Below are positions 1 to 64,000 of a stretch of 64,000 nucleotides of DNA, in pieces. The position numbers were made by a program, and so were the translations under genes. The stretch's first letter is position 1. Every line of letters begins with the position of its first letter. Origin of the DNA: Candidatus Magasanikiibacteriota bacterium. Its GTDB lineage: Bacteria > Patescibacteriota > Patescibacteriia > Magasanikbacterales > UBA922. The stretch spans positions 125,136 through 189,135 of the forward strand of contig JBAYVA010000001.1 in the NCBI GenBank assembly GCA_041674805.1. Reading direction: 5' to 3'. The notes below the pieces were generated by a model. That model saw nothing but the letters and a program-made list of their open reading frames with translations, did not search any database and was not told where the DNA came from.

Positions 1-10
1 ATTTTATTTT

Positions 11-1252
11 ATGCTTTTTAGAGATGTTTTACAACTTTCATATTTAGCCCTTGCTCGTCAAAAAATGCGTACTGTTTTGACAGTTATAGCGCTTAGTATT
101 GGTATTTCCGCTGTGATTATTATTGTTTCAGCGGGTAGAGGACTTGAATCTTTGGTTTTGGGTGAATTGGATATGTATAATGCTAATACTTTGAATATTG
201 AAGTGCGTGTGCCAAGTAAAGGTGGTTCTGGTAGTGCGACAAGTATGGCACAAGGTGTCAATATTACTTCACTCAAAAATTCTGATATGGAAGAGATAGT
301 GAAGCATCCAAATATTTCTATAGCTTACAACTATATTACCAATCAGCAGATGATAAAATATCGTGAAGAAAGTAAATCTTCAATAGTTTTTGGTTATGGT
401 GCCAATGCTGCTTTGATAGATAATATAAAAATGTCAGAAGGTAGATTTTATGATGTAGAAGAAGAGGAATCTTTGGCTCAAGTAATAGTGCTTGGTTTCA
501 AATTGAAAGACGAACTTTTTGGTACAGATGATGCTATTGGCAAAACTGTTTTTGTCAAAGGTAAATCGTTTAAAGTTGTGGGTGTGCAAGCCAAACGTGG
601 TGCTAGTTTTGGTATAGATTTTGATAAAATTGTATATATTCCTACCAAAACTTTGCAAAAGAAATTTTTAGGTACAGATTATGTTATGGGTATCAATGCT
701 CAAGTAATTGACATGGCTCAATTAGAGAGTACCAAAGAAGATGTTGAAATTATTTTGCGTGAAAGACATGATATTACTGATCCTGACAAAGATGATTTCA
801 AAGTTACAACTATGGATGAAATACGCAGTACTTTGGAGACTGTGGTTGGAGGTATTACTTTGTTATTGATTGCTTTGGTTTGTATTTCTTTATTAGTTGG
901 TGGAGTTGGTATTACCAATATTATGTATGTGACTGTGACAGAGCGTACTTTTGAAATAGGTCTTCGTAAATCTCTTGGTGCAAAATCAAAAGATATTTTG
1001 TGGCAATTTTTGACTGAAGCTATGATGCTTACTTTTGCAGGTGGAATTGTTGGTGTTATTTTTGGTATTATGATTTCTTATGTTATTTATTTAGGTGCTA
1101 ATAGTTTTGGTTTAAAATGGGTTTTTGACGTACCTGTGTATTCTATCATTTTAGCTATTGGTTTTTCTACTTCAGTTGGTTTGTTTTTTGGTATATATCC
1201 AGCCAAAAAAGCCGCTGAGTTGAATCCTATTACGGCAATTAGGAAAGAGTAG
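11..1252 (+). CDS. ABC transporter permease, FtsX/MacB-like
   Basis: 413 aa. The N-terminus (MLFRDVLQLSYLALARQKMRTVLT..., TM then a large extracytoplasmic loop, then a C-terminal 4-TM bundle) is typical of FtsX-family permeases. The frame is open to the window start, so the true start could lie upstream. Confidence 0.7.
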   Translation: MLFRDVLQLSYLALARQKMRTVLTVIALSIGISAVIIIVSAGRGLESLVLGELDMYNANTLNIEVRVPSKGGSGSATSMAQGVNITSLKNSDMEEIVKHPNISIAYNYITNQQMIKYREESKSSIVFGYGANAALIDNIKMSEGRFYDVEEEESLAQVIVLGFKLKDELFGTDDAIGKTVFVKGKSFKVVGVQAKRGASFGIDFDKIVYIPTKTLQKKFLGTDYVMGINAQVIDMAQLESTKEDVEIILRERHDITDPDKDDFKVTTMDEIRSTLETVVGGITLLLIALVCISLLVGGVGITNIMYVTVTERTFEIGLRKSLGAKSKDILWQFLTEAMMLTFAGGIVGVIFGIMISYVIYLGANSFGLKWVFDVPVYSIILAIGFSTSVGLFFGIYPAKKAAELNPITAIRKE

Positions 1253-1258
1253 GGAGAT

Positions 1259-1771
1259 GAGGAATGAGGTACGAGGAATGTGGAATGGGGGACCACGAAA
1301 AAATTAGCATTGGAATAAATGATGAAATTAAAATAATTTTTTATATAATATGTCTTTACCAAAATCTTTATTAGATTTGAAATTGGTACAAGAAACAAGA
1401 AAATTTATAGTTATTATTTATAAAGTAACTGACAAGTTACCAGAACATGAAAAATATGGTTTGGTATCACAAATGCGCAGGGCTGTTGTCTCTATATTGG
1501 CAAATATAGTGGAAGGTTATGGTAGAGAAACAAAAAAGGATAAATTACATTTTTATATAATTGCGCGAGGATCATTTAGAGAAATAGAATGTTTCATTTT
1601 GGTTTTGAAAGACTTAGATTATATTTCAGACAAACAATATGAATATTTAGTAAAAGTTAAGGATGTCGTTGGTGGTTTACTAACTAATTTTATAAAATCA
1701 AAATCTTGAGACAATCCATGTTACATTTTATTACACTTTCCTCATTCCCCATTCCTCGTACCTCATTCCTC
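1259..1771. repeat. 32-bp inverted-repeat pair (1259-1290 / 1740-1771) bracketing the four-helix-bundle gene; IVS-like cassette
   Basis: GAGGAATGAGGTACGAGGAATGTGGAATGGGG at 1259-1290 and its reverse complement at 1740-1771 (30/32 identical), read directly from the sequence. Confidence 0.75.
1350..1709 (+). CDS. four-helix-bundle protein, 23S rRNA intervening-sequence (S23/Avd-like) family
   Basis: 119 aa. Motifs SQMRRAVVSILANIVEGYGR...HFYIIARGSFREIECFILVLKDL match the PF05635 / TIGR02436 family. Confidence 0.7.
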   Translation: MSLPKSLLDLKLVQETRKFIVIIYKVTDKLPEHEKYGLVSQMRRAVVSILANIVEGYGRETKKDKLHFYIIARGSFREIECFILVLKDLDYISDKQYEYLVKVKDVVGGLLTNFIKSKS

Positions 1772-1840
1772 TATTACTTCTTGCTTTTTCTTCCAAAATT
1801 TGCTATTATATATACATAATTTATATCCAATATTTTTCTT

Positions 1841-2548
1841 ATGTGGAGTTTTATTTGGAACGATTTGTTGTATCAACCTGTTTTTAACATTTTGATTTGG
1901 CTCTACAATAATGTAGCCAACCAAAATTTGGGTTGGGCTGTAGTTTATCTTACTATACTTTTGCGTGTTTTGTTGTTGCCTTTGACTATTATAGGTGAAA
2001 GAAATAAGATTAGAGATGAAATGTTGCAAGAACAAATCAAACAAATTGAAAAAGATTTTCGTAATGATGTTGTGGCTCAAAAAGAAGAAATTAGAAAATT
2101 GGTCAAAAAAAATAAAATTAGTCCTTGGGCAAAAGTTTCTTCCCTTGGTATTCAGTTGTTGATGTTGATTTTGTTGTATCAAGTGTTTTTGCAAGGTATT
2201 ACTGGTGAAAAATTGCTTAGAACTTTGTATTACTGGGTAGATTTTCCAGGTAGTATAAATATTAATTTTTTAAGTTTTGATTTGTCTCATACTCATGATA
2301 TATTTTGGCCTGGTATTATAGCTGTTATATTGTTGGTAGAAATTTATTTAGAATTCAAAAAGAACAAAGAAAAATTGAATCAATCAGATTTATTTTATTT
2401 CATTTTATTCCCGGCATTTTCATTTTATATATTATGGATATTGCCAATGGTAAAATCATTATTTATTTTAACCTCAATACTTTTTGGCTTGGCAGTAGGC
2501 CCTATTATAAGAGCGATGTTTAAACCAAAGAAAAAAGATAATAATTAA
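1841..2548 (+). CDS. yidC: membrane protein insertase YidC/Oxa1 family (short form)
   Basis: 235 aa, multi-TM. Conserved YidC core with the amphipathic region KIRDEMLQEQIKQIEKDFRND and a basic C-terminal tail. Confidence 0.7.
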   Translation: MWSFIWNDLLYQPVFNILIWLYNNVANQNLGWAVVYLTILLRVLLLPLTIIGERNKIRDEMLQEQIKQIEKDFRNDVVAQKEEIRKLVKKNKISPWAKVSSLGIQLLMLILLYQVFLQGITGEKLLRTLYYWVDFPGSININFLSFDLSHTHDIFWPGIIAVILLVEIYLEFKKNKEKLNQSDLFYFILFPAFSFYILWILPMVKSLFILTSILFGLAVGPIIRAMFKPKKKDNN

Positions 2549-2558
2549 TATTAATTTT

Positions 2559-3167
2559 ATGGCTGGAGATTCACTAGACAAATTGATGTATTCATTTGTC
2601 ATGGAGGACGTTTTAAAAGGTTTGTTTATAAAAGTACCTCCTGGACATGTAGCTTGTGTTTATGATCTTGGTAGAGGAGTATTGAAAAAAGTTTTGACAC
2701 CAGGTCTTCATTTCAAAATTCCATTTTGGCAAAAAGCAAGATTATTTAATACTCAAACACTTGAGTATGCTATTTCTCGTGATTTTAATCAATTGAATTC
2801 TAGAGCCATGGGTGATGTGCCGATTGGAGCTGTGACTAAAAGTAACAAAAAAATTGCTATTGAAGGTACAGTGTTACTTCGTTTAGATATTCACCAAATT
2901 CCAAATATTTGGCAGACTATTGGTGAAGATTTTGTTGAAAAAATTATCCGTCCAACTATGCGTAGTCGTATGCGTATGGTTATCAGTCGTTTTGATTCTG
3001 AAGAAATCATCGGAGCTAAGCGTGATGCTGTAGAGACTGAACTAAAAAATGAATTAGAAAGAATATTTTATTCTCGTGGTATCTATGTAGAAAATGTTTT
3101 GCTAAGTGAAATTTCTAGTATTGCTGAGATTAGAAATGCTGGTAAGACTGTTGCAGAAGGAGAATAA
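2559..3167 (+). CDS. SPFH/band-7 (prohibitin/HflC-like) domain protein
   Basis: PGLHFKIPFWQKARLFNTQT and a following alpha/beta core typical of the SPFH domain. Confidence 0.6.
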   Translation: MAGDSLDKLMYSFVMEDVLKGLFIKVPPGHVACVYDLGRGVLKKVLTPGLHFKIPFWQKARLFNTQTLEYAISRDFNQLNSRAMGDVPIGAVTKSNKKIAIEGTVLLRLDIHQIPNIWQTIGEDFVEKIIRPTMRSRMRMVISRFDSEEIIGAKRDAVETELKNELERIFYSRGIYVENVLLSEISSIAEIRNAGKTVAEGE

Positions 3168-3198
3168 ACTTCATTAAAACACTAGAACATAAAAACAT

Positions 3199-3234
3199 TA
3201 AAACAACCTCAAAAAATGAGGTTGTTTTTTTATT
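3199..3234 (+). terminator. rho-independent terminator
   Basis: AACAACCTC-aaaaaat-GAGGTTGTT followed by a T-run. Confidence 0.6.
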
Positions 3235-3335
3235 TTGTTGGATAACACAAATAAATTATGTGTATTTTACCAACCCCCGCCGATTTGTCGGACGGTTAGG
3301 CATCCGTAAATCCGTATTATCCGTATGTTGATAAG

Positions 3336-3405
3336 TTATCACTTGACACCATAGAGTGATAATAGTATAATATCACTGTAGATATAAGAGTGCTAATATT
3401 ATAAT
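3336..3405 (+). promoter_or_regulatory. hrcA promoter (TTGACA 3343-3348, 17-nt spacer, TATAAT 3366-3371) overlapped by two tandem CIRCE-like operators (3336-3362 and 3370-3396)
   Basis: TTATCACTT-N9-GAGTGATAA and ATATCACTG-N9-GAGTGCTAA versus the CIRCE consensus TTAGCACTC-N9-GAGTGCTAA. A second TATAAT lies at 3400-3405, 3 nt before the hrcA ATG. Confidence 0.6.
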
Positions 3406-3407
3406 CT

Positions 3408-4088
3408 ATGTTAGATGAAAGAAAAGCCAAAATTTTGGCTCTAATAATCGAAAAATATACGAAATCAGCTGAACCTATTGGATCCAGTTTTTTGGTTGAT
3501 GAATGTGATTTGGAACTTAGTGGTGCCACTCTTAGAAATGAAATGCGTGACTTGGAAGAATTGGGTTATTTGACTCATCCTCATACTTCATCTGGTCGTA
3601 TTCCGACTGAAATTGGTTACAAATACTATGTGGAAAATATCATGAAGGTAAAGACTATTGCCAAAAAAGTTGCCGAAGATTTCGATAGTGTGTCAGCTGA
3701 AAAAATAAATGATGAACTAAAAACTATTGCCAAAAATATTTCTGAAAAAACTGGCAACTCTGTGATTATTGCTTTTGGTCCTGGTTCACTTTATTACACT
3801 GGTATCAAAAATCTTTTTTCACAGCCTGAGTTTCATGATTATGCTTACATGGTTAGTGTTTCAACAATTTTTGATCAATGTGAAGATATGATTGGTGAGA
3901 TGTACAAAGCGATTGAAAGTGCTGAACCAAAAATTTTGATTGGTGCAGAAAATCCTTTTGGCAGTATGTGTGGACTAGTCGGAGCTAAACTAAAAAACAA
4001 CATTTTGTTTATGGTTTTAGGTCCTGTCCGAATGGATTATTCTACCAATTATACTTTGTTGGATTATTTACTAAAAAAATTTAATTAA
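3408..4088 (+). CDS. hrcA: heat-inducible transcription repressor HrcA (short, 226 aa)
   Basis: N-terminal winged helix: ERKAKILALIIEKYTKSAEPIGSSFL...SGATLRNEMRDLEELGYLTHPHTSSGRIPTEIGYKYYV. CIRCE sites lie upstream. Confidence 0.75.
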   Translation: MLDERKAKILALIIEKYTKSAEPIGSSFLVDECDLELSGATLRNEMRDLEELGYLTHPHTSSGRIPTEIGYKYYVENIMKVKTIAKKVAEDFDSVSAEKINDELKTIAKNISEKTGNSVIIAFGPGSLYYTGIKNLFSQPEFHDYAYMVSVSTIFDQCEDMIGEMYKAIESAEPKILIGAENPFGSMCGLVGAKLKNNILFMVLGPVRMDYSTNYTLLDYLLKKFN

Positions 4089-4096
4089 AAATATTT

Positions 4097-5017
4097 ATGT
4101 CTGAGGAAAATATGCAAGTTATCCCAAGTGTTGGAATGTATATAGAAAACAAAAAAGGTGAATTATTACTTGTAAAATCACACAAATGGGATGATAAATA
4201 TGCTGTACCAGGTGGAAAAATAAAATATGGTGAAACTGCGGTGCAAGCCGTTGAGCGAGAACTATATGAAGAAGTTGGACTGAAAGCAAAAAGTGTAGAG
4301 TTCGTAGATAATATAGACATGATAAAAGATCCAGAATTTATTTATAAACCAGAAGCACATTATGTTTCTCGAAGATTTCAAGTTATAGTTTCTAATACTG
4401 ATGTTGTCTTAAACAATGAAGCTGAAAGTTTTGAATGGGTTGCGCCAGAAGAAATTTTGAAAAGAGATGATGTAGTAACTATTGTCAAAGATTATGTAAA
4501 ACAACACATGCTTTCCAAAGAAAATAAGAAAACAAATAAAAAAGTATTAGAATTAGAAGAAAAAATAGAAGAATACAAATCAGGTTGGCAAAGAGCCCAA
4601 GCTGATTACAAAAATTTGCAAACTGAAATAGAAAATAAAAGAAGTGAATGGGTGAAGATGAGTGAGTTGCAAGTGTTGGAAGATTTTATTCCTGTGTATG
4701 ACAATTTCAAAAAAGCTTTTTCACACCATCCAGAGCTTGATAGCGAAAATGAAAAAGACAAAAAAGTAAAAAATTGGGTAGACGGAATTGGTTATATCAT
4801 GAAACAATTTAGTGATGTATTAAAAAGATTTGAAATAGAAGAAATAAAAACAGTAGGGGAGATGTTCAATCCAGAATTTCATGAAGCAGTCGGTGAAGAA
4901 GATTCAGAAGAAATAGAAGGTAAAATTTTGAGAGAAATAGATGTTGGTTATACTATGAAAGGAAAAGTGATAAAAGTCGCGAAAGTAATAATTTCCAAAA
5001 ATTCCAATAACAAATAA
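4097..5017 (+). CDS. grpE: NUDIX hydrolase domain fused to GrpE nucleotide-exchange factor
   Basis: Residues 1-140 carry a Nudix box (GGKIKYGETAVQAVERELYEEVGL). Residues 150-306 are GrpE (coiled coil LELEEKIEEYKSGWQRAQADYKNLQ, then GEMFNPEFHEAVG...KGKVIKVAKV). Single continuous ORF. Confidence 0.7.
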   Translation: MSEENMQVIPSVGMYIENKKGELLLVKSHKWDDKYAVPGGKIKYGETAVQAVERELYEEVGLKAKSVEFVDNIDMIKDPEFIYKPEAHYVSRRFQVIVSNTDVVLNNEAESFEWVAPEEILKRDDVVTIVKDYVKQHMLSKENKKTNKKVLELEEKIEEYKSGWQRAQADYKNLQTEIENKRSEWVKMSELQVLEDFIPVYDNFKKAFSHHPELDSENEKDKKVKNWVDGIGYIMKQFSDVLKRFEIEEIKTVGEMFNPEFHEAVGEEDSEEIEGKILREIDVGYTMKGKVIKVAKVIISKNSNNK

Positions 5018-5086
5018 ACAAATTCCAAACAATACACAAATAACAATTTGGAATTTGTAATTTATTAATTTGTAATTTTAAAGCAT

Positions 5087-5518
5087 ATGTTACCAAGACT
5101 ATGGGATCCATTCGATGATATGGATAATATGGTAAGAAATTTTCCTGCTCTTACCAACAACAATGATTTCAATCGTAAAGGCTTCGTGCCAGCCGTCGAC
5201 GTCTATGAGACAAAAGACGCTGTCGTAGTCGAGACCTTACTTCCTGGTGTCAATCCAGAGCAAGTAGAAGTCAGTGTAGAAAAAGGAGTTTTGACTATTC
5301 AAGGTGAAAGTCAAAGAGAACATGAAATTGATGAAAAAAATTATTATCGCAAAGAAGTGCGTGGTGGATCATTTTTCCGCCAAGTATCTTTGCCAGTTTC
5401 GGTCAAAGAAAATGAAGTAAGTGCTGAATTTGAAGATGGCATACTCAAAATTACTTGTCCAAAAGCTGAGGAAAAGAAAATGAATAAGGTGGATGTGAAG
5501 GTGATTAAAAAACAATAA
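5087..5518 (+). CDS. Hsp20/alpha-crystallin small heat-shock protein
   Basis: ACD motifs: PAVDVYETKDAVVVETLLPGVNPEQVEVSVEKGVLTIQGE...AEFEDGILKITCPK. Confidence 0.85.
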   Translation: MLPRLWDPFDDMDNMVRNFPALTNNNDFNRKGFVPAVDVYETKDAVVVETLLPGVNPEQVEVSVEKGVLTIQGESQREHEIDEKNYYRKEVRGGSFFRQVSLPVSVKENEVSAEFEDGILKITCPKAEEKKMNKVDVKVIKKQ

Positions 5519-5522
5519 TTCT

Positions 5523-5948
5523 ATGATAAATAGATTTGATCCAATATGGGAAGGTCATCAAAAAGATACTAATACTATAAATAAGTATTTACTTATTACA
5601 AGTAGATTATATACTATTGCCATTGTTGTTACTTCATTCTTTGTTAGAATTTTTCTTACTAATTTCAAATCAAGTGAGATAATGTCTGGTATTTTATTAG
5701 TTTCTTTCATGATTACTTCTGCGCTCCTTGTATATAATTTTTCACTTTATAGAGAATTAGCAAGTGTTTTAGTTATTGAAAAGTTAAGAAAAATAATGTT
5801 TTTCATTTGGTTGATTATTTTTTTTCTTTTTAACATATTCCAAATTATTACTTTGTTTGTGAATTATGGATGGTGGATGGTAGTGTTAAATATCATATGG
5901 GGTATAGTTGGTGATTTATTAATAAATAAAGTTATAAAAAAGAATTAG
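5523..5948 (+). CDS. hypothetical membrane protein (4 TM)
   Basis: Hydrophobic segments; starts 5 nt after the hsp20 stop. Confidence 0.4.
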   Translation: MINRFDPIWEGHQKDTNTINKYLLITSRLYTIAIVVTSFFVRIFLTNFKSSEIMSGILLVSFMITSALLVYNFSLYRELASVLVIEKLRKIMFFIWLIIFFLFNIFQIITLFVNYGWWMVVLNIIWGIVGDLLINKVIKKN

Positions 5949-5958
5949 TATTTATTAA

Positions 5959-6004
5959 CTGGCAGTGGTGAACTGAACATTCTAAACTGCCAAGACTTTT
6001 TTCT
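5959..6004 (+). terminator. putative terminator hairpin
   Basis: Imperfect CTGGCAG...CTGCCAAG stem followed by a T-run. Confidence 0.35.
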
Positions 6005-6083
6005 ACATAATAAATATCTTATAATAGTTTGATATGTGGTACGCGTTGTGTGATATGTGAATTAACTAATTAATTTAATAAAT

Positions 6084-6893
6084 ATGGAAAGACGAAATCC
6101 AGAGCATTCATTTTCTACAGGTGCAAAAAAAGTAGAAGAAAAAGAGAAAAAAAAGAGTTTACGAGAACGTCTCATTAATAAATGGACTTTGCTTTTTACG
6201 GCACTAACTGTATTTGCAGGTCATGAAATTTCTTCTGCCGAAAAAAACAAATATAATGATGATTTTGCTGAAAGATTACCTCAAGATCCTGAGTCTTTAG
6301 CAGAAATTGATAAAGCTCTTGATATTGTAGAAGAAGCTATACAAGAAAGAACACAAAGACAAAAAAATAAAGATGTTGAAGAAGAACAACTAGAAAAGCT
6401 TGCGCGTGGTATCCAACGTGAACATGGTTGGAAAGGAGACCAAGAAAAAGCTTTAGTTGATTTAACTGATATTCCTAAAAAGGAAGAATTACCATCGAAT
6501 CAAATGTTCAAAGAAGATTATCAAGCCATTTTTGATGCTCTTCCTAATAAAAATTTTAATCTTGCACCTATAGAGCTTGGATATTTGAATTATCTTATTA
6601 CCAACTCTCAGGATGATTTTGAAGCTGAACTAGATTTTGAGCATGAAGTTGTAAAACCAGAAGAAGATGACAAGGATACTTCTGAATATGTTGTAAGTAA
6701 TTACAAATTAACTGTTGGATTAGAAGGAAAAACACAAGAATTTGTTGCAGGTACATTACAGGAGGTTGCAAAATTAGTTTCTTATACACATGATTTACAT
6801 AGTTTATGGAAATTTTATGAAAGTGGTGTATTAACTGAAGAACAATATCAAAATGATAAAAAGGAATTACAAACTAAACATGGTTTTAATTAA
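6084..6893 (+). CDS. hypothetical protein, acidic, single N-terminal TM; possible SHOCT-like C-terminus
   Basis: ORF only. The C-terminus LWKFYESGVLTEEQYQNDKKELQ resembles the short C-terminal (SHOCT) motif. Confidence 0.4.
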   Translation: MERRNPEHSFSTGAKKVEEKEKKKSLRERLINKWTLLFTALTVFAGHEISSAEKNKYNDDFAERLPQDPESLAEIDKALDIVEEAIQERTQRQKNKDVEEEQLEKLARGIQREHGWKGDQEKALVDLTDIPKKEELPSNQMFKEDYQAIFDALPNKNFNLAPIELGYLNYLITNSQDDFEAELDFEHEVVKPEEDDKDTSEYVVSNYKLTVGLEGKTQEFVAGTLQEVAKLVSYTHDLHSLWKFYESGVLTEEQYQNDKKELQTKHGFN

Positions 6894-6936
6894 ATTTTAT
6901 AAATAAAAAATAAACTAATTAAAATAATTTATATTT

Positions 6937-6977
6937 AAGAAAGATCCCTCGTCGTGCTTTCGCCGACTTCGGGATGA
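6937..6977 (+). promoter_or_regulatory. palindromic GC-rich leader motif, copy A (upstream of dnaK)
   Basis: AAGAAAGATCCCTCGTCG...CGACTTCGGGATGA ends 12 nt before the dnaK ATG. Same motif at 13956, 15877 and 51961. Confidence 0.45.
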
Positions 6978-6988
6978 AGTAAAAAAAT

Positions 6989-8926
6989 ATGTCAAAAATA
7001 TTAGGAATCGATCTAGGAACAACTAACTCATGTATGGCTATCATCGAAGGTGGTCAGCCAAAAGTGTTAGAAAACAAAGAAGGAAATCGTACTACTCCAT
7101 CTGTCGTGGCTATTTCCAAAACAGGTGAACGTCTTGTTGGGCAATTGGCTAAGCGTCAAGCTGTAACCAATCCTGGCAATACTTTGAATTCAATCAAGCG
7201 TCTTATTGGTCGCAGATTTGAAGACAAAGAAGTAAAAGATATTATAGAACATTCACCATATACTATTATCAAAGATGGCGAAAAATTGAAAATAAAAATG
7301 GGGGACAAAGAATATACACCTCCAGAAATTTCAGCCATGATTTTGCAAAAATTAAAAGCTGATGCCGAAGAAAAATTGGGAGAAAAAATTACAGAAGCTG
7401 TTATTACAGTTCCTGCATATTTCGATGATTCACAAAGACAGGCTACTATTGCTGCTGGTGAAATCGCAGGATTGAAAGTTGCTCGTATTATCAATGAACC
7501 AACTGCCGCTGCTTTTGCTTATGGCTTCGACAAAAAAGGTGACCAAAAAATAATGGTTTACGATTTGGGTGGTGGTACTTTCGATGTTTCAGTTTTGGAT
7601 ATCTCTCATGATGGCGAACAATCTACAGTAGAAGTTTTATCAACCAATGGTGATACACATCTTGGTGGTGACGACTTTGACAAAAAAGTTATTGAATGGA
7701 TTCTAGAAGAATTCAAAAAAACAGAAGGTATTGATTTGGCAAAAGATCCACTTTCACTGCAACGTGTCAAAGATGCTGCTGAAAAAGTAAAAATTGAACT
7801 TTCAAGTACTGTCGACGCTGAAATCAACGAACCATTTATTACTTCAGGTGCTGAAGGTCCAAAACATTTGAACTTGAAACTTAGTCGTGCTAAGTTGGAA
7901 GAGTTGGTAAATGATTTGGTAGAAAAAACTATGGGTCCAGTTAGAAAAGCTTTGGAAGATGCCAAAATGCAAAAAACTGAAATCAATGAAATCGTGCTAG
8001 TCGGTGGTATGACTCGTATGCCTCTTGTACAACAAAGTGTAGAAAAGTTTTTTGGTAAAAAACCAAACATTAGTGTCAATCCAGATGAAGTCGTCGCTGT
8101 TGGTGCTGCTATCCAAGCTGGACAATTGCAAGGTGACTTGGGCAAAGAAATTTTGCTTCTTGATGTCACTCCACTTTCATTAGGACTCGAAACTCTAGGT
8201 GGTGTATCTACCAAACTTATTGATAGAAATACAACTATTCCAACTAGTAAAACTCAAGTTTTCTCTACTGCTGCTGACAATCAGCCAAGTGTAGAAATTC
8301 ATGTTTTGCAAGGTGAACGTCAAATGGCAGTTGATAACAAAGCTCTTGGTAGATTTATGCTTGATGGTATTCCACCAGCTCCACGTGGCGTGCCACAAAT
8401 CGAAGTAAAATTTGATATTGATGCTAACGGTGTATTACAAGTATCTGCTAAAGACAAAGGAACTGGTAAAGAACAATCAATTCGTATCGAAGCTTCTTCT
8501 GGTTTATCTGATGAAGAAATAGAAAAAATGAAAAAAGATGCTGAAGCTCACGCTGACGAAGACAAGAAAAAACGTGAAATGATTGATATCAAAAATACAG
8601 CTGACACTATGATTTATACTACCGAAAAAATGATGAAAGATGTAGAAGAAAAGAAAATCGAAGTGACAGATGAAGAAAAACAAAAAGTAAATGATGCTTT
8701 GACAAAAATGAAAGAAGTCAAAGAAAAAGATGATATTGAAGAAATCAAAAAAGTTTCTGAAGAATTATCTACAGCTGCACAAGCTATTGGTATGAAGATG
8801 TATCAACAAGAACAAGCTCAACAGCAAGCAGGTAACAGTGAACAAAAAACAGGTGAACAACCAGCTGATGAAAAAAAGAATGAAGGTGAGTCTGTAGAGG
8901 GGGAAGTGGTTGATGGGGACAAATAG
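6989..8926 (+). CDS. dnaK: molecular chaperone DnaK (Hsp70)
   Basis: 645 aa. [26 protein letters not shown] and a full substrate-binding domain. Confidence 0.97.
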
Positions 8927-8968
8927 TAAGCAGAATAGGCAGAATAAGTAAATTAAGTAGACGAAATT

Positions 8969-9006
8969 GCCCTGTCCAAATTCGGACGGGGCAAATGGTT
9001 TGTTTA
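8969..9006 (+). terminator. terminator hairpin after dnaK
   Basis: GCCCTGTCC-aaattc-GGACGGGGC followed by a T-rich tail. Confidence 0.5.
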
Positions 9007-9065
9007 ATTGAAGACATTGTAGTAAAATGTATATGTTTAGAAATTTTTAATTTTAATATTTTTAT

Positions 9066-9674
9066 ATGAACGGAATGGAATCGTCTTTTTTGAAAGTTAT
9101 ACCAGAGGGAAAATTGGATGATGTGACTTTTGATGATTTAAAAGGTGTTTTGATGAAAGGTTGTGAAGATTTTTTTGAAAAATATTTTGCAGAAAAATTT
9201 TTTGGTAATAATAAAAAAACATCATCTCAATATTTAGATATTATTTCTGAACAAATTCACAATAGTGAAGAAAGTGTTCCAGAAGATTTGGACAAAAATT
9301 TTTATTTAGAAATAAAAAAAGTAATGAAAAAAGTTTTTTCTATTTTTAATATAGAAAATTTGCAAGAATTAGATAAAAATTTATTAGCTATTGAATCACA
9401 TATAAGTGAAACATTAAAAATTCAAGAATTTATTTTTACTTTGTTGTCGTATGTTGAAAAAGAATCAGAAGAAGTTAGAGAATTTGTGAGAGAACTGAGA
9501 GCTGAGATTGAAAGAGATGGTATTGGTGATATGGCAGGAATGTTAGAAGGTTTGGAGGACGTTTTTGGCTCTAAAGGTGAAAAAAAAGATGGAGAAGGTG
9601 AGGTAATAAAACTTTCAGAAAGAAGAAAACCAACTAATCCAGAAACAAATCCAAATGGTAATGGTAGAAAATAA
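9066..9674 (+). CDS. hypothetical acidic protein
   Basis: ORF in the dnaK-dnaJ interval; no recognisable motif. Confidence 0.4.
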   Translation: MNGMESSFLKVIPEGKLDDVTFDDLKGVLMKGCEDFFEKYFAEKFFGNNKKTSSQYLDIISEQIHNSEESVPEDLDKNFYLEIKKVMKKVFSIFNIENLQELDKNLLAIESHISETLKIQEFIFTLLSYVEKESEEVREFVRELRAEIERDGIGDMAGMLEGLEDVFGSKGEKKDGEGEVIKLSERRKPTNPETNPNGNGRK

Positions 9675-9694
9675 TTTATTTTTATAATAAAAAT

Positions 9695-9997
9695 ATGAAC
9701 AACCCACAACCACAAAACGAAAACAAAGGAATACAAATAAAAGTAACTGATGAAGTCTTGGCTGGTAAATATTCCAACATGGCGCAAATCTCTCACAATA
9801 GAGAAGAATTTGTGCTTGATTTCATGACAATACTGCCACCTGCTGGCACTCTAAATTCTCGTATTATCATGAGTCCAGGACATTACAAAAGAATGATCAA
9901 AGCTATGCAAGAAAATTTGCGTAGATATGAAGAAAGTTTTGGTGAAGTAAAAGAATCAAGTGAGCCTGAGACTATTCATGGGTTTCCTGTTAAGTAA
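9695..9997 (+). CDS. DUF3467-like protein
   Basis: The block YSNMAQISHNREEFVLDFMTILPP resembles the DUF3467 family. Confidence 0.45.
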   Translation: MNNPQPQNENKGIQIKVTDEVLAGKYSNMAQISHNREEFVLDFMTILPPAGTLNSRIIMSPGHYKRMIKAMQENLRRYEESFGEVKESSEPETIHGFPVK

Positions 9998-10005
9998 ATT
10001 TTAAT

Positions 10006-10611
10006 ATGAAGTCTACAACAGTGTTGTGTGCTTTTTGTGGAAAAAATCTTTCAAAAGAAGATCCTATAATTGTATTAAAAAAAAGTAAAAGAAATAATTA
10101 TTTAGCAAAATATAATTCTGTTTTAGAATTAAAAAAATATGTTTTCTTTCATAAAAATTGTTATTCTTCTAATTTAAAAGTAACAAAAAGAGTTAGTACA
10201 ACAAATGCTATAGACTCTGTTTCTGATTTTTTATTATTATTTATTTTTTTGGTAAGTTTAACTAGCCAGGCTATTTTCATAGCAATTTTACCTATGCAAG
10301 ATATGGTAATGAGAATTAGAGATTGGTTTACTTTAATATTATTTTTATTTTCAATAGGATTTATTTATTTTTTATTTTTTAGAGCTGTTTACATTTTATA
10401 TCTTGTTTACAAATATGATTTATTTATCAAAACTAAATTTTTGTGGGTAATATTTTCAAGTTTTATATTAGGAATGGTTTTGTATTTTGCAACAGTCGTA
10501 ATAAATATAAAATCTTTAGTATTAAATTCTGTTATAGGAAGTTTGGGGATTGCTTTTATTTGTTTAAGTATAGTTTGGGGTCATTTATCCTCATTTAAAA
10601 TAAAAGAATAA
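10006..10611 (+). CDS. membrane protein with N-terminal Cys-X2-Cys zinc-ribbon-like motif
   Basis: CAFCGKN...HKNC, then 4 predicted TM segments. Confidence 0.45.
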   Translation: MKSTTVLCAFCGKNLSKEDPIIVLKKSKRNNYLAKYNSVLELKKYVFFHKNCYSSNLKVTKRVSTTNAIDSVSDFLLLFIFLVSLTSQAIFIAILPMQDMVMRIRDWFTLILFLFSIGFIYFLFFRAVYILYLVYKYDLFIKTKFLWVIFSSFILGMVLYFATVVINIKSLVLNSVIGSLGIAFICLSIVWGHLSSFKIKE

Positions 10612-10623
10612 ATATAAAATATT

Positions 10624-11616
10624 ATGTCAATTGATAGTAAAGATATTTTAGAAACTGAAGCCGTCGCCGATTTTCAGTTTAAAAGAATACTTGAAAAAGG
10701 AGTTGTGATTGCCACCTCATCAAAATATAGAGAGGCAATTTTTAGAGATATTGGTTTTAAAGATTCTATTGGTATTCCAGTTGAACAGGTTGATGAAATG
10801 GGTATAAAAAAAGAGTATGAAGAAAAAAATCCTGTAGCTAACGAAGAAGATCCTTATAGAACTAAGATGGTAGAATCTGTAGCAAGAGGAAAAGTTGCTG
10901 AGTTAATGTCACAACTTAAGGAACATCCAGATTACAAAGATAAAGTATTAGTAGGATTAGATACAATGCCTATTTATTTTGGTTTTGATTTTGATGAAAA
11001 TGGTGGTATGTCTTACAGAGGTGACGCTATACCAAAACCTACACCACAAGAAAAATATAGTGAAAATTATGATCCAGAAAATGGTCATGTAGAATTAATG
11101 GCAGAAGAAATGATGGAAGATGAATTGACTTATTTAGTTGAGATGATAAGAAAAAAATTGGATGAAAAATATAAAGAAAAATTGAAATATAATGGAAATA
11201 CCATACATCGTTCAGTTGGAATTCAAGTAACAACAGGGTTAGCTATACATGTGCCAGGTGATTCTGAAGAAATTAGAACATTTTCTATTAGTAGTTTTCT
11301 TGAATTTATTAAATTAAAAGAAATAGCTAAGATTGAAGGTAGCGAAAAACGTAATATTGAAATAAAAAAATTAGTAAAGGAAATTGTTTCTCAATATGAT
11401 GATGAAAATTTAAAAAATAAAATAAGTGGTGGTATAAATTTTGGGGATGAAAGAATGAAAAAAATATTAGATGCAAAAGAAGTAAAATTGAATAATAGAG
11501 GAGATGTTGTGCATGATATGAATCTAGAAGTTGAATCAGGTATTTATCTTGGTGCACCTGAAAATGCTATAAAACAAGCTTTACAATATATTGCCAGACA
11601 AATGGTTACTAAATAA
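10624..11616 (+). CDS. Maf-like (nucleoside triphosphate pyrophosphatase) protein, divergent with insertions
   Basis: VVIATSSKYREAIFRDIGF, VLVGLDTMPIYF and SVGIQVTTGLAIHV align with Maf motifs (LILASGSPRR.ELL..LG; VLGADT; TGVAL). At 330 aa it is longer than canonical Maf (~190 aa). Confidence 0.4.
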   Translation: MSIDSKDILETEAVADFQFKRILEKGVVIATSSKYREAIFRDIGFKDSIGIPVEQVDEMGIKKEYEEKNPVANEEDPYRTKMVESVARGKVAELMSQLKEHPDYKDKVLVGLDTMPIYFGFDFDENGGMSYRGDAIPKPTPQEKYSENYDPENGHVELMAEEMMEDELTYLVEMIRKKLDEKYKEKLKYNGNTIHRSVGIQVTTGLAIHVPGDSEEIRTFSISSFLEFIKLKEIAKIEGSEKRNIEIKKLVKEIVSQYDDENLKNKISGGINFGDERMKKILDAKEVKLNNRGDVVHDMNLEVESGIYLGAPENAIKQALQYIARQMVTK

Positions 11617-11624
11617 AATAAACT

Positions 11625-12716
11625 ATGTCCAAAGACTATTACAAAATTCTTGGTGTTGATAAAAGCGCTAGCAAAGACGAAATCAAAAAATCTTTTCGTA
11701 AGCTAGCTCACGAACATCACCCGGATAAAAAAACTGGAAACGAAGAAAAATTCAAAGAAATAAATGAAGCTTTTCAAATCTTAGGTGATGACACCAAACG
11801 TGCACAATACGATCAATATGGTTCTGATTTTGAACAACAGGGCGGTTTTGGTGGTGGTATGAATTGGAACGACTTCATGAACTCTACTCGTGGTCAAGGT
11901 GGTGGTTTTGGTGGAGCAGGATTCAACGGGATTGATTTGGGTGATATCTTTGGTGACATCTTTGGTGGCGGTAGAAGTAGTAGAAGAGAAGCCAAAGGAC
12001 AAGATATTCAAGTCACAGTGGAACTCACTTTTCGTGAAGCTATTTTTGGTGTAGAAAAAGAAGTAAGATTGACCAAGAATAATCCTTGTAAAACTTGTGA
12101 AGGCTCAGGAGCCGAGCCAGGAGCTGGTACAGAGACTTGTAGTGACTGTCGTGGTCAAGGACAAGTAAAACGTGTCCAACAGACCATTTTGGGGGCTATG
12201 CAGACTGTCGCGACTTGTCCCAAGTGTCAGGGTGCTGGCAAAATACCAAAACAAGCTTGTAAACATTGTAATGGACGTGGTATGGAGCGTAGTGAATCGA
12301 AATATAACGTCAAGATTCCCGCTGGTATTGCCGACGGTGAGATGATCAGACTAACTGGTAAAGGTGAATCTGGTGGCATTGGCGCTCATCCAGGCGACCT
12401 TTATATTCGTGTTCATGCGAAAAAAGAAAATGGTTTTGAAAGACAAGATTTTGATATTTTTACCGAAATTACTATTTCTTATCCGCAAGCAGTACTTGGC
12501 GACAAAGTAGAAATAGATACTCTAGAGGGTAAGAAAAAATTAGTCATTCCCGAAGGCACCACTTCTGGACAAAAATTCAAATTAAAAGCACTTGGTGTAC
12601 CGAGATTGCAACGTAGTGGACGAGGGGATCAGTATGTGACAGTGATTATTGATGTGCCAAAAAAAGTTGATCGTAAGACAAAGAAACTTCTTGAAGATTT
12701 GAGGGAAATGTTATAG
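11625..12716 (+). CDS. dnaJ: molecular chaperone DnaJ
   Basis: J domain (DYYKILGVDKSASKDEIKKSFRKLAHEHHPD), G/F-rich region, four CxxCxGxG zinc-finger repeats. Confidence 0.93.
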   Translation: MSKDYYKILGVDKSASKDEIKKSFRKLAHEHHPDKKTGNEEKFKEINEAFQILGDDTKRAQYDQYGSDFEQQGGFGGGMNWNDFMNSTRGQGGGFGGAGFNGIDLGDIFGDIFGGGRSSRREAKGQDIQVTVELTFREAIFGVEKEVRLTKNNPCKTCEGSGAEPGAGTETCSDCRGQGQVKRVQQTILGAMQTVATCPKCQGAGKIPKQACKHCNGRGMERSESKYNVKIPAGIADGEMIRLTGKGESGGIGAHPGDLYIRVHAKKENGFERQDFDIFTEITISYPQAVLGDKVEIDTLEGKKKLVIPEGTTSGQKFKLKALGVPRLQRSGRGDQYVTVIIDVPKKVDRKTKKLLEDLREML

Positions 12717-12764
12717 AAGGCTTGAAATGCCTGAAAAGCTAAAAAGGCTTAAAAGGCTATTTTG
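12717..12764. repeat. phased A-tract GGCTTAAAAG-type repeat (family copy)
   Basis: GAAGGCTTGAAATGCCTGAAAAGCTAAAAAGGCTTAAAAGGCT. Confidence 0.6.
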
Positions 12765-12770
12765 AAAAAT

Positions 12771-12799
12771 AAAACTCCGTGATTAGCGGAGTTTTTTTA
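12771..12799. terminator. bidirectional terminator between dnaJ and the convergent thyA-like gene
   Basis: AAAACTCCG-tgattag-CGGAGTTTTTTT. Confidence 0.65.
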
Positions 12800-13385
12800 A
12801 TTTTTCAATATCATCTTTGTAAATATGTGCAGAAGTAATATTGGCGATTATTTTCATTTTTTGCAGACCTAGTTTTTCTTTTATTGGTTCAAATAATTTT
12901 GTTATTTCAATATAATCTGCATAAGATTTTTTGCCAATATCTTGGCTTTTGAAAGTAGCTGTGATTATAAGTATTTCATCTCTTACAATATATTGTAACA
13001 TCGCCAAACATGGCACGTGTGTTACATCTTCTTTTGGGATTAAAGTAGAAAAAATAGCATCCATAGAATTTTCTCTTTTTTCTAAATTAGCAAGAGAATT
13101 TTCTATTTGATTCAAACCATGATAATCAAAAAATCTTTGTCTATAAGTATAACCGAAGCCGACATTTTCGTCTGTTTCAAAATTTTTCTTCATGTATTCT
13201 AAAATATCTTTGTCGCCGTGCTTTTCAACTATTTCGTCATTAATATTTGGTTCATTGATTATAAGTTGTAAATTCAAAACTTCAAGCAACTCTGTCTCAC
13301 GATAATTTATTTCTTTTCCATTTTTCAAAATATATTTTACTGCTTCAAGCCAGACCTCACCAATTGTATTTTTTTCTATGATCAT
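12783..13385 (-). CDS. thyA: thymidylate synthase family protein (short, archaeal-type)
   Basis: FGYTYRQRF (compare YGxQWR), PCLAMLQYIVRD...ATFKSQDIG (compare PCHxxFQFYV...CQLYQRSxD), SAHIY (compare THLY). Confidence 0.55.
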   Translation of the reverse strand: MIIEKNTIGEVWLEAVKYILKNGKEINYRETELLEVLNLQLIINEPNINDEIVEKHGDKDILEYMKKNFETDENVGFGYTYRQRFFDYHGLNQIENSLANLEKRENSMDAIFSTLIPKEDVTHVPCLAMLQYIVRDEILIITATFKSQDIGKKSYADYIEITKLFEPIKEKLGLQKMKIIANITSAHIYKDDIEKLKKLR

Positions 13386-13395
13386 AATTTATTTG

Positions 13396-13800
13396 TTACA
13401 TGTTACGTGAATCAAGAACCTTATTCACTTCAGCATCTGCTTCTTTATTGCCAGCACGCAAAATATGTTTGATATTAACTTTTTTGAATTGTTGCATTTC
13501 ATTCCAAGCTTTGATAAATAATTTTTGAATGGTTGGCTCTTTTACTTTCCAATGTCTATTTAGTTGTTCGCAAACAAGCTTGCTGTCTACTATACAATCT
13601 ACTTCGTCGGCTCCTAGCTCTTTGGCTTTTTTGAGACCAGAAATAATAGCCATGTATTCGGCATAGTTATTAGTTTGCTTACCCAAATATTCACCATAAT
13701 TGGCGACATTTTGTCCTTCTTCATTTTTGATTACAATGCCTGTGGCAGATGGTCCCGGGTTGCCTCGTGAGCCACCGTCGGTATATAGGTATAATTTCAT
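13396..13800 (-). CDS. rnhA: ribonuclease HI
   Basis: LYTDGGSRGNPGP...NNYAEYMAIISGL...DSKLV...ILRAGNKEAD. Confidence 0.8.
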   Translation of the reverse strand: MKLYLYTDGGSRGNPGPSATGIVIKNEEGQNVANYGEYLGKQTNNYAEYMAIISGLKKAKELGADEVDCIVDSKLVCEQLNRHWKVKEPTIQKLFIKAWNEMQQFKKVNIKHILRAGNKEADAEVNKVLDSRNM

Positions 13801-13907
13801 AGTGTACTATAATCTCGAAGCGTAGCGAGAGATCTTTCTCAGCAAACGCTATTTTAATTAATTAATCGTTAATTGATTCTAAAAGACTTCAGAATCAATT
13901 AGCGTTT

Positions 13908-15746
13908 TTACTTTCCTAAAAATTTTTGTTTAAGAAACCTGCCTGCCGGTAGGCTGGGATCCCTCGTCGTATTCTCGACTCGGGATGATTTATGCAAATC
14001 AACTATCGTAAGTTGAAGCTCCCTATTCCCATTCCACTCATTCAAATCAATTTCAAACACTATATCTATTTTATCACCAATTCGCAAAATTTTACACCAA
14101 TTGATTTCACCTTCTTTATCACAAAGACTCCAGCCAATGGTTTTGCGGATTTTGTTGTCTTGTTTGACTGTCAATTTCAAATGTTTGGCGTCTTTGCCGA
14201 CTGTCGTCATGTCAAAGATTTCTACTTCGCGAGCCAGATATTTTGGTCGGTCGTTGTTCATACCAAAAGGTTTGAATTGTTCTAGCAAATCAAACAATTC
14301 CCAATCAACTTCTGTCAGTCTTAGTTCGGCATCTATTTTGATAGTTGAACGCATGTCTAGATCTTTGGTTTTTTCATTATACTTTTCTATCATGTGTGCT
14401 TTGAAATCTGCTAGTTGGTCTTTGTTTGCCAAAGTGAAACCACAGGCCATCGGATGTCCGCCATATTTGAGAAACAAATCAGCTTTTTCTTGGAAAGTCT
14501 CAATAATATTGAAGCCTTCAATACTTCGGCCTGAACCCATTATCTCTTTTTTATTTTCTGACATTACCAAAGTTGGTTTGTAATATTGTTGAACGATTCT
14601 GCCAGCAATAAGTCCGACTAAGCCACCTGGCCAATCTTTGCCCACGACAAAAAGTACGGGTTTGTCCTTTTGGTCTTTTTCGATTTGTTCAATTGCTTTT
14701 TTTAGTAATTCCTCGGTAATTTCTCTACGTTCTTTGTTGTTTTGATCCAGTTCAAAAGCAAGATCAATAGCGTCGGTAGCTCTATCAGTCATCATGAGAT
14801 TGTAGGCAACGTTGGCATGTTTTATTCTGCCAGCAGCATTTATTCGAGGAGCAATTTGGAAACCAATAGTGTAGGCATCAAGATTTTTTTTCATACTGCC
14901 ATCTTGTTCTATGATGCGAGCTTCCATCAAAAGTTTTTGCATGCCGATTCTTTTGGTTTTGTTCAAAACTAGTAATCCATATTTGGTTAGAGTTCTTGAT
15001 TCACCAATCAGTGGTACCATGTCAGCCACGCTAGAAACAGCTACCATATCTAGTAACCATTTTTCGTGAGCTTCATGTTTTTCGCCGTTTGCTAGTAGTT
15101 CATGTTTTTCTTTGTGTTTGATAAGCAAGGCTTGCATCAGTTTGAAAGCCACACCGCCACCAGACAGATTTTTGTCAGGATAAGTTTCTGTAGAAATCTT
15201 AGGATGAATTATAGCAAAAGCTTTTGGTAGTTGCGGAGGAATAGTATGATGATCGGTAATAATCACATCTACTTTTTGCTCATTGGCAAAATCAACTTCT
15301 TTGGTATTACTAATGCCACAATCACAAGTGATGATAAGTTTGGCCCCTTCATTTTTGAGTTCAGTGATAGCTCGTGTATTCAAGCCGTAGCCATCAGTTT
15401 CACGATGGGGGAGAAAAGCGTCAACATTATCATAACCCATGGCTTTGATAGTAGAAACAAGAATAACGGAAGCCGAGACACCATCAGCATCGTAATCACC
15501 ATAGACGATTATTTTTTCTTTTTTGTCTATCGCTTTCATGATTCTCTTGACTGTCTTTTTCATGTCATGAAACAAATAAGGATCATGAATATCTTGGCTG
15601 TAATCTGGATTCAAAAATTCGTCTATATCTTTTTGGGTACGCATGTTTCTGTGGTACAACAAAGAAGCTACGACTTTTGGTAGCTCAGGAAATTCTTCAA
15701 AAAAAGATTGAGGAGGGGATTCGAGTATTTTCCAGGTTTTTTGCAT
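13908..15746 (-). CDS. recJ: single-stranded-DNA-specific exonuclease RecJ
   Basis: DHH (YGDYDADGVSAS, ITCDCGI, DHH) and DHHA1 (GGGHPMACG) motifs plus a C-terminal OB region. The last ~25 codons read through palindromic motif copy C. Confidence 0.85.
   Translation of the reverse strand: MQKTWKILESPPQSFFEEFPELPKVVASLLYHRNMRTQKDIDEFLNPDYSQDIHDPYLFHDMKKTVKRIMKAIDKKEKIIVYGDYDADGVSASVILVSTIKAMGYDNVDAFLPHRETDGYGLNTRAITELKNEGAKLIITCDCGISNTKEVDFANEQKVDVIITDHHTIPPQLPKAFAIIHPKISTETYPDKNLSGGGVAFKLMQALLIKHKEKHELLANGEKHEAHEKWLLDMVAVSSVADMVPLIGESRTLTKYGLLVLNKTKRIGMQKLLMEARIIEQDGSMKKNLDAYTIGFQIAPRINAAGRIKHANVAYNLMMTDRATDAIDLAFELDQNNKERREITEELLKKAIEQIEKDQKDKPVLFVVGKDWPGGLVGLIAGRIVQQYYKPTLVMSENKKEIMGSGRSIEGFNIIETFQEKADLFLKYGGHPMACGFTLANKDQLADFKAHMIEKYNEKTKDLDMRSTIKIDAELRLTEVDWELFDLLEQFKPFGMNNDRPKYLAREVEIFDMTTVGKDAKHLKLTVKQDNKIRKTIGWSLCDKEGEINWCKILRIGDKIDIVFEIDLNEWNGNRELQLTIVDLHKSSRVENTTRDPSLPAGRFLKQKFLGK
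13956..13988. promoter_or_regulatory. palindromic GC-rich motif, copy C (inside the recJ 3' end)
   Basis: GGGATCCCTCGTCGTATTCTCGACTCGGGATGA. Confidence 0.4.
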
Positions 15747-15876
15747 AGTTCACACGTCATCTTGAGCTGAGAATACAGCGAAAGATCTTTCCTGAATTAA
15801 AACTTATTTATTTAATTGATTTTCTTAGACGAAAATTTTCGTTTTCAATGTATACCTATTCATCCACTTTCATCTT

Positions 15877-15932
15877 AAGAAAGATCCCTCATTCAATTTC
15901 TTCGTACCTCAGAAATTTCATTTCGGGATGAA
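15877..15932 (+). promoter_or_regulatory. palindromic motif, copy D (variant with a 32-nt inner insert)
   Basis: AAGAAAGATCCCTC-[32 nt]-TCGGGATGA, in the intergenic region between the NUDIX gene and recJ. Confidence 0.3.
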
Positions 15933-16040
15933 TTACTAAAAAGTACTAAACATCGGCATGATAGTAAAAAATATCATACTGATAACAGCAATGATTGAGA
16001 TTATTGTCCAAAGGACTTTCATTTTTTTTCCGTACATAGT

Positions 16041-16088
16041 AAAAGGCTTACAAAGCTTACGAGGCTGACAAGGCCTACAAGGCTTTTA
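16041..16088. repeat. A-tract repeat family copy (GGCTTACAAAG variant)
   Basis: AAAAGGCTTACAAAGCTTACGAGGCTGACAAGGCCTACAAGGCTTTTA. Confidence 0.5.
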
Positions 16089-16090
16089 AT

Positions 16091-16516
16091 TTATTTGTTA
16101 TTTAAATTTATTGCAATTTTTAAAGCATTACGTGCATCATCATGGCTTAATTTATTAATTGCGTCTTTAACAGGAAACCAATTACCATCTATGAATCCTT
16201 CAGAACTGTTTGGAACAATTGTTTGTTGTTTTTTTGTTAAGAAACAATGAACTCTGATTACCTTGAGAGCTTTTTCACCATCAAAATAAAATGAAAATTC
16301 TGTAACAAAGCCAAGGTGTTCATCATTTGAAATAATAACCTTAGTTTCTTCTTCGACTTCACGAATAGCAGTTTGAACTTCATTTTCACCTTTTTCAACA
16401 TGACCTTTTGGTAATACCCATTCGTTTTCATTATTTTGAAGCAAAAGAACATCCATTTCATCATGTGAATGTTTTTTATAAAAAACTATGCCCATTGCTG
16501 ATGTTTTTTTCTTCAT
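16091..16516 (-). CDS. NUDIX hydrolase
   Basis: Nudix box LPKGHVEKGENEVQTAIREVEEETKV. Confidence 0.75.
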   Translation of the reverse strand: MKKKTSAMGIVFYKKHSHDEMDVLLLQNNENEWVLPKGHVEKGENEVQTAIREVEEETKVIISNDEHLGFVTEFSFYFDGEKALKVIRVHCFLTKKQQTIVPNSSEGFIDGNWFPVKDAINKLSHDDARNALKIAINLNNK

Positions 16517-16567
16517 ATTAATTATTAAAATTCTTACATTCGTAAGTATTCGTAATTCGTATATAAT

Positions 16568-18358
16568 TTACCTCTTCAGTACAGCAAGATACGCTTCCGT
16601 CGGAATCGTCACTTTTCCTTTACCCATACTCATCATTTTCTTTTTACCTTTCTTTTGCTTTTCTAACAATTTTCTTTTACGAGTGACATCTCCACCATAT
16701 AGCTTAGCTGTAACATCTTTACGAAGAGCTGAGATTCTTTCGCCAGCAATTATTTTGCCACCGATAGTTGCTTGAATTTTGATAACGAATTGTTGTTTTG
16801 GCAAAGTGTCTTTGAGTGAATTGACTATTTTTTTACCGATTTTAAAAGCTTCATCATCCCAAACTAATGTTGATAATGCTTCGACTGGTTCGTCAGCAAT
16901 AAGAATATCTAGTTTAACAACTTTTGTTTTGCGGTAATCTTTGAATTCATAGTTGAGAGATGCATAACCACTGGTCACGGTTTTTAGTTTGTCATAAAAA
17001 TCAGTAATAAGAGAAGCTAGAGGCATTTCGTAGTGAAGCATAGCGCGCTGATCGCGACCAGTACTAAGATATTCAGTATTTGAATAAATTCCTTTGCGTT
17101 CAGCAACTAGACCCATGACGTTGCCGATGAAATCTTCAGGAGTGATAATATCGACATTCATCCAAGGTTCTTCGATATGTTCGATTTGTTGGACTTCTGG
17201 CAAATCTTGTGGACTTTTGACAATGATGTCATCTCCTTTTGTTTTGAAAACATGATAAGCTACACTTGGCACAGTCGCGATAATATTTATACCAAATTCG
17301 CGCCAGATACGTTCTTGAAAAATTTCTAAGTGAAGCATTCCCAAAAATCCACAACGGAAACCAAAGCCAAGTGCTTGAGAATGTTCTGGTTCGTAAAAAA
17401 GAGCTGAATCACTTAGTTTCAATTTATCCATGGCTTCACGCAAAGAATTGTAATCGTCACCTTCTTGAGGGAAGACACCTGCGAAGACCATTGGTTTGAC
17501 TTCTTTGTAACCTGGCAGTTGCTCTGGAGCTGGATTTTTTTCGAGAGTAACAGTATCACCGACGCGGACATTGCCAAGTTCTTTGAGGCCTGTCACCACA
17601 AAACCAATTTGGCCATTTTCCAAAAGTTGGTCAGAATTCATGTTTGGAGAATAGTGTCCAAGATCAAGAATTTCGGCGTGTTTTTCAGTACCCATGAAAA
17701 CTATTTTGTCACCTTTTTTTAGTTCACCTTCTTTGACACGGATTGACGCCACTACACCACGATAATCATCGTAAAAAGAATCAAAAATAAGAGCTCTCGT
17801 TTGAGTGATATTTTCTTGTGGTGGAGAAACACGTTTGATGACTTCTTGTAAAACATTTTCTACACCTTCACCAGTTTTGCCAGAACAAGCCAAAATTTCT
17901 TCTTTTTTGCAACCTAGTAAATGAATAATTTCTTCACTTACTTTTTCAACATCAGCATTTGGTAAATCAATTTTGTTGAGAACCGGAATAATTGTTAAGT
18001 TTTGTTCTATTGCTAAATATAAGTTTCCAATAGTTTGAGCTTGCACGCCTTGAGTCGCGTCAACTAGCAGAATTGCACCTTCGACAGCAGCGAGAGAGCG
18101 AGAAACTTCGTAAGTGAAGTCGACGTGGCCAGGAGTATCAATTAAGTTCAAGTTAAATTCTTTATATTTCATTCTGACTGGTTGTAATTTGATAGTAATA
18201 CCACGTTCTTGTTCAATATCCATTTGGTCAAGAAGTTGAGCATGCATTTTGCGTTTATCAACTGTATTGGTGATTTCCAAAAAACGGTCAGCCAAAGTGG
18301 ACTTACCGTGATCGATGTGAGCGATGATGCAGAAGTTGCGAGTGTTTTTTATTTCCAT
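16568..18358 (-). CDS. lepA: elongation factor 4 (LepA)
   Basis: 596 aa. G motifs AHIDHGKST and DTPGHVDF, plus the LepA-specific C-terminal domain. Confidence 0.95.
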   Translation of the reverse strand: MEIKNTRNFCIIAHIDHGKSTLADRFLEITNTVDKRKMHAQLLDQMDIEQERGITIKLQPVRMKYKEFNLNLIDTPGHVDFTYEVSRSLAAVEGAILLVDATQGVQAQTIGNLYLAIEQNLTIIPVLNKIDLPNADVEKVSEEIIHLLGCKKEEILACSGKTGEGVENVLQEVIKRVSPPQENITQTRALIFDSFYDDYRGVVASIRVKEGELKKGDKIVFMGTEKHAEILDLGHYSPNMNSDQLLENGQIGFVVTGLKELGNVRVGDTVTLEKNPAPEQLPGYKEVKPMVFAGVFPQEGDDYNSLREAMDKLKLSDSALFYEPEHSQALGFGFRCGFLGMLHLEIFQERIWREFGINIIATVPSVAYHVFKTKGDDIIVKSPQDLPEVQQIEHIEEPWMNVDIITPEDFIGNVMGLVAERKGIYSNTEYLSTGRDQRAMLHYEMPLASLITDFYDKLKTVTSGYASLNYEFKDYRKTKVVKLDILIADEPVEALSTLVWDDEAFKIGKKIVNSLKDTLPKQQFVIKIQATIGGKIIAGERISALRKDVTAKLYGGDVTRKRKLLEKQKKGKKKMMSMGKGKVTIPTEAYLAVLKR

Positions 18359-18500
18359 AGTTTGAAAATGCTCAAAAGGCCTTTAATGTTGTTGTTTATT
18401 TATATTTTTAATTTGGTAATTTTATTGCTCTATATTAGCAGTTTTTGGAGGGTTTGGCAATGTCTCGTTGGACAAACATTAAGTTTTGTCTGAAAGATTC

Positions 18501-18528
18501 AAAAAAACACGAAATTATCGTGTTTTTT
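18501..18528. terminator. bidirectional terminator
   Basis: AAAAACACG-aaattat-CGTGTTTTTT. Confidence 0.6.
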
Positions 18529-18556
18529 AAGTATTTAAATTTTGAAAAAGTGTTAA

Positions 18557-18660
18557 AATGTTTAGGTGTTAGGTTCTAGGTATTAGGTTCTAGGTTTTTA
18601 GTGTGATCAAGTAATCAGGTGACTTAAGTGTTCAGGTGATAAGGTGTCAAAGTGATTGAG
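18557..18660. repeat. TTAGGT/AGGTG-rich short tandem repeats
   Basis: GGTGTTAGGTTCTAGGTATTAGGTTCTAGGT... A related copy lies at 33617-33650. Confidence 0.5.
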
Positions 18661-18664
18661 TGAA

Positions 18665-20275
18665 TTACTGTGTAATATCCGTCTGCACATTACGCAACTT
18701 GAGCCAACGTTTTTTGAAACTTTCGGCAAAAAGGCTCATTTCTTTTAATTTTAATTGTTGGCAAATAAAGCCATAGACGAGCAATCCTATTATGGCTGAA
18801 ATTGTGGTTTGAAGTAATATTCCCCAAAATTTTTCCATGTTTACAAAAATAGAAATTAATTCTTTCAAAAGTTGGGTAACCAAAGCCATCAAGATACCAG
18901 CAATAAATATTTTTATTATTGAAACAAATATTTTTCTTTCATTGATATTACCAAGTTTGTTGCGAAGTAGTAGCCACATCAAAAAAAATTGAAAAATCAT
19001 ACTAAAAGAATAAGCTGAAACTAGTCCCAAAATAGCATATTTGTGTGATAAATAAATAGCCATAATGATATTGATAATAGTTGCTATAATACCTGTAACA
19101 AGAGGAGTAATCGTATCTTTTAGTGCATAAAAAGAACGGGATAAAAGAGGTATTAGTGTTTGCGCAAAAAGTGAAATAGCAAAAATAGAAAGAGCATTGA
19201 AAGTAGCACGAGTATTGTCCCAGTTGAAAGCACCTGTACCCAAAACTAGACGAACTATTTGTGCTTTTAATAATAAGATAATAATAGTAATAGGAATAAT
19301 CAAAAATAATATTTGTCGGATAGTTCTTTCTATTTGTTCTGACATTTTTTTGTAGTCATTATTGCTTGCCATTTGTGATAAAGTAGGAAAAATTGCAATA
19401 GCAAAAGACATACCAATAATACCAATAGGTACTGATTGTAAATTATCAGCAAAATTGAAAATAGCCAAACTACCTGATTGTAAAGTGGAAGCAATAATAG
19501 TAATTGCTAACAAATTTATTTGCATAGTTGCCATACCAAGAGTACGTGGTAACATTAGCAACATTATTTTTTTGAAATATTTATTTTTGAAATCAAAAAC
19601 AAATTGATATTTGAAACCTTGTTCAAAAAAAGAAGGAACTTGAATAAGTAAATGAAACAAAGCACCAATGACTACACCATAAGCCAAACCTTGGTAACCA
19701 AAAATTGGTACCAAAAAAATAGCACCAATAATAATACCCAAATTATACATGATAGGGGACAAAGAATAGATAAAAAATGCTTTGAAAGATTGTAATACAC
19801 CACTGACTATACTACTAATACCAAGTAAAATAGGACTGACAAACATAATTCTACTTAGTAATACAGTCAATTCAAATTTATCTTGTGAGAAACCTGGTAC
19901 CAAAAATTGTAAAATTTGAGGAGTAAAAAAAATCAATAAAGTACAACTAATAATAAGAAAAAATCCTAAAATATTTAGAACTATATTTGTCACTTTCCAA
20001 GCTTCTTTTTCATCTTTTTCTAGTAACTCAATAAAAATTGGAATGAATCCAGCAGACAAAGCACCAACTATCAAAAGATTGAAAACTAAATCAGGAATTT
20101 TGAAAGCCGCATAATAAGCGTCCATGACATCACCTGCCCCAAAATAATGTGCAAATATACGATCACGAAATAAAGCAATTATTTTACTAACAAAATAAGA
20201 CGCACCAATAACAATGGCTGCCCCTGTAATAGTATGGGATTTTATGTTAAGAATTTTTTTTAACATTTTTTTCAA
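18665..20275 (-). CDS. murJ: lipid II flippase MurJ/MviN
   Basis: 536 aa, 14 TM. N-terminal SKIIALFRDRIFAHYFGAGDVMDAYYAAFKIPD is typical of MurJ. Confidence 0.8.
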   Translation of the reverse strand: MKKMLKKILNIKSHTITGAAIVIGASYFVSKIIALFRDRIFAHYFGAGDVMDAYYAAFKIPDLVFNLLIVGALSAGFIPIFIELLEKDEKEAWKVTNIVLNILGFFLIISCTLLIFFTPQILQFLVPGFSQDKFELTVLLSRIMFVSPILLGISSIVSGVLQSFKAFFIYSLSPIMYNLGIIIGAIFLVPIFGYQGLAYGVVIGALFHLLIQVPSFFEQGFKYQFVFDFKNKYFKKIMLLMLPRTLGMATMQINLLAITIIASTLQSGSLAIFNFADNLQSVPIGIIGMSFAIAIFPTLSQMASNNDYKKMSEQIERTIRQILFLIIPITIIILLLKAQIVRLVLGTGAFNWDNTRATFNALSIFAISLFAQTLIPLLSRSFYALKDTITPLVTGIIATIINIIMAIYLSHKYAILGLVSAYSFSMIFQFFLMWLLLRNKLGNINERKIFVSIIKIFIAGILMALVTQLLKELISIFVNMEKFWGILLQTTISAIIGLLVYGFICQQLKLKEMSLFAESFKKRWLKLRNVQTDITQ

Positions 20276-20354
20276 TTTTATTTTTTGGGTAGAAAATTTA
20301 TTTGATTATAAATTTTTTAAAATAATTTGAGATAATTATTATTAGTCTTTGCTT

Positions 20355-21275
20355 TTATAATGTTTTTTTCTTTTTCATGATAAAAATCAAGAACAATATG
20401 AAAGTTGCAATAGCTATGAAAAGCCCCCAAACAAACCAAGGATTGTGAGCAAAAGGTAAGCCATCTATGTTCATACCATAAATACCAGACAATAGAGTAA
20501 GAGGCATTAAAGAAACAGAGATAACAGTAAGTAAGGTAATTATTTTGTTGGTTTTTTGATTGATAAGAGATTCTACTGTAATATGTAAACCATCCAAAGT
20601 TTCTTTGTAAGTATCAACAATTACCCAAAGTTTGTCCAAATAATCTTTGATATCATCAAAGTAAATACTTAATGATTCATCAAGAAATGGTTTGCGGATA
20701 TTTGACAAAGTAGAAACAATGAATCTTTGTGGATCCAAAATTCTTTTGAAATTCAAAACATTTCTTCTATAAATAGCCAATTGTCTAATCACATCAATAT
20801 CTTGTTTGTCAGAAAAAATATCATTTTCTATATTAGAAATTTGTTTGCCCACGGTATTTAGCATGAGTCTACTTTGGCTAAACAAAGATTCCAAAATTTT
20901 GTAAAGTAAATATCCTGAAGTTTTGTTTGTCCATTCATTGCGTACTTTTCTATTGTTCATTGAACGATAAAAAAAATCTTTTATTTCTTTATTTTTGCCA
21001 TGTTGAATAGTAATTAGAAAATCAGGTCCAACAAAAATATCTATTTCATGGTGAGTGATTTTTTGGATGTCAGCTCTCCATTGTGGAAAATGTACAACCA
21101 AAAAAAGATAATCTTTGTAAGTATCTAATTTTGGATTTTGACTTTCACTTTTTATATCTTCAATATCCAAATGATGAAATTTAAAATTTTTTTTCAAAAA
21201 TTCAATTGATTCTTCATTGACACTGCTGATGTTTGTCCAAGTTAAGCCTTTTTGTTTTATTTGTTTAACTGGCAT
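20355..21275 (-). CDS. corA: magnesium transporter CorA
   Basis: GMN motif (YGMNIDGLPF) and two C-terminal TM helices. Confidence 0.8.
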   Translation of the reverse strand: MPVKQIKQKGLTWTNISSVNEESIEFLKKNFKFHHLDIEDIKSESQNPKLDTYKDYLFLVVHFPQWRADIQKITHHEIDIFVGPDFLITIQHGKNKEIKDFFYRSMNNRKVRNEWTNKTSGYLLYKILESLFSQSRLMLNTVGKQISNIENDIFSDKQDIDVIRQLAIYRRNVLNFKRILDPQRFIVSTLSNIRKPFLDESLSIYFDDIKDYLDKLWVIVDTYKETLDGLHITVESLINQKTNKIITLLTVISVSLMPLTLLSGIYGMNIDGLPFAHNPWFVWGLFIAIATFILFLIFIMKKKKTL

Positions 21276-21304
21276 CTTGTTTGCGAAGTTAAAATTAAAA
21301 AATT

Positions 21305-21997
21305 TTATTGATTTGGTAGGTTGACAGTAATAGACATATAATCTGTATCCGTAGTTTCTACTGTATCTACTGTATATACTACACCATCAATATCTTTTTC
21401 TTCTTCAAAAAAAGTAAATTGTTTGGTATTGCCATTGTTACTTTCCTCGTCTATTTGAAAGCCTTTTTTCTTGAGTTCTGTTTTGTAATATTCGATCAAA
21501 AAATCTTGTTTAGCATGAAGTTTTATCCATTCTATTTTATAAGCATCTCTTTCATCAGACAAAGGTTTTTGCATAAAAGAAATTAACTTTTCTATGTTGT
21601 TCATTTTTTCACCTTCAGGTTTATTATTAGGTATATATTTATTTTCTTTATCAAAATAAATCAAAAATGGAGACAAAACTAATTTTGGCAAAAAAGCAGC
21701 TCTTTCTATTTTTTTGCTCTTTTCTTTGCCAGAAGTATGTGTAATTTTTTCTACATTTGAGACGTCGTAGATTGGTATTTTGGTAGTAAAAGTTTCTGGC
21801 AAATCTTTCAATTCTTTGCTAGTTGGACCAAAGGCAAATTTGAGTAAAACAATAGAAATTATAAATAAAATAGTAAAACAACCACAGCCTGTGGCACAGG
21901 TGGATTTTAGGCAAGATCGTTGTTTAGTAAGTTCCTCAATAGGAGGTTCTTTGATTTTGATTTTGTCTATTTCTTGACGCATATTTGTTGTGAGCAT
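21305..21997 (-). CDS. hypothetical membrane-anchored protein (start trimmed to Met 21997)
   Basis: The 22330 start of the ORF-track entry translates the A-tract repeat and overlaps the RNase J gene. The Met at 21995-21997 (MLTTNMRQ...) is the first start after the repeat. Confidence 0.4.
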   Translation of the reverse strand: MLTTNMRQEIDKIKIKEPPIEELTKQRSCLKSTCATGCGCFTILFIISIVLLKFAFGPTSKELKDLPETFTTKIPIYDVSNVEKITHTSGKEKSKKIERAAFLPKLVLSPFLIYFDKENKYIPNNKPEGEKMNNIEKLISFMQKPLSDERDAYKIEWIKLHAKQDFLIEYYKTELKKKGFQIDEESNNGNTKQFTFFEEEKDIDGVVYTVDTVETTDTDYMSITVNLPNQ

Positions 21998-22057
21998 TAT
22001 AGCAAAAAAACTTTGATTTGTATAGTCAAGTATATTTTGGTACAATATTATAATAGT

Positions 22058-22141
22058 AAGGCCTAAAAGGCTTAAAATGCTTGAAAAGCTGAAAAAGCCT
22101 TTTAAGCCTTTTGGGCATTTTAAGCCTTTCAAGCTTTTTTT
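22058..22141. repeat. A-tract repeat copy arranged as a long imperfect palindrome (forward units then reverse units)
   Basis: AAGGCCTAAAAGGCTTAAAATGCTTGAAAAGCTGAAAAAGCCTTTTAAGCCTTTTGGGCATTTTAAGCCTTTCAAGC. Confidence 0.6.
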
Positions 22142-23500
22142 ATGCATATAAAATTCTGCGGAGCCGACGAGGGCGTTACTGGTTCTTGTCATCTTTTGGA
22201 TACTGGCAAAATGAAGATACTCATTGATTGTGGGATGTTTCAAGGTGGAGATTTCAATGAAGGAAGAAATCATGATGTGTTTCCTTTTGATCCAAAAGAT
22301 ATTGATGTTTTGTTGGTTACTCACGGTCATTTAGATCATATTGGACGTATTCCAAAATTAGTAAAAGAAGGTTTTGCTGGCAAAATTTACTCTACCAAAG
22401 CGACTCAAGAATTTATGCCTCTTATTTGGTATGATGCTTACAATATTATGTCTTATGACAATCGTAAATTTGGTTATCCTGTTTTGTTTAATGAAGTAGA
22501 TATTGCTGAAGCTCAAGCTCTTTGTCATGGTCTAGATTATCATGAAGAATTGGATTTGGGTCATGATGTCAAAGCTGTTTGGAAAGATGCTGGACATATT
22601 TTTGGTTCAGCTTTTATTGAAATTACAGTTGATGGCAAAAAAATTGCTTTTTCTGGTGATTTGGGAAATGAACAAGTTCCAATTCTCAAAGATACAGAAA
22701 GTTTGAGTGACGATGTTACTTTGGTTGTCTGTGAATCTACTTATGGTAATCGTTTACATGAAGATATAGATACCAGAAAAAGTGTTATTTCTAATTTAAT
22801 TTTGGAAGGTATCAAACGTGGTGGTACTATTATGATTCCAGCTTTTTCACTTGAACGTACTCAAGAACTTTTGTATGAATTGAATCAGTTGAGTGAATAT
22901 GATAATACTTTGCCTCAGGTACCAATTTTCTTGGATAGTCCTTTGGCAATTGATGCTACCAAAGTTTACAAAAAATATGCTGAGTATTATGATAAAGCAG
23001 CTTTTGATTTGCATATGTCTGGAGATGATTTTTTACATTTTCCTCAATTACAAAATACTTATAGTAAACGTGAATCTCAAAAAATAAACAATACTCCTGG
23101 ACCAAAAATTATTATTTCAGGTGCAGGTATGATGAATGGCGGCAGAATTTTGCATCATGCTTTACGTTATTTATCAGATTCTTTGTCTACTCTTATGATT
23201 GTTGGTTATCAAGCAAATGGTACTTTGGGTAGAAGGCTTTTGGAAGGTGAAAAACATGTAAAAGTTATGGGTACAGATGTTGATGTCAGATGTGAAATAA
23301 AAGCCATTGGTGCTTTGTCAGCTCATGGTGATCAAGCAAAATTGTTGAAGTGGCTTGGCACTGGCAAAAAAGTCAAAAAAGTTTTTTGTGTACATGGTGA
23401 AGGCGACGCTTTGACTACTTTTGCAGACAAAATAAAAACTGATTTGAAAAAAGAAGCTTATATTGCTAAGTATGATGAAGTGGTGGAAATAAAGGCTTGA
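22142..23500 (+). CDS. rnj: MBL-fold beta-CASP ribonuclease (RNase J-like)
   Basis: HGHLDHIG metallo-beta-lactamase motif and a beta-CASP region. 452 aa, shorter than canonical RNase J. Confidence 0.7.
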   Translation: MHIKFCGADEGVTGSCHLLDTGKMKILIDCGMFQGGDFNEGRNHDVFPFDPKDIDVLLVTHGHLDHIGRIPKLVKEGFAGKIYSTKATQEFMPLIWYDAYNIMSYDNRKFGYPVLFNEVDIAEAQALCHGLDYHEELDLGHDVKAVWKDAGHIFGSAFIEITVDGKKIAFSGDLGNEQVPILKDTESLSDDVTLVVCESTYGNRLHEDIDTRKSVISNLILEGIKRGGTIMIPAFSLERTQELLYELNQLSEYDNTLPQVPIFLDSPLAIDATKVYKKYAEYYDKAAFDLHMSGDDFLHFPQLQNTYSKRESQKINNTPGPKIIISGAGMMNGGRILHHALRYLSDSLSTLMIVGYQANGTLGRRLLEGEKHVKVMGTDVDVRCEIKAIGALSAHGDQAKLLKWLGTGKKVKKVFCVHGEGDALTTFADKIKTDLKKEAYIAKYDEVVEIKA

Positions 23501-23530
23501 AAGGCTTAAAAAGCTTAAAATGCTCGAAAG
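23491..23530. repeat. A-tract repeat copy
   Basis: AAAGGCTTGAAAGGCTTAAAAAGCTTAAAATGCTCGAAAGG. Confidence 0.6.
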
Positions 23531-23562
23531 GCAATCTTTGTACTAAAAGATTGCCTTTTTTA
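23528..23562 (+). terminator. rho-independent terminator
   Basis: GGCAATCTTT-gtactaa-AAGATTGCC followed by TTTTTT. Confidence 0.7.
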
Positions 23563-23602
23563 TTTGATTTTTATCTAAATTTAAGTTAATATTAGTTTAT
23601 TA

Positions 23603-23649
23603 AAAGCCTTTTTGGTTTTTCTGGCCTTTTGAGCCTTTCAAGCTTTTTT
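23603..23649. repeat. A-tract repeat copy, reverse orientation
   Basis: AAAAGCCTTTTTGGTTTTTCTGGCCTTTTGAGCCTTTCAAGCTTTTTT. Confidence 0.6.
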
Positions 23650-25749
23650 ATGAAATTCAAACTAAAATCAAAATATAAACCAGCCGGTTCACAACCTGAA
23701 GCTATCAAAGAGCTTGTTTTGGGTTTGGACAAAGATTACAAAAATCAGACGCTTCTTGGTGTGACAGGATCAGGTAAAACTTTTACTGTTGCTAACGTGA
23801 TTGAAAAAGTGCAGATGCCGACACTTGTCATTGCTCACAACAAGACTTTGGCAGCTCAGCTCTGTAACGAATTTCGTGAATTCTTCCCCGACAATGCGGT
23901 AGAGTATTTTGTGTCATATTATGATTATTACCAACCAGAAGCCTACATGCCGGGCAGTGACACTTATATTGAAAAAGAAGCCCAGATAAATGAAGAAATA
24001 GATAGATTGCGTCACGCTTGTACTCAAGCGTTGATTACACGCAGTGATGTGATTGTTGTCGCCTCTGTTTCGGCTATTTACAATCTTGGTAATCCTCTTG
24101 ATTATGAAAAAACAGTTTTGCATTTAGAAGTCGGACAAAATCTAGATAGACGAGGAATGCTTGAAAAACTTATTTCTATGCAGTTTGAAAGAAATGATAC
24201 CGAACTCAAGCGCGGACAATTTCGTATGCGTGGACAAGTGTTTGAGATAATGCCAGTCAACGAAGAACTTATTTATCGTTTTGAGATTAGTGACAAAATT
24301 GATTTGATCGAAATCGTGGATCCTGTTACTCGCAATGTCAAAGTAAATAGCAATGATGCTTGGTTTTTTCCAGCCAAACATTATGTGATAAATGAAGAAG
24401 AACAAAATCAAGCTTTCCAAACTATTTCTAGTGAATTGGAAGACAGATTGAATACTTTCAAAAAACAAGGCAAAGCTCTAGAATACGAAAGATTGAAACG
24501 CAAAGTAAAATATGATTTGGAAATGATCAAAGAAGTTGGTTATTGTAATGGTATTGAAAATTATTCTCGTCATTTCGACGGACGTAAAGAAGGTGAGCCG
24601 GCTTTTACATTGATTGATTATTTCAAATACGCTGCCAAAGAAAAAGGTTTCCTCACAGTTATCGACGAGTCACATGTCACTTTGCCACAAATACGTGGTA
24701 TGTATGCTGGTGACCGCGCTCGCAAAGAAAATTTGGTTGAACACGGTTTCCGATTGCCAAGTGCTTTAGACAATCGTCCACTGATGTTTGACGAGTTTAG
24801 TGATAGAATTCAAAAAACTATTTTTGTATCAGCTACACCTTCTGTTTTTGAGATTGAACAAAGTGGACAAGTCGTCGAGCAAATCGTCCGTCCGACTGGT
24901 CTTATTGATCCTGAAATTATAATCTGCCCAGTGACCGAAAAACCAGGCAAAAATAAATCACAAGTGGAAGATGTGATAGAGAGAATAAAAGCTAGAGTGA
25001 GTATTGGGGAGAGAGCTCTTATCACTACTTTGACCAAGCGCATGGCCGAAGATTTGTCTGATTATCTCAAAGAACAAAAAATAAAAGTAGAATATTTGCA
25101 TAGTGATATCAAGACTATTGAGCGTATAGAAATTATTACCAAACTTCGCAAAGGTGAAATAGATGTTATCGTCGGTGTCAATCTGCTTCGTGAAGGCTTG
25201 GACATTCCAGAAGTTTCGCTCGTGGCCATTCTTGATGCTGACAAAGAAGGATTCCTCCGTAATGAAACTAGTCTTATCCAGACCATAGGTCGTGCTGCGC
25301 GTAATGTAAATGGACAAGTGATAATGTATGCCGACGAAATGACCAAGTCTATTGATAAGGCTGTTTCTGAGACCAAGAGACGTCGTGAGATTCAACTTGC
25401 TTACAATGAAAAGCATGGTATCACACCAAAGACTATCCAAAAAACTATTCGTAACATTTTGGAAGAATTTGGTTTGACTAGTAATAGTGTCAAAAATACC
25501 AAGACCAAAATTAATCGTCGTGATAGAAGTATTTTGAATCTTGATATTATGGGAGATGCTAGACCACTCAAAGAAATTATCAAAGAAAAAGAATTCAAGA
25601 TGCGGGAAGCGGCGACTAAACTTGAGTTTGAGTTGGCTGCGATTTTGAGAGATGAAGTGAGGGAGTTGAAGGCGAGAGAAAAGACGGGGGAGAGTCGAAA
25701 GTCTGTCCCGCCCAAGGCTGGCAAGAAAGTTCGTAAAGTCAAAAGTTAA
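23650..25749 (+). CDS. uvrB: excinuclease ABC subunit B
   Basis: GVTGSGKT Walker A, helicase motifs, the UvrB interaction domain and a C-terminal UVR domain. Start set at the ATG at 23650; the upstream TTG of the ORF track translates repeat sequence. Confidence 0.9.
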   Translation: MKFKLKSKYKPAGSQPEAIKELVLGLDKDYKNQTLLGVTGSGKTFTVANVIEKVQMPTLVIAHNKTLAAQLCNEFREFFPDNAVEYFVSYYDYYQPEAYMPGSDTYIEKEAQINEEIDRLRHACTQALITRSDVIVVASVSAIYNLGNPLDYEKTVLHLEVGQNLDRRGMLEKLISMQFERNDTELKRGQFRMRGQVFEIMPVNEELIYRFEISDKIDLIEIVDPVTRNVKVNSNDAWFFPAKHYVINEEEQNQAFQTISSELEDRLNTFKKQGKALEYERLKRKVKYDLEMIKEVGYCNGIENYSRHFDGRKEGEPAFTLIDYFKYAAKEKGFLTVIDESHVTLPQIRGMYAGDRARKENLVEHGFRLPSALDNRPLMFDEFSDRIQKTIFVSATPSVFEIEQSGQVVEQIVRPTGLIDPEIIICPVTEKPGKNKSQVEDVIERIKARVSIGERALITTLTKRMAEDLSDYLKEQKIKVEYLHSDIKTIERIEIITKLRKGEIDVIVGVNLLREGLDIPEVSLVAILDADKEGFLRNETSLIQTIGRAARNVNGQVIMYADEMTKSIDKAVSETKRRREIQLAYNEKHGITPKTIQKTIRNILEEFGLTSNSVKNTKTKINRRDRSILNLDIMGDARPLKEIIKEKEFKMREAATKLEFELAAILRDEVRELKAREKTGESRKSVPPKAGKKVRKVKS

Positions 25750-25757
25750 AAAGTAAT

Positions 25758-26261
25758 ATGTTTTTAGAAAAAACTTTTATAAATCCAAAAATTGAAATAA
25801 AGAATTCAGAAATTTCTAGCAAAGGTATGTTTGCAAAAGAAAAAATTTTTAAAGATGAAATTGTAATAAAATGGGGTGGTGAATTTTTTACAACAGAAGA
25901 AATAAAAAATAAAGATAAAAAATATTTTTTGATAATTCAAATTGATGAAGATTTGTGGAGTATAGAAAAAAGGGGAGAATATGAAGAAGATTATTTTATC
26001 AATCATTCTTGTGATTCCAATGTTTGGATGATAGATGGTAGGACTTTTGTAGCTAGAAGAAATATTGAAAAGGGAGAAGAAATTACAGTTGATTATTGTT
26101 TGTTTGAATCAGAAGATTATGTTGCTAAATGGGAATGTCATTGCGGTGTGTTCGATTGTCGAAAGAAAATAACTGGTAGAGATTGTTTATTACCAGAAAT
26201 TCAACTTAGATACAAAGGACATTTTTCACCAATAGTACAAAAGCGTATAAAAACAGTTTAA
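25758..26261 (+). CDS. SET-domain protein (putative lysine methyltransferase)
   Basis: NHSCDSN and EEITVDY motifs, and a post-SET Cys cluster CHCGVFDCRKK. Confidence 0.7.
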   Translation: MFLEKTFINPKIEIKNSEISSKGMFAKEKIFKDEIVIKWGGEFFTTEEIKNKDKKYFLIIQIDEDLWSIEKRGEYEEDYFINHSCDSNVWMIDGRTFVARRNIEKGEEITVDYCLFESEDYVAKWECHCGVFDCRKKITGRDCLLPEIQLRYKGHFSPIVQKRIKTV

Positions 26262-26284
26262 TATAAATTATTAATAATTAATAT

Positions 26285-26923
26285 ATGAAATGGGATAAAA
26301 TATATGAAACTAAAGGAGTTGTACAAAACAAGCCTTTAAGTATTTGTAAGAAATTATATAATATATTGCCTAATAAAAAATTAAATATTTTAGATTTGGG
26401 TTGTGGTACTGGTAGGCATTCATTTTTATTAGCTAATAATATTAAATGGAATATTATATCTTTAGATAATTCACAAAAAGCATTAAATTATATTGAAGAC
26501 AAAGCTAAGATTCATAACTTAAAAAATATTACAACAGTTAATGCTAATTTTGAGAAAATACCTTTTAAAGAAAATGAATTTGATGTAATTATATCTACTA
26601 AGGCAATACATCATGGTACTTTTAATACTATGAAAATAATTTCACGAGAAATTAATAGAGTACTGAAGCCTGGTGGTTTGTTGTTACTTGTTGTTCCATC
26701 TATAAAAGATTTTAGGTCTAATTTTGGTGATATTCTTGAGGATTATAATACTAGAGTAAATTGTCCTGCTTTAATTGATCCAGAGATTCCACATCATTTT
26801 TTTACAAAGGATGAATTACAAACCTTATTTAATTATAAATCTATTTATTTTAAAACAATAACACGTAGTTCTGTAAATGGATTTAAAAAAGTAACATATT
26901 TTGATTTGATATTCAAAAAATAA
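26285..26923 (+). CDS. class I SAM-dependent methyltransferase
   Basis: ILDLGCGTGRHS motif I; LKPGGLLLL. Confidence 0.65.
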   Translation: MKWDKIYETKGVVQNKPLSICKKLYNILPNKKLNILDLGCGTGRHSFLLANNIKWNIISLDNSQKALNYIEDKAKIHNLKNITTVNANFEKIPFKENEFDVIISTKAIHHGTFNTMKIISREINRVLKPGGLLLLVVPSIKDFRSNFGDILEDYNTRVNCPALIDPEIPHHFFTKDELQTLFNYKSIYFKTITRSSVNGFKKVTYFDLIFKK

Positions 26924-26950
26924 TCATTTAATAATTTAGCAACTTGAGAA

Positions 26951-26986
26951 TAAAAAAACCGAGCATCTAACTCGGTTTTGTTTTTA
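26951..26986. terminator. bidirectional terminator
   Basis: AAAAAAACCGAG-catctaa-CTCGGTTTTGTTTTT. Confidence 0.65.
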
Positions 26987-27019
26987 TGTTTTTATGTTCT
27001 TGTGCTTTTATGAAAAAAT

Positions 27020-27298
27020 TTATTTTTTCAAAGCATCTTTCAAACCTTTTCCAGCTTTGAATTTAGGAACAGTTACAGAAGGGATTTGAATTTTTTCAGT
27101 TGGGTTTTGTGGATTGACACCAACACGTCCAGCACGTACTTTGGCACTGAAAGCACCAAAACCTGAGATAGTGACTTCGCCACCATTTTTTAGAGTAGTT
27201 ACTGTGATTTCTACAAAAGATGCTAACATGTTTTCAGCTTCTTTTTTTGATACGCCAACTTGTTCGGCAATCTTTTGAGCTAATTCTGCTTTGTTCAT
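27020..27298 (-). CDS. hup: DNA-binding protein HU
   Basis: 92 aa: MNKAELAQKIAEQVGVSKKEAENML...GFGAFSAKVRAGRVGVNPQNP. Confidence 0.88.
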   Translation of the reverse strand: MNKAELAQKIAEQVGVSKKEAENMLASFVEITVTTLKNGGEVTISGFGAFSAKVRAGRVGVNPQNPTEKIQIPSVTVPKFKAGKGLKDALKK

Positions 27299-27394
27299 AA
27301 TTAAATAAATTATTCCCTTGTATTAAGGGTGAATTACTTTATGTCACTATTCTATAATATTTTAGAAAAACTGTCAATAGAGCCAAAAGCTTCG

Positions 27395-27500
27395 CTAATT
27401 TAGAAATTTTGAATTTTGAATTTTAAAACAATTTTAAAATTTTAAATTTAGAAATTAGAAATTGTTTTAAAATTAAAAATTACTAAATTCAAAATTAAAA
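27395..27500. repeat. AT-rich ~100-bp dispersed repeat (copy 1)
   Basis: Shares TTTTGAATTTTAAAACAAT, TTTAAATTTAGAAATT, AAATTGTTT and AAAATTACTAAATT blocks with 31245-31352. Confidence 0.55.
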
Positions 27501-27558
27501 ACAGCCCCATATTTCATGAGCTGTCTTTTGAGATTATATTTTTTTCAACTAAAACGTC

Positions 27559-29085
27559 TTACTTCGCGTATTCTACAACTCTCGATTCACGAATTACGTT
27601 TACTTTTATTTCACCAGGATATTGATGTTCGTTTTCAATTTTACGAGCAATATCTTTGGCTAGATTGTAAGCAGCATAATCATCCACTTGATCTGATTTT
27701 ACAAAGACACGTACTTCACGACCAGCTTGGATAGCGTAGACTTTATCAATGCCATCAAAACTTGAAGCGGTTTTTTCCAATTCTTCAAGACGAAGAACAT
27801 ATTGTTCATAAGAATCACGACGAGCACCGACACGAGAACCTGATATTGCATCAGCAGCTTTGACAATTTGAGTGATAATTCTTTCTGGTTTATCATCATG
27901 GTGATGACCAGCTGCCAATTGGATTTCTTCGTGAAGACCAAATTTTTTCAAAATTGTTTCACCAATTTCTGGATGTCCACCTTGAGTTTCTTGGTCAACA
28001 GATTTACCAATATCATGGAAGAATCCTGCTTTACGAGCCATCACTGGATCTACGCCAAGTTCTTCAGCGATAAGAGCTGACAATTGAGCAACTTCAGTCG
28101 AGTGGTTGATGATGTTTTGTCCATAACTTGTACGATATTTTAGACGACCAACGATAGAAACAAGTTTTGGATCAATACCTGTGATACCAAGTTTGTATAG
28201 TACTTCTTCACCAGCTTTTTTGATATCTAATGCCAATTCTTTTTTGGCTTCTAAAATGAATTCTTCAATTCTTGCAGGTTGAATACGTCCATCTTTGATA
28301 AGTTTTTCCAAAGCCAATTGACAAACACGACGACGGATAGGGGAAAAACCAGAGATAAGGATCACGCCAGGTGTATCGTCGATGACGAGTTCACAACCTG
28401 TCATTTTTTCAATAGTTTTGATATTGCGTCCATCTTTTCCAATGATACGTCCTTTCATTTCATCACTAGGTATGACTACTGCAGTAGAAGTAGTTTCACT
28501 AGAATGATCAGAAGCACAACGTTGGATTGAGTTGATAATTATTTCACGAGCTTTGACATCATATTTATCACTATTGTCATGTTCTACTTTTAGGACTCTA
28601 CTATAAAGTTCTTCAGAAGCATCTTTTTCTATTTTTTGGAAAAGTATTTCTTTGGCTTCTTCAACAGATAATTTGGCTACTTGTTCCAATTTTTCTGCTG
28701 TTTGAACTCTTAAATTTTCTATTTTTTCTTTTATTTTTTGAACTTCTTCTACTTTTTCTTGTAAATGACTTTTTTTATCTTCAAATTCCATTAATTTTTT
28801 GTCGAACATGTTTTCACGTTGTTCAAGACGCTTTTGTGTTTGACTGATTTCACCACGTCTATCATTTTCGTCCTTTTTGGCTTCGTCAATGATTTTGATA
28901 GCTTTTTCTTTGGCTTGAAGTAATACTTCTTGCTCTTTTTGTTTTGCTTCTGTAAGCATTTTTTCTGCTATAGCTTCAATAGAGTTTGCTTTAGCTTGGG
29001 CTGTTTGTTTACGAATGAAATAACCAAGACCAATACCGACGCCCACACCGGCAAGGATCCCGATTAATAGTAATACTTCTGACAT
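27559..29085 (-). CDS. rny: ribonuclease Y
   Basis: N-terminal TM, coiled coil, KH domain (GRIIGKDGRNIK) and HD domain (HHDIGK...GHH). Confidence 0.9.
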   Translation of the reverse strand: MSEVLLLIGILAGVGVGIGLGYFIRKQTAQAKANSIEAIAEKMLTEAKQKEQEVLLQAKEKAIKIIDEAKKDENDRRGEISQTQKRLEQRENMFDKKLMEFEDKKSHLQEKVEEVQKIKEKIENLRVQTAEKLEQVAKLSVEEAKEILFQKIEKDASEELYSRVLKVEHDNSDKYDVKAREIIINSIQRCASDHSSETTSTAVVIPSDEMKGRIIGKDGRNIKTIEKMTGCELVIDDTPGVILISGFSPIRRRVCQLALEKLIKDGRIQPARIEEFILEAKKELALDIKKAGEEVLYKLGITGIDPKLVSIVGRLKYRTSYGQNIINHSTEVAQLSALIAEELGVDPVMARKAGFFHDIGKSVDQETQGGHPEIGETILKKFGLHEEIQLAAGHHHDDKPERIITQIVKAADAISGSRVGARRDSYEQYVLRLEELEKTASSFDGIDKVYAIQAGREVRVFVKSDQVDDYAAYNLAKDIARKIENEHQYPGEIKVNVIRESRVVEYAK

Positions 29086-29518
29086 ACTTTTATATTAAAA
29101 TTAGTTATTAATAAAATTATTTTTTAAATAAAAAAATCTCTCAACTACAGAGATTTGCCAGAATTTTGATATTTTTTGTTTTTAAATAGAAGAATTACTG
29201 AAATTTGTTTTCAGTATTTTATTATTCTATTTTAGAAGATTTGCCATGATGGCAATTTGGAGAATAATAGCTAGTTTTTGCATTTTTTTTGACATTTTCA
29301 AACATAAAATGTTTAACAACGATCTTTATTTTTTCTAAACTAAGTAAACTCTAATATCAATATTCTGGTCAATTCCTGTAGTTTTTACTACAGATATAGT
29401 AGCACAAAAGTATGTATTTGTCAATTTTGTCTTTTGCCTATTTTTTGCTTGAGTAGCTGTGGATAATTTTATCCTTTGTTAGATTATGTTTTGAAATAAT
29501 CTAAATATTTGTATATAT

Positions 29519-30175
29519 TTAAATTTCTTTTACTTTTTTGGCATCTTCAACTTTATAATCTCCAATTTGTGTTCTACGTAATTCAAAACAGTACGCGCCA
29601 CAACCTAGTGCTTCACCAATATCTTGAGCGAGCTGACGGATATAGGTACCAGTAGAGCATTTTACTTCTATTTTCAATTTTGGATATTGATAGTCAATAA
29701 GCTTGATATCATAAATTTCAATATCATTGGCTTGTCTTTCAATTTCTATACCTTGTCTAGCTAATTCATAAAGTCTTTGTCCTTTGATTTTTTTGGCTGA
29801 GTGCATAGGTGGCATTTGTTGTTGTTTACCCAAAAATTTTTTTAAAACATCTTGAACTTGTTCTAAAGTAATGTCAGAAGTAAAATTTGTACTTTCAATT
29901 TCTCCTTCTGGATCTTGTGTATCTGAAATTTCACCAAATTGTAGTGTAGTTTCGTAAGTTTTGTCTAGATTTTTGAATTCGTCTAGTCTGACTGTGGCTT
30001 CTTTACCTACGCCAACAATAAGTAAGCCTGTAGCAAAAGGATCAAGTGTGCCTGCATGGCCAACTTTCAAATTTTTTATTCCTTTTTCTTTTTTGAGTTT
30101 ACCACGAAGAAAGGCCACCACATCATTGCTGGTCCAAGTTGTTTCTTTGTCAATTAGTAAAAAATTTCCTTCCAT
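29519..30175 (-). CDS. truB: tRNA pseudouridine(55) synthase TruB
   Basis: HAGTLDPFATGLLIVGVGKEATV. Confidence 0.85.
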   Translation of the reverse strand: MEGNFLLIDKETTWTSNDVVAFLRGKLKKEKGIKNLKVGHAGTLDPFATGLLIVGVGKEATVRLDEFKNLDKTYETTLQFGEISDTQDPEGEIESTNFTSDITLEQVQDVLKKFLGKQQQMPPMHSAKKIKGQRLYELARQGIEIERQANDIEIYDIKLIDYQYPKLKIEVKCSTGTYIRQLAQDIGEALGCGAYCFELRRTQIGDYKVEDAKKVKEI

Positions 30176-30277
30176 ATTTTCATTAAATCATAAAATCACT
30201 TGATTTTACATAATGTCACAAATTCGGTGATTAAAGCATTTTAAGTTTTTTAAGCTTTTGTGTTATAATAAATCAAT

Positions 30278-31222
30278 ATGATAGAAAAATCAAGACAAGT
30301 TATCTGTTGGGGTGCTTCTGAAAGAGGGGAAGAAGAAAAAGGAATAAATGATTTTTGGGATGCTAGACCCATTTTTGATCAAGATGAAGTTACTTGGAAA
30401 GACAAAGTAAAACTTTTGTTTTTTCCAAAAAAGTTGTTACTTTATAATTGGATTAGAAAAGCTTTGCAAGAAAAAAGAAAAGAAAATAAAAGAACTGGCA
30501 AATTTTCCAAATTAAAAATTTTGGATGTAGCTTGTGGTACAGGTGCCAATATTATTGAAATGAAAAAACTATGGTGTAAAGAAATAGAAGTATATGGAGT
30601 TGATAGAATTCATTTACAAGTAGATTTGGCAAATAGACGTATCAAAGAATATGGTGTTTGGGCTGATATTAGTTTTTATGAGGCTAATTCTTTGCCTTTC
30701 AACCATGATTTTTTTGATGTTGTTTTTAGTTCTGATATTTTAGTTAATATTGAAGACTTTTCAAGTTATTTGGAAGAGTTACAAAGAGTTTTGTCTTTTG
30801 GTGGTAGTTTGGTAATTTTTGCTGACTCAAAATTAGGTAAGCATGCTTATATAAAAAATTATTTGCATAAAAAAGGTTTGGATATATCCAATCACAAACC
30901 ATTTCATTTGTCTTCTTATTCAAAAGAAGATTTGATAAAAACTTTAACAGTCAATGATTTTGAAATAAAAAAAATGTATACAACTTTTTTCTTGGATTTT
31001 TTGACATATCCTGAAGATTTTTATGAAAGTTTACAATCACAAAACAAGTTTTTCTTTTTACGTAATATTAACAAATTTTTGTGTTGGTTAAAAATAAAAA
31101 CAAAACCAGTTTCTTCATTTTGTTCTGGATTATATAGTTTGATTGAAATGTTGACGATTGGTAGATTTTTGCAAGTGCAGGGGTATATTGTGTTAGCTAA
31201 GAAAAAGCACTATAATGAATGA
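30278..31222 (+). CDS. class I SAM-dependent methyltransferase
   Basis: ILDVACGTGANI motif I. Confidence 0.6.
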   Translation: MIEKSRQVICWGASERGEEEKGINDFWDARPIFDQDEVTWKDKVKLLFFPKKLLLYNWIRKALQEKRKENKRTGKFSKLKILDVACGTGANIIEMKKLWCKEIEVYGVDRIHLQVDLANRRIKEYGVWADISFYEANSLPFNHDFFDVVFSSDILVNIEDFSSYLEELQRVLSFGGSLVIFADSKLGKHAYIKNYLHKKGLDISNHKPFHLSSYSKEDLIKTLTVNDFEIKKMYTTFFLDFLTYPEDFYESLQSQNKFFFLRNINKFLCWLKIKTKPVSSFCSGLYSLIEMLTIGRFLQVQGYIVLAKKKHYNE

Positions 31223-31244
31223 TGTTTCAATTACTATATAGTTT

Positions 31245-31352
31245 TTAATTTTAAATTTAGCAATTTTGAATTTTAAAACAATGAATAAATTTTTAAATTT
31301 AGAAATTTAAAATTGTTTCGAAATTTAAAATTCCTAAATTACTAAATTTTAA
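31245..31352. repeat. AT-rich ~100-bp dispersed repeat (copy 2)
   Basis: See copy 1 at 27395-27500. Confidence 0.55.
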
Positions 31353-31355
31353 AAT

Positions 31356-33632
31356 ATGTCCTATAATTTATTAAACAAAACAGATTTCGAAAAATTCAAA
31401 AAAAATAATTCTAATAAATTCAAATATGATTTTGAAGGTGGGGCTTATTTGAATTTGCAAAATTTAGATTTGGAAAGTTTGCCTGGTATTGAAGTAGATA
31501 AATTAAATAAAATTGCCACACTCATGCGTGAGCTTATTTTTGCCACTGTTGAGGGAAGTCGCTCGGGTCATCCGGGTGGCTCTAGTTCCAAAGTCGAACA
31601 ATTTCTAGGGCTTACTCTTGGCGGTGCTTTGGCTTTTGATCCACTTGAACCAAAAAATACTTGTCGCGATAGAGTAATTTGGTCAGCCGGACATTGTACA
31701 CCAGGTCTTTATAGTGGTCTTGCTTTGTTTTATGAAAGTTTGAAAAAGAAAGGTGTAAAATTTGATGCCAAAAAGTTACATGCTGTTTTGGCCAGAGATT
31801 TGGCAAAATTTCGACGAGCTGGTGGACTTCCTGGTCATGCTGAAAGTTACACTCCTCTTTCAGATATTTCTACCGGTCCTTCTGGCCATGGTTTTTCGGC
31901 TGCTGGTGGATTAGCTATTACTCACAAATCAGCTGGCACGGGAAGTAAAGTTTGGGTTTTTATGGGTGACGCCGAGAGCGAAGAAGGTATGACTTACGAA
32001 GCTCGTAATCTTTTGCATACTGTTGGTGCTGACAATATGATTGTTTCTCTTGATTACAATAATTTTGGTATTGATGGTGATATAAGTGAAGTATTGTCGA
32101 ATAAATATATCAACAACTGGTTAGGCTTAGGTTGGAATGTGATTGAAATAAATGGTCATAATATTTTGGAGTGTGTCTATGCTTATCGTCTTGCTGCACA
32201 AAAAGTTTTTGACAACAATAATCCAACTGTTGTTATTGCTCATACTATTAAAGGTGAACAATATGGTAGTTTGGAAAACACCAATAAATCTCATGGTGAA
32301 GAAGTAAGTCATGAAGAATATGTAAGAATTGAAAGAAATTTAGATATTAACAAAAATACAGTTTTTCCAGATGCCGAAGGTGATATTAAAGATGATTTAT
32401 CAAGCATTGAATTGGATTTGGATATTGTCCTCTCAACTTACATTGTAAACAGACTAAAAGTCTCGGCCAAAAATATTCCAACTGAAAAAAAAGTTGTAGC
32501 ACAAATGAAAAAAACTTTATCTAAAAGAAAGTTTCAAAGTGTTACTTCAATCAAACGTCCTCTTAAATTGCCAAAAGAACTTATTTTTGAAGCAGTGAAT
32601 AAAGTGGCTACTCGCAAAGCTAGTCAAGCATTTTTTGAATACTTAATGAAAGAAAGTGCTTTTTTCTGGGCTGGAGCAGGGGATTTGTCAGAATCAGTCA
32701 AAACAGATAAGGCTGAAAATGTTTTTGGTGTTATAAATAAACAAAATCCTTACGGTCGTGGTATTCGTTATGGTATTGCTGAACAAAATATGGGAATGAT
32801 GGGCACAGGTATGACACTTGATAGATTGCCAGGGAGTTTTGCTCCAGCTTCTGTAATTGGTACTTATGCAGCGTTTACTTCGATGATGTGCAATGGTATT
32901 CGTGTGGCAGTGATAAATAATCATTTATATCCTGCTCACAAAGGTTTTTTCATTGTACTTGCTAGTCACGACGGACCAGAAGTTGGTGAGGATGGACCTA
33001 CACATCAAGGACTTTATTGGATGAGTATGTTTACAGCTTACCCTGGTATCAAAGTTTATAAGCCAACAGACGCTAACGAAACTATTGAAATGCTTTTTCA
33101 TGCTATCAAAATTGGAGAACCAATTGTACTTTCAGTTTCTCGTCCGGATGTAGCAGTACTAAAACGTGGTAAAAATGCTTGTTGTGGTCAGACAGTGCCT
33201 TCAGCCAAAGAAGCTATCAACGGCGCTTATATTTTCAAAGATTACAAAAATAATGGTAAACAAAAAATGTGTGTAGCTGTCTCGGGTGCAATTGTTTTGA
33301 ATAATTTGTTACAAATTTTACCAGAATTAGAAAATGAAAATAAAGACGTTAAAATTGTAGTAGTAACTTCACCAGAACTTTTTGCAGAATTAAAAAAGAA
33401 AAATAAGAAAAAAGCTGAAAGTATTTTCAATTCAAGTGACAGAAAAGTTTGTGTTACTCTGCATGCGGGCTGGAAAGGATTTTTAAGAGACTTCATTGAT
33501 AATGATTTTTATGATGAACGTTCAATTGGTCTTGAAACTTATTTGGAAAGTGGAAGTGTGGATGAAGTTTATGAAATGGCAAAATTGTCGAGTGAGGATA
33601 TAAAAAAGAAATTGTTGGGTATTAGGTTTTAG
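31356..33632 (+). CDS. tkt: transketolase (single-chain, unusually long at 758 aa)
   Basis: TPP-binding motifs GHPGGS and GDAESEEGMTYEARNL...DYNNFGIDG; pyrimidine-binding and C-terminal domains present. Confidence 0.8.
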   Translation: MSYNLLNKTDFEKFKKNNSNKFKYDFEGGAYLNLQNLDLESLPGIEVDKLNKIATLMRELIFATVEGSRSGHPGGSSSKVEQFLGLTLGGALAFDPLEPKNTCRDRVIWSAGHCTPGLYSGLALFYESLKKKGVKFDAKKLHAVLARDLAKFRRAGGLPGHAESYTPLSDISTGPSGHGFSAAGGLAITHKSAGTGSKVWVFMGDAESEEGMTYEARNLLHTVGADNMIVSLDYNNFGIDGDISEVLSNKYINNWLGLGWNVIEINGHNILECVYAYRLAAQKVFDNNNPTVVIAHTIKGEQYGSLENTNKSHGEEVSHEEYVRIERNLDINKNTVFPDAEGDIKDDLSSIELDLDIVLSTYIVNRLKVSAKNIPTEKKVVAQMKKTLSKRKFQSVTSIKRPLKLPKELIFEAVNKVATRKASQAFFEYLMKESAFFWAGAGDLSESVKTDKAENVFGVINKQNPYGRGIRYGIAEQNMGMMGTGMTLDRLPGSFAPASVIGTYAAFTSMMCNGIRVAVINNHLYPAHKGFFIVLASHDGPEVGEDGPTHQGLYWMSMFTAYPGIKVYKPTDANETIEMLFHAIKIGEPIVLSVSRPDVAVLKRGKNACCGQTVPSAKEAINGAYIFKDYKNNGKQKMCVAVSGAIVLNNLLQILPELENENKDVKIVVVTSPELFAELKKKNKKKAESIFNSSDRKVCVTLHAGWKGFLRDFIDNDFYDERSIGLETYLESGSVDEVYEMAKLSSEDIKKKLLGIRF

Positions 33633-33650
33633 GTATTAGGTGTTAGGAAT
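33617..33650. repeat. TTAGGT repeat copy
   Basis: GGTATTAGGTTTTAGGTATTAGGTGTTAGG, overlapping the tkt stop. Confidence 0.5.
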
Positions 33651-33796
33651 ATAATAAAAAGTCTTAAATTGATTATAATTTTAAAATTTTATTTTTGATT
33701 TAGGATTTAGGATCTCGTATTTTTTATTTTTCGCTAATTTATTGACTTTTCTTATTATTTCCTATATAATGTCAACAATTAAATAACAAAAGCATT

Positions 33797-33835
33797 TCTA
33801 GCCTTTCAGGCATTTTCAGCTTTTTAAGCATTTTT
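33797..33835. repeat. A-tract repeat copy, reverse orientation
   Basis: TCTAGCCTTTCAGGCATTTTCAGCTTTTTAAGCATTTTT. Confidence 0.55.
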
Positions 33836-33840
33836 ATCAC

Positions 33841-35862
33841 ATGAACGTCACTGAACTAGCCCGTCAACTTAGAATAAATACTGTAGAATTATTGGATGTT
33901 TTGCCTCAATACGGTTTTGATATTGGTCGCAAAGCTATCAAGATTGATGATGCCACTGCTGAACAAGTGATACGTCGTTGGAAATATATCAAACGTGAAA
34001 TGGAACAAAAGAAAAAACAAGAATTGGAAGAAAAAAAATTAAAAGAAAAAGAATTACGTAAAGAATTGGGACAGCATGTAACTTTGCCAGAAAAATTGAC
34101 AGTTAGAGAATTTGCAGAAAAGTTGAACATGTCTACCACTCAAATTATTACAGAACTCATGAAAAATGGTATTTTGGCAAATCAAAACCAAAATCTTGAT
34201 TATGACACTATGTCTATCATGTCTGAAGATTTGGGTTTTACTGTACACAAACAAGATGGTAATCCAGATGAAGCAAGAAAAGAAGAAGAAAGAATTCAAA
34301 ATCTTGAAGAAGCTTTGTCAAAAGCCAAAAACTTACAGCCACGTGCTCCAGTTATTGTTGTGATGGGTCATGTTGATCATGGTAAAACAAAATTGTTAGA
34401 CACTATTCGTCATGCAAATATTATTGATACAGAAGCTGGTGGTATCACCCAACATATTGGTGCTTACCAAACTATCTGGAAAGATCCAAAAACAAAAAAA
34501 GAACGTGCTTTGACTTTTATTGATACTCCTGGTCATGAAGCTTTTTCTATGATGCGTAGTCGTGGTGCCAAAGTCGCTGATATTGCTATTTTGATTGTTG
34601 CTGCTGATGATGGGGTCAAGCCTCAGACAGAAGAAGCTATTAGTATTATCAAAGCTGCTAAATTGCCGTATGTAGTTGCAATCAATAAAATTGATAAAGA
34701 AAGTGCTGATGTTCAAAAAACAAAAACTGATTTGTCACAAAAAGGTGTTTTGGCTGAAGAATGGGGTGGAAATATCCCAATGGTAGAAATTTCTGCAAAA
34801 CAAAATTTGAATATTGACAAATTATTGGATGTGTTAATTTTGGTTGCTGATATAAATGAAGACAAAATACAAGCTGACCCAGATTTGCAAGCTATTGGTA
34901 CTGTAGTAGAATCAAATGTAGATAAGGGTATGGGGCCTGTCGCCACTGTACTAGTGCAATCAGGTACTTTGCATAGAGGTGACAAACTTGTGGTAAATAA
35001 TGAAATTTATGGCAAAGTAAGAGCTATGAAAGATTATAAAGGAGATTTAGTAGACGAAGCTGGACCTTCTGTACCTATTCAAATCATTGGTTTCAAAATA
35101 GCACCTGAAGTAGGTGATGTCTTAGATATTACCAAAGAAAGTACTGCTACTGAAATAAATTTGAGAAAGAAAAAAGTAGAACAAACAGGTGCTGAAAGAA
35201 ACTTGGATGTTGATAACAATGTTGATGAAGAAGACAAAAAGAAGAGTTTGAACATAGTTGTAAAAGCAGATGTACTTGGTTCTCTTGAAGCAATTATTTC
35301 TTCTTTTGAAAAGATTAGACATGACGAAGTAGGTGTCAAAATTATTGGAAAAGGTCTTGGCAACATTACTGAAGATGACGTAAAAAAAGCAGCTACTAGT
35401 GGTGCTACTGTCATTGGTTTCAATGTCAATGCGACTCCTTTGGCTAACAGTATGATGCGTGAAGAAAGAGTTGACTTTTTGAAATATGATATTATTTATG
35501 ATTTGATAAATTGGGTAAAAGAAGAATTGGGTAAATTGCTTAGTGATGAAAAAATTATTACAGAATATGGTAAAATGAAAGTTATAGGCATTTTCCGCAA
35601 AGAAAAAGGTTCGATGATTGTTGGTGGCAAGATGGAATCTGGCAAAGTAGTCAAAAATGTTTTGGCTAGAGTAGTTCATGAAGGTTTGGTGATGGGTAAT
35701 GGCAAAATTACAGAATGTCGTCTTGGACAATCTATTGCTAAAGAAGTTCATGAAGGTATGGAATGTGGTGTTAGATTTGAAGGTAAAATTAAAATTGAAG
35801 TTGATGATGTATTGGAATTTTATACTGAGGAGACAAAAGCACGTGAAATTCAATTTTTATAA
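33841..35862 (+). CDS. infB: translation initiation factor IF-2
   Basis: N-terminal IF2_N, G domain (GHVDHGKTKLLD, DTPGHEAF, NKID) and C-terminal beta-barrels. Confidence 0.93.
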   Translation: MNVTELARQLRINTVELLDVLPQYGFDIGRKAIKIDDATAEQVIRRWKYIKREMEQKKKQELEEKKLKEKELRKELGQHVTLPEKLTVREFAEKLNMSTTQIITELMKNGILANQNQNLDYDTMSIMSEDLGFTVHKQDGNPDEARKEEERIQNLEEALSKAKNLQPRAPVIVVMGHVDHGKTKLLDTIRHANIIDTEAGGITQHIGAYQTIWKDPKTKKERALTFIDTPGHEAFSMMRSRGAKVADIAILIVAADDGVKPQTEEAISIIKAAKLPYVVAINKIDKESADVQKTKTDLSQKGVLAEEWGGNIPMVEISAKQNLNIDKLLDVLILVADINEDKIQADPDLQAIGTVVESNVDKGMGPVATVLVQSGTLHRGDKLVVNNEIYGKVRAMKDYKGDLVDEAGPSVPIQIIGFKIAPEVGDVLDITKESTATEINLRKKKVEQTGAERNLDVDNNVDEEDKKKSLNIVVKADVLGSLEAIISSFEKIRHDEVGVKIIGKGLGNITEDDVKKAATSGATVIGFNVNATPLANSMMREERVDFLKYDIIYDLINWVKEELGKLLSDEKIITEYGKMKVIGIFRKEKGSMIVGGKMESGKVVKNVLARVVHEGLVMGNGKITECRLGQSIAKEVHEGMECGVRFEGKIKIEVDDVLEFYTEETKAREIQFL

Positions 35863-35915
35863 TTTGGATGAAAACATAAAAGCATAAAAACATTAAAACA
35901 ATTTGAAAAAAGAAA

Positions 35916-35941
35916 AATCGAGGCTAGAACCTTGATTTTTT
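35916..35941 (+). terminator. terminator hairpin after infB
   Basis: AATCGAGG-ctagaa-CCTTGATT followed by TTTT. Confidence 0.5.
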
Positions 35942-36090
35942 ATTAGCATAATAAGCAAATTAAGCAGAACATGCAAAATAAGTGACTTTACAAACTTTTA
36001 ACTATTTTTGTCCACACCTTGCCACATTTTTTGAAAAGTAGTATATTATTTACACTATTCAAAAAAGTTAATTTTTAAGAAGTAAATAAT

Positions 36091-36414
36091 ATGTCAGAAG
36101 TAATTTTAACAGATGCAAATTTTGAAGCAGAAGTACTAAAATCAGAAGTACCTGTTTTGGTAGATTTTTGGGCTCCTTGGTGTGGTCCTTGTCAAATGAT
36201 GGGTCCCGTAGTATCTCAATTGTCAGATGAATTAGTTGGCAAAGCTAAAATTGCCAAAATGAATGTTGATGAAAACAATCTTACAGCTGGTAAATATCGT
36301 GTGATGAGTATCCCTACATTTTTGGTATTCAAAGGTGGTGAATTGGTAGATCAAATGATCGGTGGAGTACCAAAAGACAGATTAAAAGAAATGATTGAAA
36401 AACACGTATCATAA
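36091..36414 (+). CDS. trxA: thioredoxin
   Basis: WAPWCGPCQ active site; 107 aa. Confidence 0.92.
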   Translation: MSEVILTDANFEAEVLKSEVPVLVDFWAPWCGPCQMMGPVVSQLSDELVGKAKIAKMNVDENNLTAGKYRVMSIPTFLVFKGGELVDQMIGGVPKDRLKEMIEKHVS

Positions 36415-36516
36415 AAAAATTGAAACATAGAAAAAATAAGACAATCTTTCACAAGGTTGTTTTATTTTTGATAATGTATTAAACTTAAGATAAGTTATTT
36501 TTAAGTTTTTAAAATT

Positions 36517-36768
36517 ATGTCTGAATTTAATAATTCACCAATGCCAAGTAATTTATCTGGTGAAAGTGATAATAGATCTGAAATAGAAAACAAAAAAGAA
36601 ATAAAAGAAAAAATGGAAAGTCTTATTAATCATTTTTTTATGCAAAAAAATAAAAATGCTGCTGTTAGTGCTTTTGATAAGATTATGAAATATGCTAATA
36701 TTAATAATATATCTTTATCAAATGAAGAATGGGATAAATTAAAAGCACATGTAAATAAATTTGTATAA
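36517..36768 (+). CDS. hypothetical small protein
   Basis: ORF followed by a hairpin terminator. Confidence 0.4.
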   Translation: MSEFNNSPMPSNLSGESDNRSEIENKKEIKEKMESLINHFFMQKNKNAAVSAFDKIMKYANINNISLSNEEWDKLKAHVNKFV

Positions 36769-36795
36769 AAATGCTCAAAAAGAGCATTTTTGTTG
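36769..36795 (+). terminator. terminator
   Basis: AAAAATGCTC-aaaaa-GAGCATTTTTGTT. Confidence 0.55.
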
Positions 36796-36886
36796 CTATT
36801 GATTTTTGTCTTAAATTTTGTTAATGTAGTATTGTAACTCAGAACTTTAGTCCTGATATATTTTCTTGAAAAAATAATAAAATTTT

Positions 36887-39379
36887 ATGAACAAATACAA
36901 TCCTCAAGATATAGAGAAAAAATGGCAAAAATATTGGGAAGATAATAAATCTTTTTGTGCTCAAGATTCTTCTGACAAGCCAAAATTTTATCCTTTGATA
37001 GAATTTCCTTATCCATCTGGAGCAGGTTTGCACGTCGGTCATCCTCGTCCTTACACTGGTATGGATATTGTTGCTCGCAAAAAGAGAATGGAAGGATTCA
37101 ATGTCCTTTATCCAATTGGTTTCGATGCTTTTGGTTTGCCAACTGAAAATTATGCGATCAAGACTGGTCGTCCACCGGCTGATGTGACAGCTGAAAATAT
37201 TGCTAATTTTACTAGACAGATAAAAAGTCTTGGCATTAGTTTTGATTGGTCTCGTGTGGTAGATACTACTGATCCAAAATATTACAAATGGACACAATGG
37301 ATTTTTTTACAACTTTTCAAACACGGTCTTGCTTACAAGAAAAATATGCCAATCAATTGGTGTACTTCTTGCAAGATTGGTCTTGCTAATGAAGAAGTCG
37401 TCGATGGTAAATGTGAACGTTGTGGTGGAGAAGTAGAAAAAAGAGACAAATATCAATGGATGCTTGCTATTACCAAATACGCTGACAAACTTTTGTCTGG
37501 TCTTGAAGATGTAGATTATATTGAGCGTGCCAAAGTCCAACAACAAAATTGGATTGGGAAGAGTGAAGGTGCTAGCGTATTTTTCAATATCAAAGACTGT
37601 GAAGAAAAAATAGAAGTATTTACTACCAGACCGGACACTTTGTTTGGTGCGACTTATATGGTCTTGTCACCAGAACATAATTTGGTAGAAAAGTTGAAAG
37701 ATAAAATTAGTAATTTTGCAGATGTAGAAGATTATATAAATAAAGCCAAATTAAAATCAGACTTAGAACGTACCGAATTACAAAAAGAAAAAACAGGTGT
37801 GGAGTTGCAAGGTATCAAAGCAATCAATCCTGTCAACAACGAAGAGATTCCTGTTTTTGTTGCTGATTATGTTTTGGCTACTTACGGTACTGGAGCTATT
37901 ATGGCGGTACCTGCGCATGATGAAAGAGATTTTGAGTTTGCAAAGAAATATGATATAGCTATAAAAAAAGTTGTTTTGCCACCAGCTATTTATACATCAT
38001 ATAGAAATGCTGAAGATGTTGCTGCTGGAGCATCTAGTAGTATTAGAGTAGAATCTGAATGTTTTCCTGGTGAAGGAATTTCTGTTAACTCTGATTTCTT
38101 AAATGGATTGAAGACAGAAGAAGCCAAAGAAAAAATGATTACTTGGCTTGAAGAAAAAAATATTGGAAAAAAACAAATCAATTTCAAACTTCGTGATTGG
38201 GTTTTTTCACGTCAAAGATATTGGGGTGAACCTATTCCACTTGTTTATTGTGAAAAATGTGCGAGTGAAAATAAAGGTGGAAATGAACAAAATCCAGGTT
38301 GGTTTGCTATTGCCGAAAGTGAGTTGCCACTAGAATTGTCACAAGTTGAAAAATATGAACCGACAGACACAGGTGAATCTCCATTGTCACAAATTCCTGA
38401 ATGGGTGAAGACGACTTGTCCAAATTGTGGCGGAGAAGCAAATAGAGAAACCGATACTATGCCAAATTGGGCAGGAAGCTCTTGGTATTTCTTGCGTTAT
38501 ATTGATCCAAACAATGATACAGAATTTGCTAGTCAAGAAAAATTGAAATATTGGATGTCAGTTGATTGGTACAATGGCGGTATGGAACATACTGTTTTAC
38601 ATTTGCTTTATTCTCGTTTTTGGAATGAATTTTTGTATGATATTGGATTAGTGCCAACGAGTGAACCTTACAAAAAGCGTACTTCACATGGTATGATTTT
38701 GGCCAAAGGTGGTGAAAAGATGAGTAAATCCAAAGGCAATGTCGTCAATCCTGATGATGTGGTAGCTGAATTTGGGGCTGATACACTTCGTACTTATATT
38801 ATGTTTATGGGTCCATTTGATCAAGCGGTTGAATGGGATACCAATGGTCTTGTTGGTGTCAAAAGATTTCTTGATAGAGTTTGGAATTTGCAAGAAAAAA
38901 TAGGGGATAATACAAGTGATGATGTCACTCGTCTGCTTCATGTTGTAATCAAGAAAGTTACTGATGATATAGATAACATGAGATTTAATACAGCTGTAGC
39001 CAAGCTTATGGAGCTTAGTAATGAAGTTTCAAAAGCACCTTTTATTACCAAAGAAGACTATTTGCAAATTATCAAATTACTTTCACCATTTGCACCACAC
39101 ATGGCTGAGGAACTTTGGGCGATGTATGGAAATAGTCAAAGTATCTCCACACAAAAATGGCCAGAGTATGATGAATCAAAAACGAAAGAAGATGTGATTA
39201 CAATTGTCGTCCAAGTTAATGGCAAAGTACGTGATGAATTACAAGTTGGTGCAGAACTTTCTGAAGAAGATATCAAGTCTAAAGCGTTAGCACTTGAAAA
39301 TGTACAAAAATGGTTGGAAGGCAAAGATCCTAAAAAAGTTATTTATGTGAAAGGGAGACTTGTGAGTATTGTCGCTTAA
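36887..39379 (+). CDS. leuS: leucine--tRNA ligase
   Basis: HVGH (HIGH) and KMSKS motifs; editing domain; 830 aa. Confidence 0.95.
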
Positions 39380-39400
39380 AAAATTATTTTATATAGCATA

Positions 39401-39428
39401 AAACATCCTAAAAAAGGATGTTTTTTTG
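39401..39428 (+). terminator. terminator after leuS
   Basis: AAACATCCT-aaaaa-AGGATGTTTTTTT. Confidence 0.7.
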
Positions 39429-39498
39429 CACAGTTTTTTTTACAAATCTTAAATTTTTTTTTAATGTCTTTTTGTCTCTTCTTTATAGGGGGTGGAAA

Positions 39499-40311
39499 AT
39501 GTTGGACCTGAAAAGGTATACGACAATCCGCCTTCTGGGAGAAGGTGGATTTGCTCGTGTTCACCTCGTCGTGGACGAGGTGACAGGTGAGGAGTACGCT
39601 CTCAAAGAGCTTATTCCTCAAGAAGATGAAGTGAGTCATCTGCAAAATCTGGAAAAGTTACTCATGGAGTTTACTCTCCTGGTAGCTTTGCCACAACACT
39701 CGAACGTGGTTCGGGTGTTTGAAACCGATTTCAAAAATGGATATTTGATGGAGGCGTTTGGCGCTTCTCTCACTAAAAATATCCATTTGGTTGGAAAATT
39801 CCGTCATCTGATTCAGATTATGATGGGAATTTTTCAAGGTCTGAATCATTTTCACCAGAATGGGAAGCTTCATCTCGACGTGAAGCCTTCTAACGTCTTG
39901 ATCTCCCGAGATCAATACGGAAACATTCAGGTGAAACTCACCGATCCTCTTGTCCTTGGGAAAGACAAGAGTCTGTTCTTTGGGACTTCAGAATATGCTG
40001 CGCCAGAGTTCATGGCGTATGTAGGTGGAGATAGTCCCAAGGCAGATATGTTCGCCGCTGGTATCATTTTTTACCAACTTTTGTTTGGTAGTTTCAGATC
40101 GGACCCTTGGGGAGTTCGTCATGATAGTGATGCCAGTAAATTCTATGATTTTAGGTTTAATCGTAAACCTAGATCTTTGAAAATAAAGTGGCCAGAAGAA
40201 ATCCGCCAGCTGATTGCGGAACTTTTGTCCCACCGTCCAAAAAAACGGCCAGACGCCAGCTCGTGCATCGAGCGGCTGAAGCCTTTTTTGGAAGAAGAAG
40301 ACAAGGAGTGA
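39499..40311 (+). CDS. Hanks-type Ser/Thr protein kinase-like protein (atypical catalytic motifs) on a GC-rich islet
   Basis: G-loop LGEGGFARV, YALKEL, catalytic loop HLDVKPSNVL (non-RD), LTDP in place of DFG, AAPE. GC is about 48% against about 30% in the flanks. Start trimmed to the ATG at 39499 (MLDLKRYTT). Confidence 0.65.
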   Translation: MLDLKRYTTIRLLGEGGFARVHLVVDEVTGEEYALKELIPQEDEVSHLQNLEKLLMEFTLLVALPQHSNVVRVFETDFKNGYLMEAFGASLTKNIHLVGKFRHLIQIMMGIFQGLNHFHQNGKLHLDVKPSNVLISRDQYGNIQVKLTDPLVLGKDKSLFFGTSEYAAPEFMAYVGGDSPKADMFAAGIIFYQLLFGSFRSDPWGVRHDSDASKFYDFRFNRKPRSLKIKWPEEIRQLIAELLSHRPKKRPDASSCIERLKPFLEEEDKE

Positions 40312-40388
40312 GCCCGAGAGTCTTGAAAGACAGACAATCTCGGGCACACACAAAAGCAATTCATAATTATGAATTGCTTTTGTTTTTA
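40312..40388 (+). terminator. double hairpin terminator after the kinase gene
   Basis: GCCCGAGA...TCTCGGGC, then the perfect palindrome AAAAGCAATTCATAATTATGAATTGCTTTT and a T-run. Confidence 0.65.
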
Positions 40389-40434
40389 CTAACTAATTTA
40401 AGTTTAAGTGATGTTGTTTTTTTGTAAGTATGGA

Positions 40435-41304
40435 CTAATTTGTGATTTTTAGACTGTTAATTATATTTGTCCATTCTTCTATGATATTTGTTTCACTGTC
40501 CAAAGCGTGGTAACTAATAACGATATATTTGTCACCGACTTTTCTAGAAGAATATTTCATAGCACTATAAACATTGGAAGCTTTATATTGTTCTAGACTA
40601 TTCCAGACACTAATAACAGCACGATAAGATTGTGCACCTGGAGCTGTTTCAATAAAGTTGACTACAGAATTTGTCCAAGCAGCTGTGTCTACTGCGGTCT
40701 TGTAAGTAGTTGGATATTTTATTGTGAAATTGTGAGTAGCATTGCTATAAGTTTGCCAACTTTGAGTGCCATCATCCAAATTAGCAACAGTGAAGCTATC
40801 CATAATTGTACTGATTTCACGCCATCTAGCATCAAGAGATTCTATTTTGATATATTGAGATTGTCCACCATAATAATAAACTTGTCCATTGGTACCAAAA
40901 TATCTCATGTTTGGATGAGGATTTACTTCTGTTGGATAAACAGATATAGCAAACATGTCATCCCAATCTGATAATCCAATCCAAACAGTTTTTCCACCTA
41001 AATCGTTTTCAGTTGTTTTGGTAGTATAACCTGTCCAAGTAGCAGGAAGAGTTAGACTAAAATGAAATTCAGGATTAGTGTAAGTTATTGGATTTGTTAC
41101 AGTATTAGTGTTGGTATTTTGAGTAGTTGTCTCAGTATTATTTTGGTTACTAGTTTCGTTTGAAGTATCATCAGCTTGTTCAGTGGTAGCTGTTGTATTG
41201 TCAGTTGGAGTAGTGTTAGCAGGTGTATTGATGTTTACATTACAACCAGCTCCGAGCAACACGACTGTTGCCAAAACACTTCCCAAAGATATGATTTTTT
41301 TCAT
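40435..41304 (-). CDS. hypothetical lipoprotein with T/N-rich low-complexity linker
   Basis: Signal peptide with lipobox LLGAGC; an NTTxT-rich region, then a globular domain. Confidence 0.55.
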   Translation of the reverse strand: MKKIISLGSVLATVVLLGAGCNVNINTPANTTPTDNTTATTEQADDTSNETSNQNNTETTTQNTNTNTVTNPITYTNPEFHFSLTLPATWTGYTTKTTENDLGGKTVWIGLSDWDDMFAISVYPTEVNPHPNMRYFGTNGQVYYYGGQSQYIKIESLDARWREISTIMDSFTVANLDDGTQSWQTYSNATHNFTIKYPTTYKTAVDTAAWTNSVVNFIETAPGAQSYRAVISVWNSLEQYKASNVYSAMKYSSRKVGDKYIVISYHALDSETNIIEEWTNIINSLKITN

Positions 41305-41460
41305 AAATATTTATTATTATTTAAATGAATTAAGTACCTGCACTTTATCACAAAATAGTTGTAATATCAATAAGATTGTGTGATTAACTTTTTTGTATTT
41401 TTTATCACAATAATAAGCAATTTGATTACTTATTAATTTTGGATGCTTTATTTTTTTATC

Positions 41461-41766
41461 TTAATTTTTTTTATCATCATTTTCCTTTGGAATACCCCAT
41501 TGCCAACGTGGTTTTTCTCCTTTTTTGTAAGCAAGGAACATTAGCAAAAAAATAGCAACGGCTATTTTGGCAAAGAACCAATCAAGATCGTTTGTAGTGG
41601 CAGTTGGACTCAATGTTGTACCTGTCCAGATAATAAAGCCTACAAAAATTAGAGTAACTAACCAACCTTGCCATTTGACAGGTGTCCAACCCCAACCATA
41701 GAGTTTACGTTTGAACCATAAGCCTTTTGGATTGTCTTTGATGTAGTCTGTGTATTCTTTGAGCAT
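41461..41766 (-). CDS. hypothetical small membrane protein
   Basis: Two TM helices; Trp-rich N-terminus (KRKLYGWGWTPVKWQGW). Confidence 0.4.
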   Translation of the reverse strand: MLKEYTDYIKDNPKGLWFKRKLYGWGWTPVKWQGWLVTLIFVGFIIWTGTTLSPTATTNDLDWFFAKIAVAIFLLMFLAYKKGEKPRWQWGIPKENDDKKN

Positions 41767-41945
41767 AAGTTGTTTGTATTAAGAATTATTATTTTTTAAT
41801 TTTATAAGTTTATTTTATGATATAATTGTACTCCTTTGAAGATGATTGAGTCAAATTTATTGACAAATCAGCTAAAATATGAGATTATATGTCGGAATTA
41901 CGAACCTTTTTTAGGCTCGTTATTTATTCTTAAATTATATATAAT

Positions 41946-43397
41946 ATGGCTGAAGAAGTAATTCTACGTTTTGACAATGTTTGTTTTGAATATGCAGAAA
42001 GAAAACCAGTCTTGGACGAGGTCAGTTTTTCTGTACGTAAAGGTGCAAAACTTACATTAATGGGCCAAAATGGTGCTGGCAAAAGTACACTTTTTAAACT
42101 TATCAAAGGTGAAAATAAACCAAACTCAGGTAATGTTTTTTTGACAAATGAAGCTAGTATTGGTACAGCTGAGCAGATGATTGCCAAGAGTGATTTGGCT
42201 TTGACTATTGAAGATTATTTTGGCAAAGCCTTTCATGAAGTTCCAGGTAATATCAAAAGTCAAATAAGTAAGGTAATGGACGCTGTTAATCTTACAGTAC
42301 CAACTGATCGCAAAGTAGGAGATTTGTCTGGTGGACAGCAAGCACGTATTTTACTTGCTTTTGCTCTTATCCAAAATCCAGATATTTTGCTTTTGGACGA
42401 ACCTACAAACAATTTGGATAAAGACGGAATTGATCATCTTATCCAATTTTTGGTGATGTATGACAAAACAGTGATAGTGATTTCTCATGACGCTGATTTC
42501 CTCAATTGTTTTACTGAAGGTGTTATTTATCTTGATGTCTTTACCAAAAAAGTTGAGACTTATGTTGGTGACTATTATTCAGTAGTTGATGAAATTCAAA
42601 ATAGAATTGATAGAGAAATAAAGAAAAATGCTCAACTAAAAAAACAAATTCAAGATAATAAAGACAAAGTAAATTTCTTTTCCAACAAAGGTGGTAAAAT
42701 GCGTAAATTGGCGAGTAAATTGCGTGAAGAAATAGACGAATTTGAAGAAAATAAAGTAGAAGTTCGTCGCGAAGATAAGACAATTAGAGAATTTGATATT
42801 CCTGCTCAAGGAATTATTGGTGATATAGTGACTATCAAATCTATCAAAGTTATCAAAAATCACGAGGCTATTATAAAAGAAGTTGATATTATTTTGCGTC
42901 AAAGAGATAGACTACTTATTGCTGGTCCAAATGGCGTTGGAAAAAGTACTTTACTTAGAACTTTGGTCAATGGTAGCAATGAAGGTGTCACTATTATGAA
43001 AAATACTCGTGTAGGTTATTATAGCCAAGATTTTGCTACGCTTGATTATGATCAAACAGTTTTTGATTCTTTGCAAAGTGTAGTACAAGAGGGGACTACT
43101 ACTGAAAATATGCGTGCTGTAGCGGCTGGATTTTTACTTTCTGGTGAAACTATGGGGCTCAAAATTTCACATTTGTCAGAAGGACAAAAAGGTCTTTTAT
43201 CTTTTGCTAGATTGGTTTTATTGCAACCTGGTTTACTTGTTTTGGACGAACCTACCAATCATATCAATTTCCGTCATATACCCGTTATAGCTGAGGCTAT
43301 AAATAATTATAGTGGTGCTATTATTTTGATTAGTCATATGCCAGATTTTGTGGAAAAAATAAAATTTGACCAAGAATTGGATTTGGGAAGATATTAA
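41946..43397 (+). CDS. ABC-F family ATPase (tandem ABC domains, no TMD)
   Basis: Two Walker A motifs (GQNGAGKST, GPNGVGKST) and two signature motifs (LSGGQQARI, LSEGQKGLL) with an inter-domain linker. Confidence 0.8.
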   Translation: MAEEVILRFDNVCFEYAERKPVLDEVSFSVRKGAKLTLMGQNGAGKSTLFKLIKGENKPNSGNVFLTNEASIGTAEQMIAKSDLALTIEDYFGKAFHEVPGNIKSQISKVMDAVNLTVPTDRKVGDLSGGQQARILLAFALIQNPDILLLDEPTNNLDKDGIDHLIQFLVMYDKTVIVISHDADFLNCFTEGVIYLDVFTKKVETYVGDYYSVVDEIQNRIDREIKKNAQLKKQIQDNKDKVNFFSNKGGKMRKLASKLREEIDEFEENKVEVRREDKTIREFDIPAQGIIGDIVTIKSIKVIKNHEAIIKEVDIILRQRDRLLIAGPNGVGKSTLLRTLVNGSNEGVTIMKNTRVGYYSQDFATLDYDQTVFDSLQSVVQEGTTTENMRAVAAGFLLSGETMGLKISHLSEGQKGLLSFARLVLLQPGLLVLDEPTNHINFRHIPVIAEAINNYSGAIILISHMPDFVEKIKFDQELDLGRY

Positions 43398-43399
43398 AC

Positions 43400-43449
43400 A
43401 AGGCTTAAAAGGCCAGAAAAGCTTGAAAGGCTCAAAAGGCCTTTTTTGT
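43400..43449. repeat. A-tract repeat copy ending in an AAAAGGCCTTTT palindrome (acts as terminator)
   Basis: CAAGGCTTAAAAGGCCAGAAAAGCTTGAAAGGCTCAAAAGGCCTTTTTT. Confidence 0.6.
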
Positions 43450-43611
43450 TATGTTTTGCTTGTAGTTAGCAATTATATAATAACAAAAAGTAACTGGAAG
43501 TAATTAACAAAACATCATCCAGTTACCTTTAGTTACTTCAAGTTATTATGAGTGCATGTCTAATATTCGTGGTTAATATTTGTTTAGTATTTGAAATAAT
43601 ATTCGTGTTTC

Positions 43612-43640
43612 TTGACAAAGTGTTGAAATTCTGCTATACT
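43612..43640 (+). promoter_or_regulatory. sigma70-type promoter TTGACA-N17-TATACT
   Basis: TTGACA at 43612-43617, 17-nt spacer, TATACT at 43635-43640; about 38 nt upstream of the 43679 ATG. Confidence 0.55.
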
Positions 43641-43678
43641 AAGGGACAAATTACATTTAAGTAATTGGAATATTTTAT

Positions 43679-44377
43679 ATGGGAAGTTTTAATCGTGACG
43701 GCGATAGATCCGGTGGTGGTTTTGGCCGTGGTAGTAGTTTTGGTGGTAATAAATCATTTGGGGCCAAAAGATTTGGAGATAGAGGTGGTGACAGAGGTAG
43801 TAGAGGTGGAGATTTCCAAAAAACCATGCACAGAGCTGTCTGTGATGAATGTGGTGATAATTGTGAAGTACCTTTTAAACCTTCAGGAGACAAACCGGTT
43901 TTGTGCAGTCATTGTTTTGGCAAAAGTGGTGGTCCAGCACCTAGATTTGGTGGTGACAGAGGAGAAAGACGTGAAAGACCAAGTTTTGAAGATAGACAAA
44001 TGCATGATGCAATTTGTGATAAATGTGGTTCAGAATGTCAAGTACCTTTTAGACCTACACCTGGTAAAGAAATTTTTTGTAATAACTGTTTTGTAAGAAA
44101 AGACGATACAAGAGGAGGAAGTAGAGAAACAAAAGATTCTGGTGAACTTTTAGAAAAAATCAATCAATTGAATTATAAGGTTGATAAATTGATGAAACTT
44201 CTAGGTTATTCTGATGTAAAAGAAGAATCAAAAGAAAAAAAAGAAACAAAAGAAAAAACATCAAAAGAAACTAAAACAGAAGAAATAAAAGAAGAAAAAC
44301 CAAAAAAAGAAATAAAAGAAAAAACTACAAAAACAAAAGTAGCTAAGAAAAAAGAAACAACAAAAAAGAAAAAATAA
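43679..44377 (+). CDS. RGG-rich protein with two CxxCG-x3-C...C zinc-ribbon repeats and a Lys/Glu-rich tail
   Basis: RGG/GGF repeats; CDECGDNCEVPFKPSGDKPVLCSHCF and CDKCGSECQVPFRPTPGKEIFCNNCF; C-terminal KEKKETKEK... tail. Confidence 0.6.
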   Translation: MGSFNRDGDRSGGGFGRGSSFGGNKSFGAKRFGDRGGDRGSRGGDFQKTMHRAVCDECGDNCEVPFKPSGDKPVLCSHCFGKSGGPAPRFGGDRGERRERPSFEDRQMHDAICDKCGSECQVPFRPTPGKEIFCNNCFVRKDDTRGGSRETKDSGELLEKINQLNYKVDKLMKLLGYSDVKEESKEKKETKEKTSKETKTEEIKEEKPKKEIKEKTTKTKVAKKKETTKKKK

Positions 44378-44393
44378 TTGTTTTCTAAATTTT

Positions 44394-44428
44394 TAAAACG
44401 TACTTGTCTAGGTACGTTTTTTTTATCT
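44394..44428 (+). terminator. terminator
   Basis: AAAACGTAC-ttgtctag-GTACGTTTTTTTT. Confidence 0.65.
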
Positions 44429-44456
44429 TGACATAATAATAAATAAATACTATACT
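44428..44456 (+). promoter_or_regulatory. sigma70-type promoter TTGACA-N17-TATACT
   Basis: TTGACA at 44428-44433, 17-nt spacer, TATACT at 44451-44456. Confidence 0.5.
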
Positions 44457-44532
44457 AAATAAGTAGTGTATTAAATTTGTTTTGTTTATTGATGTAATGC
44501 AAAAATCTATTATTTATTCTTAACCACAAATC

Positions 44533-44694
44533 ATATGAGTTTATTTTCCGTAGATGAAACTGATGAAGAAAAGAAAGAAAAAGAAGAAGAAAAAGCAAAA
44601 AAAGATAAAAAATCTCTTTTTGATATAGGTGTAAAAGCCGGTAAAGAAGAGGCTCTAGAAGATGCTGAAGCAAAGAAAAATAAAAGTAGTTGGT
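44533..44694 (+). CDS. small Lys/Glu-rich protein (53 aa), unannotated in the ORF track
   Basis: ATG...TAA ORF (MSLFSVDETDEEKKEKEEEKAKKDKKSLFDIGVKAGKEEALEDAEAKKNKSSW), preceded by a consensus promoter and followed by a strong terminator. The overlapping minus-strand 85-aa ORF is low-complexity. Confidence 0.4.
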
Positions 44695-44700
44695 AAAACA

Positions 44701-44737
44701 AAAAAGACTCACTGGAAAATAGTGAGTCTTTTTTTAT
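44701..44737. terminator. bidirectional terminator
   Basis: AAAAAGACTCACT-ggaaaat-AGTGAGTCTTTTTTT. Confidence 0.7.
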
Positions 44738-45366
44738 TATAATTTTTTTATTTCACTTGCTGTCAAAATTTCTAATTCTTGCAATCTTTGCAACAGGCTT
44801 TCCATATTGGTATAGAGAATTGGTTCAAAACCTATTTCTTTGGCATTTTCCAAAACTCTGGGAGTATCGTCTATAAAAATCATTTCGGAAATATTTACTT
44901 CAAGTTTTTCTGCTAGCATTAGGAATGCTGCTGGGTCTGCTTTCATTACACCTACTTCGGCAGAAAATAAAGTGATATCAAACAAATCATCAACGCCAAG
45001 TTGTCTGGCTTCTTGTGCACCAGTTGCAGTGTGATTACTAAACAAACCAACTTTGTAACCTTTATTTTTTAATAATTTTATTAGAGGAAGTATCTCTTCA
45101 TTATATTTTCCTTTTGGAAAATTGTGAAGTAATTTCAAGAATTCATCTACTTTTGATTCTTTTCCTAAATCTGTAAATACTATAGTCCAAAATTCTTTTT
45201 CGTCTATATTGGTAGTATTTATAAGATGATTGTATTTGTAATAAGAATTACTAAATTCTTCATTGGAAATATTTAGAAGTTCTGAAATCATGGTGTGATA
45301 TCTAGAAGTAAAAAAGACTACTCCTACCCAATCAAAACCAATTGCTTTTATCTTTATCATAAACAT
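44737..45366 (-). CDS. HAD-superfamily hydrolase
   Basis: Motif I at the N-terminus (IKAIGFDWVGVVF, aspartate nucleophile); motif III FIDDTPRVLENAKEIG. Confidence 0.65.
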   Translation of the reverse strand: MFMIKIKAIGFDWVGVVFFTSRYHTMISELLNISNEEFSNSYYKYNHLINTTNIDEKEFWTIVFTDLGKESKVDEFLKLLHNFPKGKYNEEILPLIKLLKNKGYKVGLFSNHTATGAQEARQLGVDDLFDITLFSAEVGVMKADPAAFLMLAEKLEVNISEMIFIDDTPRVLENAKEIGFEPILYTNMESLLQRLQELEILTASEIKKL

Positions 45367-45800
45367 GTTGTTCTAGTGTGATCTACTTTTCCTCTATTTA
45401 CTATTCCTATTGCTTGATCAAATTTTTCATATCTAAGTCTTATTTTTTCCAGTTCGTCATCAGAAATATTAGTTTCATTTTTAATTGTTTGTATTTTGGT
45501 ATACATAGTTGATAGATCTGCTTTGGCAGGACTTCTTTTATTACGTTGTGGTGAGTTTTCTGGTCCTAATTCTTCAATTGCCATTAATTTTTGAATATTA
45601 TGATTTTGTTCAAATTCATCAAACATCCTTTCTAGTTCAGCAATATCTTCTCTACATTCTCTTTTTGTTTCAGGTATTACAGGTCCTTTATCTTCATGAA
45701 TTTCAGCAAGTTCTGCATATGCTGCATACATATCAGCTTCAGCAGCTTCCTTTTGTGAATTTATTTCTTCGGGTGTTGGCCCTGGTTTATCTATTCCCAT
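45357..45800 (-). CDS. hypothetical acidic protein
   Basis: ORF; its stop overlaps the HAD start by 10 nt (ATGTTTATGA). Confidence 0.4.
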   Translation of the reverse strand: MGIDKPGPTPEEINSQKEAAEADMYAAYAELAEIHEDKGPVIPETKRECREDIAELERMFDEFEQNHNIQKLMAIEELGPENSPQRNKRSPAKADLSTMYTKIQTIKNETNISDDELEKIRLRYEKFDQAIGIVNRGKVDHTRTTCL

Positions 45801-45844
45801 ATTGTATTTTGGTTAATAATAATTTAGTTAATATAATATATTTT

Positions 45845-46093
45845 TTAATCAGTTTGCTCTTCCCTTGTGCTATCTAAATAATCAACTAAAAAATCAGAAA
45901 AAATCTTTTCTAAATCTTCTTGATTTAATTCAATTATACTTTTATTTTCTTTTACTAAATATTTTTCTAAATATGGTTCTACATCAATTTCTTCAAATTC
46001 TTCGCCAGCTTGTTCTATAGTTTGTAATATAAAAGAGATTGCTTTTTTTTTAGCTTCAATTTCTAATTCTCGCATTTGTTCTGGTGGAGTCAT
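45845..46093 (-). CDS. hypothetical acidic small protein
   Basis: ORF 16 nt downstream of the helicase stop. Confidence 0.4.
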   Translation of the reverse strand: MTPPEQMRELEIEAKKKAISFILQTIEQAGEEFEEIDVEPYLEKYLVKENKSIIELNQEDLEKIFSDFLVDYLDSTREEQTD

Positions 46094-46109
46094 AATTTTA
46101 ATTTAAAAT

Positions 46110-47411
46110 TTATTTATTTAAATCCATAAACTTCTTTACTCTTTCATCAATGAAAATGTACTTAGCAAGCAGGGGAGTCGTGAGAGACATACCTTCTAGT
46201 GTGCGACAGCGACTAAGGGCGACATAAGCTTGTCCGTGAGCAAAAGTACCTGAACCAAAATCTATATGTACTTTGTCAAAAGTTTTTCCTTGTGCTTTGT
46301 GAATAGTTACTGCCCAAGCAAGTTTTAGTGGCAGTTGGGTGAAACTACCAACAACTTCAGATTCTATTTTTTTGTTTTCTCTGCTGTAGATAAAACGGAT
46401 AGCTTCTCTTGTCTGGGATGTAATATCTTCGTAAGTATTATCATCAAAAAGTACTCTTACACTATCTTTTTCTGTTTTTATTATTTTTACAATATCACCA
46501 TTTACCCAACGACCAAGAGGATCATTGCTAAGTATCATGACTTGAGAACCTTCTTTCAAAATTAAGTTTAGTTCGGTAGGTAAATCTCTTTCTTTGAATT
46601 GTCCTTCAATTGTCCCATTGTACATTTTTGCTTTGGCTGGCAATTTGTCCATTTCTTTTTTGTTTATAGTATTAGCGACATAATTGGTTGGGACAATAGA
46701 TAGCACAAATTCATCTTCAGGTTTTTTGTATTGTGGTATAAATCTGCTATTTATTAATTCTATATCTTGTTGGTCAAAACTGCAAGTTCTAATTTTGTCT
46801 AGAGCCTTGATAAATTTATTTTGTTTTTTGCTGTCTTGTCTATATATTTGTGTTAATTCTACTTTGAAAAAATTGCCATCTGAAAAACATTTGGCATCAA
46901 AGAAATAAGGACTTTCATAATGTAACTTGAAAAAAATTTCTTCATCATCTACGACGATAGGTGGCAATTGGTACAAGTCACCAATAGCAAATATTTGCAC
47001 TCCGCCAAAAGGTTCATCTGGTCTGTTACCATTTAGACGCATAAATTTGTCTATGCAATCCAACAAGTCAGCACGAACCATAGAGATTTCATCGATGATA
47101 ATAATATCTATTTTTTTATAAATATTATTGTTGTCATCATACATTTTTTTTATGCTGTCTAATGTAGTTTGTGGGTGAAAGCGAAAAAAAGAGTGAATAG
47201 TTTGTCCTTGGACATTGAGAGCTGCTACGCCAGTGTATGCCAAAGTTACCACATTTTTTTTGGTGGTAGCGCGAAAGTATTTGAGGAAGTGGGATTTACC
47301 AGTGCCAGCTCGGCCTGTCATAAAGATATTTCTATCGCTATTTTCCAGCAAGTCTATTATAGCTTTTTTTTCTTTGTTTAGATCAAAGTCTGTTGGTGCT
47401 GTGACACTCAC
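46110..47411 (-). CDS. PIF1/RecD-like SF1 DNA helicase
   Basis: Walker A GRAGTGKSH; YTGVAALNV; IIIIDEISMV; GDLYQLPPI; C-terminal AVTIHKAQGKTFD. Confidence 0.7.
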   Translation of the reverse strand: MSVTAPTDFDLNKEKKAIIDLLENSDRNIFMTGRAGTGKSHFLKYFRATTKKNVVTLAYTGVAALNVQGQTIHSFFRFHPQTTLDSIKKMYDDNNNIYKKIDIIIIDEISMVRADLLDCIDKFMRLNGNRPDEPFGGVQIFAIGDLYQLPPIVVDDEEIFFKLHYESPYFFDAKCFSDGNFFKVELTQIYRQDSKKQNKFIKALDKIRTCSFDQQDIELINSRFIPQYKKPEDEFVLSIVPTNYVANTINKKEMDKLPAKAKMYNGTIEGQFKERDLPTELNLILKEGSQVMILSNDPLGRWVNGDIVKIIKTEKDSVRVLFDDNTYEDITSQTREAIRFIYSRENKKIESEVVGSFTQLPLKLAWAVTIHKAQGKTFDKVHIDFGSGTFAHGQAYVALSRCRTLEGMSLTTPLLAKYIFIDERVKKFMDLNK

Positions 47412-47550
47412 TTTTTTTTGGCTTTCTCTTTTTTTGCCAATACCTTTTTTGATAAAAAAAGTCTTGAAAGGAGTCGCTTCTTTTGGTTTTGTTTGTTTTG
47501 TTGTTCTTTTGATATGTTTTGGTTTAGATTTTAGGTTGCTTTATTATATC

Positions 47551-47580
47551 ATAAAACGTATCGGGAGGGGATACGTTTTG
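47551..47580 (-). terminator. terminator for the DGQHR gene (minus strand)
   Basis: ACGTATC-gggagggg-GATACGT with flanking A/T runs. Confidence 0.5.
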
Positions 47581-47594
47581 TGGAGTTATGAATT

Positions 47595-48902
47595 TTAATT
47601 GTTATTAATATTTTGTTTTTTAATATTTTCTAATTCATCATCATTTATTATAGTTGTACTATTATCAAATGTTAAAATGTGGTGATTTCTGTTATATTCA
47701 TCTGATTTTCCATGTTCTATATCCAATATAATTAAATTATTATGTTTTTTACCAATAACATCTTTTTTATAATCTATTATTTCTTTCATTTTTTTGTATA
47801 ATCTTGATTGTAATCCTTCTCCACCACTTCTACTGAAATCTCCTTCAATACCAAATAATTTTTTTGCTTCTGTTTTATTTATTAATGAAAATATTTTGTT
47901 AAAATATTCTTTTAAATATTGTATATTATTGTTATTAAGTTTTATCTCTTTTTCAAAATCATTAAATAATTTCAAAAAGGCTCCTACGCCAGTAGTTTTA
48001 AATAATATAGATTGCTCAAATATTGAGTAACTTCCATCTATTTTTGGTTTTGGATAATGTTCTGAAAATTTTTCTTTTATTATTTGGAAATAAATTGATA
48101 ATATATTATATATTATTATAGGATCTGTTTTTTTATTTTTATATTCATCATATAATATTGAAAAAGCTTTTTCTGGTTTAAATAATTCTTTTATCTTTTC
48201 TACTAAAAAAGCCTGAGAAATAGTGCCTGAGCCAGTTCCTAACATTTTTATTAGACCAAAAAAAGGGTCACTTTTTGAATAATTAAGCTTTTTAACTATA
48301 GAGTGAGAAAGAGTATATTCATTATATTCTCCTTCTTGAGAACCAAATAAATCATAATATAAAGATTTATTTACGGCTTTTTGTTCAAAGTTTACTGTAG
48401 CAAATATTTTTGATTGTTCCCAAATATCATAACCGACAAGCATTGTAATTGGCAATTCAATATCTAATTCATCAAAAGTTAACTTGTTTTCTTCATAAAA
48501 TTTTTTTATTCCTAACAATCTGTGTTGTCCGTCAATAATAAAAGCTTTGTATAGTTTTGTGTCAAATGTTAAATATTCTCCATCCCAAGTTATTTCACTT
48601 TCTGTGTTTTCATCCCTTTCATTAATGGATAATATTATAGCAGTTGGAAAAAGTACTATAGATTTTTTATCTTTTTTTATTATTCCTTCTTCATCTATTA
48701 AAGAATTTTTTATGTAGTTAGCTATTTTTTTTATTTTTTCTTGGTCACTTAGTCTTTGAAAAAATTTATTATCTGATCCATCATTTTCTATTTTCCTATA
48801 TGTAAATTCAGAAATTTTGTCTAATTCAGAAAAAGACATCTTTCCTACAAAAGAAGATTTTATTAGATCTTTATTTAATTGTGATAATTTTAGTTTCATC
48901 AT
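47595..48902 (-). CDS. DGQHR-domain protein (DndB-like, ParB/Srx-like superfamily)
   Basis: FPTAIILS, IIDGQHRLLGIKKF, VNFEQKAVNKSLYYDLFG; 435 aa. Confidence 0.65.
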   Translation of the reverse strand: MMKLKLSQLNKDLIKSSFVGKMSFSELDKISEFTYRKIENDGSDNKFFQRLSDQEKIKKIANYIKNSLIDEEGIIKKDKKSIVLFPTAIILSINERDENTESEITWDGEYLTFDTKLYKAFIIDGQHRLLGIKKFYEENKLTFDELDIELPITMLVGYDIWEQSKIFATVNFEQKAVNKSLYYDLFGSQEGEYNEYTLSHSIVKKLNYSKSDPFFGLIKMLGTGSGTISQAFLVEKIKELFKPEKAFSILYDEYKNKKTDPIIIYNILSIYFQIIKEKFSEHYPKPKIDGSYSIFEQSILFKTTGVGAFLKLFNDFEKEIKLNNNNIQYLKEYFNKIFSLINKTEAKKLFGIEGDFSRSGGEGLQSRLYKKMKEIIDYKKDVIGKKHNNLIILDIEHGKSDEYNRNHHILTFDNSTTIINDDELENIKKQNINNN

Positions 48903-48903
48903 A

Positions 48904-49557
48904 TTAAATATCTATTTCTTTTTGACTTGTTATTTCATTTTCATAGGAATCTTCCTCTTTTGTATTTTTTATAGTTGAGTTACTGGCTATTTCTTTTAGA
49001 ACATTATCTATATCTGTATTTGTTTCTTTTCTTAACTCTTTAAATTGTTCCGATATATCAGTACGTATTTGTTCCTTTATATTTATCATTTCTTCTTTTA
49101 CTTTTATTTCGGCTTCTTTTACTAAAAGTTCTTTTTGTTCCTTAAATGACGTATCTAATTCTTTCTTTTTTATTTCTAATTCTTCAGATAGTTCCTTTTT
49201 TTTATCTTTTAATCTTTTATCTTCCATTATTCCAAAAAATATTAAAATAGCTGAGATCAAAAAACCAAAACCAGTAATCCACCATTTTAATTGATTAATT
49301 GCTTTATCATAAGCTGCCTCTTTTTCATCGGCTACATTTTTTTTGAAATCTATAGAAGTTATCAAGTTTTCAATACTTTTGTATTCAATAGTTTTTGAAT
49401 CTAATTTTTGGTTTTGAAATTCTTGATCTAATATTATTTTATTTATAATTTTTTGGTCTACTGAATTAAAAGCAAACACTTGTTTTATAAAAAGAGTAGA
49501 AAATCCTGATATTATGAATATTATTAATATCATTATTTTTTGATTAAATTTGATCAC
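48904..49557 (-). CDS. membrane protein with C-terminal coiled coil, translationally coupled to the DGQHR gene
   Basis: Two TM segments, then a long KE-rich heptad region. Its stop lies 1 nt before the DGQHR ATG. Confidence 0.5.
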   Translation of the reverse strand: MIKFNQKIMILIIFIISGFSTLFIKQVFAFNSVDQKIINKIILDQEFQNQKLDSKTIEYKSIENLITSIDFKKNVADEKEAAYDKAINQLKWWITGFGFLISAILIFFGIMEDKRLKDKKKELSEELEIKKKELDTSFKEQKELLVKEAEIKVKEEMINIKEQIRTDISEQFKELRKETNTDIDNVLKEIASNSTIKNTKEEDSYENEITSQKEIDI

Positions 49558-49740
49558 AGTGTTTATTTTTTTAGTTTAAAATACATATTTATAATACCTC
49601 TCTACTCTAATTATCGCAAATATACAAAAAAGTAGCTTGTTTTAGCAAAAAAATAGCTATTTTTAAAAAAACTTAAAATAAAATTAAAAGTTATTCACAC
49701 CATAATAACAAAAACAGCTAAATTAGCTGTTTCTTCTTAG

Positions 49741-49811
49741 TTCGGGGATAGGGATTCGAACCCCAATAGTCAGGATCAAAACCTGAAGTCCTACCATTAG
49801 ACGATCCCCGA
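49741..49811 (-). tRNA. tRNA-Gln (anticodon TTG)
   Basis: Hand-folded cloverleaf: acceptor TCGGGGA/TCCCCGA, D-stem GTCT/GGAC, anticodon stem TCAGG/CCTGA with loop TTTTGAT, T-arm GGGG-TTCGAAT-CCC. Confidence 0.8.
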
Positions 49812-49883
49812 ATGTTTGAATTGTTACTTCACAGAAAACATAATATCACAATAAAGACTTGAAATCAAGTCTTTATGTGGACA

Positions 49884-50492
49884 TTATTTCATATCAAATA
49901 ATACTGGTATTTCTAGCGTTGCGTCGTACTCAGGCAATCCAGAAGGATTGTCTTTCTTGAGTATTAGATGTCCATTATTTTTGTAGGTCGGTGTGTCAAA
50001 AGTTAGTGTCGCTTCAAATGCTACAAACTCTTCTGTCATCCAATCACTTTTGGCTGTAGCAATACCACTTGCGATGATGATTCCATCCCAGTCAGTCAAG
50101 ACGATAGGGAAGCTTGCTTCAAAAAACCAAGTACCACGAGCTTGACCAGTGATAGTCAAAGGACTGGTAACAATTTGATTGGGACGAATATTTTCCAAAA
50201 TTATTTGATCTCTTTGATTTAGTTCGTTACCAATATCTTCAATAAAATTTTTGTTATCAGTTGTTTTACATTGTCTTGGATAACTTTCCATTATTGGGAA
50301 ACCTGCTTCAAGACATTCTGTAAAATTAGTAATAATTTTTTCTTCTACTTGTGGAGTCAAAGGTGTTTGTGAAGTAGAACTAGGGGAGACATTATTATTT
50401 ATTTGTTTATTTTGTCTAGAATAGTTCAAGATAAAAATGTTTGCTACAATCAAAGTTACAAATATGAGACTTATAATGATAATTTTTTTCAT
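49884..50492 (-). CDS. secreted Gmad2 immunoglobulin-like domain protein
   Basis: Signal/TM, then VTSPLTITGQARGTWFFEASFPIVLTDWDGIII...EEFVAFEATL...NPSGLPE, typical of PF10648. Confidence 0.55.
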   Translation of the reverse strand: MKKIIIISLIFVTLIVANIFILNYSRQNKQINNNVSPSSTSQTPLTPQVEEKIITNFTECLEAGFPIMESYPRQCKTTDNKNFIEDIGNELNQRDQIILENIRPNQIVTSPLTITGQARGTWFFEASFPIVLTDWDGIIIASGIATAKSDWMTEEFVAFEATLTFDTPTYKNNGHLILKKDNPSGLPEYDATLEIPVLFDMK

Positions 50493-50496
50493 ATGT

Positions 50497-50548
50497 TTGA
50501 AAATGCTTAAAAGGCTTAAAATGCTGGAAAAGCTAGAAAGGCTAATTA
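50497..50548. repeat. A-tract repeat copy
   Basis: GAAAATGCTTAAAAGGCTTAAAATGCTGGAAAAGCTAGAAAGGCT. Confidence 0.6.
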
Positions 50549-50585
50549 TATTTATATTTCAAGCCTTTTGAACTTTTTTGTTTTT

Positions 50586-51425
50586 TTAATTTTTTTGTGA
50601 AATCATTTTTTTATATAATAAAATTACTTCTTTTGCTTCTTTGACATCATGCACTCGTAAGATTTTAGCACCTTTGGTCAGAGCTAGAGTGTTTAGTACA
50701 GTCGTGCCATTTAAGGCTTGCTCGGGAGTCGTGTTAATTACTTTGTTTATCATTGATTTTCGGGAAAAGCCAACTAATATAGGTAATCCAAATTTTTGAA
50801 AGATTTGCAAATTATTCAAAAGTTCATAATTGTGTTCTACAGTCTTGCCAAAACCAAAACCAGGATCAATGATAATATTTTTGACACCAAGTTTTTGGAG
50901 CTTGTTTATTTTTTCTGTAAAAAATTGTAATTCTTCTTCACAAATATTTTCATAACTTGGATTGTCTTGCATGGTTTGTGGTGTACCTTGCATATGCATA
51001 ATAATATATGGTACTTGCAAGTCAGCGACAGTTGTAAACATTTTTTCGTCCATGTTACCGGCAGAAATATCGTTGATAATACTAGCACCAGCTTGGATAG
51101 CTTGTTTGGCTACAGTACTACGGAAAGTATCAATTGAAATGACGATGTCAGGAAATTTTGTATTTAATAATTGGATAACAGGAATAACTCTGCTTAGTTC
51201 TTCTTCTTCGCTCACATAGTCAGCACCTGGGCGAGAAGAGTAGCCACCGATATCTACAAAAGTTGCACCATGATCTATCATTGTTTGGACTTTTTTCAAG
51301 ATGGTTTCTTGTCCAGAATTTTTGCCACCATCATAAAAAGAATCTGGTGTAATATTCAAAATACCCATTACATGAAGTTCATTTAGGTTTATTTCTTTAT
51401 TTTTTAGGGTAATGATATTTTTCAT
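50586..51425 (-). CDS. folP: dihydropteroate synthase
   Basis: ILNITPDSFYDGG, DIGGYSSRPG, pterin-binding barrel motifs. Confidence 0.85.
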   Translation of the reverse strand: MKNIITLKNKEINLNELHVMGILNITPDSFYDGGKNSGQETILKKVQTMIDHGATFVDIGGYSSRPGADYVSEEEELSRVIPVIQLLNTKFPDIVISIDTFRSTVAKQAIQAGASIINDISAGNMDEKMFTTVADLQVPYIIMHMQGTPQTMQDNPSYENICEEELQFFTEKINKLQKLGVKNIIIDPGFGFGKTVEHNYELLNNLQIFQKFGLPILVGFSRKSMINKVINTTPEQALNGTTVLNTLALTKGAKILRVHDVKEAKEVILLYKKMISQKN

Positions 51426-51508
51426 AATTTGATATTTTTATATCATCTATTATCTTTAGTATAACCTTTTTCATATGATATGGGAATACTTATACACATA
51501 TTGTGTGT

Positions 51509-51558
51509 TTGTTTAAGTTTTGTTTCAATGCTATAATACCTATACCTGGGGTATAGGT
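51509..51558 (+). promoter_or_regulatory. csoR promoter (TTGTTT-N17-TATAAT) with a perfect 9-bp inverted-repeat operator ACCTATACC-TGG-GGTATAGGT immediately after the -10
   Basis: -35 at 51509-51514, -10 at 51532-51537, operator at 51538-51558. It resembles CsoR-type GC-cored pseudo-palindromes. Confidence 0.5.
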
Positions 51559-51582
51559 TATTTATTATTAAAAACAAGTTAT

Positions 51583-51867
51583 ATGCAAACAAATTTAAGT
51601 CCAAACAAACAAAAAGCTTTACTCAATGCCAAAAAAGCTTATACCTCACTTGGTAAAATTATGAAAATGTTGGAAGAAAATAAATATTGTGTAGATATTA
51701 TGCAACAAAATTTGGCAGTAATAGGACTCTTAAAATCTGCCAATAATTTACTTTTGGAAGGTCATCTAAAATCTTGTTTCAAAAATGCGATTGTTAGTAA
51801 CGATGACGTCAAACAAGAAGAAAAAATTCAAGAGATTATCAAAGTTACGAAGTTGTCACAGAAATAG
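51583..51867 (+). CDS. csoR: CsoR/RcnR-family metal-sensing transcriptional repressor
   Basis: YCVDIMQQ (Cys), EGHLKSC (His/Cys), DUF156 helical core. Start trimmed to the ATG at 51583; the upstream extension translates the operator. Confidence 0.6.
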   Translation: MQTNLSPNKQKALLNAKKAYTSLGKIMKMLEENKYCVDIMQQNLAVIGLLKSANNLLLEGHLKSCFKNAIVSNDDVKQEEKIQEIIKVTKLSQK

Positions 51868-51960
51868 TAATTATCAAATAACAATTAATAACTAATAATT
51901 AATTTAATTTAAAATTTTATTTAGTTTGAAATATTTTGTTAAATAAATAAGTATAATTTT

Positions 51961-51997
51961 AAGAAAGATCCCTCGTCGTATTCTCGACTCGGGATTA
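51961..51997 (+). promoter_or_regulatory. palindromic GC-rich leader motif, copy B (upstream of the HMA membrane-protein gene)
   Basis: AAGAAAGATCCCTCGTCGTATTCTCGACTCGGGATTA, directly after a TATAAT and 12 nt before the ATG. Confidence 0.45.
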
Positions 51998-52008
51998 TAT
52001 AAAAAACT

Positions 52009-53358
52009 ATGAGCCAGTACAAAAAAATCTATATCAATGGTATGACTTGTGTGTCGTGCGAGCATCTTATTTCTGAAGATGTAAAAAAAATACCAAACGT
52101 TGAGAAAGTAGAAGTCTCACACAAGACTCAAATTGCGCAAGTCTATTTTTCAAACGAAAAACCAGATAGTCAAGAAATAATCAAGACGATTGAAAAATTG
52201 GGTTATAGCGCTTCCGAAAATCCGATTGACAAAAAAGAAAAGAAAAACAAAGCGACAGGTGCACAGTGGGCTTGGTCACTTTTTATTGTTTTTTGTATTT
52301 ATCTAGTTTATAAATACTTTTCTTGGATCGGAGTTTTTGATTGGATTCAAATTGATTCCAAAAATATTGGTTATGGTGCTGCTTTTCTCATCGGTATTGT
52401 GGCTTCAATGTCTACTTGTCTGGCTGTTGTTGGAGCGGTGGTTATGTCTTTTGGTGCCAAATACAAAACTGTAGAAAATAAGTTTAGCAAAAATGCCAAA
52501 CCTCATTTACTTTTTCATGCTGGACGTATCGGAAGTTTTTTCTTGTTGGGTGGATTGCTAGGGATTCTTGGCAACTTCGTCCAATTTTCAGCAAGTGTAC
52601 TTAGTATCTTTACTATTTTGATTGCTCTTATACTTTTCTGGCTGGCCTTAAATATTTTGGGATTTTTGCCATCGATGACAACTCTAGGGATTCACATGCC
52701 AAAAAAAAGTATGGGTGTTTGGAATAAATTGAAAGATTCGGAACATGCCATGGCTCCGATTCTTTTGGGAGCTTTTACTTTTTTCTTGCCTTGTGGTTTC
52801 ACTCAGAGCATGCAACTTTTTGCCGTTAGTTCGGGGAATTTTTGGGTCGGTGGTCTGACTTTGGCTATTTTTGCTCTTGGAACTAGTCCAATATTATTTA
52901 GTATTGGGATGGCGAGTAGTAAAGCTAGTAGCAAAAAAAATGTGGTGATGCAAAAAGTAATTGGTTTTATTATTCTTGCTTTTGCTTTTTATACTTTGTC
53001 ATCTGGATTAGCTGTTCGTGGTATTGGTTTGACTGATTTTTTGAAAAATACAAATGCACAAAGTAATTCTGCAGTATCTATCGTAAATTCAGAAGGTGTG
53101 CAAGTAGTTAAAATGGCGGTGGAATATAGTGGTTACAATCCTGAAGTGATAAAAATAAAAGCAGGTGTGCCAGTGCGTTGGGAAATAGATGGTAAACAAG
53201 TGACTGGTTGTACTAGTGAAATTGTGGTGCCGGATTTGAATATTAAGAAAAAATTAAATCAAGGTTTAAATATTGTAGAATTTACAGCAACAGAAAAAGG
53301 AACTTTGAATTTTAGTTGTTGGATGGGGATGGTGAGAGGGAAGTTTATTGTGGAATAG
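52009..53358 (+). CDS. HMA-domain / DsbD_2-like (TauE-CcdA-like) membrane / C-terminal cupredoxin-like fusion protein
   Basis: N-terminal GMTCVSCEHL; TM region with paired Cys (SMSTC, FLPCGF); C-terminus NPEVIKIKAGVPVRWEIDGKQVTGCTSE...FSCWMGM. Confidence 0.65.
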   Translation: MSQYKKIYINGMTCVSCEHLISEDVKKIPNVEKVEVSHKTQIAQVYFSNEKPDSQEIIKTIEKLGYSASENPIDKKEKKNKATGAQWAWSLFIVFCIYLVYKYFSWIGVFDWIQIDSKNIGYGAAFLIGIVASMSTCLAVVGAVVMSFGAKYKTVENKFSKNAKPHLLFHAGRIGSFFLLGGLLGILGNFVQFSASVLSIFTILIALILFWLALNILGFLPSMTTLGIHMPKKSMGVWNKLKDSEHAMAPILLGAFTFFLPCGFTQSMQLFAVSSGNFWVGGLTLAIFALGTSPILFSIGMASSKASSKKNVVMQKVIGFIILAFAFYTLSSGLAVRGIGLTDFLKNTNAQSNSAVSIVNSEGVQVVKMAVEYSGYNPEVIKIKAGVPVRWEIDGKQVTGCTSEIVVPDLNIKKKLNQGLNIVEFTATEKGTLNFSCWMGMVRGKFIVE

Positions 53359-53371
53359 TCCTGAATTGGTT

Positions 53372-53465
53372 CTCCCCCTAGTAGGGGGAGTTAGAGGGGG
53401 TCTATCTTTGAGCTAGACGTTTTATCTTGCTAAAGACCCCTCCTAGCCTCCCCTAATAGGGGAGG
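53372..53465 (+). other. cluster of three GC-rich hairpins between the copper genes
   Basis: CTCCCCC-TAGTA-GGGGGAG (53372-53390), GAGGGGGTCT...AGACCCCTC (53394-53442), CCTCCCC-TAATA-GGGGAGG (53447-53465). Confidence 0.5.
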
Positions 53466-53510
53466 AAATCGTTAAGTAAATTTAAAATTTAAAATTTTAT
53501 AAAAAATCTT

Positions 53511-55649
53511 ATGAAAAAAGATACTCTCAAAATTGAAGGTATGCACTGCGCTTCATGTGCGGTCAGTATCGAACGCAGTTTGCAAAAACAGCCTGGTATG
53601 AAAAGTGCTAGTGTGAATTATGCTTTAGCACAAGCTTATCTTGAATATGATGAAAAGCAAGTCAAAGATGAAGATCTTGCCAAAGCTGTAGCGAGTGCCG
53701 GGGATTACAAAGTCATGATTGCTGAAGCCAAAGACAAAACAAAAAATAATATCAAAAAAAGTTTTCAAAAATTTGTTTGGTCACTTATTTTCACTTTGCC
53801 GATGCTCGTGGCAATGTTTTTTGAAATGGCTATGTGGTTTCCTTGGGTTGCTCTTGCTTTGTCATTTATAGTTGTCTTTGTGATTGGTTTTCAATTTCAT
53901 CGTGGTATGCTAAGTCAACTGAGACATTTTCAAGCCAATATGGATACACTTGTTTCTGTTGGAACTTCTTCGGCCTTTTTTTATAGTGTTTATGCTATGA
54001 GTATTGGTAGTCCTCTATATTTTGAGACAGCTGCCACTATTATCATGCTTATTTTGCTTGGAAAATATTTGGAAATTAAAAGTAAAGGACGAGCGTCAGA
54101 AGCTATAAAAAAACTTTTTGCGCTTGGTGTGAAGAAAGCTCGTCTGCTAGAAAATAATAAAGAAAAAGAAGTTGTTGTTGAAGATTTACAAGTTGGTGAT
54201 ATCTTGCTTGTCAAAGCAGGGGAGAAGATTCCGCTTGATGCTAAGATTATAGAAGGTAGTACTTCTATTGATGAATCAATGCTGACTGGTGAAAGTGTGG
54301 CTGTGGAAAAAAACATTGGAGACCAAGTTTTCGCGGCAACTATCAATGGTACAGGAGTTATCAAAATACAAGTAAGTAAAATCGCTAGCGAAACTATGCT
54401 TTCCAAGATTATAAAATTGGTAGAGCAAGCTCAAAGTAGCAAAGCACCAATGCAAAAGTTGGTGGACAAAGTCTCAAGTATTTTTGTGCCGAGTGTGATT
54501 GTGATTGCTGTAGTCACTTTTGCAATTTGGTATTTTTTGCTAGGCGCGGGCTTTGAAGCTAGTATTATCAACGCAGTAGCAGTGCTCGTCATCGCTTGTC
54601 CTTGTGCTTTGGGTCTAGCTACACCGACAGCTATCATGGTCGGTAGTGGTAAGGGTGCAGAAAAAGGAATTTTGATCAAAGATTCTGAGAGTTTAGAAAT
54701 AGCCCACAAAATCCAAGTGGTGATGTTTGATAAGACTGGTACTTTGACACAAGGCAAACCAGAAATCACCAATATTCAGGTAATAAAAAGTAATTTAGTG
54801 GAAAATGATGCCTTAATATTAGCTTGTGCTTTGGAAAAACAAAGTGAACATTCACTTGCCTTGGCTTTTGCTAAATTTGCTACAGAAAAAAGTTTGACTA
54901 TTTCGGAAGCTAAAAAAGTTCAAACAGTAAAAGGTAGAGGAATAAAAGGTGTAATAAATAATCAAGAAATATTTTTGGGTAATGCCAAATTTGTTGTTGA
55001 AGAAAAAGTGAAGATAAACAAAGACGCTGAAGAAATTTTTGAAAATTATGCGGAAAAAGGCAAAACACCAATTTATCTTTTTGATAAGAACGAAATCTTG
55101 GCTGTCATCGCTGTAGCTGATATTTTGCGTGAGACTGCCAAAGAAGCGGTACAGAAATTGCAAGACAAAAATATTGAAGTCTACATGATTACAGGTGATC
55201 ATCGCAAAACTGCTGAGGCTATTGCTAATAAATTGGGAATTAGCAAATTTGTGGCTGAAGTCTTGCCCCAAAATAAGGCAGAAGAAGTGAAGAAGCTACA
55301 AGCTCAAAACAAAGTCGTGGCATTTGTTGGCGACGGTATCAACGACGCTCCTGCGCTCGCACAAGCCGATTTGGGGCTAGCTATGGGTGGTGGCAGTGAT
55401 ATTGCCCTAGAAACAGGAAATATCGTCCTAACCAATAGTAATCCAGTCAAAGTCTATGAGGCGATAACTTTATCAAAGAAGACTTTTTCAACTATCAAAC
55501 AAAATTTGTTTTTTGCTTTTTTCTACAATGTTGTGGCTATTCCACTGGCAGCTTTGGGATTACTCAACCCGATGATTGCGGCTTTGGCTATGAGTTTGAG
55601 TAGTTTTTCTGTAGTAGTAAATAGTTTAAGAATTAAAATATCTAAATAA
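53511..55649 (+). CDS. copA: copper-translocating P1B-type ATPase
   Basis: HMA GMHCASCA, CPC, DKTGTLT, GDGINDAP. Confidence 0.92.
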   Translation: MKKDTLKIEGMHCASCAVSIERSLQKQPGMKSASVNYALAQAYLEYDEKQVKDEDLAKAVASAGDYKVMIAEAKDKTKNNIKKSFQKFVWSLIFTLPMLVAMFFEMAMWFPWVALALSFIVVFVIGFQFHRGMLSQLRHFQANMDTLVSVGTSSAFFYSVYAMSIGSPLYFETAATIIMLILLGKYLEIKSKGRASEAIKKLFALGVKKARLLENNKEKEVVVEDLQVGDILLVKAGEKIPLDAKIIEGSTSIDESMLTGESVAVEKNIGDQVFAATINGTGVIKIQVSKIASETMLSKIIKLVEQAQSSKAPMQKLVDKVSSIFVPSVIVIAVVTFAIWYFLLGAGFEASIINAVAVLVIACPCALGLATPTAIMVGSGKGAEKGILIKDSESLEIAHKIQVVMFDKTGTLTQGKPEITNIQVIKSNLVENDALILACALEKQSEHSLALAFAKFATEKSLTISEAKKVQTVKGRGIKGVINNQEIFLGNAKFVVEEKVKINKDAEEIFENYAEKGKTPIYLFDKNEILAVIAVADILRETAKEAVQKLQDKNIEVYMITGDHRKTAEAIANKLGISKFVAEVLPQNKAEEVKKLQAQNKVVAFVGDGINDAPALAQADLGLAMGGGSDIALETGNIVLTNSNPVKVYEAITLSKKTFSTIKQNLFFAFFYNVVAIPLAALGLLNPMIAALAMSLSSFSVVVNSLRIKISK

Positions 55650-55825
55650 ATTGTTATAAAAAAATTAATCCACTGTTTTTATAATGGATTTTTTTTGCTT
55701 TTTGTGATACAATAGCAATGTATTTATTGGCTAATTTTAGCTAAAAATGCTTATTTTACTATTGACAAAAGAGCATTTTTGTGCTATACTTGGCTGTTTT
55801 AAATCTACTATAATCATTTATTTAT

Positions 55826-57325
55826 ATGAAAAAGTATCTTCTATATTTCATTAGTCTTTTCGTCGCTATCGTGACTGTCTTTTTTGCTACGGGTGAAGAA
55901 ACTTTGGCCGCTACATATCCAGCTGGTAGTCTTATCAAATTGTCTAGTAAATCAGCAATATATTATGTTGGTTCTGATAATTTGAAGTATCTTATACCTG
56001 ATGAAGTTACTTTCAAAAGTTGGTATGATAATTTTTCTGAAATAAAAGTGTTGTCAAGCAAAGATTTCAATAGTGTCAAAACTGCTAAATACAATGTAAC
56101 TATTCGTCCTATAAAACAATTGGTAAAATTTTCTAATAGTAATAAAGTTTATGTAGTAGATACAGCAGCTAGATTGCGTTGGGTTGTGGATGAAAAAACT
56201 GCCAAAAAATATTATGATGATGATTGGAACAAAAAAATTGTAATTTTGTCTAGTAGTAGATTTGATGATTATCGTTTGGCTTCTGATTTGGATAGTAAGA
56301 CTATTTTTTCAAAAACACGTGTAGCTAATTCTAGTAATGATATTAATGCTGAATTAAAAAACAGAAAAGTCTTAGTGGAAAAAACAACATCTGTAAGTTC
56401 AAATAATACGACAGTAGAAGTTTCAGAACCTTTTTTGAAGTACATGTCTGAAAATTTGAAATATAGTTTGCAACCAAAATTTTCTTCTACCGTGAATAAT
56501 TATTTTATGAATGCTCAATTTTCAGAGATAACTCTCAATTTGAAATTGGCTGTTGTAGACAAAAATCATAAAATTTATGTAAATGATGTTCCTGTTAATA
56601 ATGCTAGTAGTATCAAATTAGCTTTGTCAATTGGAAAAAATATGTTTAAGATAAAAGTTGTAAGTAATACTGGTAAAGAAAATATTTACAATTTGGAAGT
56701 TTTACGTGAACAAGCCGCTAACAATAGTTATTTAAAATCTCTTACTGAAAATTTGAATGCAAAACTTGATCCATTGTTTGATCCAAGTATCAAAGAATAT
56801 GAAATAAAAGCTGATTATACTGAAAGTGTCTTGAAATTGACTTTGCGTGCTGATGATATCAAATCTTCTATTTATGTAAATGAAGAATTATTGAAGAGTA
56901 AATATTATGGTACCAAGAGTTTGTTACTTTCTTCTGGCGAAAACAAAATAATTGTCAGAGTAGTAGCTGAAAATGGCTATAGTAGAGAATACAAATTGAC
57001 AGTAACTAGATACAAATATCCAAAATTAGGTGACAATGATTTATCTTCATTGAAAATAAGTGGTATTGTTGATACACTTTCACCAGTCTTTGATCCAAAA
57101 CAATCATTGTATTATTTACAAGCCAATGAAGATGAAGATCGCATAGTGATTACGGCCAAAGCAAAAAATAAAAATGCTAGAGTAATAATTGATGGTAGTT
57201 ATACTACTTCTAAATCAGTTTATCTAGATTATGAAGAAAATGAAATCTTTGTAACTGTTGAGATTTCAGGTTATCCTGAATTCACCAAAAAGTATAAAAT
57301 AAGAGTTTATAGAGATTGGGAATAA
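55826..57325 (+). CDS. secreted surface protein with three cadherin-like beta-sandwich repeats
   Basis: Signal peptide; repeated blocks ending ...YxLxVTR (e.g. NGYSREYKLTVTRY). Confidence 0.5.
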   Translation: MKKYLLYFISLFVAIVTVFFATGEETLAATYPAGSLIKLSSKSAIYYVGSDNLKYLIPDEVTFKSWYDNFSEIKVLSSKDFNSVKTAKYNVTIRPIKQLVKFSNSNKVYVVDTAARLRWVVDEKTAKKYYDDDWNKKIVILSSSRFDDYRLASDLDSKTIFSKTRVANSSNDINAELKNRKVLVEKTTSVSSNNTTVEVSEPFLKYMSENLKYSLQPKFSSTVNNYFMNAQFSEITLNLKLAVVDKNHKIYVNDVPVNNASSIKLALSIGKNMFKIKVVSNTGKENIYNLEVLREQAANNSYLKSLTENLNAKLDPLFDPSIKEYEIKADYTESVLKLTLRADDIKSSIYVNEELLKSKYYGTKSLLLSSGENKIIVRVVAENGYSREYKLTVTRYKYPKLGDNDLSSLKISGIVDTLSPVFDPKQSLYYLQANEDEDRIVITAKAKNKNARVIIDGSYTTSKSVYLDYEENEIFVTVEISGYPEFTKKYKIRVYRDWE

Positions 57326-57334
57326 AAAATAAAA

Positions 57335-57366
57335 AAAACTCTCGTAACAACGAGAGTTTTTTATTT
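57335..57366. terminator. bidirectional terminator
   Basis: AAAAAAAACTCTCGT-aaca-ACGAGAGTTTTTTATTTT. Confidence 0.7.
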
Positions 57367-57371
57367 TGTAT

Positions 57372-58394
57372 TTAATTCTTTTTTCTGTTTTTCAAGGCTA
57401 ATTGTCCGCAAGCTGCATTGATATCTTGTCCAAAAGCAAATCTTTCAGTAGTTTTTATGCCAGCGCGAAGTAAAATATTTTTGAATTTTTTGATGTTTTG
57501 TGTTTGAGATGGTCTAAATTTACCTGTTGGGTTGTAACGAATCAAATTGACCATATATAATGTTGTATCATTGCCTAGAAGCTCTACTAACTGTTTGGCA
57601 TGAATTTCTTTGTCATTTATGCCATCCATCATTAAATATTCAAACATTATTTGTCTGTCACGTGCTTCTTTGTATTCTTCTACGGCTTGCATTACTTTTT
57701 CAATAGGGAATCTATCATTTATGGGCATAAGAGAAGAACGTAATTCATTATTTGGTGCATGTAGTGATATTGCTAAATTCAATTGTAAAGGTTCTTTGGC
57801 AAATTTTTTGATACCAGTGACTATACCACTAGTAGAAATAGATATATGTCTAGCACCAATGTTGAAAGCATCTTTGTCATTTAACATTTTTACAGAAGCC
57901 ATTACATTGTCATAATTCAAAAATGGTTCACCCATACCCATATAGACGACATTGGTAATGCGATTGTTTTCAGCTTCATTTTTCTTTAGATATCTAGCAA
58001 AAAATAGAACTTGTAAGATAATTTCACTTACAGTCAAATTGCGACCAAGTCCGAGTGTACCTGTAGCACAAAAAGCACAACCAACAGGACATCCAACTTG
58101 TGAAGAAACGCAGACAGTATTGCGTCCGTCTTTATGTAGCATTAAAACAGTTTCAATTAGAGAGTTATCTTCCAATTGGATTAGTGCTTTGATAGTGTCA
58201 GTATTATTGGAATCAAAAGCAGTTGATTTGATAGTCAAAGGACATTCTTCATTTAGTTTGTCACGTAAAGCTTTTGGTAGAGTAGTGTTTTCATTCCAAT
58301 CTTCTATTAAATCTACAAAAACAGCTTGCCAGACTTGTTTGTAACGAAATTTAGGCTGTTCTCGTAGTACTTCTTTTAGTTTGTCTATGTTCAT
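57372..58394 (-). CDS. rlmN: 23S rRNA (adenine2503-C2)-methyltransferase RlmN (radical SAM)
   Basis: CPVGCAFCATG radical-SAM motif; MGMGEP. Confidence 0.85.
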   Translation of the reverse strand: MNIDKLKEVLREQPKFRYKQVWQAVFVDLIEDWNENTTLPKALRDKLNEECPLTIKSTAFDSNNTDTIKALIQLEDNSLIETVLMLHKDGRNTVCVSSQVGCPVGCAFCATGTLGLGRNLTVSEIILQVLFFARYLKKNEAENNRITNVVYMGMGEPFLNYDNVMASVKMLNDKDAFNIGARHISISTSGIVTGIKKFAKEPLQLNLAISLHAPNNELRSSLMPINDRFPIEKVMQAVEEYKEARDRQIMFEYLMMDGINDKEIHAKQLVELLGNDTTLYMVNLIRYNPTGKFRPSQTQNIKKFKNILLRAGIKTTERFAFGQDINAACGQLALKNRKKN

Positions 58395-58622
58395 AGTGTA
58401 TGTTATAGGTATTGAAGTTGTTAAATCACTTCGTTTGTTGTAATTGAATCTAGGGTATTCTAGCTAAAGTTATCATTTATAACATTTAGAACAGTTACAA
58501 TATTCATAACAATACTACCTTATTTTAGCTTTTTTTTCAAGGGGTTGCTAAATTATATCTTTTTGGTATAATATATCTATAATTTATTAAAGCCTAGTTT
58601 AGGGCAAATTAACTAATGTTAT

Positions 58623-59309
58623 ATGAAAAAGAATTTATTTTTTTTGGCACTAATTTTTTTATTAGTTGGTGCTGGTTGTGAAGAAACTAGTAAATTAAGT
58701 AATAGTGACAGTGAAGATCTGGAAAAGATTGTCATGGATAATGAGTTTTTGGAAGATGAAAGTGGAGAACAAAATGTAACAAATACAGAAAAAATGGAAT
58801 TAGATGATTCTACTAAAGAAAATTCTGGTGAAATCAAAAAAGAAACAAAAACAGTAGAAAATAAATTATCAAAAAAAGAAGAGAATGAAGACGAGGATGA
58901 AGATAAAGAATTTGAAGATGAAGATGGGGAAGACGATGATAAATCACCTTCTCAAGTAACAACACCAGCACCTGTTACTCCAAAACCAACCACACCTACT
59001 ACGCCAACTACGCCAACTACGCCAACTACACCTACTACACCTACTACACCTACTACACCTACTACACCTACTGTAAAATCTTATACTATGGTAGAAGTAA
59101 AAGCTGCTAATAGTGCTCAAAAATGTTGGACAGCAGTAAGTGGCAAAGTTTATGATCTTACTCCTGCTTTGACTCAACATCCTGGTGGAAAAGCAGCTAT
59201 TATGTCACTTTGTGGAATTGATGGCACTTCAGCTTTTAATAATCAACATGGTGGTCAATCAAATCCAATAAGTATGTTGAATGGTTTACAAATTGGTATT
59301 TTGAAATAA
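58623..59309 (+). CDS. lipoprotein with acidic region, (TPTTP)n linker and C-terminal cytochrome b5-like heme-binding domain
   Basis: Lipobox LVGAGC; acidic stretch ENEDEDEDKEFEDEDGEDDD; cyt b5 core KCWTAVSGKVYDLTPALTQHPGG...GIDGTSAFNNQH. Confidence 0.6.
   Translation: MKKNLFFLALIFLLVGAGCEETSKLSNSDSEDLEKIVMDNEFLEDESGEQNVTNTEKMELDDSTKENSGEIKKETKTVENKLSKKEENEDEDEDKEFEDEDGEDDDKSPSQVTTPAPVTPKPTTPTTPTTPTTPTTPTTPTTPTTPTTPTVKSYTMVEVKAANSAQKCWTAVSGKVYDLTPALTQHPGGKAAIMSLCGIDGTSAFNNQHGGQSNPISMLNGLQIGILK
58960..59075 (+). repeat. 6-bp tandem repeat (ACGCCA/ACACCT)n encoding the (TP)n linker
   Basis: ACGCCAACTACGCCAACTACGCCAACTACACCTACTACACCTACT... Confidence 0.7.
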
Positions 59310-59444
59310 AATAATAATTTTATATCTCGTTTCTAATTCTATCATTTAGATTAGGATCAAAAAATTAGGTACGAAAGTATCTAATTTTTGTTTTTTTATA
59401 TATTGTAGTATAATATATAAAATATTAATATTTAAGTTATCTTT

Positions 59445-59810
59445 ATGAATAAATATGTAATCGTTTTTCCTTTATGTTTAATTTTGGCGGGATGTACTGC
59501 TCAAAAAAATGGAAATCCTTCTTTGTCTAATTCAACAGGTAAAATTAATTCTGTTGAAAGTACAAATAATGTGGATGTCTATGATTTGACGCAAGTAGCT
59601 AGTGCTAGTAATAAAGAAAAATGTTGGTCTATTATTAATAATAATGTTTATGATTTAACTAGTTATATAGATAAACATCCTAATGGTCCAAAAGACATTT
59701 TAGCTATTTGTGGTAAAGATGGTACGAATTTATTTGATAGTCAACATATTGGTAATAGAAAAGTTGAAAACATTTTGTCTCAATATAAAATAGGAACTTT
59801 TAAAAAATAA
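59445..59810 (+). CDS. second cytochrome b5-like domain lipoprotein (paralogue)
   Basis: Lipobox LILAGC; KCWSIINNNVYDLTSYIDKHPNGPKDILAICGKDGTNLFDSQH. Confidence 0.55.
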   Translation: MNKYVIVFPLCLILAGCTAQKNGNPSLSNSTGKINSVESTNNVDVYDLTQVASASNKEKCWSIINNNVYDLTSYIDKHPNGPKDILAICGKDGTNLFDSQHIGNRKVENILSQYKIGTFKK

Positions 59811-59819
59811 AATAATAAA

Positions 59820-59850
59820 AAAACTCACTTATTTAAGTGAGTTTTTTATA
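59820..59850 (+). terminator. terminator
   Basis: AAAAAACTCACTTA-ttt-AAGTGAGTTTTTTAT. Confidence 0.7.
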
Positions 59851-59922
59851 TTTAGTTAAGTTGTTATAATATGGACTGGCTTTTTTATAGCATGTAGATA
59901 TTGTCTATATTTACTATAATGA

Positions 59923-60375
59923 CTATTTATTCATTAATCTCGCATTGTGTAAGGCTGCAGATACTGCGTCAGAGCCAATGCTAACACGTTCTTCGGCTAG
60001 TTGTTGATTTGGTGTAGTAAGTACAGCAAAACCAATAGAAATTGTATTATCCAACATTACACGTAAAACACCATCAGTAACCATGTTACAAACATAAGTG
60101 TAATGATCAGTTTCACCTTTGATAATAGTACCAATAGCCACAAGACAATCATATTTTTTACTTTGAGCTAGATGTTGTAATAATACTGGTATTTCTACAC
60201 TTCCCGCTACTTGAAACACTTCTGTATTGTCTTTTGGGACTTGAAATTCTTGTAATTTTTGTAAAGCAGAGGTTTTGATTTTTTCTATAATATTTGAATT
60301 GAAAGTTGCACAAACAAGAGCTACTTTGTAAGAAGAAGCGTCAAATATTTCTAATTCTTTTTTTCCTTCATGCAT
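59923..60375 (-). CDS. ribH: 6,7-dimethyl-8-ribityllumazine synthase
   Basis: VAGSVEIPV; IGTIIKGETDHYTYVCN; 150 aa. Confidence 0.75.
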   Translation of the reverse strand: MHEGKKELEIFDASSYKVALVCATFNSNIIEKIKTSALQKLQEFQVPKDNTEVFQVAGSVEIPVLLQHLAQSKKYDCLVAIGTIIKGETDHYTYVCNMVTDGVLRVMLDNTISIGFAVLTTPNQQLAEERVSIGSDAVSAALHNARLMNK

Positions 60376-60448
60376 ATTATGTATGATTAAGAGTTAGTAA
60401 ATTAGTTATTACTAAGTTAGAAGCTAAATTAAAGTTTTTTTTCTTTAG

Positions 60449-60519
60449 TTCGGGACTAGGGATTCGAACCCCAATAGACAGGACCAGAACCTGCCGTCCT
60501 ACCATTAGACGAGCCCCGA
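60449..60519 (-). tRNA. tRNA-Gln (anticodon CTG)
   Basis: Same scaffold as the 49741 tRNA with anticodon loop TTCTGGT; acceptor TCGGGGC/GTCCCGA. Confidence 0.8.
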
Positions 60520-60570
60520 TTGTTTTCTTTATGTTATAATACTAGCATAAAGAAAAGACAAGTCAATATT

Positions 60571-62199
60571 TTAGACGATTATTTCTCCACCAAGAGCTGC
60601 CGCTAAGTCGCCAATCTGACTATAGGAATTATCATTTTGTTTGTCTGAGTTGGCTATTTCCAAAATTTCTAATTTTATACTTGAGCCTAGTAATTCAGAA
60701 AAAAAGTTTTCAAATTTTGTTTTGTTGCTTGTTTCTAATAATTTTTCTTTATGAAAGGAATATTCTACCGCAATTTTGATTACATTTTTTTCAACACCAT
60801 TTATTTTGGCCATTTTCAAAATAAAGGTCATAGAAGGTGCTTCTTTTTCTACTTTTTTGATGAATTCATTCCATACACTTTCTACTTGAGAAATTGAAAT
60901 GTCTTTTATTATTTCAGGAGAACTGGTTTTTTCTACTACAATTTCTTCTGATTTTTCGGATGTTTGTTTTTCAAAATTTTCTTCTTTTTTTGATTCTATT
61001 TTTTCAATGTTAGAAATATTTTGTGGAATGGTTTCAGATTTTTTTTCTGGTAAAGATTTGGGAGTTGGTAGGGGAGTAGTCGTTTTGTTTTCAGTCGTTA
61101 TAATTGATTGTCCCAAATTACACCATTCTATTACGAGCATTTCTAATGGTAATTGTGGTAAAACTGAATTTTTGATTTCACTATCTCGTTTGATAGCTAA
61201 ATCTAGAAGTTTTATAATTTCTGGTGCAGAAATAATATTAAGTACATCTTCAATTTGTTTTTTTTGTTCGTTGTTTAGATCCATTTCTTGTTCTGCTAAT
61301 TTTTTGTCAACACTAGAAATCATCATAATACGTAAAAATTCGATGAATTCTTTTGAAAAATAAGAAATATTTGTTCCTTCCAAATTTAATTTTCCAATAA
61401 ATTTGATAGCTTCTTTATCATTTTTGTTTGCTAAGTATTCTACGAATTCAATTTGTTGTTCTATATTGGCTGTTGGCAAAATCAGAGAAGCTGTTTTTTC
61501 AGTAATCTTTTTTTCACCAGTTGCTAATAATTGTTCCAAAAGACTAATACCATCACGTAAACAACCTTCACTTTTTTTGGCGATTCTAAACAAGACATCT
61601 TTGTCAATTTTTATACCTTCTTTTTTGGCAATAGCTTCTAGCGTGTTTTGCATTTCAGTATTTGGTACTTTGGTAAAAGTATATCTTTGACAACGAGAGA
61701 TAATCGTTGCAGGTATTTTTTGGGTGTCAGTAGTTGCTAAAATAAATGTTACATAACTTGGTGGTTCTTCCAATGTTTTTAGCAAAGCATTGAAGGCAGC
61801 TGTGGACAACATATGAACCTCATCTATGATGAAAATTTTGTATTTTGATCTAGTTGGTTTGAATTGAGAATTTTCGATGATATTTTGTCTGACATTGTCT
61901 ACGCCTGTATGACTAGCAGCATCTATTTCAATTACATCAATAGAGCTAGAATTGCTTATTTCAAGACAAGAAGAACATTTGTTACAAGGTTCAAAAGTGC
62001 CTTCTTTTCGGTCATCACAATTCAAAGATTTGGCTAAAATACGGGCTGTTGTTGTCTTGCCAACACCTCGAGGACCTGTAAAAAGGTAAGCATGAGAAAC
62101 TTTGTTGTATTTTATTTGATTGGTCAAAGTTTGAATGATGTGTCTTTGTTCTACAATTTCAGAAAATACTTGAGGACGGTAAATGTGGTATAGAGCCAT
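60571..62199 (-). CDS. dnaX: DNA polymerase III subunit gamma/tau
   Basis: GPRGVGKTT Walker A; zinc module CNKCSSC; IIDEVHML; SRCQ. Confidence 0.85.
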   Translation of the reverse strand: MALYHIYRPQVFSEIVEQRHIIQTLTNQIKYNKVSHAYLFTGPRGVGKTTTARILAKSLNCDDRKEGTFEPCNKCSSCLEISNSSSIDVIEIDAASHTGVDNVRQNIIENSQFKPTRSKYKIFIIDEVHMLSTAAFNALLKTLEEPPSYVTFILATTDTQKIPATIISRCQRYTFTKVPNTEMQNTLEAIAKKEGIKIDKDVLFRIAKKSEGCLRDGISLLEQLLATGEKKITEKTASLILPTANIEQQIEFVEYLANKNDKEAIKFIGKLNLEGTNISYFSKEFIEFLRIMMISSVDKKLAEQEMDLNNEQKKQIEDVLNIISAPEIIKLLDLAIKRDSEIKNSVLPQLPLEMLVIEWCNLGQSIITTENKTTTPLPTPKSLPEKKSETIPQNISNIEKIESKKEENFEKQTSEKSEEIVVEKTSSPEIIKDISISQVESVWNEFIKKVEKEAPSMTFILKMAKINGVEKNVIKIAVEYSFHKEKLLETSNKTKFENFFSELLGSSIKLEILEIANSDKQNDNSYSQIGDLAAALGGEIIV

Positions 62200-62371
62200 A
62201 TGTTTGTTTTTTGATAAATTTGGAAAAAATTATAAAGACATTATAGCGTATTTTTGTACATAGGTAAACCTCTTTTTTTGGTATTTGTGATTAGAAGACT
62301 TGCGGCTATTTAGGAGAAGTGCTATACTATTTGTAGTTAAGTTAATTTAATTTAATATTAATTTTAATATT

Positions 62372-62641
62372 ATGCCAAGAAAAGTAAACCCTGCGTTACT
62401 TAAACCACAAAATCTTTCAGCACAATTGGAAGCTATTGTAGGAAAAGGTCCTATGCCTCGTTCTCAAGTTGTAAAAAAACTTTGGGAATACATCAAAAAA
62501 AATAATTTACAAAATCCAGAAAATAAAAGAAATATTTTTGCAGATGATATTCTTATGCCAATCTTTGGTAAAAAGGAAATCAACATGTTTGAAATGACAA
62601 AACTTGTTTCACAACATATTACAGATCCTGATAAAAAATAA
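62372..62641 (+). CDS. SWIB/MDM2-domain protein
   Basis: LSAQLEAIVGKGPMPRSQVVKKLWEYIKKNNLQNPENKRNIFADDILMPIFG matches the SWIB consensus. Confidence 0.7.
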   Translation: MPRKVNPALLKPQNLSAQLEAIVGKGPMPRSQVVKKLWEYIKKNNLQNPENKRNIFADDILMPIFGKKEINMFEMTKLVSQHITDPDKK

Positions 62642-62652
62642 TTTTTTCAAAA

Positions 62653-62685
62653 TCAAAACGTCCTCTAGTAGAGGACGTTTTTTTT
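62653..62685 (+). terminator. terminator
   Basis: AAAACGTCCTCTA-cta-GAGGACGTTTTTTTT. Confidence 0.75.
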
Positions 62686-62702
62686 ATTTGATAGTATTTT
62701 AT

Positions 62703-63473
62703 TTATTTACTTATTACATTTTCCATTGCACACCAATCACTAGCATCATCTTTCGGGATAAGAGCTACAGCTTCATCATATGGCCTTCCTTTATAAAAAG
62801 TAACAGAGGCAGTCAATACTTTGTAACTTTTTCCTTGATAAAAAACATTCCACATTTGTCGTTCTTCATCAAATTCTAGTATGCCAATGATTCTTTTGCG
62901 TGGTATAGGTCCTATTTGTTTGTAAATAAATTTGCCATTATCATTGACTGTCAATTTCATAACATCTCCTTCTACTAACTTAGATTTACTAGCATAATTT
63001 GGAGGTACAGCATATTCTTTACCGTCAGCATCTATCATTTTTTCTCCGTTGAAAACACCTTCAATTATTTTTTCATTTGGATTGATAGATATTATCTCAG
63101 TGGCATTTGCAATATATGGTTTTTTGACCATATTTTTTTCAACAATAGTTTCTATTTTTGTCTCAGTAACTATATTATTTTTTTCTTCGACTGTTGGTAT
63201 TGCTTTGTCTTCTAATAATAGTAAAATTTGGTCTACATCGGTTCTTAATTTTAAAAGTGATTCTTTTAATTTTGATAAATCAATAGTAGGAGCAGTTTCT
63301 AATGTAGTTTTTTCTTCTACTATTTCTTTTTTTTCAATTACTTTTTTTTCGGGTACTTCTATAAGGTCATCTTCTTGTAAAAAAGGGGAGATATTTGAAC
63401 TTATTTTATTGATAGCATCATCATCAAAAATGTTTGACAAATGGTTTGTCATTATATTAGAAAATTGGTCCAT
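62703..63473 (-). CDS. hypothetical protein
   Basis: ORF; acidic N-terminal half, basic beta-rich C-terminal half. Confidence 0.45.
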   Translation of the reverse strand: MDQFSNIMTNHLSNIFDDDAINKISSNISPFLQEDDLIEVPEKKVIEKKEIVEEKTTLETAPTIDLSKLKESLLKLRTDVDQILLLLEDKAIPTVEEKNNIVTETKIETIVEKNMVKKPYIANATEIISINPNEKIIEGVFNGEKMIDADGKEYAVPPNYASKSKLVEGDVMKLTVNDNGKFIYKQIGPIPRKRIIGILEFDEERQMWNVFYQGKSYKVLTASVTFYKGRPYDEAVALIPKDDASDWCAMENVISK

Positions 63474-63530
63474 ATATATTTATTTTATGTTTGTTTATTT
63501 TTTGGTATTTGTAAATTGAAAATTGTAATT

Positions 63531-64000
63531 TTACAAGGTTGCCTCAATCATGTCGTCTTTACTAAGTTTTGTACTTTTGTCTACTTGAGTTCTTTCCATA
63601 ATTTCTGCCTCTACGATACTTCTTTCACGTCCATATTTGAGACGAGAGAGTTGTTTGATAGCTTCAGCCATTTTTAGGTTGCCATCCTGTGGTGGATAAA
63701 TTGACATATTGAAAGGTTTGGTTGGTTCATTGTCAATAATTATTTTGGTATTGGCTGTAAATTTTTCTACATTCATAAGATCATAAGGTCCGAAAACAGG
63801 TGCCATTTCTTTGGCCAAAATATCTGCGTCGTCAGGACCAATACGAAAGATAGACATACTGCCTACGTTACCTAATACTGCGTCTTTGATTTCAGCCTTT
63901 CCTTTGTCGTCTACAAGCTGATTTAGGTATTGGTGGGCAATAATCAAGTCTAGACGATATTTACGGGCCTCAGACAAGATTGTAGCGATAGAATCAGTAA
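63531..64000 (-). CDS. partial CDS: C-terminal region of a TraG/TraD/VirD4-like (T4SS coupling / AAA-like ATPase) protein
   Basis: RLDLIIAHQYLNQL...GNVGSMSIFRIG resembles the TraG-D_C block (R.G..l.lA.Q...QL). The frame stays open upstream of the TTG picked by the ORF track, so the gene continues past the window end. Confidence 0.4.
   Translation of the reverse strand, partial: TDSIATILSEARKYRLDLIIAHQYLNQLVDDKGKAEIKDAVLGNVGSMSIFRIGPDDADILAKEMAPVFGPYDLMNVEKFTANTKIIIDNEPTKPFNMSIYPPQDGNLKMAEAIKQLSRLKYGRERSIVEAEIMERTQVDKSTKLSKDDMIEATL

Follow-up and report, generated by a model that had tools for sequence, protein, structure and literature searches.

A probable non-ribosomal counterpart of ORF-bearing 23S rRNA intervening sequences, framed by mirrored heptamer arrays, between a permease gene and yidC

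The window, that is, the whole stretch of 64,000 nucleotides (64 kb) that we analysed, is AT-rich (32% GC). It contains a MacB/FtsX-type permease gene (11–1252, + strand; PF12704, 4e-33; PF02687, 3e-21) and, downstream of it, yidC, a gene of the 60 kDa inner-membrane insertase family (1841–2548, + strand; PF02096, 3e-19). Between these two host genes we found an inverted repeat of 32 nt (1259–1290 on the + strand and 1740–1771), whose arms are 30/32 complementary (94%) and stand 449 nt apart. The loop holds an ORF of 119 amino acids (1350–1709, + strand) that matches the S23p family models PF05635 (1e-31) and TIGR02436 (6e-31). Three statements of a first-pass annotation, which had been made from the letters of this stretch, are thereby borne out: the gene is surrounded by 32-bp inverted repeats with two mismatches, its single 119-aa ORF belongs to the 23S rRNA intervening-sequence (IVS) family, and the element lies between an FtsX-like permease gene and yidC on one strand. 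When up to three mismatches are allowed, the arm sequence occurs at only two sites in the 64-kb window, which are the two arms themselves, and none of 100 shuffles gave any match (0/100). Within the same 64 kb we found neither a second copy of the arms or the ORF nor any rRNA.

Both arms are tandem arrays of five GAGGAAT-type heptamers each, a make-up that the first-pass annotation had missed. The 5' arm (1259–1293, + strand; TRF period 7 at 1257–1287) is rich in G and poor in C, and consists of the units GAGGAAT, GAGGTAC, GAGGAAT, GTGGAAT and GGGGGAC. The 3' arm (1737–1771, + strand; TRF period 7 at 1738–1771) complements it with the heptamer order mirrored, as TTTCCTC, ATTCCCC, ATTCCTC, GTACCTC and ATTCCTC. 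In the RNAfold prediction for positions 1240–1800 the arms are paired (−156.7 kcal/mol, z = −8.1). The duplex had been supposed to be perfect but is not: its two mismatches read as RNA are one G.U and one U.C. The stem is predicted to run outward into the host flanks, with approximately 1241–1256 pairing with approximately 1777–1792; we accordingly delimit putative outer extensions of host sequence at 1241–1258 and 1772–1792 (both + strand).

The permease stop codon TAG (1250–1252) is situated 6 nt 5' of the 5' arm. The end of the permease gene, ATTAGGAAAGA(G/A)TAG, is kept in relatives and forms the left border of the variable segment; the conserved flanks of the junction read ...ATTAGGAAAGAATAG on the left and CTTGCTTTTTT...TTGCTATTATATAAGCATAAT on the right. 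On the right side, a promoter-like sequence upstream of yidC, TTGCTT-N17-TATTAT (1781–1809, + strand), was read from the letters as a putative promoter and is conserved in all relatives, with or without the cassette. Because this sequence lies 3' of the 3' arm, yidC need not depend on read-through. The earlier placement of the element inside a polycistronic mRNA is uncertain, with the promoter-like sequence standing between the 3' arm and yidC. An AT-rich spacer (1294–1349, + strand) separates the 5' arm from the start codon. It is present in a close relative (L001) and absent in three others (L003, L006 and L008), whose arm abuts the ATG, so that it is not a conserved part of the cassette. 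The spacer includes a second promoter-like sequence, ATGAAA-N16-TATAAT (1322–1349), with 10/12 hexamer matches. We rejected it as an internal promoter because it is not conserved in relatives and promoter-like sites in general show no enrichment over shuffles.

The encoded protein scores 109.6 bits against PF05635 (cut-off 33.8) and 107 bits against TIGR02436 (cut-off 24). An entry named 'four helix bundle protein' from a Candidatus Magasanikbacteria (CPR/Patescibacteria) assembly, encoded on a 744-kb contig, has the identical sequence. The AF2 monomer model of the protein (pLDDT 97) has four helices, at residues 11–28, 32–57, 62–88 and 94–118. Foldseek aligns it to Xcc0516 (2GSC) with a TM score of 0.92, to BT_0352 (2RLD) with 0.80 and to Avd with 0.79; as modelled, it is an up-down four-helix bundle like Xcc0516 and BT_0352. 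The family motif GxxRxxxSxxxNxxE (Zhang & Ye 2013, PMC3936711) is represented by R44-x3-S48-x3-N52-x2-E55, which is invariant in an alignment of relatives, and its first position is Q41 instead of G in the clade of the window protein. Among close relatives the dN/dS of the ORF is 0.05–0.11, at dS of 0.65–3.4. Judged by these substitution patterns, the protein is functional and under purifying selection. Xcc0516 (PDB 2GSC) is a homopentamer of four-helix bundles according to papers citing Lin et al. (2006), and the structure entries for Avd and Xcc0516 have five chains each. The window protein is most likely a nucleic-acid-binding oligomer that would act on the repeat arrays or the RNA of its own element.

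Close relatives of the protein, at 87% identity (L001–L005), are encoded at the same ftsX–yidC junction. Their arms are of the G[AG]GGAA[CT] type and differ in the order and number of units; L003 and L005 are exactly one GGGGAAT unit apart. Proteins at 74–77% identity (L006–L011) occur at an unrelated locus, flanked by genes for a histidine kinase and a bactofilin, with (GAGGAAC)n arms, again of the G[AG]GGAA[CT] type, of which the 5' one overlaps the end of the kinase ORF. The heptamer type is thus kept although synonymous sites have diverged almost to saturation. L008 has a second, frameshifted copy with different arms (AAAACAC / GTGTTTT), so the repeat unit is specific to the cassette and not to the genome.

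The first-pass annotation had proposed a comparison of the ftsX–yidC junction among relatives. A YidC scan of metagenome contigs, comprising 21 loci, recovered the junction both with and without the cassette. The cassette is present in L097; seven others carry no ORF. Four of these (L092, L093, L095 and L098) have a hairpin of approximately 75 nt made of inverted (ATACGAA)n arrays, and in the other three (L094, L096 and L099) the arrays of the hairpin are of the (TAAAGTT)n type. RNA folding is strong for the ATACGAA hairpins (z = −7.2 and −5.6) and weak for L094 (z = −1.9), the one TAAAGTT hairpin that was folded. In a more distant relative (L111), a different IVP (46% identity) with different arms is found upstream of yidC. 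L097 and L098 are 99.9–100% identical over 1.74 kb downstream (yidC–band7), an identity that begins inside the outer 3' stem extension, yet their inserts differ throughout. Genomes with the cassette stand just as close to the window as those with an ORF-less hairpin (Band7 94–96%, YidC 70–76%), and the presence of the cassette among genomes of equal relatedness is patchy. The cassette is therefore not fixed at this junction. A gene fixed with its repeats in all relatives was what the annotation had understood by an ordinary resident gene; ORF-less hairpins at the junction in equally related genomes of the same lineage, together with the differing inserts of L097 and L098, do not fit that description.

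We asked how often PF05635 genes elsewhere have this architecture. A scan of species-representative genomes with the protein gave 80 loci at 35–47% identity, from CPR, Omnitrophota, Chloroflexota, Acidobacteriota, Bacteroidota, Planctomycetota, Nitrospirota, Gammaproteobacteria and others. For each locus the 220 nt preceding the ORF were aligned with the reverse-complemented 220 nt that follow it, and up to 60 placements of equal size at other positions of the locus served as controls for the score; a locus was counted as positive if it scored above every control and at least 30. The ORF is bracketed by a significant inverted repeat in 51 of the 80 genome loci, and shorter arrays were seen in several more. 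The period in both arms is 7 in 40 of the positive loci and 8 in about 10, and the arms lie close to the ORF, with medians of 3 nt between the 5' arm and the start codon and 5 nt between the stop codon and the 3' arm. On IMG/VR viral contigs, 36 of 55 loci are bracketed likewise. Combining genome and viral loci, inverted arrays, mostly of period 7, enclose the gene in 87/135 cases, and the test found no significant inverted repeat in the other 48/135. A specific link between PF05635 and inverted arrays is supported by the within-locus controls from other phyla. None of the 80 genome loci (0/80) is located in or next to rRNA.

The heptamer varies between lineages, while the two arms of one element match. 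We found AGTAAGG in Chloroflexota, GGTCGTT in Acidobacteriota, GTATCTG and GATTTAA in CPR, and GTGAGTG units over arms of 212 nt in Vreelandella (L085). Permuting the order of units lowers arm complementarity: the observed score exceeds the permutation mean in approximately 64 of the 76 informative loci, a result of which only the pooled direction is informative, as power per locus is low with 3–5 units per arm. This indicates that the two arms together make a true palindrome and are not separate arrays that happen to share a motif. Of the 51 positive loci, 49 have a 5' arm rich in G and poor in C. Such strict chirality, in which the G-rich arm precedes the loop whichever strand the cassette is on, may stem from use of this arm as a purine-rich region for ribosome binding, or from avoidance of an exposed C-rich site for the loading of Rho. 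Four further pairs of loci with proteins 75–82% identical and non-homologous flanks (L059/L074, L030/L038, L074/L091 and L023/L035) have arms of what is, judged by eye, apparently the same repeat family. In L122 and L130, homologues that share flanks, the arms have changed in place.

The protein family, the rRNA IVSs and the occurrence of the gene outside rRNA are already known, the latter for example from PF05635 genes inside cas loci (PMC3936711). In a full-text literature search we found no paper that links PF05635 genes outside rRNA to flanking heptamer arrays, which is no proof of novelty, and no description of a general cassette that combines mirrored arrays, PF05635 outside rRNA and ORF-less counterparts at the same site.

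If the elements act as RNA, their stems might be expected to tolerate G.U pairs in the sense transcript. The sign of this wobble test was opposite to the expectation: stem mismatches read as sense RNA comprise 36 G.U against 84 A.C, or 6 against 26 loci. The hairpins formed by sense and antisense arms are equally stable (p = 0.11). With no excess of G.U and with equal stability, there is no positive signature of selection on a sense RNA duplex over symmetry at the level of DNA. The neighbouring genes are on the strand of the cassette in 50 of 79 loci upstream and 39 of 73 downstream by crude ORF calls, a near-random orientation that does not fit an element dependent on read-through. The outer flanks share words with a mean longest length of 3.09, compared to 2.93 ± 0.09 in permutations, the arm ends being fuzzy. 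The only ORF of the cassette is that of the four-helix-bundle protein; it encodes no recombinase, and no transposase or integrase was found in or next to it. A search of the 64-kb window revealed no RNase III signature. The window also contains many intergenic hairpins with arms of 7–9-nt tandem repeats and no ORF, for example at 4997–5079, 22058–22139, 23491–23648 and 27396–27497. They are either ORF-less relatives of the cassette, in which this lineage would then be rich, or the outcome of a general tendency here to grow hairpins by slippage. Given their number, arm formation may be a general process and not a property of the cassette.

We interpret the segment at approximately 1253–1780 as a non-ribosomal copy of an ORF-bearing 23S rRNA IVS: an S23p/PF05635 gene in the loop of a hairpin with inverted 7-nt arrays, probably a selfish cassette, which would undergo RNase III processing when transcribed. 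We put the probability of this reading at about 0.6. It builds on the anatomy of the element, the family-wide association with arrays, presence and absence at the junction, the same type of cassette at unrelated sites and selection on the ORF. The likeness to an ORF-bearing rRNA IVS that the first-pass annotation had seen, with a long stem and an S23p ORF filling the loop, is confirmed and extended by the variable tandem heptamers. The gene and its arms are gained, lost and exchanged as one unit at intergenic sites, which is why the cassette is probably selfish; its mode of movement we infer. The annotation had also suggested an IVS transposed from rRNA. The direction is probably the reverse, as none of the sampled genome loci lies in rRNA, and the copies in rRNA appear to be the exception within a general class of cassette.

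By the precedent of Coxiella, Salmonella and Leptospira, transcription through the element would bring the arms together in a duplex of 32 bp or more, approximately 50 bp with the flanks, which is the kind of substrate cut by RNase III. Within rRNA such a cut excises the element harmlessly. Here it would separate the 3' end of the ftsX-like transcript from the RNA of the cassette, and expression of yidC would start from the conserved promoter-like sequence that precedes it.

Several observations are awkward for this IVS-type reading. The promoter-like sequence of yidC follows the 3' arm, the stems have no excess of G.U and are equally stable in either sense, orientation is near random where dependence on read-through would predict otherwise, 48 of the 135 loci show no significant inverted repeat, and neither a second copy of the arm in the 64-kb window nor a recombinase was found. 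A mechanism at the level of DNA is therefore a serious rival, unlikely as we consider it. The arrays would then be the terminal inverted repeats of a mobile element and iterated binding sites for a recombinase acting in trans or for the bundle protein, and the RNA hairpin would be a by-product. What makes this rival serious is the excess of A.C over G.U, the equal stability of sense and antisense hairpins, the near-random orientation, and the lack of a target-site duplication signal and of a recombinase, although the last two tell against a DNA-level element as well: no transposase or integrase lies in or beside the cassette, and the flanks share hardly more than permuted ones do (3.09 compared to 2.93 ± 0.09, with fuzzy arm ends). 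It would account for cassettes with cognate arms at unrelated sites and for occupied and unoccupied alleles in near-identical backgrounds, and the ORF-less hairpins could be its non-autonomous derivatives. Those at the junction, however, use different repeat units and so are not simple deletion derivatives; a second copy is absent from the 64 kb; and the one relative studied by experiment works at the RNA level (PMC4990558).

The many ORF-less hairpins of the window are also what one would expect if the gene were an ordinary resident and the arrays were slippage-grown hairpins, serving as terminators or RNA stabilisers, with no mobility involved. Relatives would then differ by fast local turnover and by homologous exchange of the spacer between the genes. 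Arms that change in place between homologues with shared flanks (such as L122 and L130) and copy numbers that shift by single units agree with this account. We nevertheless hold it to be quite improbable, because PF05635 is associated with inverted heptamer arrays in 87 of 135 loci across phyla when measured against within-locus controls, closely related proteins keep their heptamer type at non-homologous sites, and L097 and L098 have entirely different inserts in flanks that are 99.9% identical. As for the suggestion in the first-pass annotation that the gene is a DGR fragment, an orphan avd gene left behind by such a system, the fold shared with Avd (TM 0.79) and weak matches to the Avd models speak for it. 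Both models nonetheless remain below their curated cut-offs for the 119-aa protein (PF22296, 36.9 against 40; NF033474, 42.2 against 80), where PF05635 and TIGR02436 are far above theirs, and identity to Avd is 11–13%. In agreement with the annotation, which had seen no reverse transcriptase or TR/VR pair, the window contains no TR/VR-like direct repeat of at least 45 nt and, by a crude test of its 64 kb, no ORF of at least 200 aa with a YxDD motif. We reject the DGR fragment as extremely improbable. Certain array-less viral loci of our set (L113–L115 and L163) may be of the Avd kind.

The IVS-type cassette reading has consequences beyond this locus. rRNA IVSs have been known since about 1990; our data suggest that rRNA houses only a minority of a far larger class of cassettes. 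The class can be searched for by a simple signature, mirrored heptamer arrays with a PF05635 ORF taking up the loop, and the IVS question becomes testable in tractable organisms, among them Bacteroides, cyanobacteria and Acidobacteria, instead of obligate pathogens. It would explain PF05635 genes inside operons such as cas loci (PMC3936711) and tie unexplained bacterial heptanucleotide repeats to a specific protein family. For annotation, it flags insertions of approximately 500 bp that may split operon transcripts. A bolder proposal, which we offer as doubtful, is that the rRNA IVSs are only the visible part of a class of hairpin cassettes that extends across the bacteria and is also carried on viral contigs. 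The pentameric protein would recognise its own arm, in the form of RNA or single-stranded DNA, with each subunit reading one of the roughly five 7-nt units, and would thereby control processing, translation or copying; the ORF-less hairpins would be non-autonomous relatives. If such reading of one unit per subunit were true, the cassette would be a mobile RNA/DNA module complete in itself, and the factor that it encodes would be of a new kind.

Among known systems, the element most resembles the ORF-bearing 23S IVSs of Coxiella and Leptospira, which likewise have a long stem of terminal inverted repeats and an S23p/PF05635 ORF in the loop, are sporadically distributed and measure approximately 430–520 nt (PMC4990558). 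The 23S IVS of Coxiella burnetii is 428 nt long. Its S23p ORF, which is decaying and judged untranslated, directly follows a tandem array of GACAGAT heptamers that has two or three units according to strain, and RNase III cleaves where the first of these repeats begins (PMC4990558). The window element shares the terminal-repeat stem with a loop ORF, the tandem heptamers of variable copy number directly 5' of the ORF and the sporadic occurrence among relatives. Unlike a 23S IVS, which is inserted in helix 25 or 45, it lies between two protein-coding genes and not in a helix of 23S or 16S rRNA. Its ORF is under purifying selection, whereas that of Coxiella decays, and RNase III excision, demonstrated for the Coxiella IVS, is for the window element a prediction. 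IVP ORFs have also been described in 16S and 23S insertions of CPR bacteria (bioRxiv 10.1101/2024.02.27.582315).

The short ORF-less rRNA IVSs of Salmonella and Photorhabdus measure about 80–110 nt. The junction hairpins of L092, L094 and L098 are similar to them in size and in their extended stem-loop shape, and unlike them sit outside rRNA. The arms of these junction hairpins are tandem 7–8-nt repeats. Avd of the Bordetella phage BPP-1 has the four-helix-bundle fold in common with the window protein and differs from it by the low identity of 11–13% and by the reverse transcriptase and TR/VR that are missing from the window. We know of no report of avd genes bracketed by heptamer arrays.

Intergenic heptanucleotide repeats have been described as the cyanobacterial STRR, the TAACTGA repeats of Beggiatoaceae and the LSSRs (Mrazek et al. 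2007), and, as reviewed in PMC4679880, they resemble the cassette arms in their tandem 7-nt units, often directly 5' of start codons, and in their patchy distribution. By the same account they are direct arrays with no partner, whereas the cassette has two inverted arrays around one gene family; the searched text of that review gave no link to PF05635. MITEs and class II transposons share with the cassette terminal inverted repeats, presence/absence polymorphism and ORF-less relatives. Neither a transposase nor the many near-identical copies by which such elements are recognised were found within the 64 kb, and no target-site duplication was detected, the arm ends being fuzzy. Unlike the terminal repeats of these transposons, the arms of the cassette are internally repetitive and vary by slippage of whole units.

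Across the 51 genome loci at which the IVP gene (the PF05635 ORF of the cassette) is surrounded by a significant inverted repeat, mismatches within the stem are unevenly distributed. Pairs of A in the 5' arm with C in the 3' arm number 84 against 36 G.U pairs, and by locus the bias is towards A.C in 26 and towards G.U in 6. Of these 51 loci, 49 have a G-rich 5' arm. The rare reversed chirality, with the C-rich arm lying 5', is seen in a second, frameshifted IVP copy (7830-8254) on the same contig as the histidine kinase–bactofilin cassette of a relative (L008); its repeat unit, AAAACAC / GTGTTTT, is unlike that of the first cassette. An extreme cassette occurs in Vreelandella sedimenti (L085), where an IVP gene of 121 aa lies between arms of 212 nt (2264-2475 and 2844-3055), each of ∼30 heptamers. 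One arm is (GTGAGTG-like)n, and the other repeats its unit with complete regularity as (CACAACT)n.

Two of the homologous loci sharing the ftsX-yidC site of the window, L001 and L003, are similar to one another in their identity to the window for IVP (87% in both), YidC (70–71%) and Band7 (94–96%), whereas FtsX identity is 96% in L001 and 75% in L003. This mosaic relatedness suggests recombination beside the cassette site.

The window also carries two minus-strand tRNA-Gln genes (49740-49811 and 60448-60519), with anticodons TTG and CTG, which are ∼85% identical, flanks included.

Tandem arrays are found elsewhere in the window. A 9-nt family, (AAGGCTTAA)n with its complement (AAGCCTTTT)n, is scattered over 12717-12763, 16043-16089, 22058-22139, 23491-23648, 33788-33844, 43400-43455 and 50493-50557. 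Several of these sites are intergenic hairpins; at 22058-22139, two arms of 38 nt enclose a loop of 4 nt, with a predicted RNA folding energy of −34.5 kcal/mol (z = −3.9). Direct arrays of heptamers, (TTAGGTN)5 and (GATTTAG)2-3, stand alone at 18562-18596, 33612-33650 and 33697-33716 with no inverted partner nearby; the array at 33612-33650 overlaps the 3' end of a long ORF (31356-33632). The 8-mer arrays (CATTAAAA)4 and (AAAACATA)n (3172-3205 and 35871-35900) immediately precede a terminator-like hairpin 3' of the band-7 gene, and a GC-rich mini-hairpin (CCGCCGATTTGTCGGACGG) is followed by an (ATCCGTA)-like array (3302-3326). Finally, intergenic hairpins at 4997-5079, 27396-27497 and 31242-31355 have arms of 7–8-nt tandem repeats (AATTTAGA / AATTTTGA; AATTTGT), and resemble the hairpins without an ORF that relatives carry at the ftsX-yidC junction.

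What the first reader, a model, noticed from the sequence alone, without database searches (positions are those of the whole stretch)
4097..5017. NUDIX hydrolase domain fused in-frame to GrpE inside an hrcA-controlled operon
Seen in sequence: a single 306-aa ORF has a canonical Nudix box (GGKIKYGETAVQAVERELYEEVGL) in its first ~140 residues. A complete GrpE lies in the remainder: the coiled-coil tail, then GEMFNPEFHEAVG...KGKVIKVAKV.

Established knowledge: GrpE is normally ~180-200 aa with a disordered N-terminus. A catalytic Nudix domain there would place a nucleotide or dinucleotide hydrolase, or an ADP-ribose/Ap4A sensor, directly on the DnaK nucleotide-exchange factor.

A second stand-alone NUDIX gene lies at 16091-16516.
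Basis: partly seen in the sequence, partly recalled or inferred. Interest (0 to 1): 0.55.

Follow-up and report, generated by a model that had tools for sequence, protein, structure and literature searches.

The report
NUDIX enzyme cassette on chaperone cofactor GrpE
In this ultra-small groundwater bacterium, the GrpE helper protein of the DnaK heat-shock chaperone carries an intact NUDIX nucleotide-cleaving enzyme in place of its usual floppy N-terminal tail; this is a real, widespread but undescribed design that related strains gain and lose as a cassette.

Summary
Window 4097-5017 (+) is one 306-aa ORF with a canonical NUDIX domain (residues ~6-138) and a complete GrpE (139-301). It is not a frameshift or assembly artefact. 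At least 110 protein clusters and 35 of 80 species-representative genomes carry the same fusion, in MAGs labelled Magasanikbacteria and Falkowbacteria, always in an hrcA-grpE-(hsp20)-dnaK operon. An independent single-run assembly is identical.

The catalytic NUDIX residues are conserved in about 143 of 145 fusions. dN/dS is 0.07-0.10, as low as for GrpE. The operon has a perfect sigma-70 promoter overlapped by two CIRCE-like operators, conserved in 71 of 80 related loci.

New findings:
- The NUDIX replaces the disordered N-tail, which lies at the client-binding end of DnaK, about 100 A from the nucleotide cleft.
- It behaves as a clean 414-nt in-frame cassette. The closest relatives have plain GrpE.
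- The window acquired its copy on a ~600-nt recombination tract.

The fold is a minimal MutT-like NUDIX; the substrate is unknown. The most likely role is a heat-shock-co-regulated, GrpE-tethered nucleotide or alarmone pyrophosphohydrolase. I found no description in the literature. This is a new variant of a known kind, of moderate interest.

The parts
3200..3228 (+). Terminator-like hairpin that ends the upstream Band_7/SPFH unit and marks the 5' limit of the chaperone operon
   Evidence: 12-bp stem followed by a T run
3336..3362 (+). CIRCE-like operator 1 (TTATCACTT-N9-GAGTGATAA)
   Evidence: 3 mismatches to CIRCE, 0.01 matches expected by chance.: a homologous site is conserved upstream of hrcA in related loci
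3343..3371 (+). Sigma-70 promoter TTGACA-17-TATAAT (12 of 12 matches), overlapped by both operators
3370..3396 (+). CIRCE-like operator 2 (ATATCACTG-N9-GAGTGCTAA)
3408..4088 (+). hrcA, a short form of 226 aa encoding the heat-shock repressor
   Evidence: PF01628; TIGR00331 E 3e-47 but below its cutoff.: the same short length is seen in all related loci
4097..5017 (+). NUDIX-GrpE fusion ORF of 306 aa; an alternative in-frame start lies at 4112
4112..4519 (+). NUDIX cassette (residues 6 to ~141), absent as a clean in-frame block from the closest relatives L001-L004 and L007
   Evidence: AF2 pLDDT is about 95. dN/dS is 0.07-0.10
4214..4282 (+). NUDIX box G40-L62 (GKIKYGETAVQAVERELYEEVGL), an exact match to GX5EX7REUXEEXGU
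   Evidence: Read directly from the sequence.: G40, E46, R54 and E58 are invariant, and E55 and E59 are at least 90% conserved, in 59 fusions.
4106..4112 (+). 5' copy of the 7-nt direct repeat GAAAATA flanking the cassette
   Evidence: copies at 4106 and 4520, 414 nt apart (138 codons), in frame
4520..4526 (+). 3' copy of the direct repeat GAAAATA. The window's private 30-nt deletion of the linker segment follows immediately
4020..4620 (+). Recombination tract of about 600 nt. Here the window is 92-99% identical to the fused allele L085 and only 80-91% to L001, while the flanks are 96-100% identical to L001
4511..4999 (+). GrpE domain (residues 139-301): stalk helix 142-209, helix 219-244, beta-domain 247-301
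   Evidence: 4ANI 5e-16, 1DKG 9e-10. (GrpEL1 match)
5087..5518 (+). hsp20 (small heat-shock protein), same operon
   Evidence: conserved position
5523..6893 (+). Two uncharacterised ORFs between hsp20 and dnaK (5523-5948, predicted membrane protein; 6084-6893). They are absent from L002-L004
   Evidence: no Pfam match
6989..8926 (+). dnaK (645 aa), the partner Hsp70
8967..8994 (+). Terminator-like hairpin after dnaK (11 pairs, 7 GC)
11625..12716 (+). dnaJ (363 aa), downstream in the same direction
16091..16516 (-). Second, stand-alone NUDIX gene (141 aa). It is unrelated in subfamily, with 27% identity to the fused domain

Best explanation
SHOWN:
- The gene encodes one polypeptide in which a minimal, catalytically intact MutT-like NUDIX pyrophosphohydrolase (residues ~6-138) is joined by a ~3-residue hinge to the first residue of the GrpE stalk helix (residue 142, equivalent to E. 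coli GrpE residue ~40).
- The NUDIX therefore replaces the disordered N-terminal tail of an otherwise ordinary GrpE.
- The gene is transcribed with hrcA, hsp20 and dnaK from a sigma-70 promoter overlapped by two CIRCE-like operators.
- The architecture is old and widespread in MAGs of two Patescibacteria candidate phyla.
- The NUDIX half is under purifying selection as strong as the GrpE half.
- The NUDIX is a portable 414-nt in-frame cassette. Close relatives lack it, and the window's lineage received it on a ~600-nt homologous-recombination tract from a fused allele.

INFERRED:
- GrpE is a parallel homodimer, so the protein would display two NUDIX domains side by side at the distal end of the coiled-coil stalk.
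- That end lies next to the DnaK substrate-binding domain and about 100 A from the nucleotide cleft engaged by the beta-domain.
- Nucleotide exchange should proceed as in any GrpE.
- The NUDIX most likely works as an autonomous Mg2+-dependent pyrophosphohydrolase. GrpE supplies heat-shock (HrcA/CIRCE) co-regulation, 1:1 stoichiometry, dimerisation and localisation at the DnaK machine.
- Its probable job is to remove a stress-generated nucleoside-polyphosphate species. Candidates are a dinucleoside polyphosphate alarmone such as Ap4A, or a damaged or non-canonical (d)NTP. The substrate is not determined.
- The cassette is an accessory. GrpE works without it in sister strains, and it works with a DnaK that evolved alongside a NUDIX-less GrpE.
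For: Reality and recurrence:
- One ORF with both Pfam domains.
- At least 110 clusters at 90% identity have both domains at 40-86% identity.
- 35 of 80 species-representative loci carry the fusion, all in hrcA-grpE-(hsp20)-dnaK context.
- An independent Logan assembly is identical over window 3725-5149.

Catalytic competence:
- The NUDIX box matches the consensus exactly.
- G40, E46, R54 and E58 are invariant, and E55 and E59 at least 90% conserved, in 59 fusions.
- About 143 of 145 fusions keep the catalytic glutamates.
- dN/dS is 0.07-0.10 for NUDIX against 0.07-0.15 for GrpE.

Fold:
- AF2 mean pLDDT is 85.8, and about 95 for the NUDIX domain.
- Foldseek TM-scores (target-normalised) of 0.78-0.82 to M. 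mazei MutT 3GRN and NudI 6DT3/3OGA. The GrpE half hits GrpEL1.
- The GrpE half aligns end to end with 4ANI and 1DKG, with window residue 152 at E. coli residue 50.

Regulation:
- Promoter plus two CIRCE-like sites.
- Operators conserved in 71 of 80 loci, against 1 background hit in 351 kb.

Cassette behaviour:
- Clean in-frame presence or absence, with both flanks homologous.
- GrpE-only forms are interleaved with fusions inside one subclade of the GrpE tree.
- dS window-L085 is 0.25 for NUDIX, against 0.73 for GrpE and 0.65 for hrcA. dS window-L001 is 0.11-0.33.
- Sliding-window identity switches at about 4020 and about 4620.

Functional link to the operon:
- In L041 an intact stand-alone copy (152 bits to the fused-domain HMM) sits between hrcA and a fusion whose own box is degraded.

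Candidate substrate class:
- The best relatives are small stand-alone NUDIX proteins and HAD-NUDIX-FolB, NUDIX-FolB or PTPS-NUDIX proteins.
- Ap4A crosslinks to DnaK, GroEL and ClpB and is degraded by NUDIX enzymes (PMC10148737).
Against: - No substrate assignment is possible. All NCBIfam NUDIX equivalogs score far below their cutoffs (mutT 41.7 against 97.9). PDB sequence hits are weak and mixed: RppH, NUDT15, GDPMH, DIPP and NudI at E about 1e-6. Foldseek E-values are flat across subfamilies.
- The FolB/PTPS/HAD-linked relatives suggest a dihydroneopterin-triphosphate-type substrate, which has no obvious link to chaperones.
- Repeated loss in sister lineages shows the cassette is dispensable, so its benefit may be small or conditional.
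- Pure co-expression would not require a physical fusion. The persistence of a catalytically degraded fused copy in L041, and the fact that the cassette occupies the pseudo-substrate tail position, hint at a structural or regulatory role that this explanation does not cover.
- The dimer geometry and the ~100 A separation are inferred from helix length and homologous structures, not from a model of this complex.
Confidence: 0.6

Rival explanations
1. The NUDIX domain is a nucleotide-gated regulator of the DnaK cycle. It sits where the pseudo-substrate N-tail normally is. It would bind, and slowly hydrolyse, a stress nucleotide such as Ap4A, and in doing so change how GrpE's N-terminal end engages the DnaK substrate-binding domain. 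Client release would then be coupled to alarmone or nucleotide status.
For: - The cassette exactly replaces the disordered tail, which promotes substrate release by binding the DnaK SBD.
- The hinge is only about 3 residues in the model, so the domain is held close to the SBD-contacting part of the stalk.
- The window allele has also lost the 10-residue linker segment.
- L041 keeps a fused copy with a degraded catalytic box next to an intact stand-alone copy. This suggests a non-catalytic role for the fused domain.
- Ap4A is reported to bind DnaK.
Against: - The catalytic residues are almost universally conserved, as expected for an enzyme rather than a pure sensor.
- The cassette was recently recombined into a backbone whose neighbouring genes are nearly identical to those of a NUDIX-less strain. 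No co-adapted DnaK seems to be required.
- The cassette has been lost repeatedly.
- There is no direct evidence of a NUDIX-DnaK contact.
Confidence: 0.2
2. The NUDIX acts on RNA 5' ends or protein-linked nucleotides rather than free nucleotides. It could be RppH-like, removing 5'-triphosphate or Np4 caps, or it could process ADP-ribosyl groups. GrpE/DnaK would recruit it to stress-affected clients.
For: - The best PDB sequence hit is RppH (5YGU, E 9e-7).
- RppH structures are among the Foldseek matches, including RppH bound to Ap4A and RppH in complex with DapF.
- The domain is positioned at the client-binding end of the DnaK-GrpE complex.
Against: - RppH NCBIfam models score far below their cutoffs (37 bits against 139-241).
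- The match covers mainly the generic NUDIX box.
- The TM-scores to RppH (0.60-0.65, target-normalised) are lower than to MutT or NudI (0.78-0.82).
Confidence: 0.1
3. The NUDIX hydrolyses the adenine nucleotide handled by DnaK, either released ADP or incoming ATP. This would directly bias nucleotide exchange.
For: - The domain is physically attached to the nucleotide-exchange factor.
- The NUDIX family acts on nucleoside diphosphate derivatives.
Against: - The domain is at the opposite end of a ~68-residue helix (about 100 A) from the beta-domain that opens the DnaK cleft.
- Small molecules diffuse freely over that distance.
- ATP or ADP hydrolysis next to an ATP-driven chaperone would be wasteful.
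- No adenine-specific signature was found.
Confidence: 0.05
4. The fusion is an artefact or a decaying passenger: a sequencing or assembly frameshift or strain chimera, or a non-functional remnant.
For: - The window comes from a metagenome-assembled contig.
- The gene is a mosaic of two allele types, which bubble-popping assemblers can create.
Against: - An identical sequence appears in an independent single-run assembly spanning both breakpoints.
- Hundreds of diverged homologues share the same architecture.
- dN/dS is 0.07-0.10 and the catalytic motif is intact.
- Identity to L085 in the tract is 92-99%, not 100%, so the tract is not a co-assembled contaminant of that strain.
Confidence: 0.02

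Closest known systems
Canonical bacterial GrpE (E. coli 1DKG, Geobacillus kaustophilus 4ANI, M. tuberculosis DnaK-GrpE cryo-EM)
   Same: - Residues 139-301 match PF01025 and align end to end with the solved GrpEs.
- The predicted layout is a stalk helix, a short helical region and a beta-domain.
- The genomic context is hrcA-grpE-dnaK, and this is the only grpE in the operon.
   Different: - The 40-50-residue disordered N-tail that reviews describe as part of the conserved GrpE architecture (PMC12987570) is replaced by a folded 133-residue enzyme domain.
- The hinge is only about 3 residues.
- NCBIfam GrpE equivalog cutoffs are not reached (89 bits against 137). This is not unexpected for such a divergent lineage.
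Minimal MutT-like NUDIX hydrolases (M. mazei MutT 3GRN, NudI/YfaO 6DT3 and 3OGA, E. coli MutT 3A6S, NUDT15)
   Same: - A single-domain alpha/beta/alpha NUDIX fold of about 130 residues.
- An exact NUDIX box.
- Foldseek target-normalised TM-scores of 0.78-0.82.
   Different: - Only 23-27% identity.
- No subfamily model reaches its cutoff.
- The domain is covalently attached to a dimeric coiled coil.
- The C-terminal helix carries a signature (PEEILKRDDV) specific to GrpE-fused NUDIX domains.
HAD-NUDIX-FolB, NUDIX-FolB and PTPS-NUDIX multidomain proteins (P0125, P0135, P0140, P0137)
   Same: - They are among the closest sequence relatives of the window's NUDIX core, at 40-47% identity.
- They show that this NUDIX type is readily used as a fusion module.
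   Different: - The partner domains are pterin/folate-pathway enzymes. That points to a dihydroneopterin-triphosphate pyrophosphatase role, which is my inference from the architecture.
- No such partner is present here.
- The GrpE-type C-terminal helix signature is absent from them.
NUDIX-type Ap4A hydrolases and the Ap4A-chaperone link
   Same: - The enzyme superfamily is the same.
- The connection to heat shock is shared: Ap4A accumulates in stress and crosslinks to DnaK, GroEL and ClpB (PMC10148737).
- Ndx1 (Ap6A hydrolase) and the Aquifex Ap4A hydrolase are among the fold matches.
   Different: - No diagnostic sequence feature of ApnA hydrolases was found.
- Similarity to them is no better than to other NUDIX subfamilies.
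- This is a candidate substrate only.

Membership tests
GrpE (Hsp70 nucleotide-exchange factor) | Match to the family profile PF01025 above the curated threshold | tested here: met
   127.7 bits against a cutoff of 25.8, residues 139-301, covering profile positions 9-165 of 165
GrpE (Hsp70 nucleotide-exchange factor) | NCBIfam GrpE equivalog cutoff reached | tested here: not met
   the best model, NF010738, scores 89.1 bits against a cutoff of 137. The lineage is highly divergent. This weakens only the automatic 'equivalog' label
GrpE (Hsp70 nucleotide-exchange factor) | Stalk helix, helical bundle and C-terminal beta-domain, alignable with solved GrpEs | tested here: met
   helix 142-209, helix 219-244, beta-domain 247-301.: 4ANI 5e-16, 1DKG 9e-10, 3A6M.: GrpEL1 9BLS
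GrpE (Hsp70 nucleotide-exchange factor) | Disordered N-terminal tail of 40-50 residues | tested here: not met
   the tail position is occupied by a folded NUDIX domain (pLDDT about 95), with a ~3-residue hinge before the stalk
GrpE (Hsp70 nucleotide-exchange factor) | Encoded with dnaK/dnaJ as the operon's only grpE | tested here: met
   hrcA-grpE-hsp20-...-dnaK-...-dnaJ; the same context in all 84 related loci
GrpE (Hsp70 nucleotide-exchange factor) | Homodimerisation and acceleration of ADP release from DnaK | not testable with these tools
   Requires biochemistry
NUDIX hydrolase superfamily | PF00293 match and the 23-residue NUDIX box GX5EX7REUXEEXGU | tested here: met
   79.4 bits against a cutoff of 21.1. 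G40-L62 matches every specified position when read from the sequence
NUDIX hydrolase superfamily | Alpha/beta/alpha sandwich fold | tested here: met
   Foldseek probability 1.00, target-normalised TM-score 0.78-0.82 to MutT and NudI structures
NUDIX hydrolase superfamily | Catalytic residues maintained by selection | tested here: met
   box residues invariant or at least 90% conserved; about 143 of 145 fusions intact; dN/dS 0.07-0.10
NUDIX hydrolase superfamily | Assignment to a substrate-defined subfamily (MutT, RppH, GDPMH, ADPRase, NudC, ApnA hydrolase) | tested here: not met
   all subfamily models are far below their cutoffs.: hits are flat across subfamilies. The SQPWPFPxS (NADH) and NuCoA motifs are absent by inspection
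NUDIX hydrolase superfamily | Metal-dependent pyrophosphohydrolase activity | not testable with these tools
   Requires enzymology
HrcA/CIRCE heat-shock regulon | CIRCE inverted repeat (TTAGCACTC-N9-GAGTGCTAA) at the promoter | tested here: met
   two sites with 3 mismatches each, 0.01 expected by chance.: they overlap a 12-of-12 sigma-70 promoter.: the lineage variant TTATCACTC-N9-GAGTG(A/C)TAA is present in 71 of 80 loci, against 1 hit in 351 kb of background
HrcA/CIRCE heat-shock regulon | A cognate HrcA repressor is encoded | tested here: inconclusive
   PF01628 is met (45 bits against 22.2), but TIGR00331 scores 161.7 against a cutoff of 197.2. The protein is 226 aa against a 338-position profile. 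The short form is conserved in all related loci
HrcA/CIRCE heat-shock regulon | Heat-inducible transcription | not testable with these tools
   Requires expression data

The most novel reading that the evidence does not exclude
The NUDIX cassette converts GrpE's pseudo-substrate tail into a ligand-responsive, enzymatically self-resetting switch. Binding and hydrolysis of a stress nucleotide such as Ap4A at the stalk tip would control how the GrpE dimer engages the DnaK substrate-binding domain. Client release by an Hsp70 would then be gated by an alarmone. The cassette would spread between strains by recombination as an adaptive regulatory add-on.
Probability: 0.15. Interest if true: 0.85.

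Novelty: new variant of a known kind. Interest (0 to 1): 0.58.

Why it matters
**Departure from the described architecture.** A recent review describes GrpE as having one conserved architecture across kingdoms: a disordered N-terminus, a stalk, a helical bundle and a beta wing (PMC12987570). The role of the N-tail in client release is an active question (PMC12915176, PMC10803776). Here a whole lineage has replaced that tail with an active-looking enzyme. Sister strains with and without the cassette differ by little else in the operon.

**A natural experiment.** Comparing the fused and unfused alleles with their cognate DnaK would test two things directly: whether the N-terminal region matters for client release, and whether a nucleotide or alarmone hydrolase is functionally coupled to the Hsp70 cycle. 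That would also address the old, unresolved report that Ap4A binds DnaK.

**Domain evolution.** The locus is a clean example of a protein domain behaving as a recombining presence/absence cassette in uncultivated, genome-reduced bacteria.

**If there is no coupling.** If the fusion only provides co-expression, it is an ordinary Rosetta-stone fusion of modest interest.

Tried and rejected
1. **Frameshift or adjacent-gene artefact: rejected.** See the recurrence data and the independent assembly.

2. **Split-gene evidence from L035: rejected.** L035 has a NUDIX ORF between dnaK and dnaJ, but it scores only 26 bits against the fused-domain HMM, so it is a generic NUDIX.

3. **The second NUDIX gene (16091-16516) as a paralogue of the fused domain: rejected.** It is 27% identical over 85 residues.

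4. **The CxxC linker motif (FFxKKCKxCE) as part of the NUDIX module: rejected.** 22 NUDIX-less GrpEs also have it, and the window clade lacks it.

5. **Single or multiple origin of the fused NUDIX domains: unresolved.**
   - The NJ tree is star-like.
   - Reciprocal HMM scores for the window clade are intermediate: 133 bits against the fused set and 141 against the non-fused set.
   - The core-similarity comparison is biased, because the non-fused set was selected as best hits to this query.
   - Only the C-terminal helix clearly carries the fused-family signature (p = 2e-13).
   - A single origin therefore remains most parsimonious, but partial core replacement is not excluded.

6. **Substrate assignment: no discrimination.** I tried NCBIfam, PDB sequence search and Foldseek.

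7. **Word-indexed search with the NUDIX domain alone:** it returned only 3 hits. The exhaustive HMMER search was needed.

8. **The GC-rich 30-nt linker segment as a dispersed repeat: rejected.** It occurs only in grpE tails.

9. **Maf-like annotation of ORF 10624-11616: left as a weak note.** The Pfam hit is below threshold (E 1.7e-4) and has no support from solved structures.

10. **AlphaFold DB fold search:** the library was unavailable.

11. **Literature searches** for a NUDIX-GrpE fusion, or for GrpE with extra domains, found nothing relevant.
Full report
**1. The observation**

Window 4097-5017 (+) is a single 306-aa ORF. Pfam finds a NUDIX domain at residues 10-124 (E 3e-22) and a GrpE domain at residues 139-301 (E 5e-37, covering profile positions 9-165 of 165). 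Residues G40-L62 (GKIKYGETAVQAVERELYEEVGL) match the NUDIX box GX5EX7REUXEEXGU at every specified position.

The neighbouring genes are as follows:

| Coordinates | Gene or feature |
|---|---|
| 2559-3167 | Band_7/SPFH |
| 3408-4088 | hrcA (short form, 226 aa) |
| 4097-5017 | NUDIX-GrpE fusion |
| 5087-5518 | hsp20 |
| 5523-5948 and 6084-6893 | two uncharacterised ORFs |
| 6989-8926 | dnaK |
| 8927-11624 | four further ORFs |
| 11625-12716 | dnaJ |

It is on the minus strand and only 27% identical to the fused domain.

**2. The operon is plausibly HrcA-controlled**

- A terminator-like hairpin (3200-3228) closes the upstream unit.
- A 12-of-12 sigma-70 promoter (TTGACA-17-TATAAT, 3343-3371) is overlapped by two CIRCE-like inverted repeats (3336-3362 and 3370-3396).
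- These are the only two such sites in the 64 kb window, against 0.01 expected by chance.
- The next strong terminator follows dnaK (8967-8994).
- A lineage variant of the operator, TTATCACTC-N9-GAGTG(A/C)TAA, lies upstream of hrcA in 71 of 80 related loci. The background is 1 hit in 351 kb.

**3. The fusion is real and widespread**

- The large protein database returns 481 homologues.
- Of the best 120 clusters, 110 are 265-330 aa long and carry both Pfam domains, at 40-86% identity. Their sources name them Candidatus Magasanikbacteria, Parcubacteria or Patescibacteria.
- In one-genome-per-species contigs, 35 of the 80 retained loci encode the fusion. They include MAGs titled Magasanikbacteria and Falkowbacteria (31-35% identity). 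NCBI treats Falkowiibacteriota as its own candidate phylum within the Parcubacteria group.
- Every locus has the hrcA-grpE-(hsp20)-dnaK core.
- A Logan assembly of a single run (SRR6484325) is identical to window 3725-5149.
- No relative shows a stop codon or frameshift at the junction.

**4. Both halves look functional**

- In an alignment of 59 fusions, G40, E46, R54 and E58 are invariant. G39, E55 and E59 are at least 90% conserved.
- Across about 145 fusions, only two have substitutions at catalytic glutamates.
- Among close relatives, dN/dS is 0.07-0.10 for the NUDIX half and 0.07-0.15 for the GrpE half.
- The AlphaFold2 model has mean pLDDT 85.8. It shows:
  - a compact NUDIX sandwich (pLDDT about 95);
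  - a short low-confidence hinge (143-145);
  - a 68-residue helix (142-209);
  - a second helix (219-244);
  - a beta-domain (247-301).
- Foldseek matches the N-half to minimal MutT-like enzymes (3GRN, 6DT3, 3OGA, 3A6S; target-normalised TM-score 0.78-0.82). It matches the C-half to GrpEL1.
- The GrpE half aligns end to end with 4ANI (5e-16) and E. coli 1DKG (9e-10). Window residue ~152 aligns with E. coli residue 50. The predicted stalk start at 142 therefore corresponds to E. coli residue ~40.
- The NUDIX thus occupies the entire position of the disordered N-tail.

**5. Where the NUDIX sits in the machine**

- In the M. tuberculosis DnaK-GrpE structure, the beta-domain of one GrpE opens the nucleotide cleft. 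[quoted passage not shown] Deleting the disordered N-tail blocks substrate release (PMC10803776).
- NMR work on E. coli indicates that the tails bind the DnaK substrate site through the motif 17-IIM-19 (PMC12915176).
- A 2025 review cautions that this interaction has not been seen directly in a structure. It describes the disordered N-terminus as part of the conserved GrpE architecture and mentions no fused domains (PMC12987570).
- A 68-residue helix spans roughly 100 A. This is my inference from 1.5 A per residue. The NUDIX domains would therefore lie at the client/SBD end, far from the nucleotide cleft.
- This argues against direct processing of DnaK's own ADP or ATP.

**6. The NUDIX is a cassette**

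- The closest syntenic relatives encode plain 171-191-aa GrpEs. These are L001 (GCA_028687045), L002-L004 and L007. They share the gene order MacB/FtsX x2, YidC, Band_7, HrcA, GrpE, Hsp20, DnaK.
- DNA alignments show that the hrcA stop, the 8-nt spacer, the ATG and the MSEE codons are shared. The window then has the NUDIX block where relatives have 30-45 nt of tail. Homology resumes in the linker.
- Both flanks are homologous between fused and unfused alleles: MSEE... upstream, and ...(D/N)KS(A/S)..QGG(L/P)TFGRK.NKK downstream.
- A 7-nt direct repeat, GAAAATA, lies at 4106 and 4520. The copies are 414 nt (138 codons) apart, so recombination between them would excise the cassette in frame. In such A-rich sequence this repeat could be chance.
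- In a GrpE-domain NJ tree, all GrpE-only proteins fall in one subclade nested within the fusion-bearing radiation. There they are interleaved with fusions. This fits an ancient fusion with repeated later changes in this subclade.

**7. Recent recombination brought the cassette into the window lineage**

Synonymous divergence (dS) between the window and its relatives:

| Region | vs L001 (no NUDIX) | vs L085 (fused) | vs L086 (fused) |
|---|---|---|---|
| hrcA | 0.20 | 0.65 | 0.71 |
| NUDIX half | absent | 0.25 | 0.94 |
| GrpE half | 0.33 | 0.73 | 0.80 |
| hsp20 | 0.11 | not available | 0.70 |

- Sliding-window identity shows the window is 96-100% identical to L001 over 3390-3930 and over 4620-4930.
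- Over about 4020-4620 it is 92-99% identical to L085 and only 80-91% identical to L001.
- The simplest reading is that an L001-like hrcA-grpE-hsp20 backbone received a ~600-nt tract from an L085-like fused allele by homologous recombination. That tract contained the NUDIX cassette plus about 90 nt of homology on each side.
- Gene conversion of a pre-existing cassette is not excluded.
- The cassette's GC content (32.4%) matches the window's (32.1%).
- The window allele also carries a private 30-nt in-frame deletion in the linker. It removes a GC-rich segment (SSQGGLTFGR) that is present in L085, L086 and L001, with a diverged copy in L007.

**8. What kind of NUDIX**

- An exhaustive HMMER search with the domain alone finds 2609 representatives at E <= 1e-3. 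None is closer than about 47% identity.
- Of the best 150, 11 are GrpE fusions, 87 are stand-alone proteins of about 140 aa, and 52 have other architectures.
- All 10 multidomain hits I scanned carry the NUDIX domain. Their architectures are:
  - HAD-NUDIX-FolB (P0125, P0135);
  - HAD-NUDIX (P0144, P0147, P0164, P0177);
  - NUDIX-FolB (P0140);
  - PTPS-NUDIX (P0137);
  - NUDIX with no other recognised domain (P0126, P0130).
- The FolB- and PTPS-linked architectures suggest dihydroneopterin-triphosphate or NTP-type pyrophosphatases. That is my inference.
- NCBIfam subfamily models all fall far below their cutoffs. PDB sequence hits are weak and heterogeneous.
- The domain is best described as a minimal MutT-like NUDIX of unknown substrate.
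- Its C-terminal helix (PEEILKRDDV...) carries a signature shared with other GrpE-fused domains but not with stand-alone relatives (p = 2e-13).
- Whether the core shares that ancestry is unresolved.

**9. Extra evidence for a functional tie to the operon**

In L041, hrcA is followed by an intact stand-alone NUDIX. It scores 152 bits against the fused-domain HMM and has the box REVKEETNL. A NUDIX-GrpE fusion follows, whose own box is degraded to RKIKDEIGI. The catalytic activity has stayed in the operon, and the fused copy has been kept without intact catalytic residues. This hints that the fused domain may also have a non-catalytic role. It is a single locus on a 6.4-kb contig.

**10. Interpretation**

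*Shown:*
- a genuine, ancient, selectively maintained NUDIX-GrpE architecture under a CIRCE-type promoter;
- the NUDIX replaces the N-tail;
- the NUDIX behaves as a recombining accessory cassette.

*Inferred, most likely:*
- The NUDIX is an autonomous pyrophosphohydrolase that uses GrpE for heat-shock co-regulation, stoichiometry, dimeric display and localisation at DnaK.
- It removes a stress-related nucleoside polyphosphate. Ap4A is an attractive candidate because it is reported to crosslink to DnaK, GroEL and ClpB and is a NUDIX substrate (PMC10148737).
- Portability into a backbone that evolved with a NUDIX-less GrpE favours autonomy.

*Main rival:* the domain replaces the pseudo-substrate tail in function and gates client release in response to a nucleotide.

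**11. Novelty**

- Source annotations call these proteins simply 'nucleotide exchange factor GrpE'.
- Full-text searches found no description of a NUDIX-GrpE fusion or of any GrpE with an enzymatic N-terminal domain.
- Both domains are ordinary members of known families. The new elements are the architecture, its position at the tail, and its cassette dynamics. I therefore rate it a new variant of a known kind.
- The held library covers only open-access papers, and the AlphaFold DB library was unavailable. An earlier mention elsewhere cannot be excluded.

Noticed in passing
L005-L084 and P0006-P0120 (for example L016 3863-4438 and L017 2175-2789); absent at window 4520-4560: Most Magasanikbacteria GrpE proteins, fused or not (68 fusions and 22 GrpE-only), carry a conserved motif just before the coiled coil: F(F/G)xKKCKxCE, which contains a CxxC. 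In a parallel GrpE dimer, two CxxC motifs could form a 4-Cys metal or redox site. The window clade lacks the motif.
   Followed up: partly
L041 1071-2371: This locus has a tandem arrangement: an intact stand-alone NUDIX (145 aa, box REVKEETNL), followed immediately by a NUDIX-GrpE fusion whose box is degraded to RKIKDEIGI. Both ORFs start MSE(D/G)K, which suggests duplication of the 5' part of the gene.
   Followed up: partly
L051 3755-4789, L063 3767-4798, L067 3746-4786, L073 3797-4825: The fusion ORFs of one subgroup of the Falkowbacteria-type loci are open for about 70 extra N-terminal codons, directly after hrcA. In two of them (L067, L073) the extension shows a faint, non-significant resemblance (E 73-130) to the C-terminal part of a NUDIX domain. 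It could be a degenerate second NUDIX or a start-codon overcall.
   Followed up: no
window 3408-4088 and hrcA in all loci L001-L084: In nearly all of the related loci with a complete hrcA ORF, HrcA is a short form of about 222-252 aa, against a 338-position TIGR00331 profile. The window protein matches the profile in two stretches and falls below the equivalog cutoff. This looks like a lineage-specific truncated repressor.
   Followed up: no
window 4527 (deletion point); L085 3417-3446; L001 ~5036-5066; L007 ~4060-4090: A GC-rich 30-nt segment (for example TCCGCCCAAGGCGGACCAACCTTCGGTCGG, with small hairpin potential) sits in the otherwise AT-rich grpE tail of several close relatives. It is precisely deleted in the window. 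It is not found elsewhere in the window or the loci.
   Followed up: partly
window 10624-11616: The 330-aa ORF immediately upstream of dnaJ has a weak Maf-like match (nucleotide pyrophosphatase; E 1.7e-4, below the Pfam cutoff). Solved structures give no support. If real, it would be a second nucleotide house-cleaning enzyme in the chaperone cluster.
   Followed up: partly
window 5523-6893 and 9066-10611: Several uncharacterised ORFs are inserted within the chaperone cluster. Two lie between hsp20 and dnaK. Between dnaK and dnaJ there are an unknown 202-aa ORF, a DUF3467 protein and a membrane protein. They are absent from L002-L004, where hsp20 abuts dnaK.
   Followed up: no
window 1350-1709; L001 2248-2607: A 23S rRNA-intervening-sequence / bAvd-like four-helix-bundle gene lies between the FtsX-family gene and yidC in the window and in L001, but not in L002-L004. 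bAvd-like proteins can accompany diversity-generating retroelements. I did not look for a reverse transcriptase.
   Followed up: no
L002 8419-8784 and L003 8437-8802: An IS200-type Y1 transposase gene sits between dnaK and dnaJ in two of three near-identical contigs and is not called in the third (L004). This is another sign of local mobility in this operon.
   Followed up: no
L005, L006, L015, L017, L018, L025, L027-L031 and others: Many TPA_asm MAG records titled 'uncultured Gammaproteobacteria bacterium' carry the Magasanikbacteria-type synteny (yidC-band7-hrcA-grpE) and proteins 45-68% identical to the window's. The organism label in those records is almost certainly wrong.
   Followed up: partly
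window 1841-3167 compared with 3408-5518, against L001: Divergence from L001 is very uneven along the contig. dS is 0.97 for yidC and 0.68 for band7, but 0.11-0.33 for hrcA, grpE and hsp20. The whole chaperone block, not only the NUDIX tract, appears to have been exchanged recently between lineages.
   Followed up: partly
L035 6632-7072: A generic stand-alone NUDIX gene lies between dnaK and dnaJ in a Magasanikbacteria genome with unfused GrpE. It scores only 26 bits against the fused-domain HMM and is not an orthologue of the cassette.
   Followed up: yes

Follow-up and report, generated by a model that had tools for sequence, protein, structure and literature searches.

Six copies of a short palindromic element were found in a 64,000-nucleotide stretch of a Candidatus Magasanikiibacteriota genome (the window, meaning this whole stretch), and related copies were identified in many phyla. 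Our preferred reading, held at roughly even odds (about 0.5), is that this is a REP-like palindromic repeat that may have been retained as hairpins at transcript boundaries, with copies facing one way giving a stem-loop at the mRNA 5' end and those facing the other way giving a terminator or 3' stabilizer. It is unusual in having a core that is shared across phyla, a modular apical hairpin that accepts nested palindromes, and a start-codon spacing that is fixed in one lineage without Shine-Dalgarno sequences.

The window has a GC content of 32%. Its syntenic genes are ~95% identical to those of the Patescibacteria MAG STC_93, and several Candidatus Magasanikbacteria MAGs have 70-83% identity to it. 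Shine-Dalgarno sequences are nearly absent among its ~55 long ORFs, and gene upstreams are A/T-rich, with ..ACT ATG a frequent end. The genes, element copies, and associated features are listed by position, with genes assigned by Pfam and bit scores taken from the covariance model R1 described below:

3408-4088, plus strand: hrcA
4097-5017, plus strand: NUDIX-GrpE fusion
5087-5518, plus strand: hsp20
6930-6935, plus strand: -10-like box TATATT, 1 nt upstream of copy A, a putative promoter element
6937-6978, plus strand: copy A, leader orientation; R1 39.2 bits; 13 nt before the dnaK ATG (6989)
6989-8926, plus strand: dnaK
11625-12716, plus strand: dnaJ
13396-13800, minus strand: RNase H gene
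13809-13840, minus strand: copy E, leader orientation, GAGAAAGATCTCTCGCTACGCTTCGAGAT; R1 30.1 bits; 11 nt before the RNase H gene ATG (13800)
13867-13904, no strand: palindromic E-C spacer CGTTAATTGATTCTAAAAGACTTCAGAATCAATTAGCG
13908-15746, minus strand: recJ
13932-13989, plus strand: copy C, tail orientation to recJ (minus strand); R1 26.9 bits for 13958-13989
13938-13957, no strand: nested 20-nt palindrome CCTGCCTGCCGGTAGGCTGG
15756-15793, minus strand: copy F, leader orientation, AGGAAAGATCTTTCGCTGTATTCTCAGCTCAAGAT; R1 43.9 bits; 12 nt before the recJ ATG (15746)
15877-15932, plus strand: copy D, tail orientation; R1 36.6 bits; inner stem replaced by AAUUUCU..AGAAAUU
16091-16516, minus strand: NUDIX gene
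51583-51867, plus strand: csoR
51952-51957, plus strand: -10-like box TATAAT, 3 nt upstream of copy B
51961-51998, plus strand: copy B, leader orientation; R1 45.7 bits; 13 nt before the ATG (52009) of the next gene
52009-53358, plus strand: HMA + DsbD_2 + cupredoxin membrane-protein gene
53511-55649, plus strand: P-type ATPase

R1 was built from 45 diverse family members, with copies C and D outside the seed alignment. Run with filters off, it scored exactly six places in the window at E <= 8e-5; the match ranked seventh had an E value of 0.19. A previous reading of the letters without database searches (the sequence-only reading) had described A to D. All four are real, and GATCCCTC occurs 4 times in the window against 0.58 expected, a count reached by 0 of 100 shuffles, but four was an undercount: the diverged minus-strand copies E and F had been missed and were first noticed here while reading gene upstreams. 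The same reading grouped C and D with A and B. Both are inverted tail copies and not aberrant leaders, C being paired with E and D with F; the region thus has two divergent pairs, and each of them marks a gene boundary. The order in both the C/E and D/F pairs is gene end, tail hairpin, spacer, leader hairpin, and next gene start, with spacers of only 75-90 nt; A and B are singletons. An invertible promoter switch was rejected on these short spacers and the palindromic nature of the E-C spacer itself, and a CRISPR repeat on the lack of regular spacing.

The copies differ in make-up. Copy A has AAGAAAG, an AUCCC/GGGAU outer stem, a UC/UUC loop, and a GUCG..CGAC inner stem with a GC-UUUC-GC tip. 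Copy E combines GAGAAAG with an AUCUC/GAGAU stem, and copy F combines AGGAAAG with an AUCUU/AAGAU stem and a GCUG..CAGC inner stem. Copy D carries the 32-nt replacement hairpin that had been reported for it, and 4 nt separate its GGGATGA end from the stop codon of a minus-strand ORF (15936-16037), which is conserved, hydrophobic, and 33 aa long. Copy C had been said to lack the prefix; AAGAAA is present at 13932-13937, split off from GATCCC by the nested 20-nt palindrome. This palindrome is missing from the orthologous copy in STC_93, which has the sequence of C minus the insert. Its perfect form, CCTGCCTGCCGGCAGGCAGG, is present in Omnitrophota and Bdellovibrionales loci, and locus L109 has an insert at the identical junction between AAGAAA and GATCC. 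Each arm of the palindromic E-C spacer contains the motif TAGAATCAATTAACG, which occurs nowhere else in the window and is found ~26-30 nt upstream of many relatives' leader copies.

All copies fold into the same architecture. The consensus is a 30-55-nt hairpin module, RRGAAAG-AU-NNN-UC-(variable hairpin)-UC-N'N'N'-AU-GAC, with a 5-bp outer stem (AU + NNN), a 2x2 or 2x3 UC/UC internal loop, and a variable apical hairpin. RNA folds reproduce the ATCCC/GGGAT outer stem, TC/TC internal loop, and inner stem of the sequence-only reading. The NNN/N'N'N' positions covary within the window (CCC/GGG in A-D, CUC/GAG in E, and CUU/AAG in F) and elsewhere in the family (UUC/GAA, UCC/GGA, CCU/AGG, and UCU/AGA). 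A search anchored on the unpaired flanks, with complementarity not required, yielded 8 distinct compensatory variants versus 1-2 mismatched ones. In an alignment of 45 sequences (A3), 85% of cells are paired compared to 77% in shuffles, and 0 of 500 shuffles reach 85%, a signal that is overstated for the outer stem because the seeds were picked with pairing required; pairing falls to 26-50% when the partner is slid. The base and loop of the hairpin are fixed and the apical hairpin is free to vary, with GUCG-UAUUCU-CGAC, GUCG-U-GCUUUCGC-CGAC, AAUUUCU..AGAAAUU, CCGCC..GGCGG, and inserts of up to ~45 nt being interchangeable. The proposal of a dispersed, structured palindromic element, to be checked with a covariance model, was borne out by the six copies, their covarying stems, and their non-random placement relative to genes.

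Placement relative to genes follows two patterns. Across the Magasanik-like loci and the window, in 31 of 59 model matches a long ORF of matching strand begins with its ATG 10-17 nt downstream (mode 11-13), and ~13 of 59 are opposite in sense, with the GGGATGAC end abutting or overlapping a gene stop codon. Canonical Magasanikbacteria copies are in the leader position in 19 of 28 cases (68%), versus a rate of 2.2% for random positions within those loci. Elsewhere, among the matches listed, the leader position is occupied by none of 78 Dialister copies and by 2 of 29 in other phyla. Fixed placement 10-17 nt before start codons is restricted to Magasanikbacteria among the hosts compared. Copy orientation follows the adjacent gene: A and B are on the plus strand before plus-strand genes, E and F are on the minus strand before minus-strand genes, and the tail copies C and D are on the strand opposite their genes. 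The sequence-only reading had A and B correctly on the sense strand just before an ATG, as E and F are too, each with a -10-like box directly upstream. It placed their hairpin ends 10-12 nt before the ATG; the measured distance is 13 nt. In relatives, the leader copies are preceded by a TAnnnT box whose last base is 0-2 nt from AAGAAAG, with T at position -1 in 90%. Copies E, C, and D have no convincing -10 immediately upstream. Such boxes arise easily in DNA of 32% GC and lend little weight to a start inside AAGAAAG.

From the copies, structure, covariation, positions, retention, and turnover that were observed, we infer transcript ends and effects on stability or termination as follows. A family of REP-like intergenic repeats would be copied around genomes, mostly as inverted pairs, and in a Magasanikbacteria genome whose genes nearly all lack Shine-Dalgarno sequences the module would be kept at transcription-unit boundaries. 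In leader copies (A, B, E, and F) the module would start 0-3 nt past a -10-like box, which would put the transcript start inside AAGAAAG and the hairpin at the extreme 5' end. Between the hairpin and the AUG would lie 11-13 nt of A/U-rich sequence with no structure. A hairpin at the 5' end, upstream of an open start region, protects mRNA from 5'-end-dependent decay, and the stem-loop may shield these mRNAs in the same way and keep the start region open at a fixed spacing. This picture agrees with the folds of A and B, in which the AUG region is open and neither the AUG nor the 13 nt before it is paired with the hairpin. A leaderless mRNA with its -10 between hairpin and ATG was rejected, as the 11-13 nt after the hairpin have no consistent TAnnnT.

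The same spacing could instead mark a translation-initiation element for mRNAs without Shine-Dalgarno sequences, with the hairpin base at -12 to -14 in the place of the SD-antiSD duplex or, alternatively, with AAGAAAG/GAUCC pairing with CUUUCU and GGAUC of the 16S 3' tail and so positioning the 30S subunit on the AUG. We consider this very unlikely. The 10-17 nt AUG spacing is specific to Magasanikbacteria, in a genome without Shine-Dalgarno sequences, and the 16S tail typical of bacteria (GGAUCACCUCCUUUCU, which this organism may not share) contains complements of both AGAAAG and GAUCC. Against it, most genes in the window initiate without the module, AGAAAG is not enriched before the window's other start codons, the module also works reversed at stop codons, and the family occurs in phyla that use Shine-Dalgarno sequences, where no fixed spacing is seen. 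We give similarly long odds to a broader version, in which the conserved base AAGAAAG-AUCCC-UC...UC-GGGAU-GAC, common to at least eight phyla, would be kept by a conserved recognizing factor and would have been recruited in Magasanikbacteria as a general start-site device, either standing in for the SD-antiSD duplex or pairing through its flanks with the 16S 3' tail and placing the 30S subunit 12-13 nt downstream. A literature search on Patescibacteria and Shine-Dalgarno sequences found nothing relevant.

Gene-specific control is scarcely credible. Copies before dnaK and a copper-cluster gene would fit an RNA thermometer or dnaK switch, or an operator that responds to copper or stress. Yet some 20 housekeeping genes with no relation to one another have the module upstream; those in the window are dnaK, recJ, the RNase H gene, and the HMA gene. 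Other downstream products, judged by sequence and not Pfam, are LysA-, GatB-, RecA-, MetK-, PyrG-, Tdk-, NifU-, DUF59-, and glutaredoxin-like, with further ZnuB-, TrmH-, FtsX-, glycosyltransferase-, and HAD-like examples. As annotated, the downstream genes share no functional theme and form no regulon, and the suggestion of a protein-binding regulon operator fails on this point. A thermometer of the ROSE or fourU type does not fit the folds of A and B, in which the AUG is left unpaired and there is no Shine-Dalgarno sequence to sequester. The known types of site are found elsewhere: two CIRCE-like sites lie at 3336-3362 and 3370-3396 before hrcA, with no match to the CIRCE/HrcA operator (TTAGCACTC-N9-GAGTGCTAA) at copy A, and a CsoR-type palindrome lies at 51538-51558 before csoR, so the element is not simply the CsoR site, as had been recognized. 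That palindrome and the varied functions of the downstream genes also led us to reject a CsoR-operated copper switch. Resemblances to hammerhead, twister, pistol, kink-turn, and C/D-box RNAs were rejected as well, since their core motifs are absent and Rfam gives no support.

In the tail orientation the preferred reading, of hairpins at transcript boundaries, predicts the opposite end of a transcript. On the minus strand, copies C and D give the hairpin followed by CUUUCUUAA, at or beside stop codons; on the recJ mRNA, copy C reads AUCCC-GA-GUCG..CGAC-GA-GGGAU, then the insert and UUUCUUAA. As RNA, the antisense (tail) strand folds more stably than the leader strand, by an average of 1.5-1.8 kcal/mol, and the tail orientation is the more stable in 36 of 43 Magasanik-like copies and, among the matches listed, in 27 of 33 copies from other phyla. 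It has a tandem GA/GA mismatch and GNA or GNRA loops. Given this stability, the conserved TC/TC loop looks optimized for the other strand or for single-stranded DNA. The tail could serve as an intrinsic terminator or a 3'-end stabilizer, with CUUUCUUAA both terminator-like and supplying a TAA stop, and REPs can likewise stabilize upstream mRNA. In the pairs D-spacer-F and C-spacer-E, one transcript would then end at the tail hairpin and the next would begin, capped, at the leader hairpin, with the promoter carried by the spacer between them. On the minus strand, neither C nor D was called by a consensus terminator scan. Promoter and terminator scans were uninformative in this AT-rich DNA. Tail copies of several relatives are followed by CUGUAGAC and have no U tract.

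Copy C is also part of a protein. As had been predicted from its translation, it encodes the C-terminal tail of RecJ: the Pfam RecJ_OB match stops at residue 583 of 612, the last ~24 residues are encoded by the element, and RecJ homologues are usually 585-590 aa and end in ..TIVDLKKxx*. Tails encoded by the element were found in the window (612 aa), in STC_93 (598 aa, ..HKSSRVENTTRDLS), and in a homologue of 68% identity (..CMSSRVSPQATRDLS). Homologues with identities in between (83-90%) have no element tail, which separates the two tail-bearing lineages.

Syntenic loci fetched through RecJ homologues, L119 (84% RecJ identity), L120 (66%), and L121 (62%), were used to compare orthologous positions. 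The recJ tail hairpin is kept at the stop in STC_93, L119, and L120, with a compensatory change from AUCCC/GGGAU to AUCCU/AGGAU. The RNase H gene leader is identical to E in L119, an AUUCU/AGAAU variant in L120, and missing in STC_93. The recJ leader is an AUCCU/AGGAU variant in L119 and is missing in STC_93, L120, and L121. A dnaK leader is present in L111 and L121, with a different inner hairpin or a compensatory AUUCC/GGAAU stem, and is not found in L119 or L120; leaders are thus dispensable, as some relatives' dnaK and recJ genes are without one. The inner hairpins of orthologous copies in L120 differ. L119 has a tail/leader pair between grpE and hsp20 and a D-like hairpin after grpE. Copy B has orthologues in L083 (same inner stem) and L062 (inner CUG-UAUUUCAU-CAG).

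There is also evidence of copying and turnover. STC_93 is 95% identical and lacks E, F, and D, and its intergenic DNA is replaced at those places. Identical sequences of 35-39 nt occur at unrelated loci: copy B matches the STC_93 recJ-tail copy and the leader of a NifU-like gene in L014, and copy A matches the leaders of a DUF59-like gene in L014 and an FtsX-like gene in L027. On these comparisons, the history is one of copying and turnover alongside long retention under structural constraint.

A purely selfish or neutral mobile palindrome (REP/REPIN- or MITE-like), lying near gene ends through insertion preference and short intergenic regions, is an unlikely alternative to retained boundary hairpins, though much of the evidence fits it. 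The suggestion of a small palindromic mobile repeat was already on record, and it agrees with the identical copies at unrelated loci, gain and loss of copies between 95%-identical genomes, the 20-nt palindrome nested in copy C, element-derived RecJ tails in separate lineages, occurrence in many phyla with dozens of copies per genome, and REPIN-like inverted doublets. What it accounts for poorly is the strict orientation and ATG spacing (68% vs 2.2%) and the retention of orthologous copies at RecJ identities of 62-84% with compensatory stem changes. No transposase or RAYT was found beside copies in 118 loci. The sole Y1_Tnp gene seen (PF01797, in L119) is degenerate, being interrupted by a stop, and is flanked by a different hairpin, GTCCCTCTGGGAC. 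Neither the nested 20-nt insertion nor the places where E, F, and D are polymorphic had a visible target-site duplication, and a MITE was rejected on this and on the failure to find a parent IS. There were no copies in plasmid, phage, and IMG/VR collections.

We searched the GTDB species set with the pattern AAGAAAGATCCCTC-N8-38-TCGGGAT. This yielded at least 118 stretches, compared to ~8 matches expected by chance (our own estimate). The matches listed are from Magasanikbacteria, other Patescibacteria, Dialister, Omnitrophota, Reyranella, Rhodospirillales, Rickettsiales, Verrucomicrobia, Bacteroidota, Bdellovibrionota, Binatia, and others, with Alphaproteobacteria also among the hosts with multiple copies. 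Dialister genomes have dozens of copies each, including an isolate genome with many. The flanking DNA of copies matches the composition of each host. At least 21 bases are conserved across phyla, as is the 3' extension GGGATGAC. Hosts other than Magasanikbacteria mostly carry the element as an inverted pair, GTCATCCCGA..GAGGGATCTTTCTT, a spacer, and then AAGAAAGATCCCTC..TCGGGATGAC, and among the matches listed such pairs are the rule in Omnitrophota, Alphaproteobacteria, and Dialister. The spacer is 10-25 nt, or ~100 nt in Dialister, at times in tandem arrays of ~250 nt. Density is high in the window (six copies in 64 kb) and in related loci (53 model matches in 186 kb). Rfam at the gathering threshold found two tRNA-Gln genes only and no match to the element, and E-value scans of copy A and a Dialister unit gave chance-level matches only (12-16 bits). 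A full-text literature search by the core sequence and variants returned unrelated primer matches only.

Conservation of sequence across several phyla suggests recognition by some factor and is unexplained by a generic stabilizer hairpin. It raises the possibility of a DNA-level site, quite an unlikely one, in which some protein, such as a Y1/HUH enzyme, a recombinase, or a factor in replication or priming, would recognize a hairpin in single-stranded or cruciform DNA by its conserved flanks and unpaired TC/TC (GA/GA) loop, and RNA effects would be secondary. The antisense loops are GCGNAGC or GCGAAAGC, flanked by tandem GA/GA, and such loops are classic, very stable DNA mini-hairpins. Sequence beyond structure is conserved across phyla, and the varying apical hairpin on a fixed base and loop is also as expected. 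Yet orientation follows the adjacent gene and not one chromosome strand, and no neighbor protein family recurs across phyla: all-against-all clustering of 1,867 ORFs from 118 loci identified no transposase-like or other recurring family. Small GIY-YIG genes (PF01541) directly upstream of some copies were considered as a partner; adjacency is only occasional, with 9 in 118 loci and none in the window, and was therefore judged incidental.

If leader copies form mRNA 5' ends, the module would be a reusable expression cassette, a promoter-proximal cap hairpin with an open start region, and would serve an organism that initiates translation without Shine-Dalgarno pairing. Gene expression in CPR bacteria is almost unstudied because they are uncultured. 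Small palindromic repeats are commonly seen as lineage-specific clutter; here more than 21 bases are kept across distant phyla, and in one CPR lineage the repeat is fixed at gene boundaries with covarying stems. The element also affects annotation by making false C-terminal extensions (RecJ of 612 aa versus ~588) and spurious small ORFs, and gene boundaries in Patescibacteria MAGs would be called better with a covariance model for it.

Among known systems, the geometry predicted for A, B, E, and F is that of 5' stabilizer stem-loops such as the E. coli ompA leader and the Bacillus ermC and aprE leaders, in which a stable hairpin lies a few nt from the 5' end; those are unique single-gene leaders, whereas this is a dispersed repeat. 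Cyanobacterial small dispersed repeats (SDR), reportedly described by Elhai et al. in 2008 as palindromic units of ~20-27 nt that insert into other repeats, may resemble the nested 20-nt CCTGCCTGCCGGCAGGCAGG unit but have other sequences and taxa. SDR are mentioned in a study of REP sequences (PMC3116915). Rickettsia palindromic elements (PMC10969869) likewise become part of ORFs, as copy C and its relatives do in adding 10-24 residues to RecJ (..SSRV..TRDLS*). They are ~150 bp and lie in-frame inside genes, whereas the element here only replaces the last codons and supplies the stop. The Correia elements (CREE/NEMIS) of Neisseria (PMC2649163; PMC10969869) are similar as small gene-adjacent inverted repeats with promoters at their ends, hairpin RNA that affects expression of the neighboring gene, and strain variation, but are 100-150 bp, are limited to Neisseria, and have TA target duplications, IHF sites, and RNase III processing, none of which was seen for the present element. 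ERIC/IRU and the pneumococcal SPRITE, BOX, and RUP elements are intergenic palindromes transcribed with neighboring genes (PMC3049150; PMC10969869). ERIC effects on mRNA stability depend on orientation, and SPRITE resembles a rho-independent terminator, as the tail orientation does here. These elements have other sequences and sizes and narrow hosts, and a fixed distance of 10-17 nt to start codons is not reported for any of them.

The preferred reading likens the element to the REP/BIME sequences and REPINs of Enterobacteria and Pseudomonas, in which inverted REP doublets are linked to RAYT (PMC3116915). In common with these, the element is a short, imperfect extragenic palindrome that occurs in many copies, has inverted doublets as its common unit, forms hairpins in single-stranded DNA or RNA, and has spread within genomes. 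It differs in having no RAYT found across the 118 loci and no GTAG-type 5' tetranucleotide. REP families are genus- or species-specific, whereas the core of this element is common to many phyla, and in Magasanikbacteria it occurs as a single unit at a fixed distance from start codons.

The hairpin, a REP-like palindromic module, is embedded in larger repeat units in some genomes. In relatives, the motif TAGAATCAATTAACG lies ~26–30 nt upstream of many leader copies, those placed just before an ATG. It was located in L014, L024, L039, and L109 (loci from other genomes) and at 13867–13904 of the window, where it is palindromic and lies in the spacer between the RNase H gene leader copy and the recJ tail copy. 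Some genomes have a conserved ~40-nt stretch, GGGATCTGTAGACCCTG..AAAAAGTCTTT, ahead of TAGAATCAATTAACG, so that a cassette of ~170 nt can be what is repeated. In Dialister the hairpin belongs to a ~250-nt unit that holds a second, inverted copy of variant sequence (AUUUC/GAAAU) as well. This unit is arrayed in tandem, 2–3 times over, and AGTGACT-like heptamer repeats flank it (L108 1300–2100; L079, L102, L116, and L093). Dialister-type units were also found in bin CAVBQN01, labelled 'Fusicatenibacter saccharivorans', and MAG CAYXGV01, labelled 'Gammaproteobacteria', is Magasanikbacteria-like in composition, genes, and leader architecture. The MAG contigs at L038, L052, L053, L093, and L106–L108 and at L009, L020, L072, L074, and L095 are likely mislabelled.

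In Magasanik-like MAGs and one Rickettsiales MAG, some hairpin copies are immediately preceded by a small GIY-YIG nuclease gene (~105 aa; L009, L014, L024, L063, and L065). The L063 reading frame extends into the hairpin (..ERSLACARDDKGKKA, then stop). A further such gene, in the Dialister locus L094, ends with no hairpin in the 60 nt around its stop. In a related MAG, dnaJ and dnaK are separated by a Y1_Tnp (IS200/RAYT-type) gene that a stop codon interrupts (L119 14256–14621). The gene is flanked (13990–14640) by GTCCCAGAGGGAC / GTCCCTCTGGGAC hairpins, a repeat different from the leader/tail hairpin and absent from the window.

Loci of Omnitrophota and Bdellovibrionales contain a perfect 20-nt palindrome, CCTGCCTGCCGGCAGGCAGG. 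Copies with slight divergence are inserted at the identical hairpin junction (AAGAAA/GATCC) in two Magasanikbacteria genomes, and the palindrome resembles a very small mobile element in its own right.

L025 7595–7614, perfect palindrome
L084 5516–5535, perfect palindrome
L099 2462–2481, perfect palindrome
window 13938–13957, slightly diverged
L109 approx. 5600–5625, slightly diverged, after AAGAAA and downstream of the motif match at 5560

At least eight intergenic regions of the window carry a 9-nt unit, AAGGCTTAN / AAGCCTTTT, in tandem (3–5 copies per array), often with a start or stop codon directly adjoining. These arrays are a second intergenic repeat family with no relation to the hairpin. 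A palindromic repeat of a third type, a composite of CTCCCCCTAGTAGGGGGAG, GAGGGGGTCT..AGACCCCTC, and CCTCCCCTAATAGGGGAGG, separates two genes.

12717–12758, 9-nt array
16043–16085, 9-nt array
22058–22139, 9-nt array
23491–23532, 9-nt array
30234–30259, 9-nt array
33790–33834, 9-nt array
43400–43440, 9-nt array
50500–50543, 9-nt array
53368–53467, composite of GC-rich hairpins between the HMA membrane-protein and P-type ATPase genes

Upstream regions of about 55 window ORFs show that almost all genes lack a Shine-Dalgarno sequence. Many have a TATAAT-like box 0–11 nt before the ATG, making leaderless mRNAs possible, and ..A(A/C)CT ATG is a recurrent start context. A small ORF upstream of recJ, for a MKVLWTIISIIAVISMIFFTIMPMFSTF-like peptide, is conserved in three genomes (28–35 aa in relatives) and probably represents a genuine gene for a small membrane protein.

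window 15936–16037, minus strand, hydrophobic peptide of 33 aa
L119 approx. 9660–9770, small hydrophobic peptide
L121 approx. 9915–9995, small hydrophobic peptide

The hrcA-grpE-hsp20...dnaK cluster includes a NUDIX-GrpE fusion that is also annotated in L120, and not in L119 or L121. Heat-shock control of the cluster likely acts at two CIRCE-like inverted repeats, each with 3 mismatches to TTAGCACTC-N9-GAGTGCTAA.

3336–3362, CIRCE-like repeat directly upstream of hrcA
3370–3396, CIRCE-like repeat directly upstream of hrcA
4097–5017, NUDIX-GrpE fusion of 306 aa, NUDIX domain N-terminal
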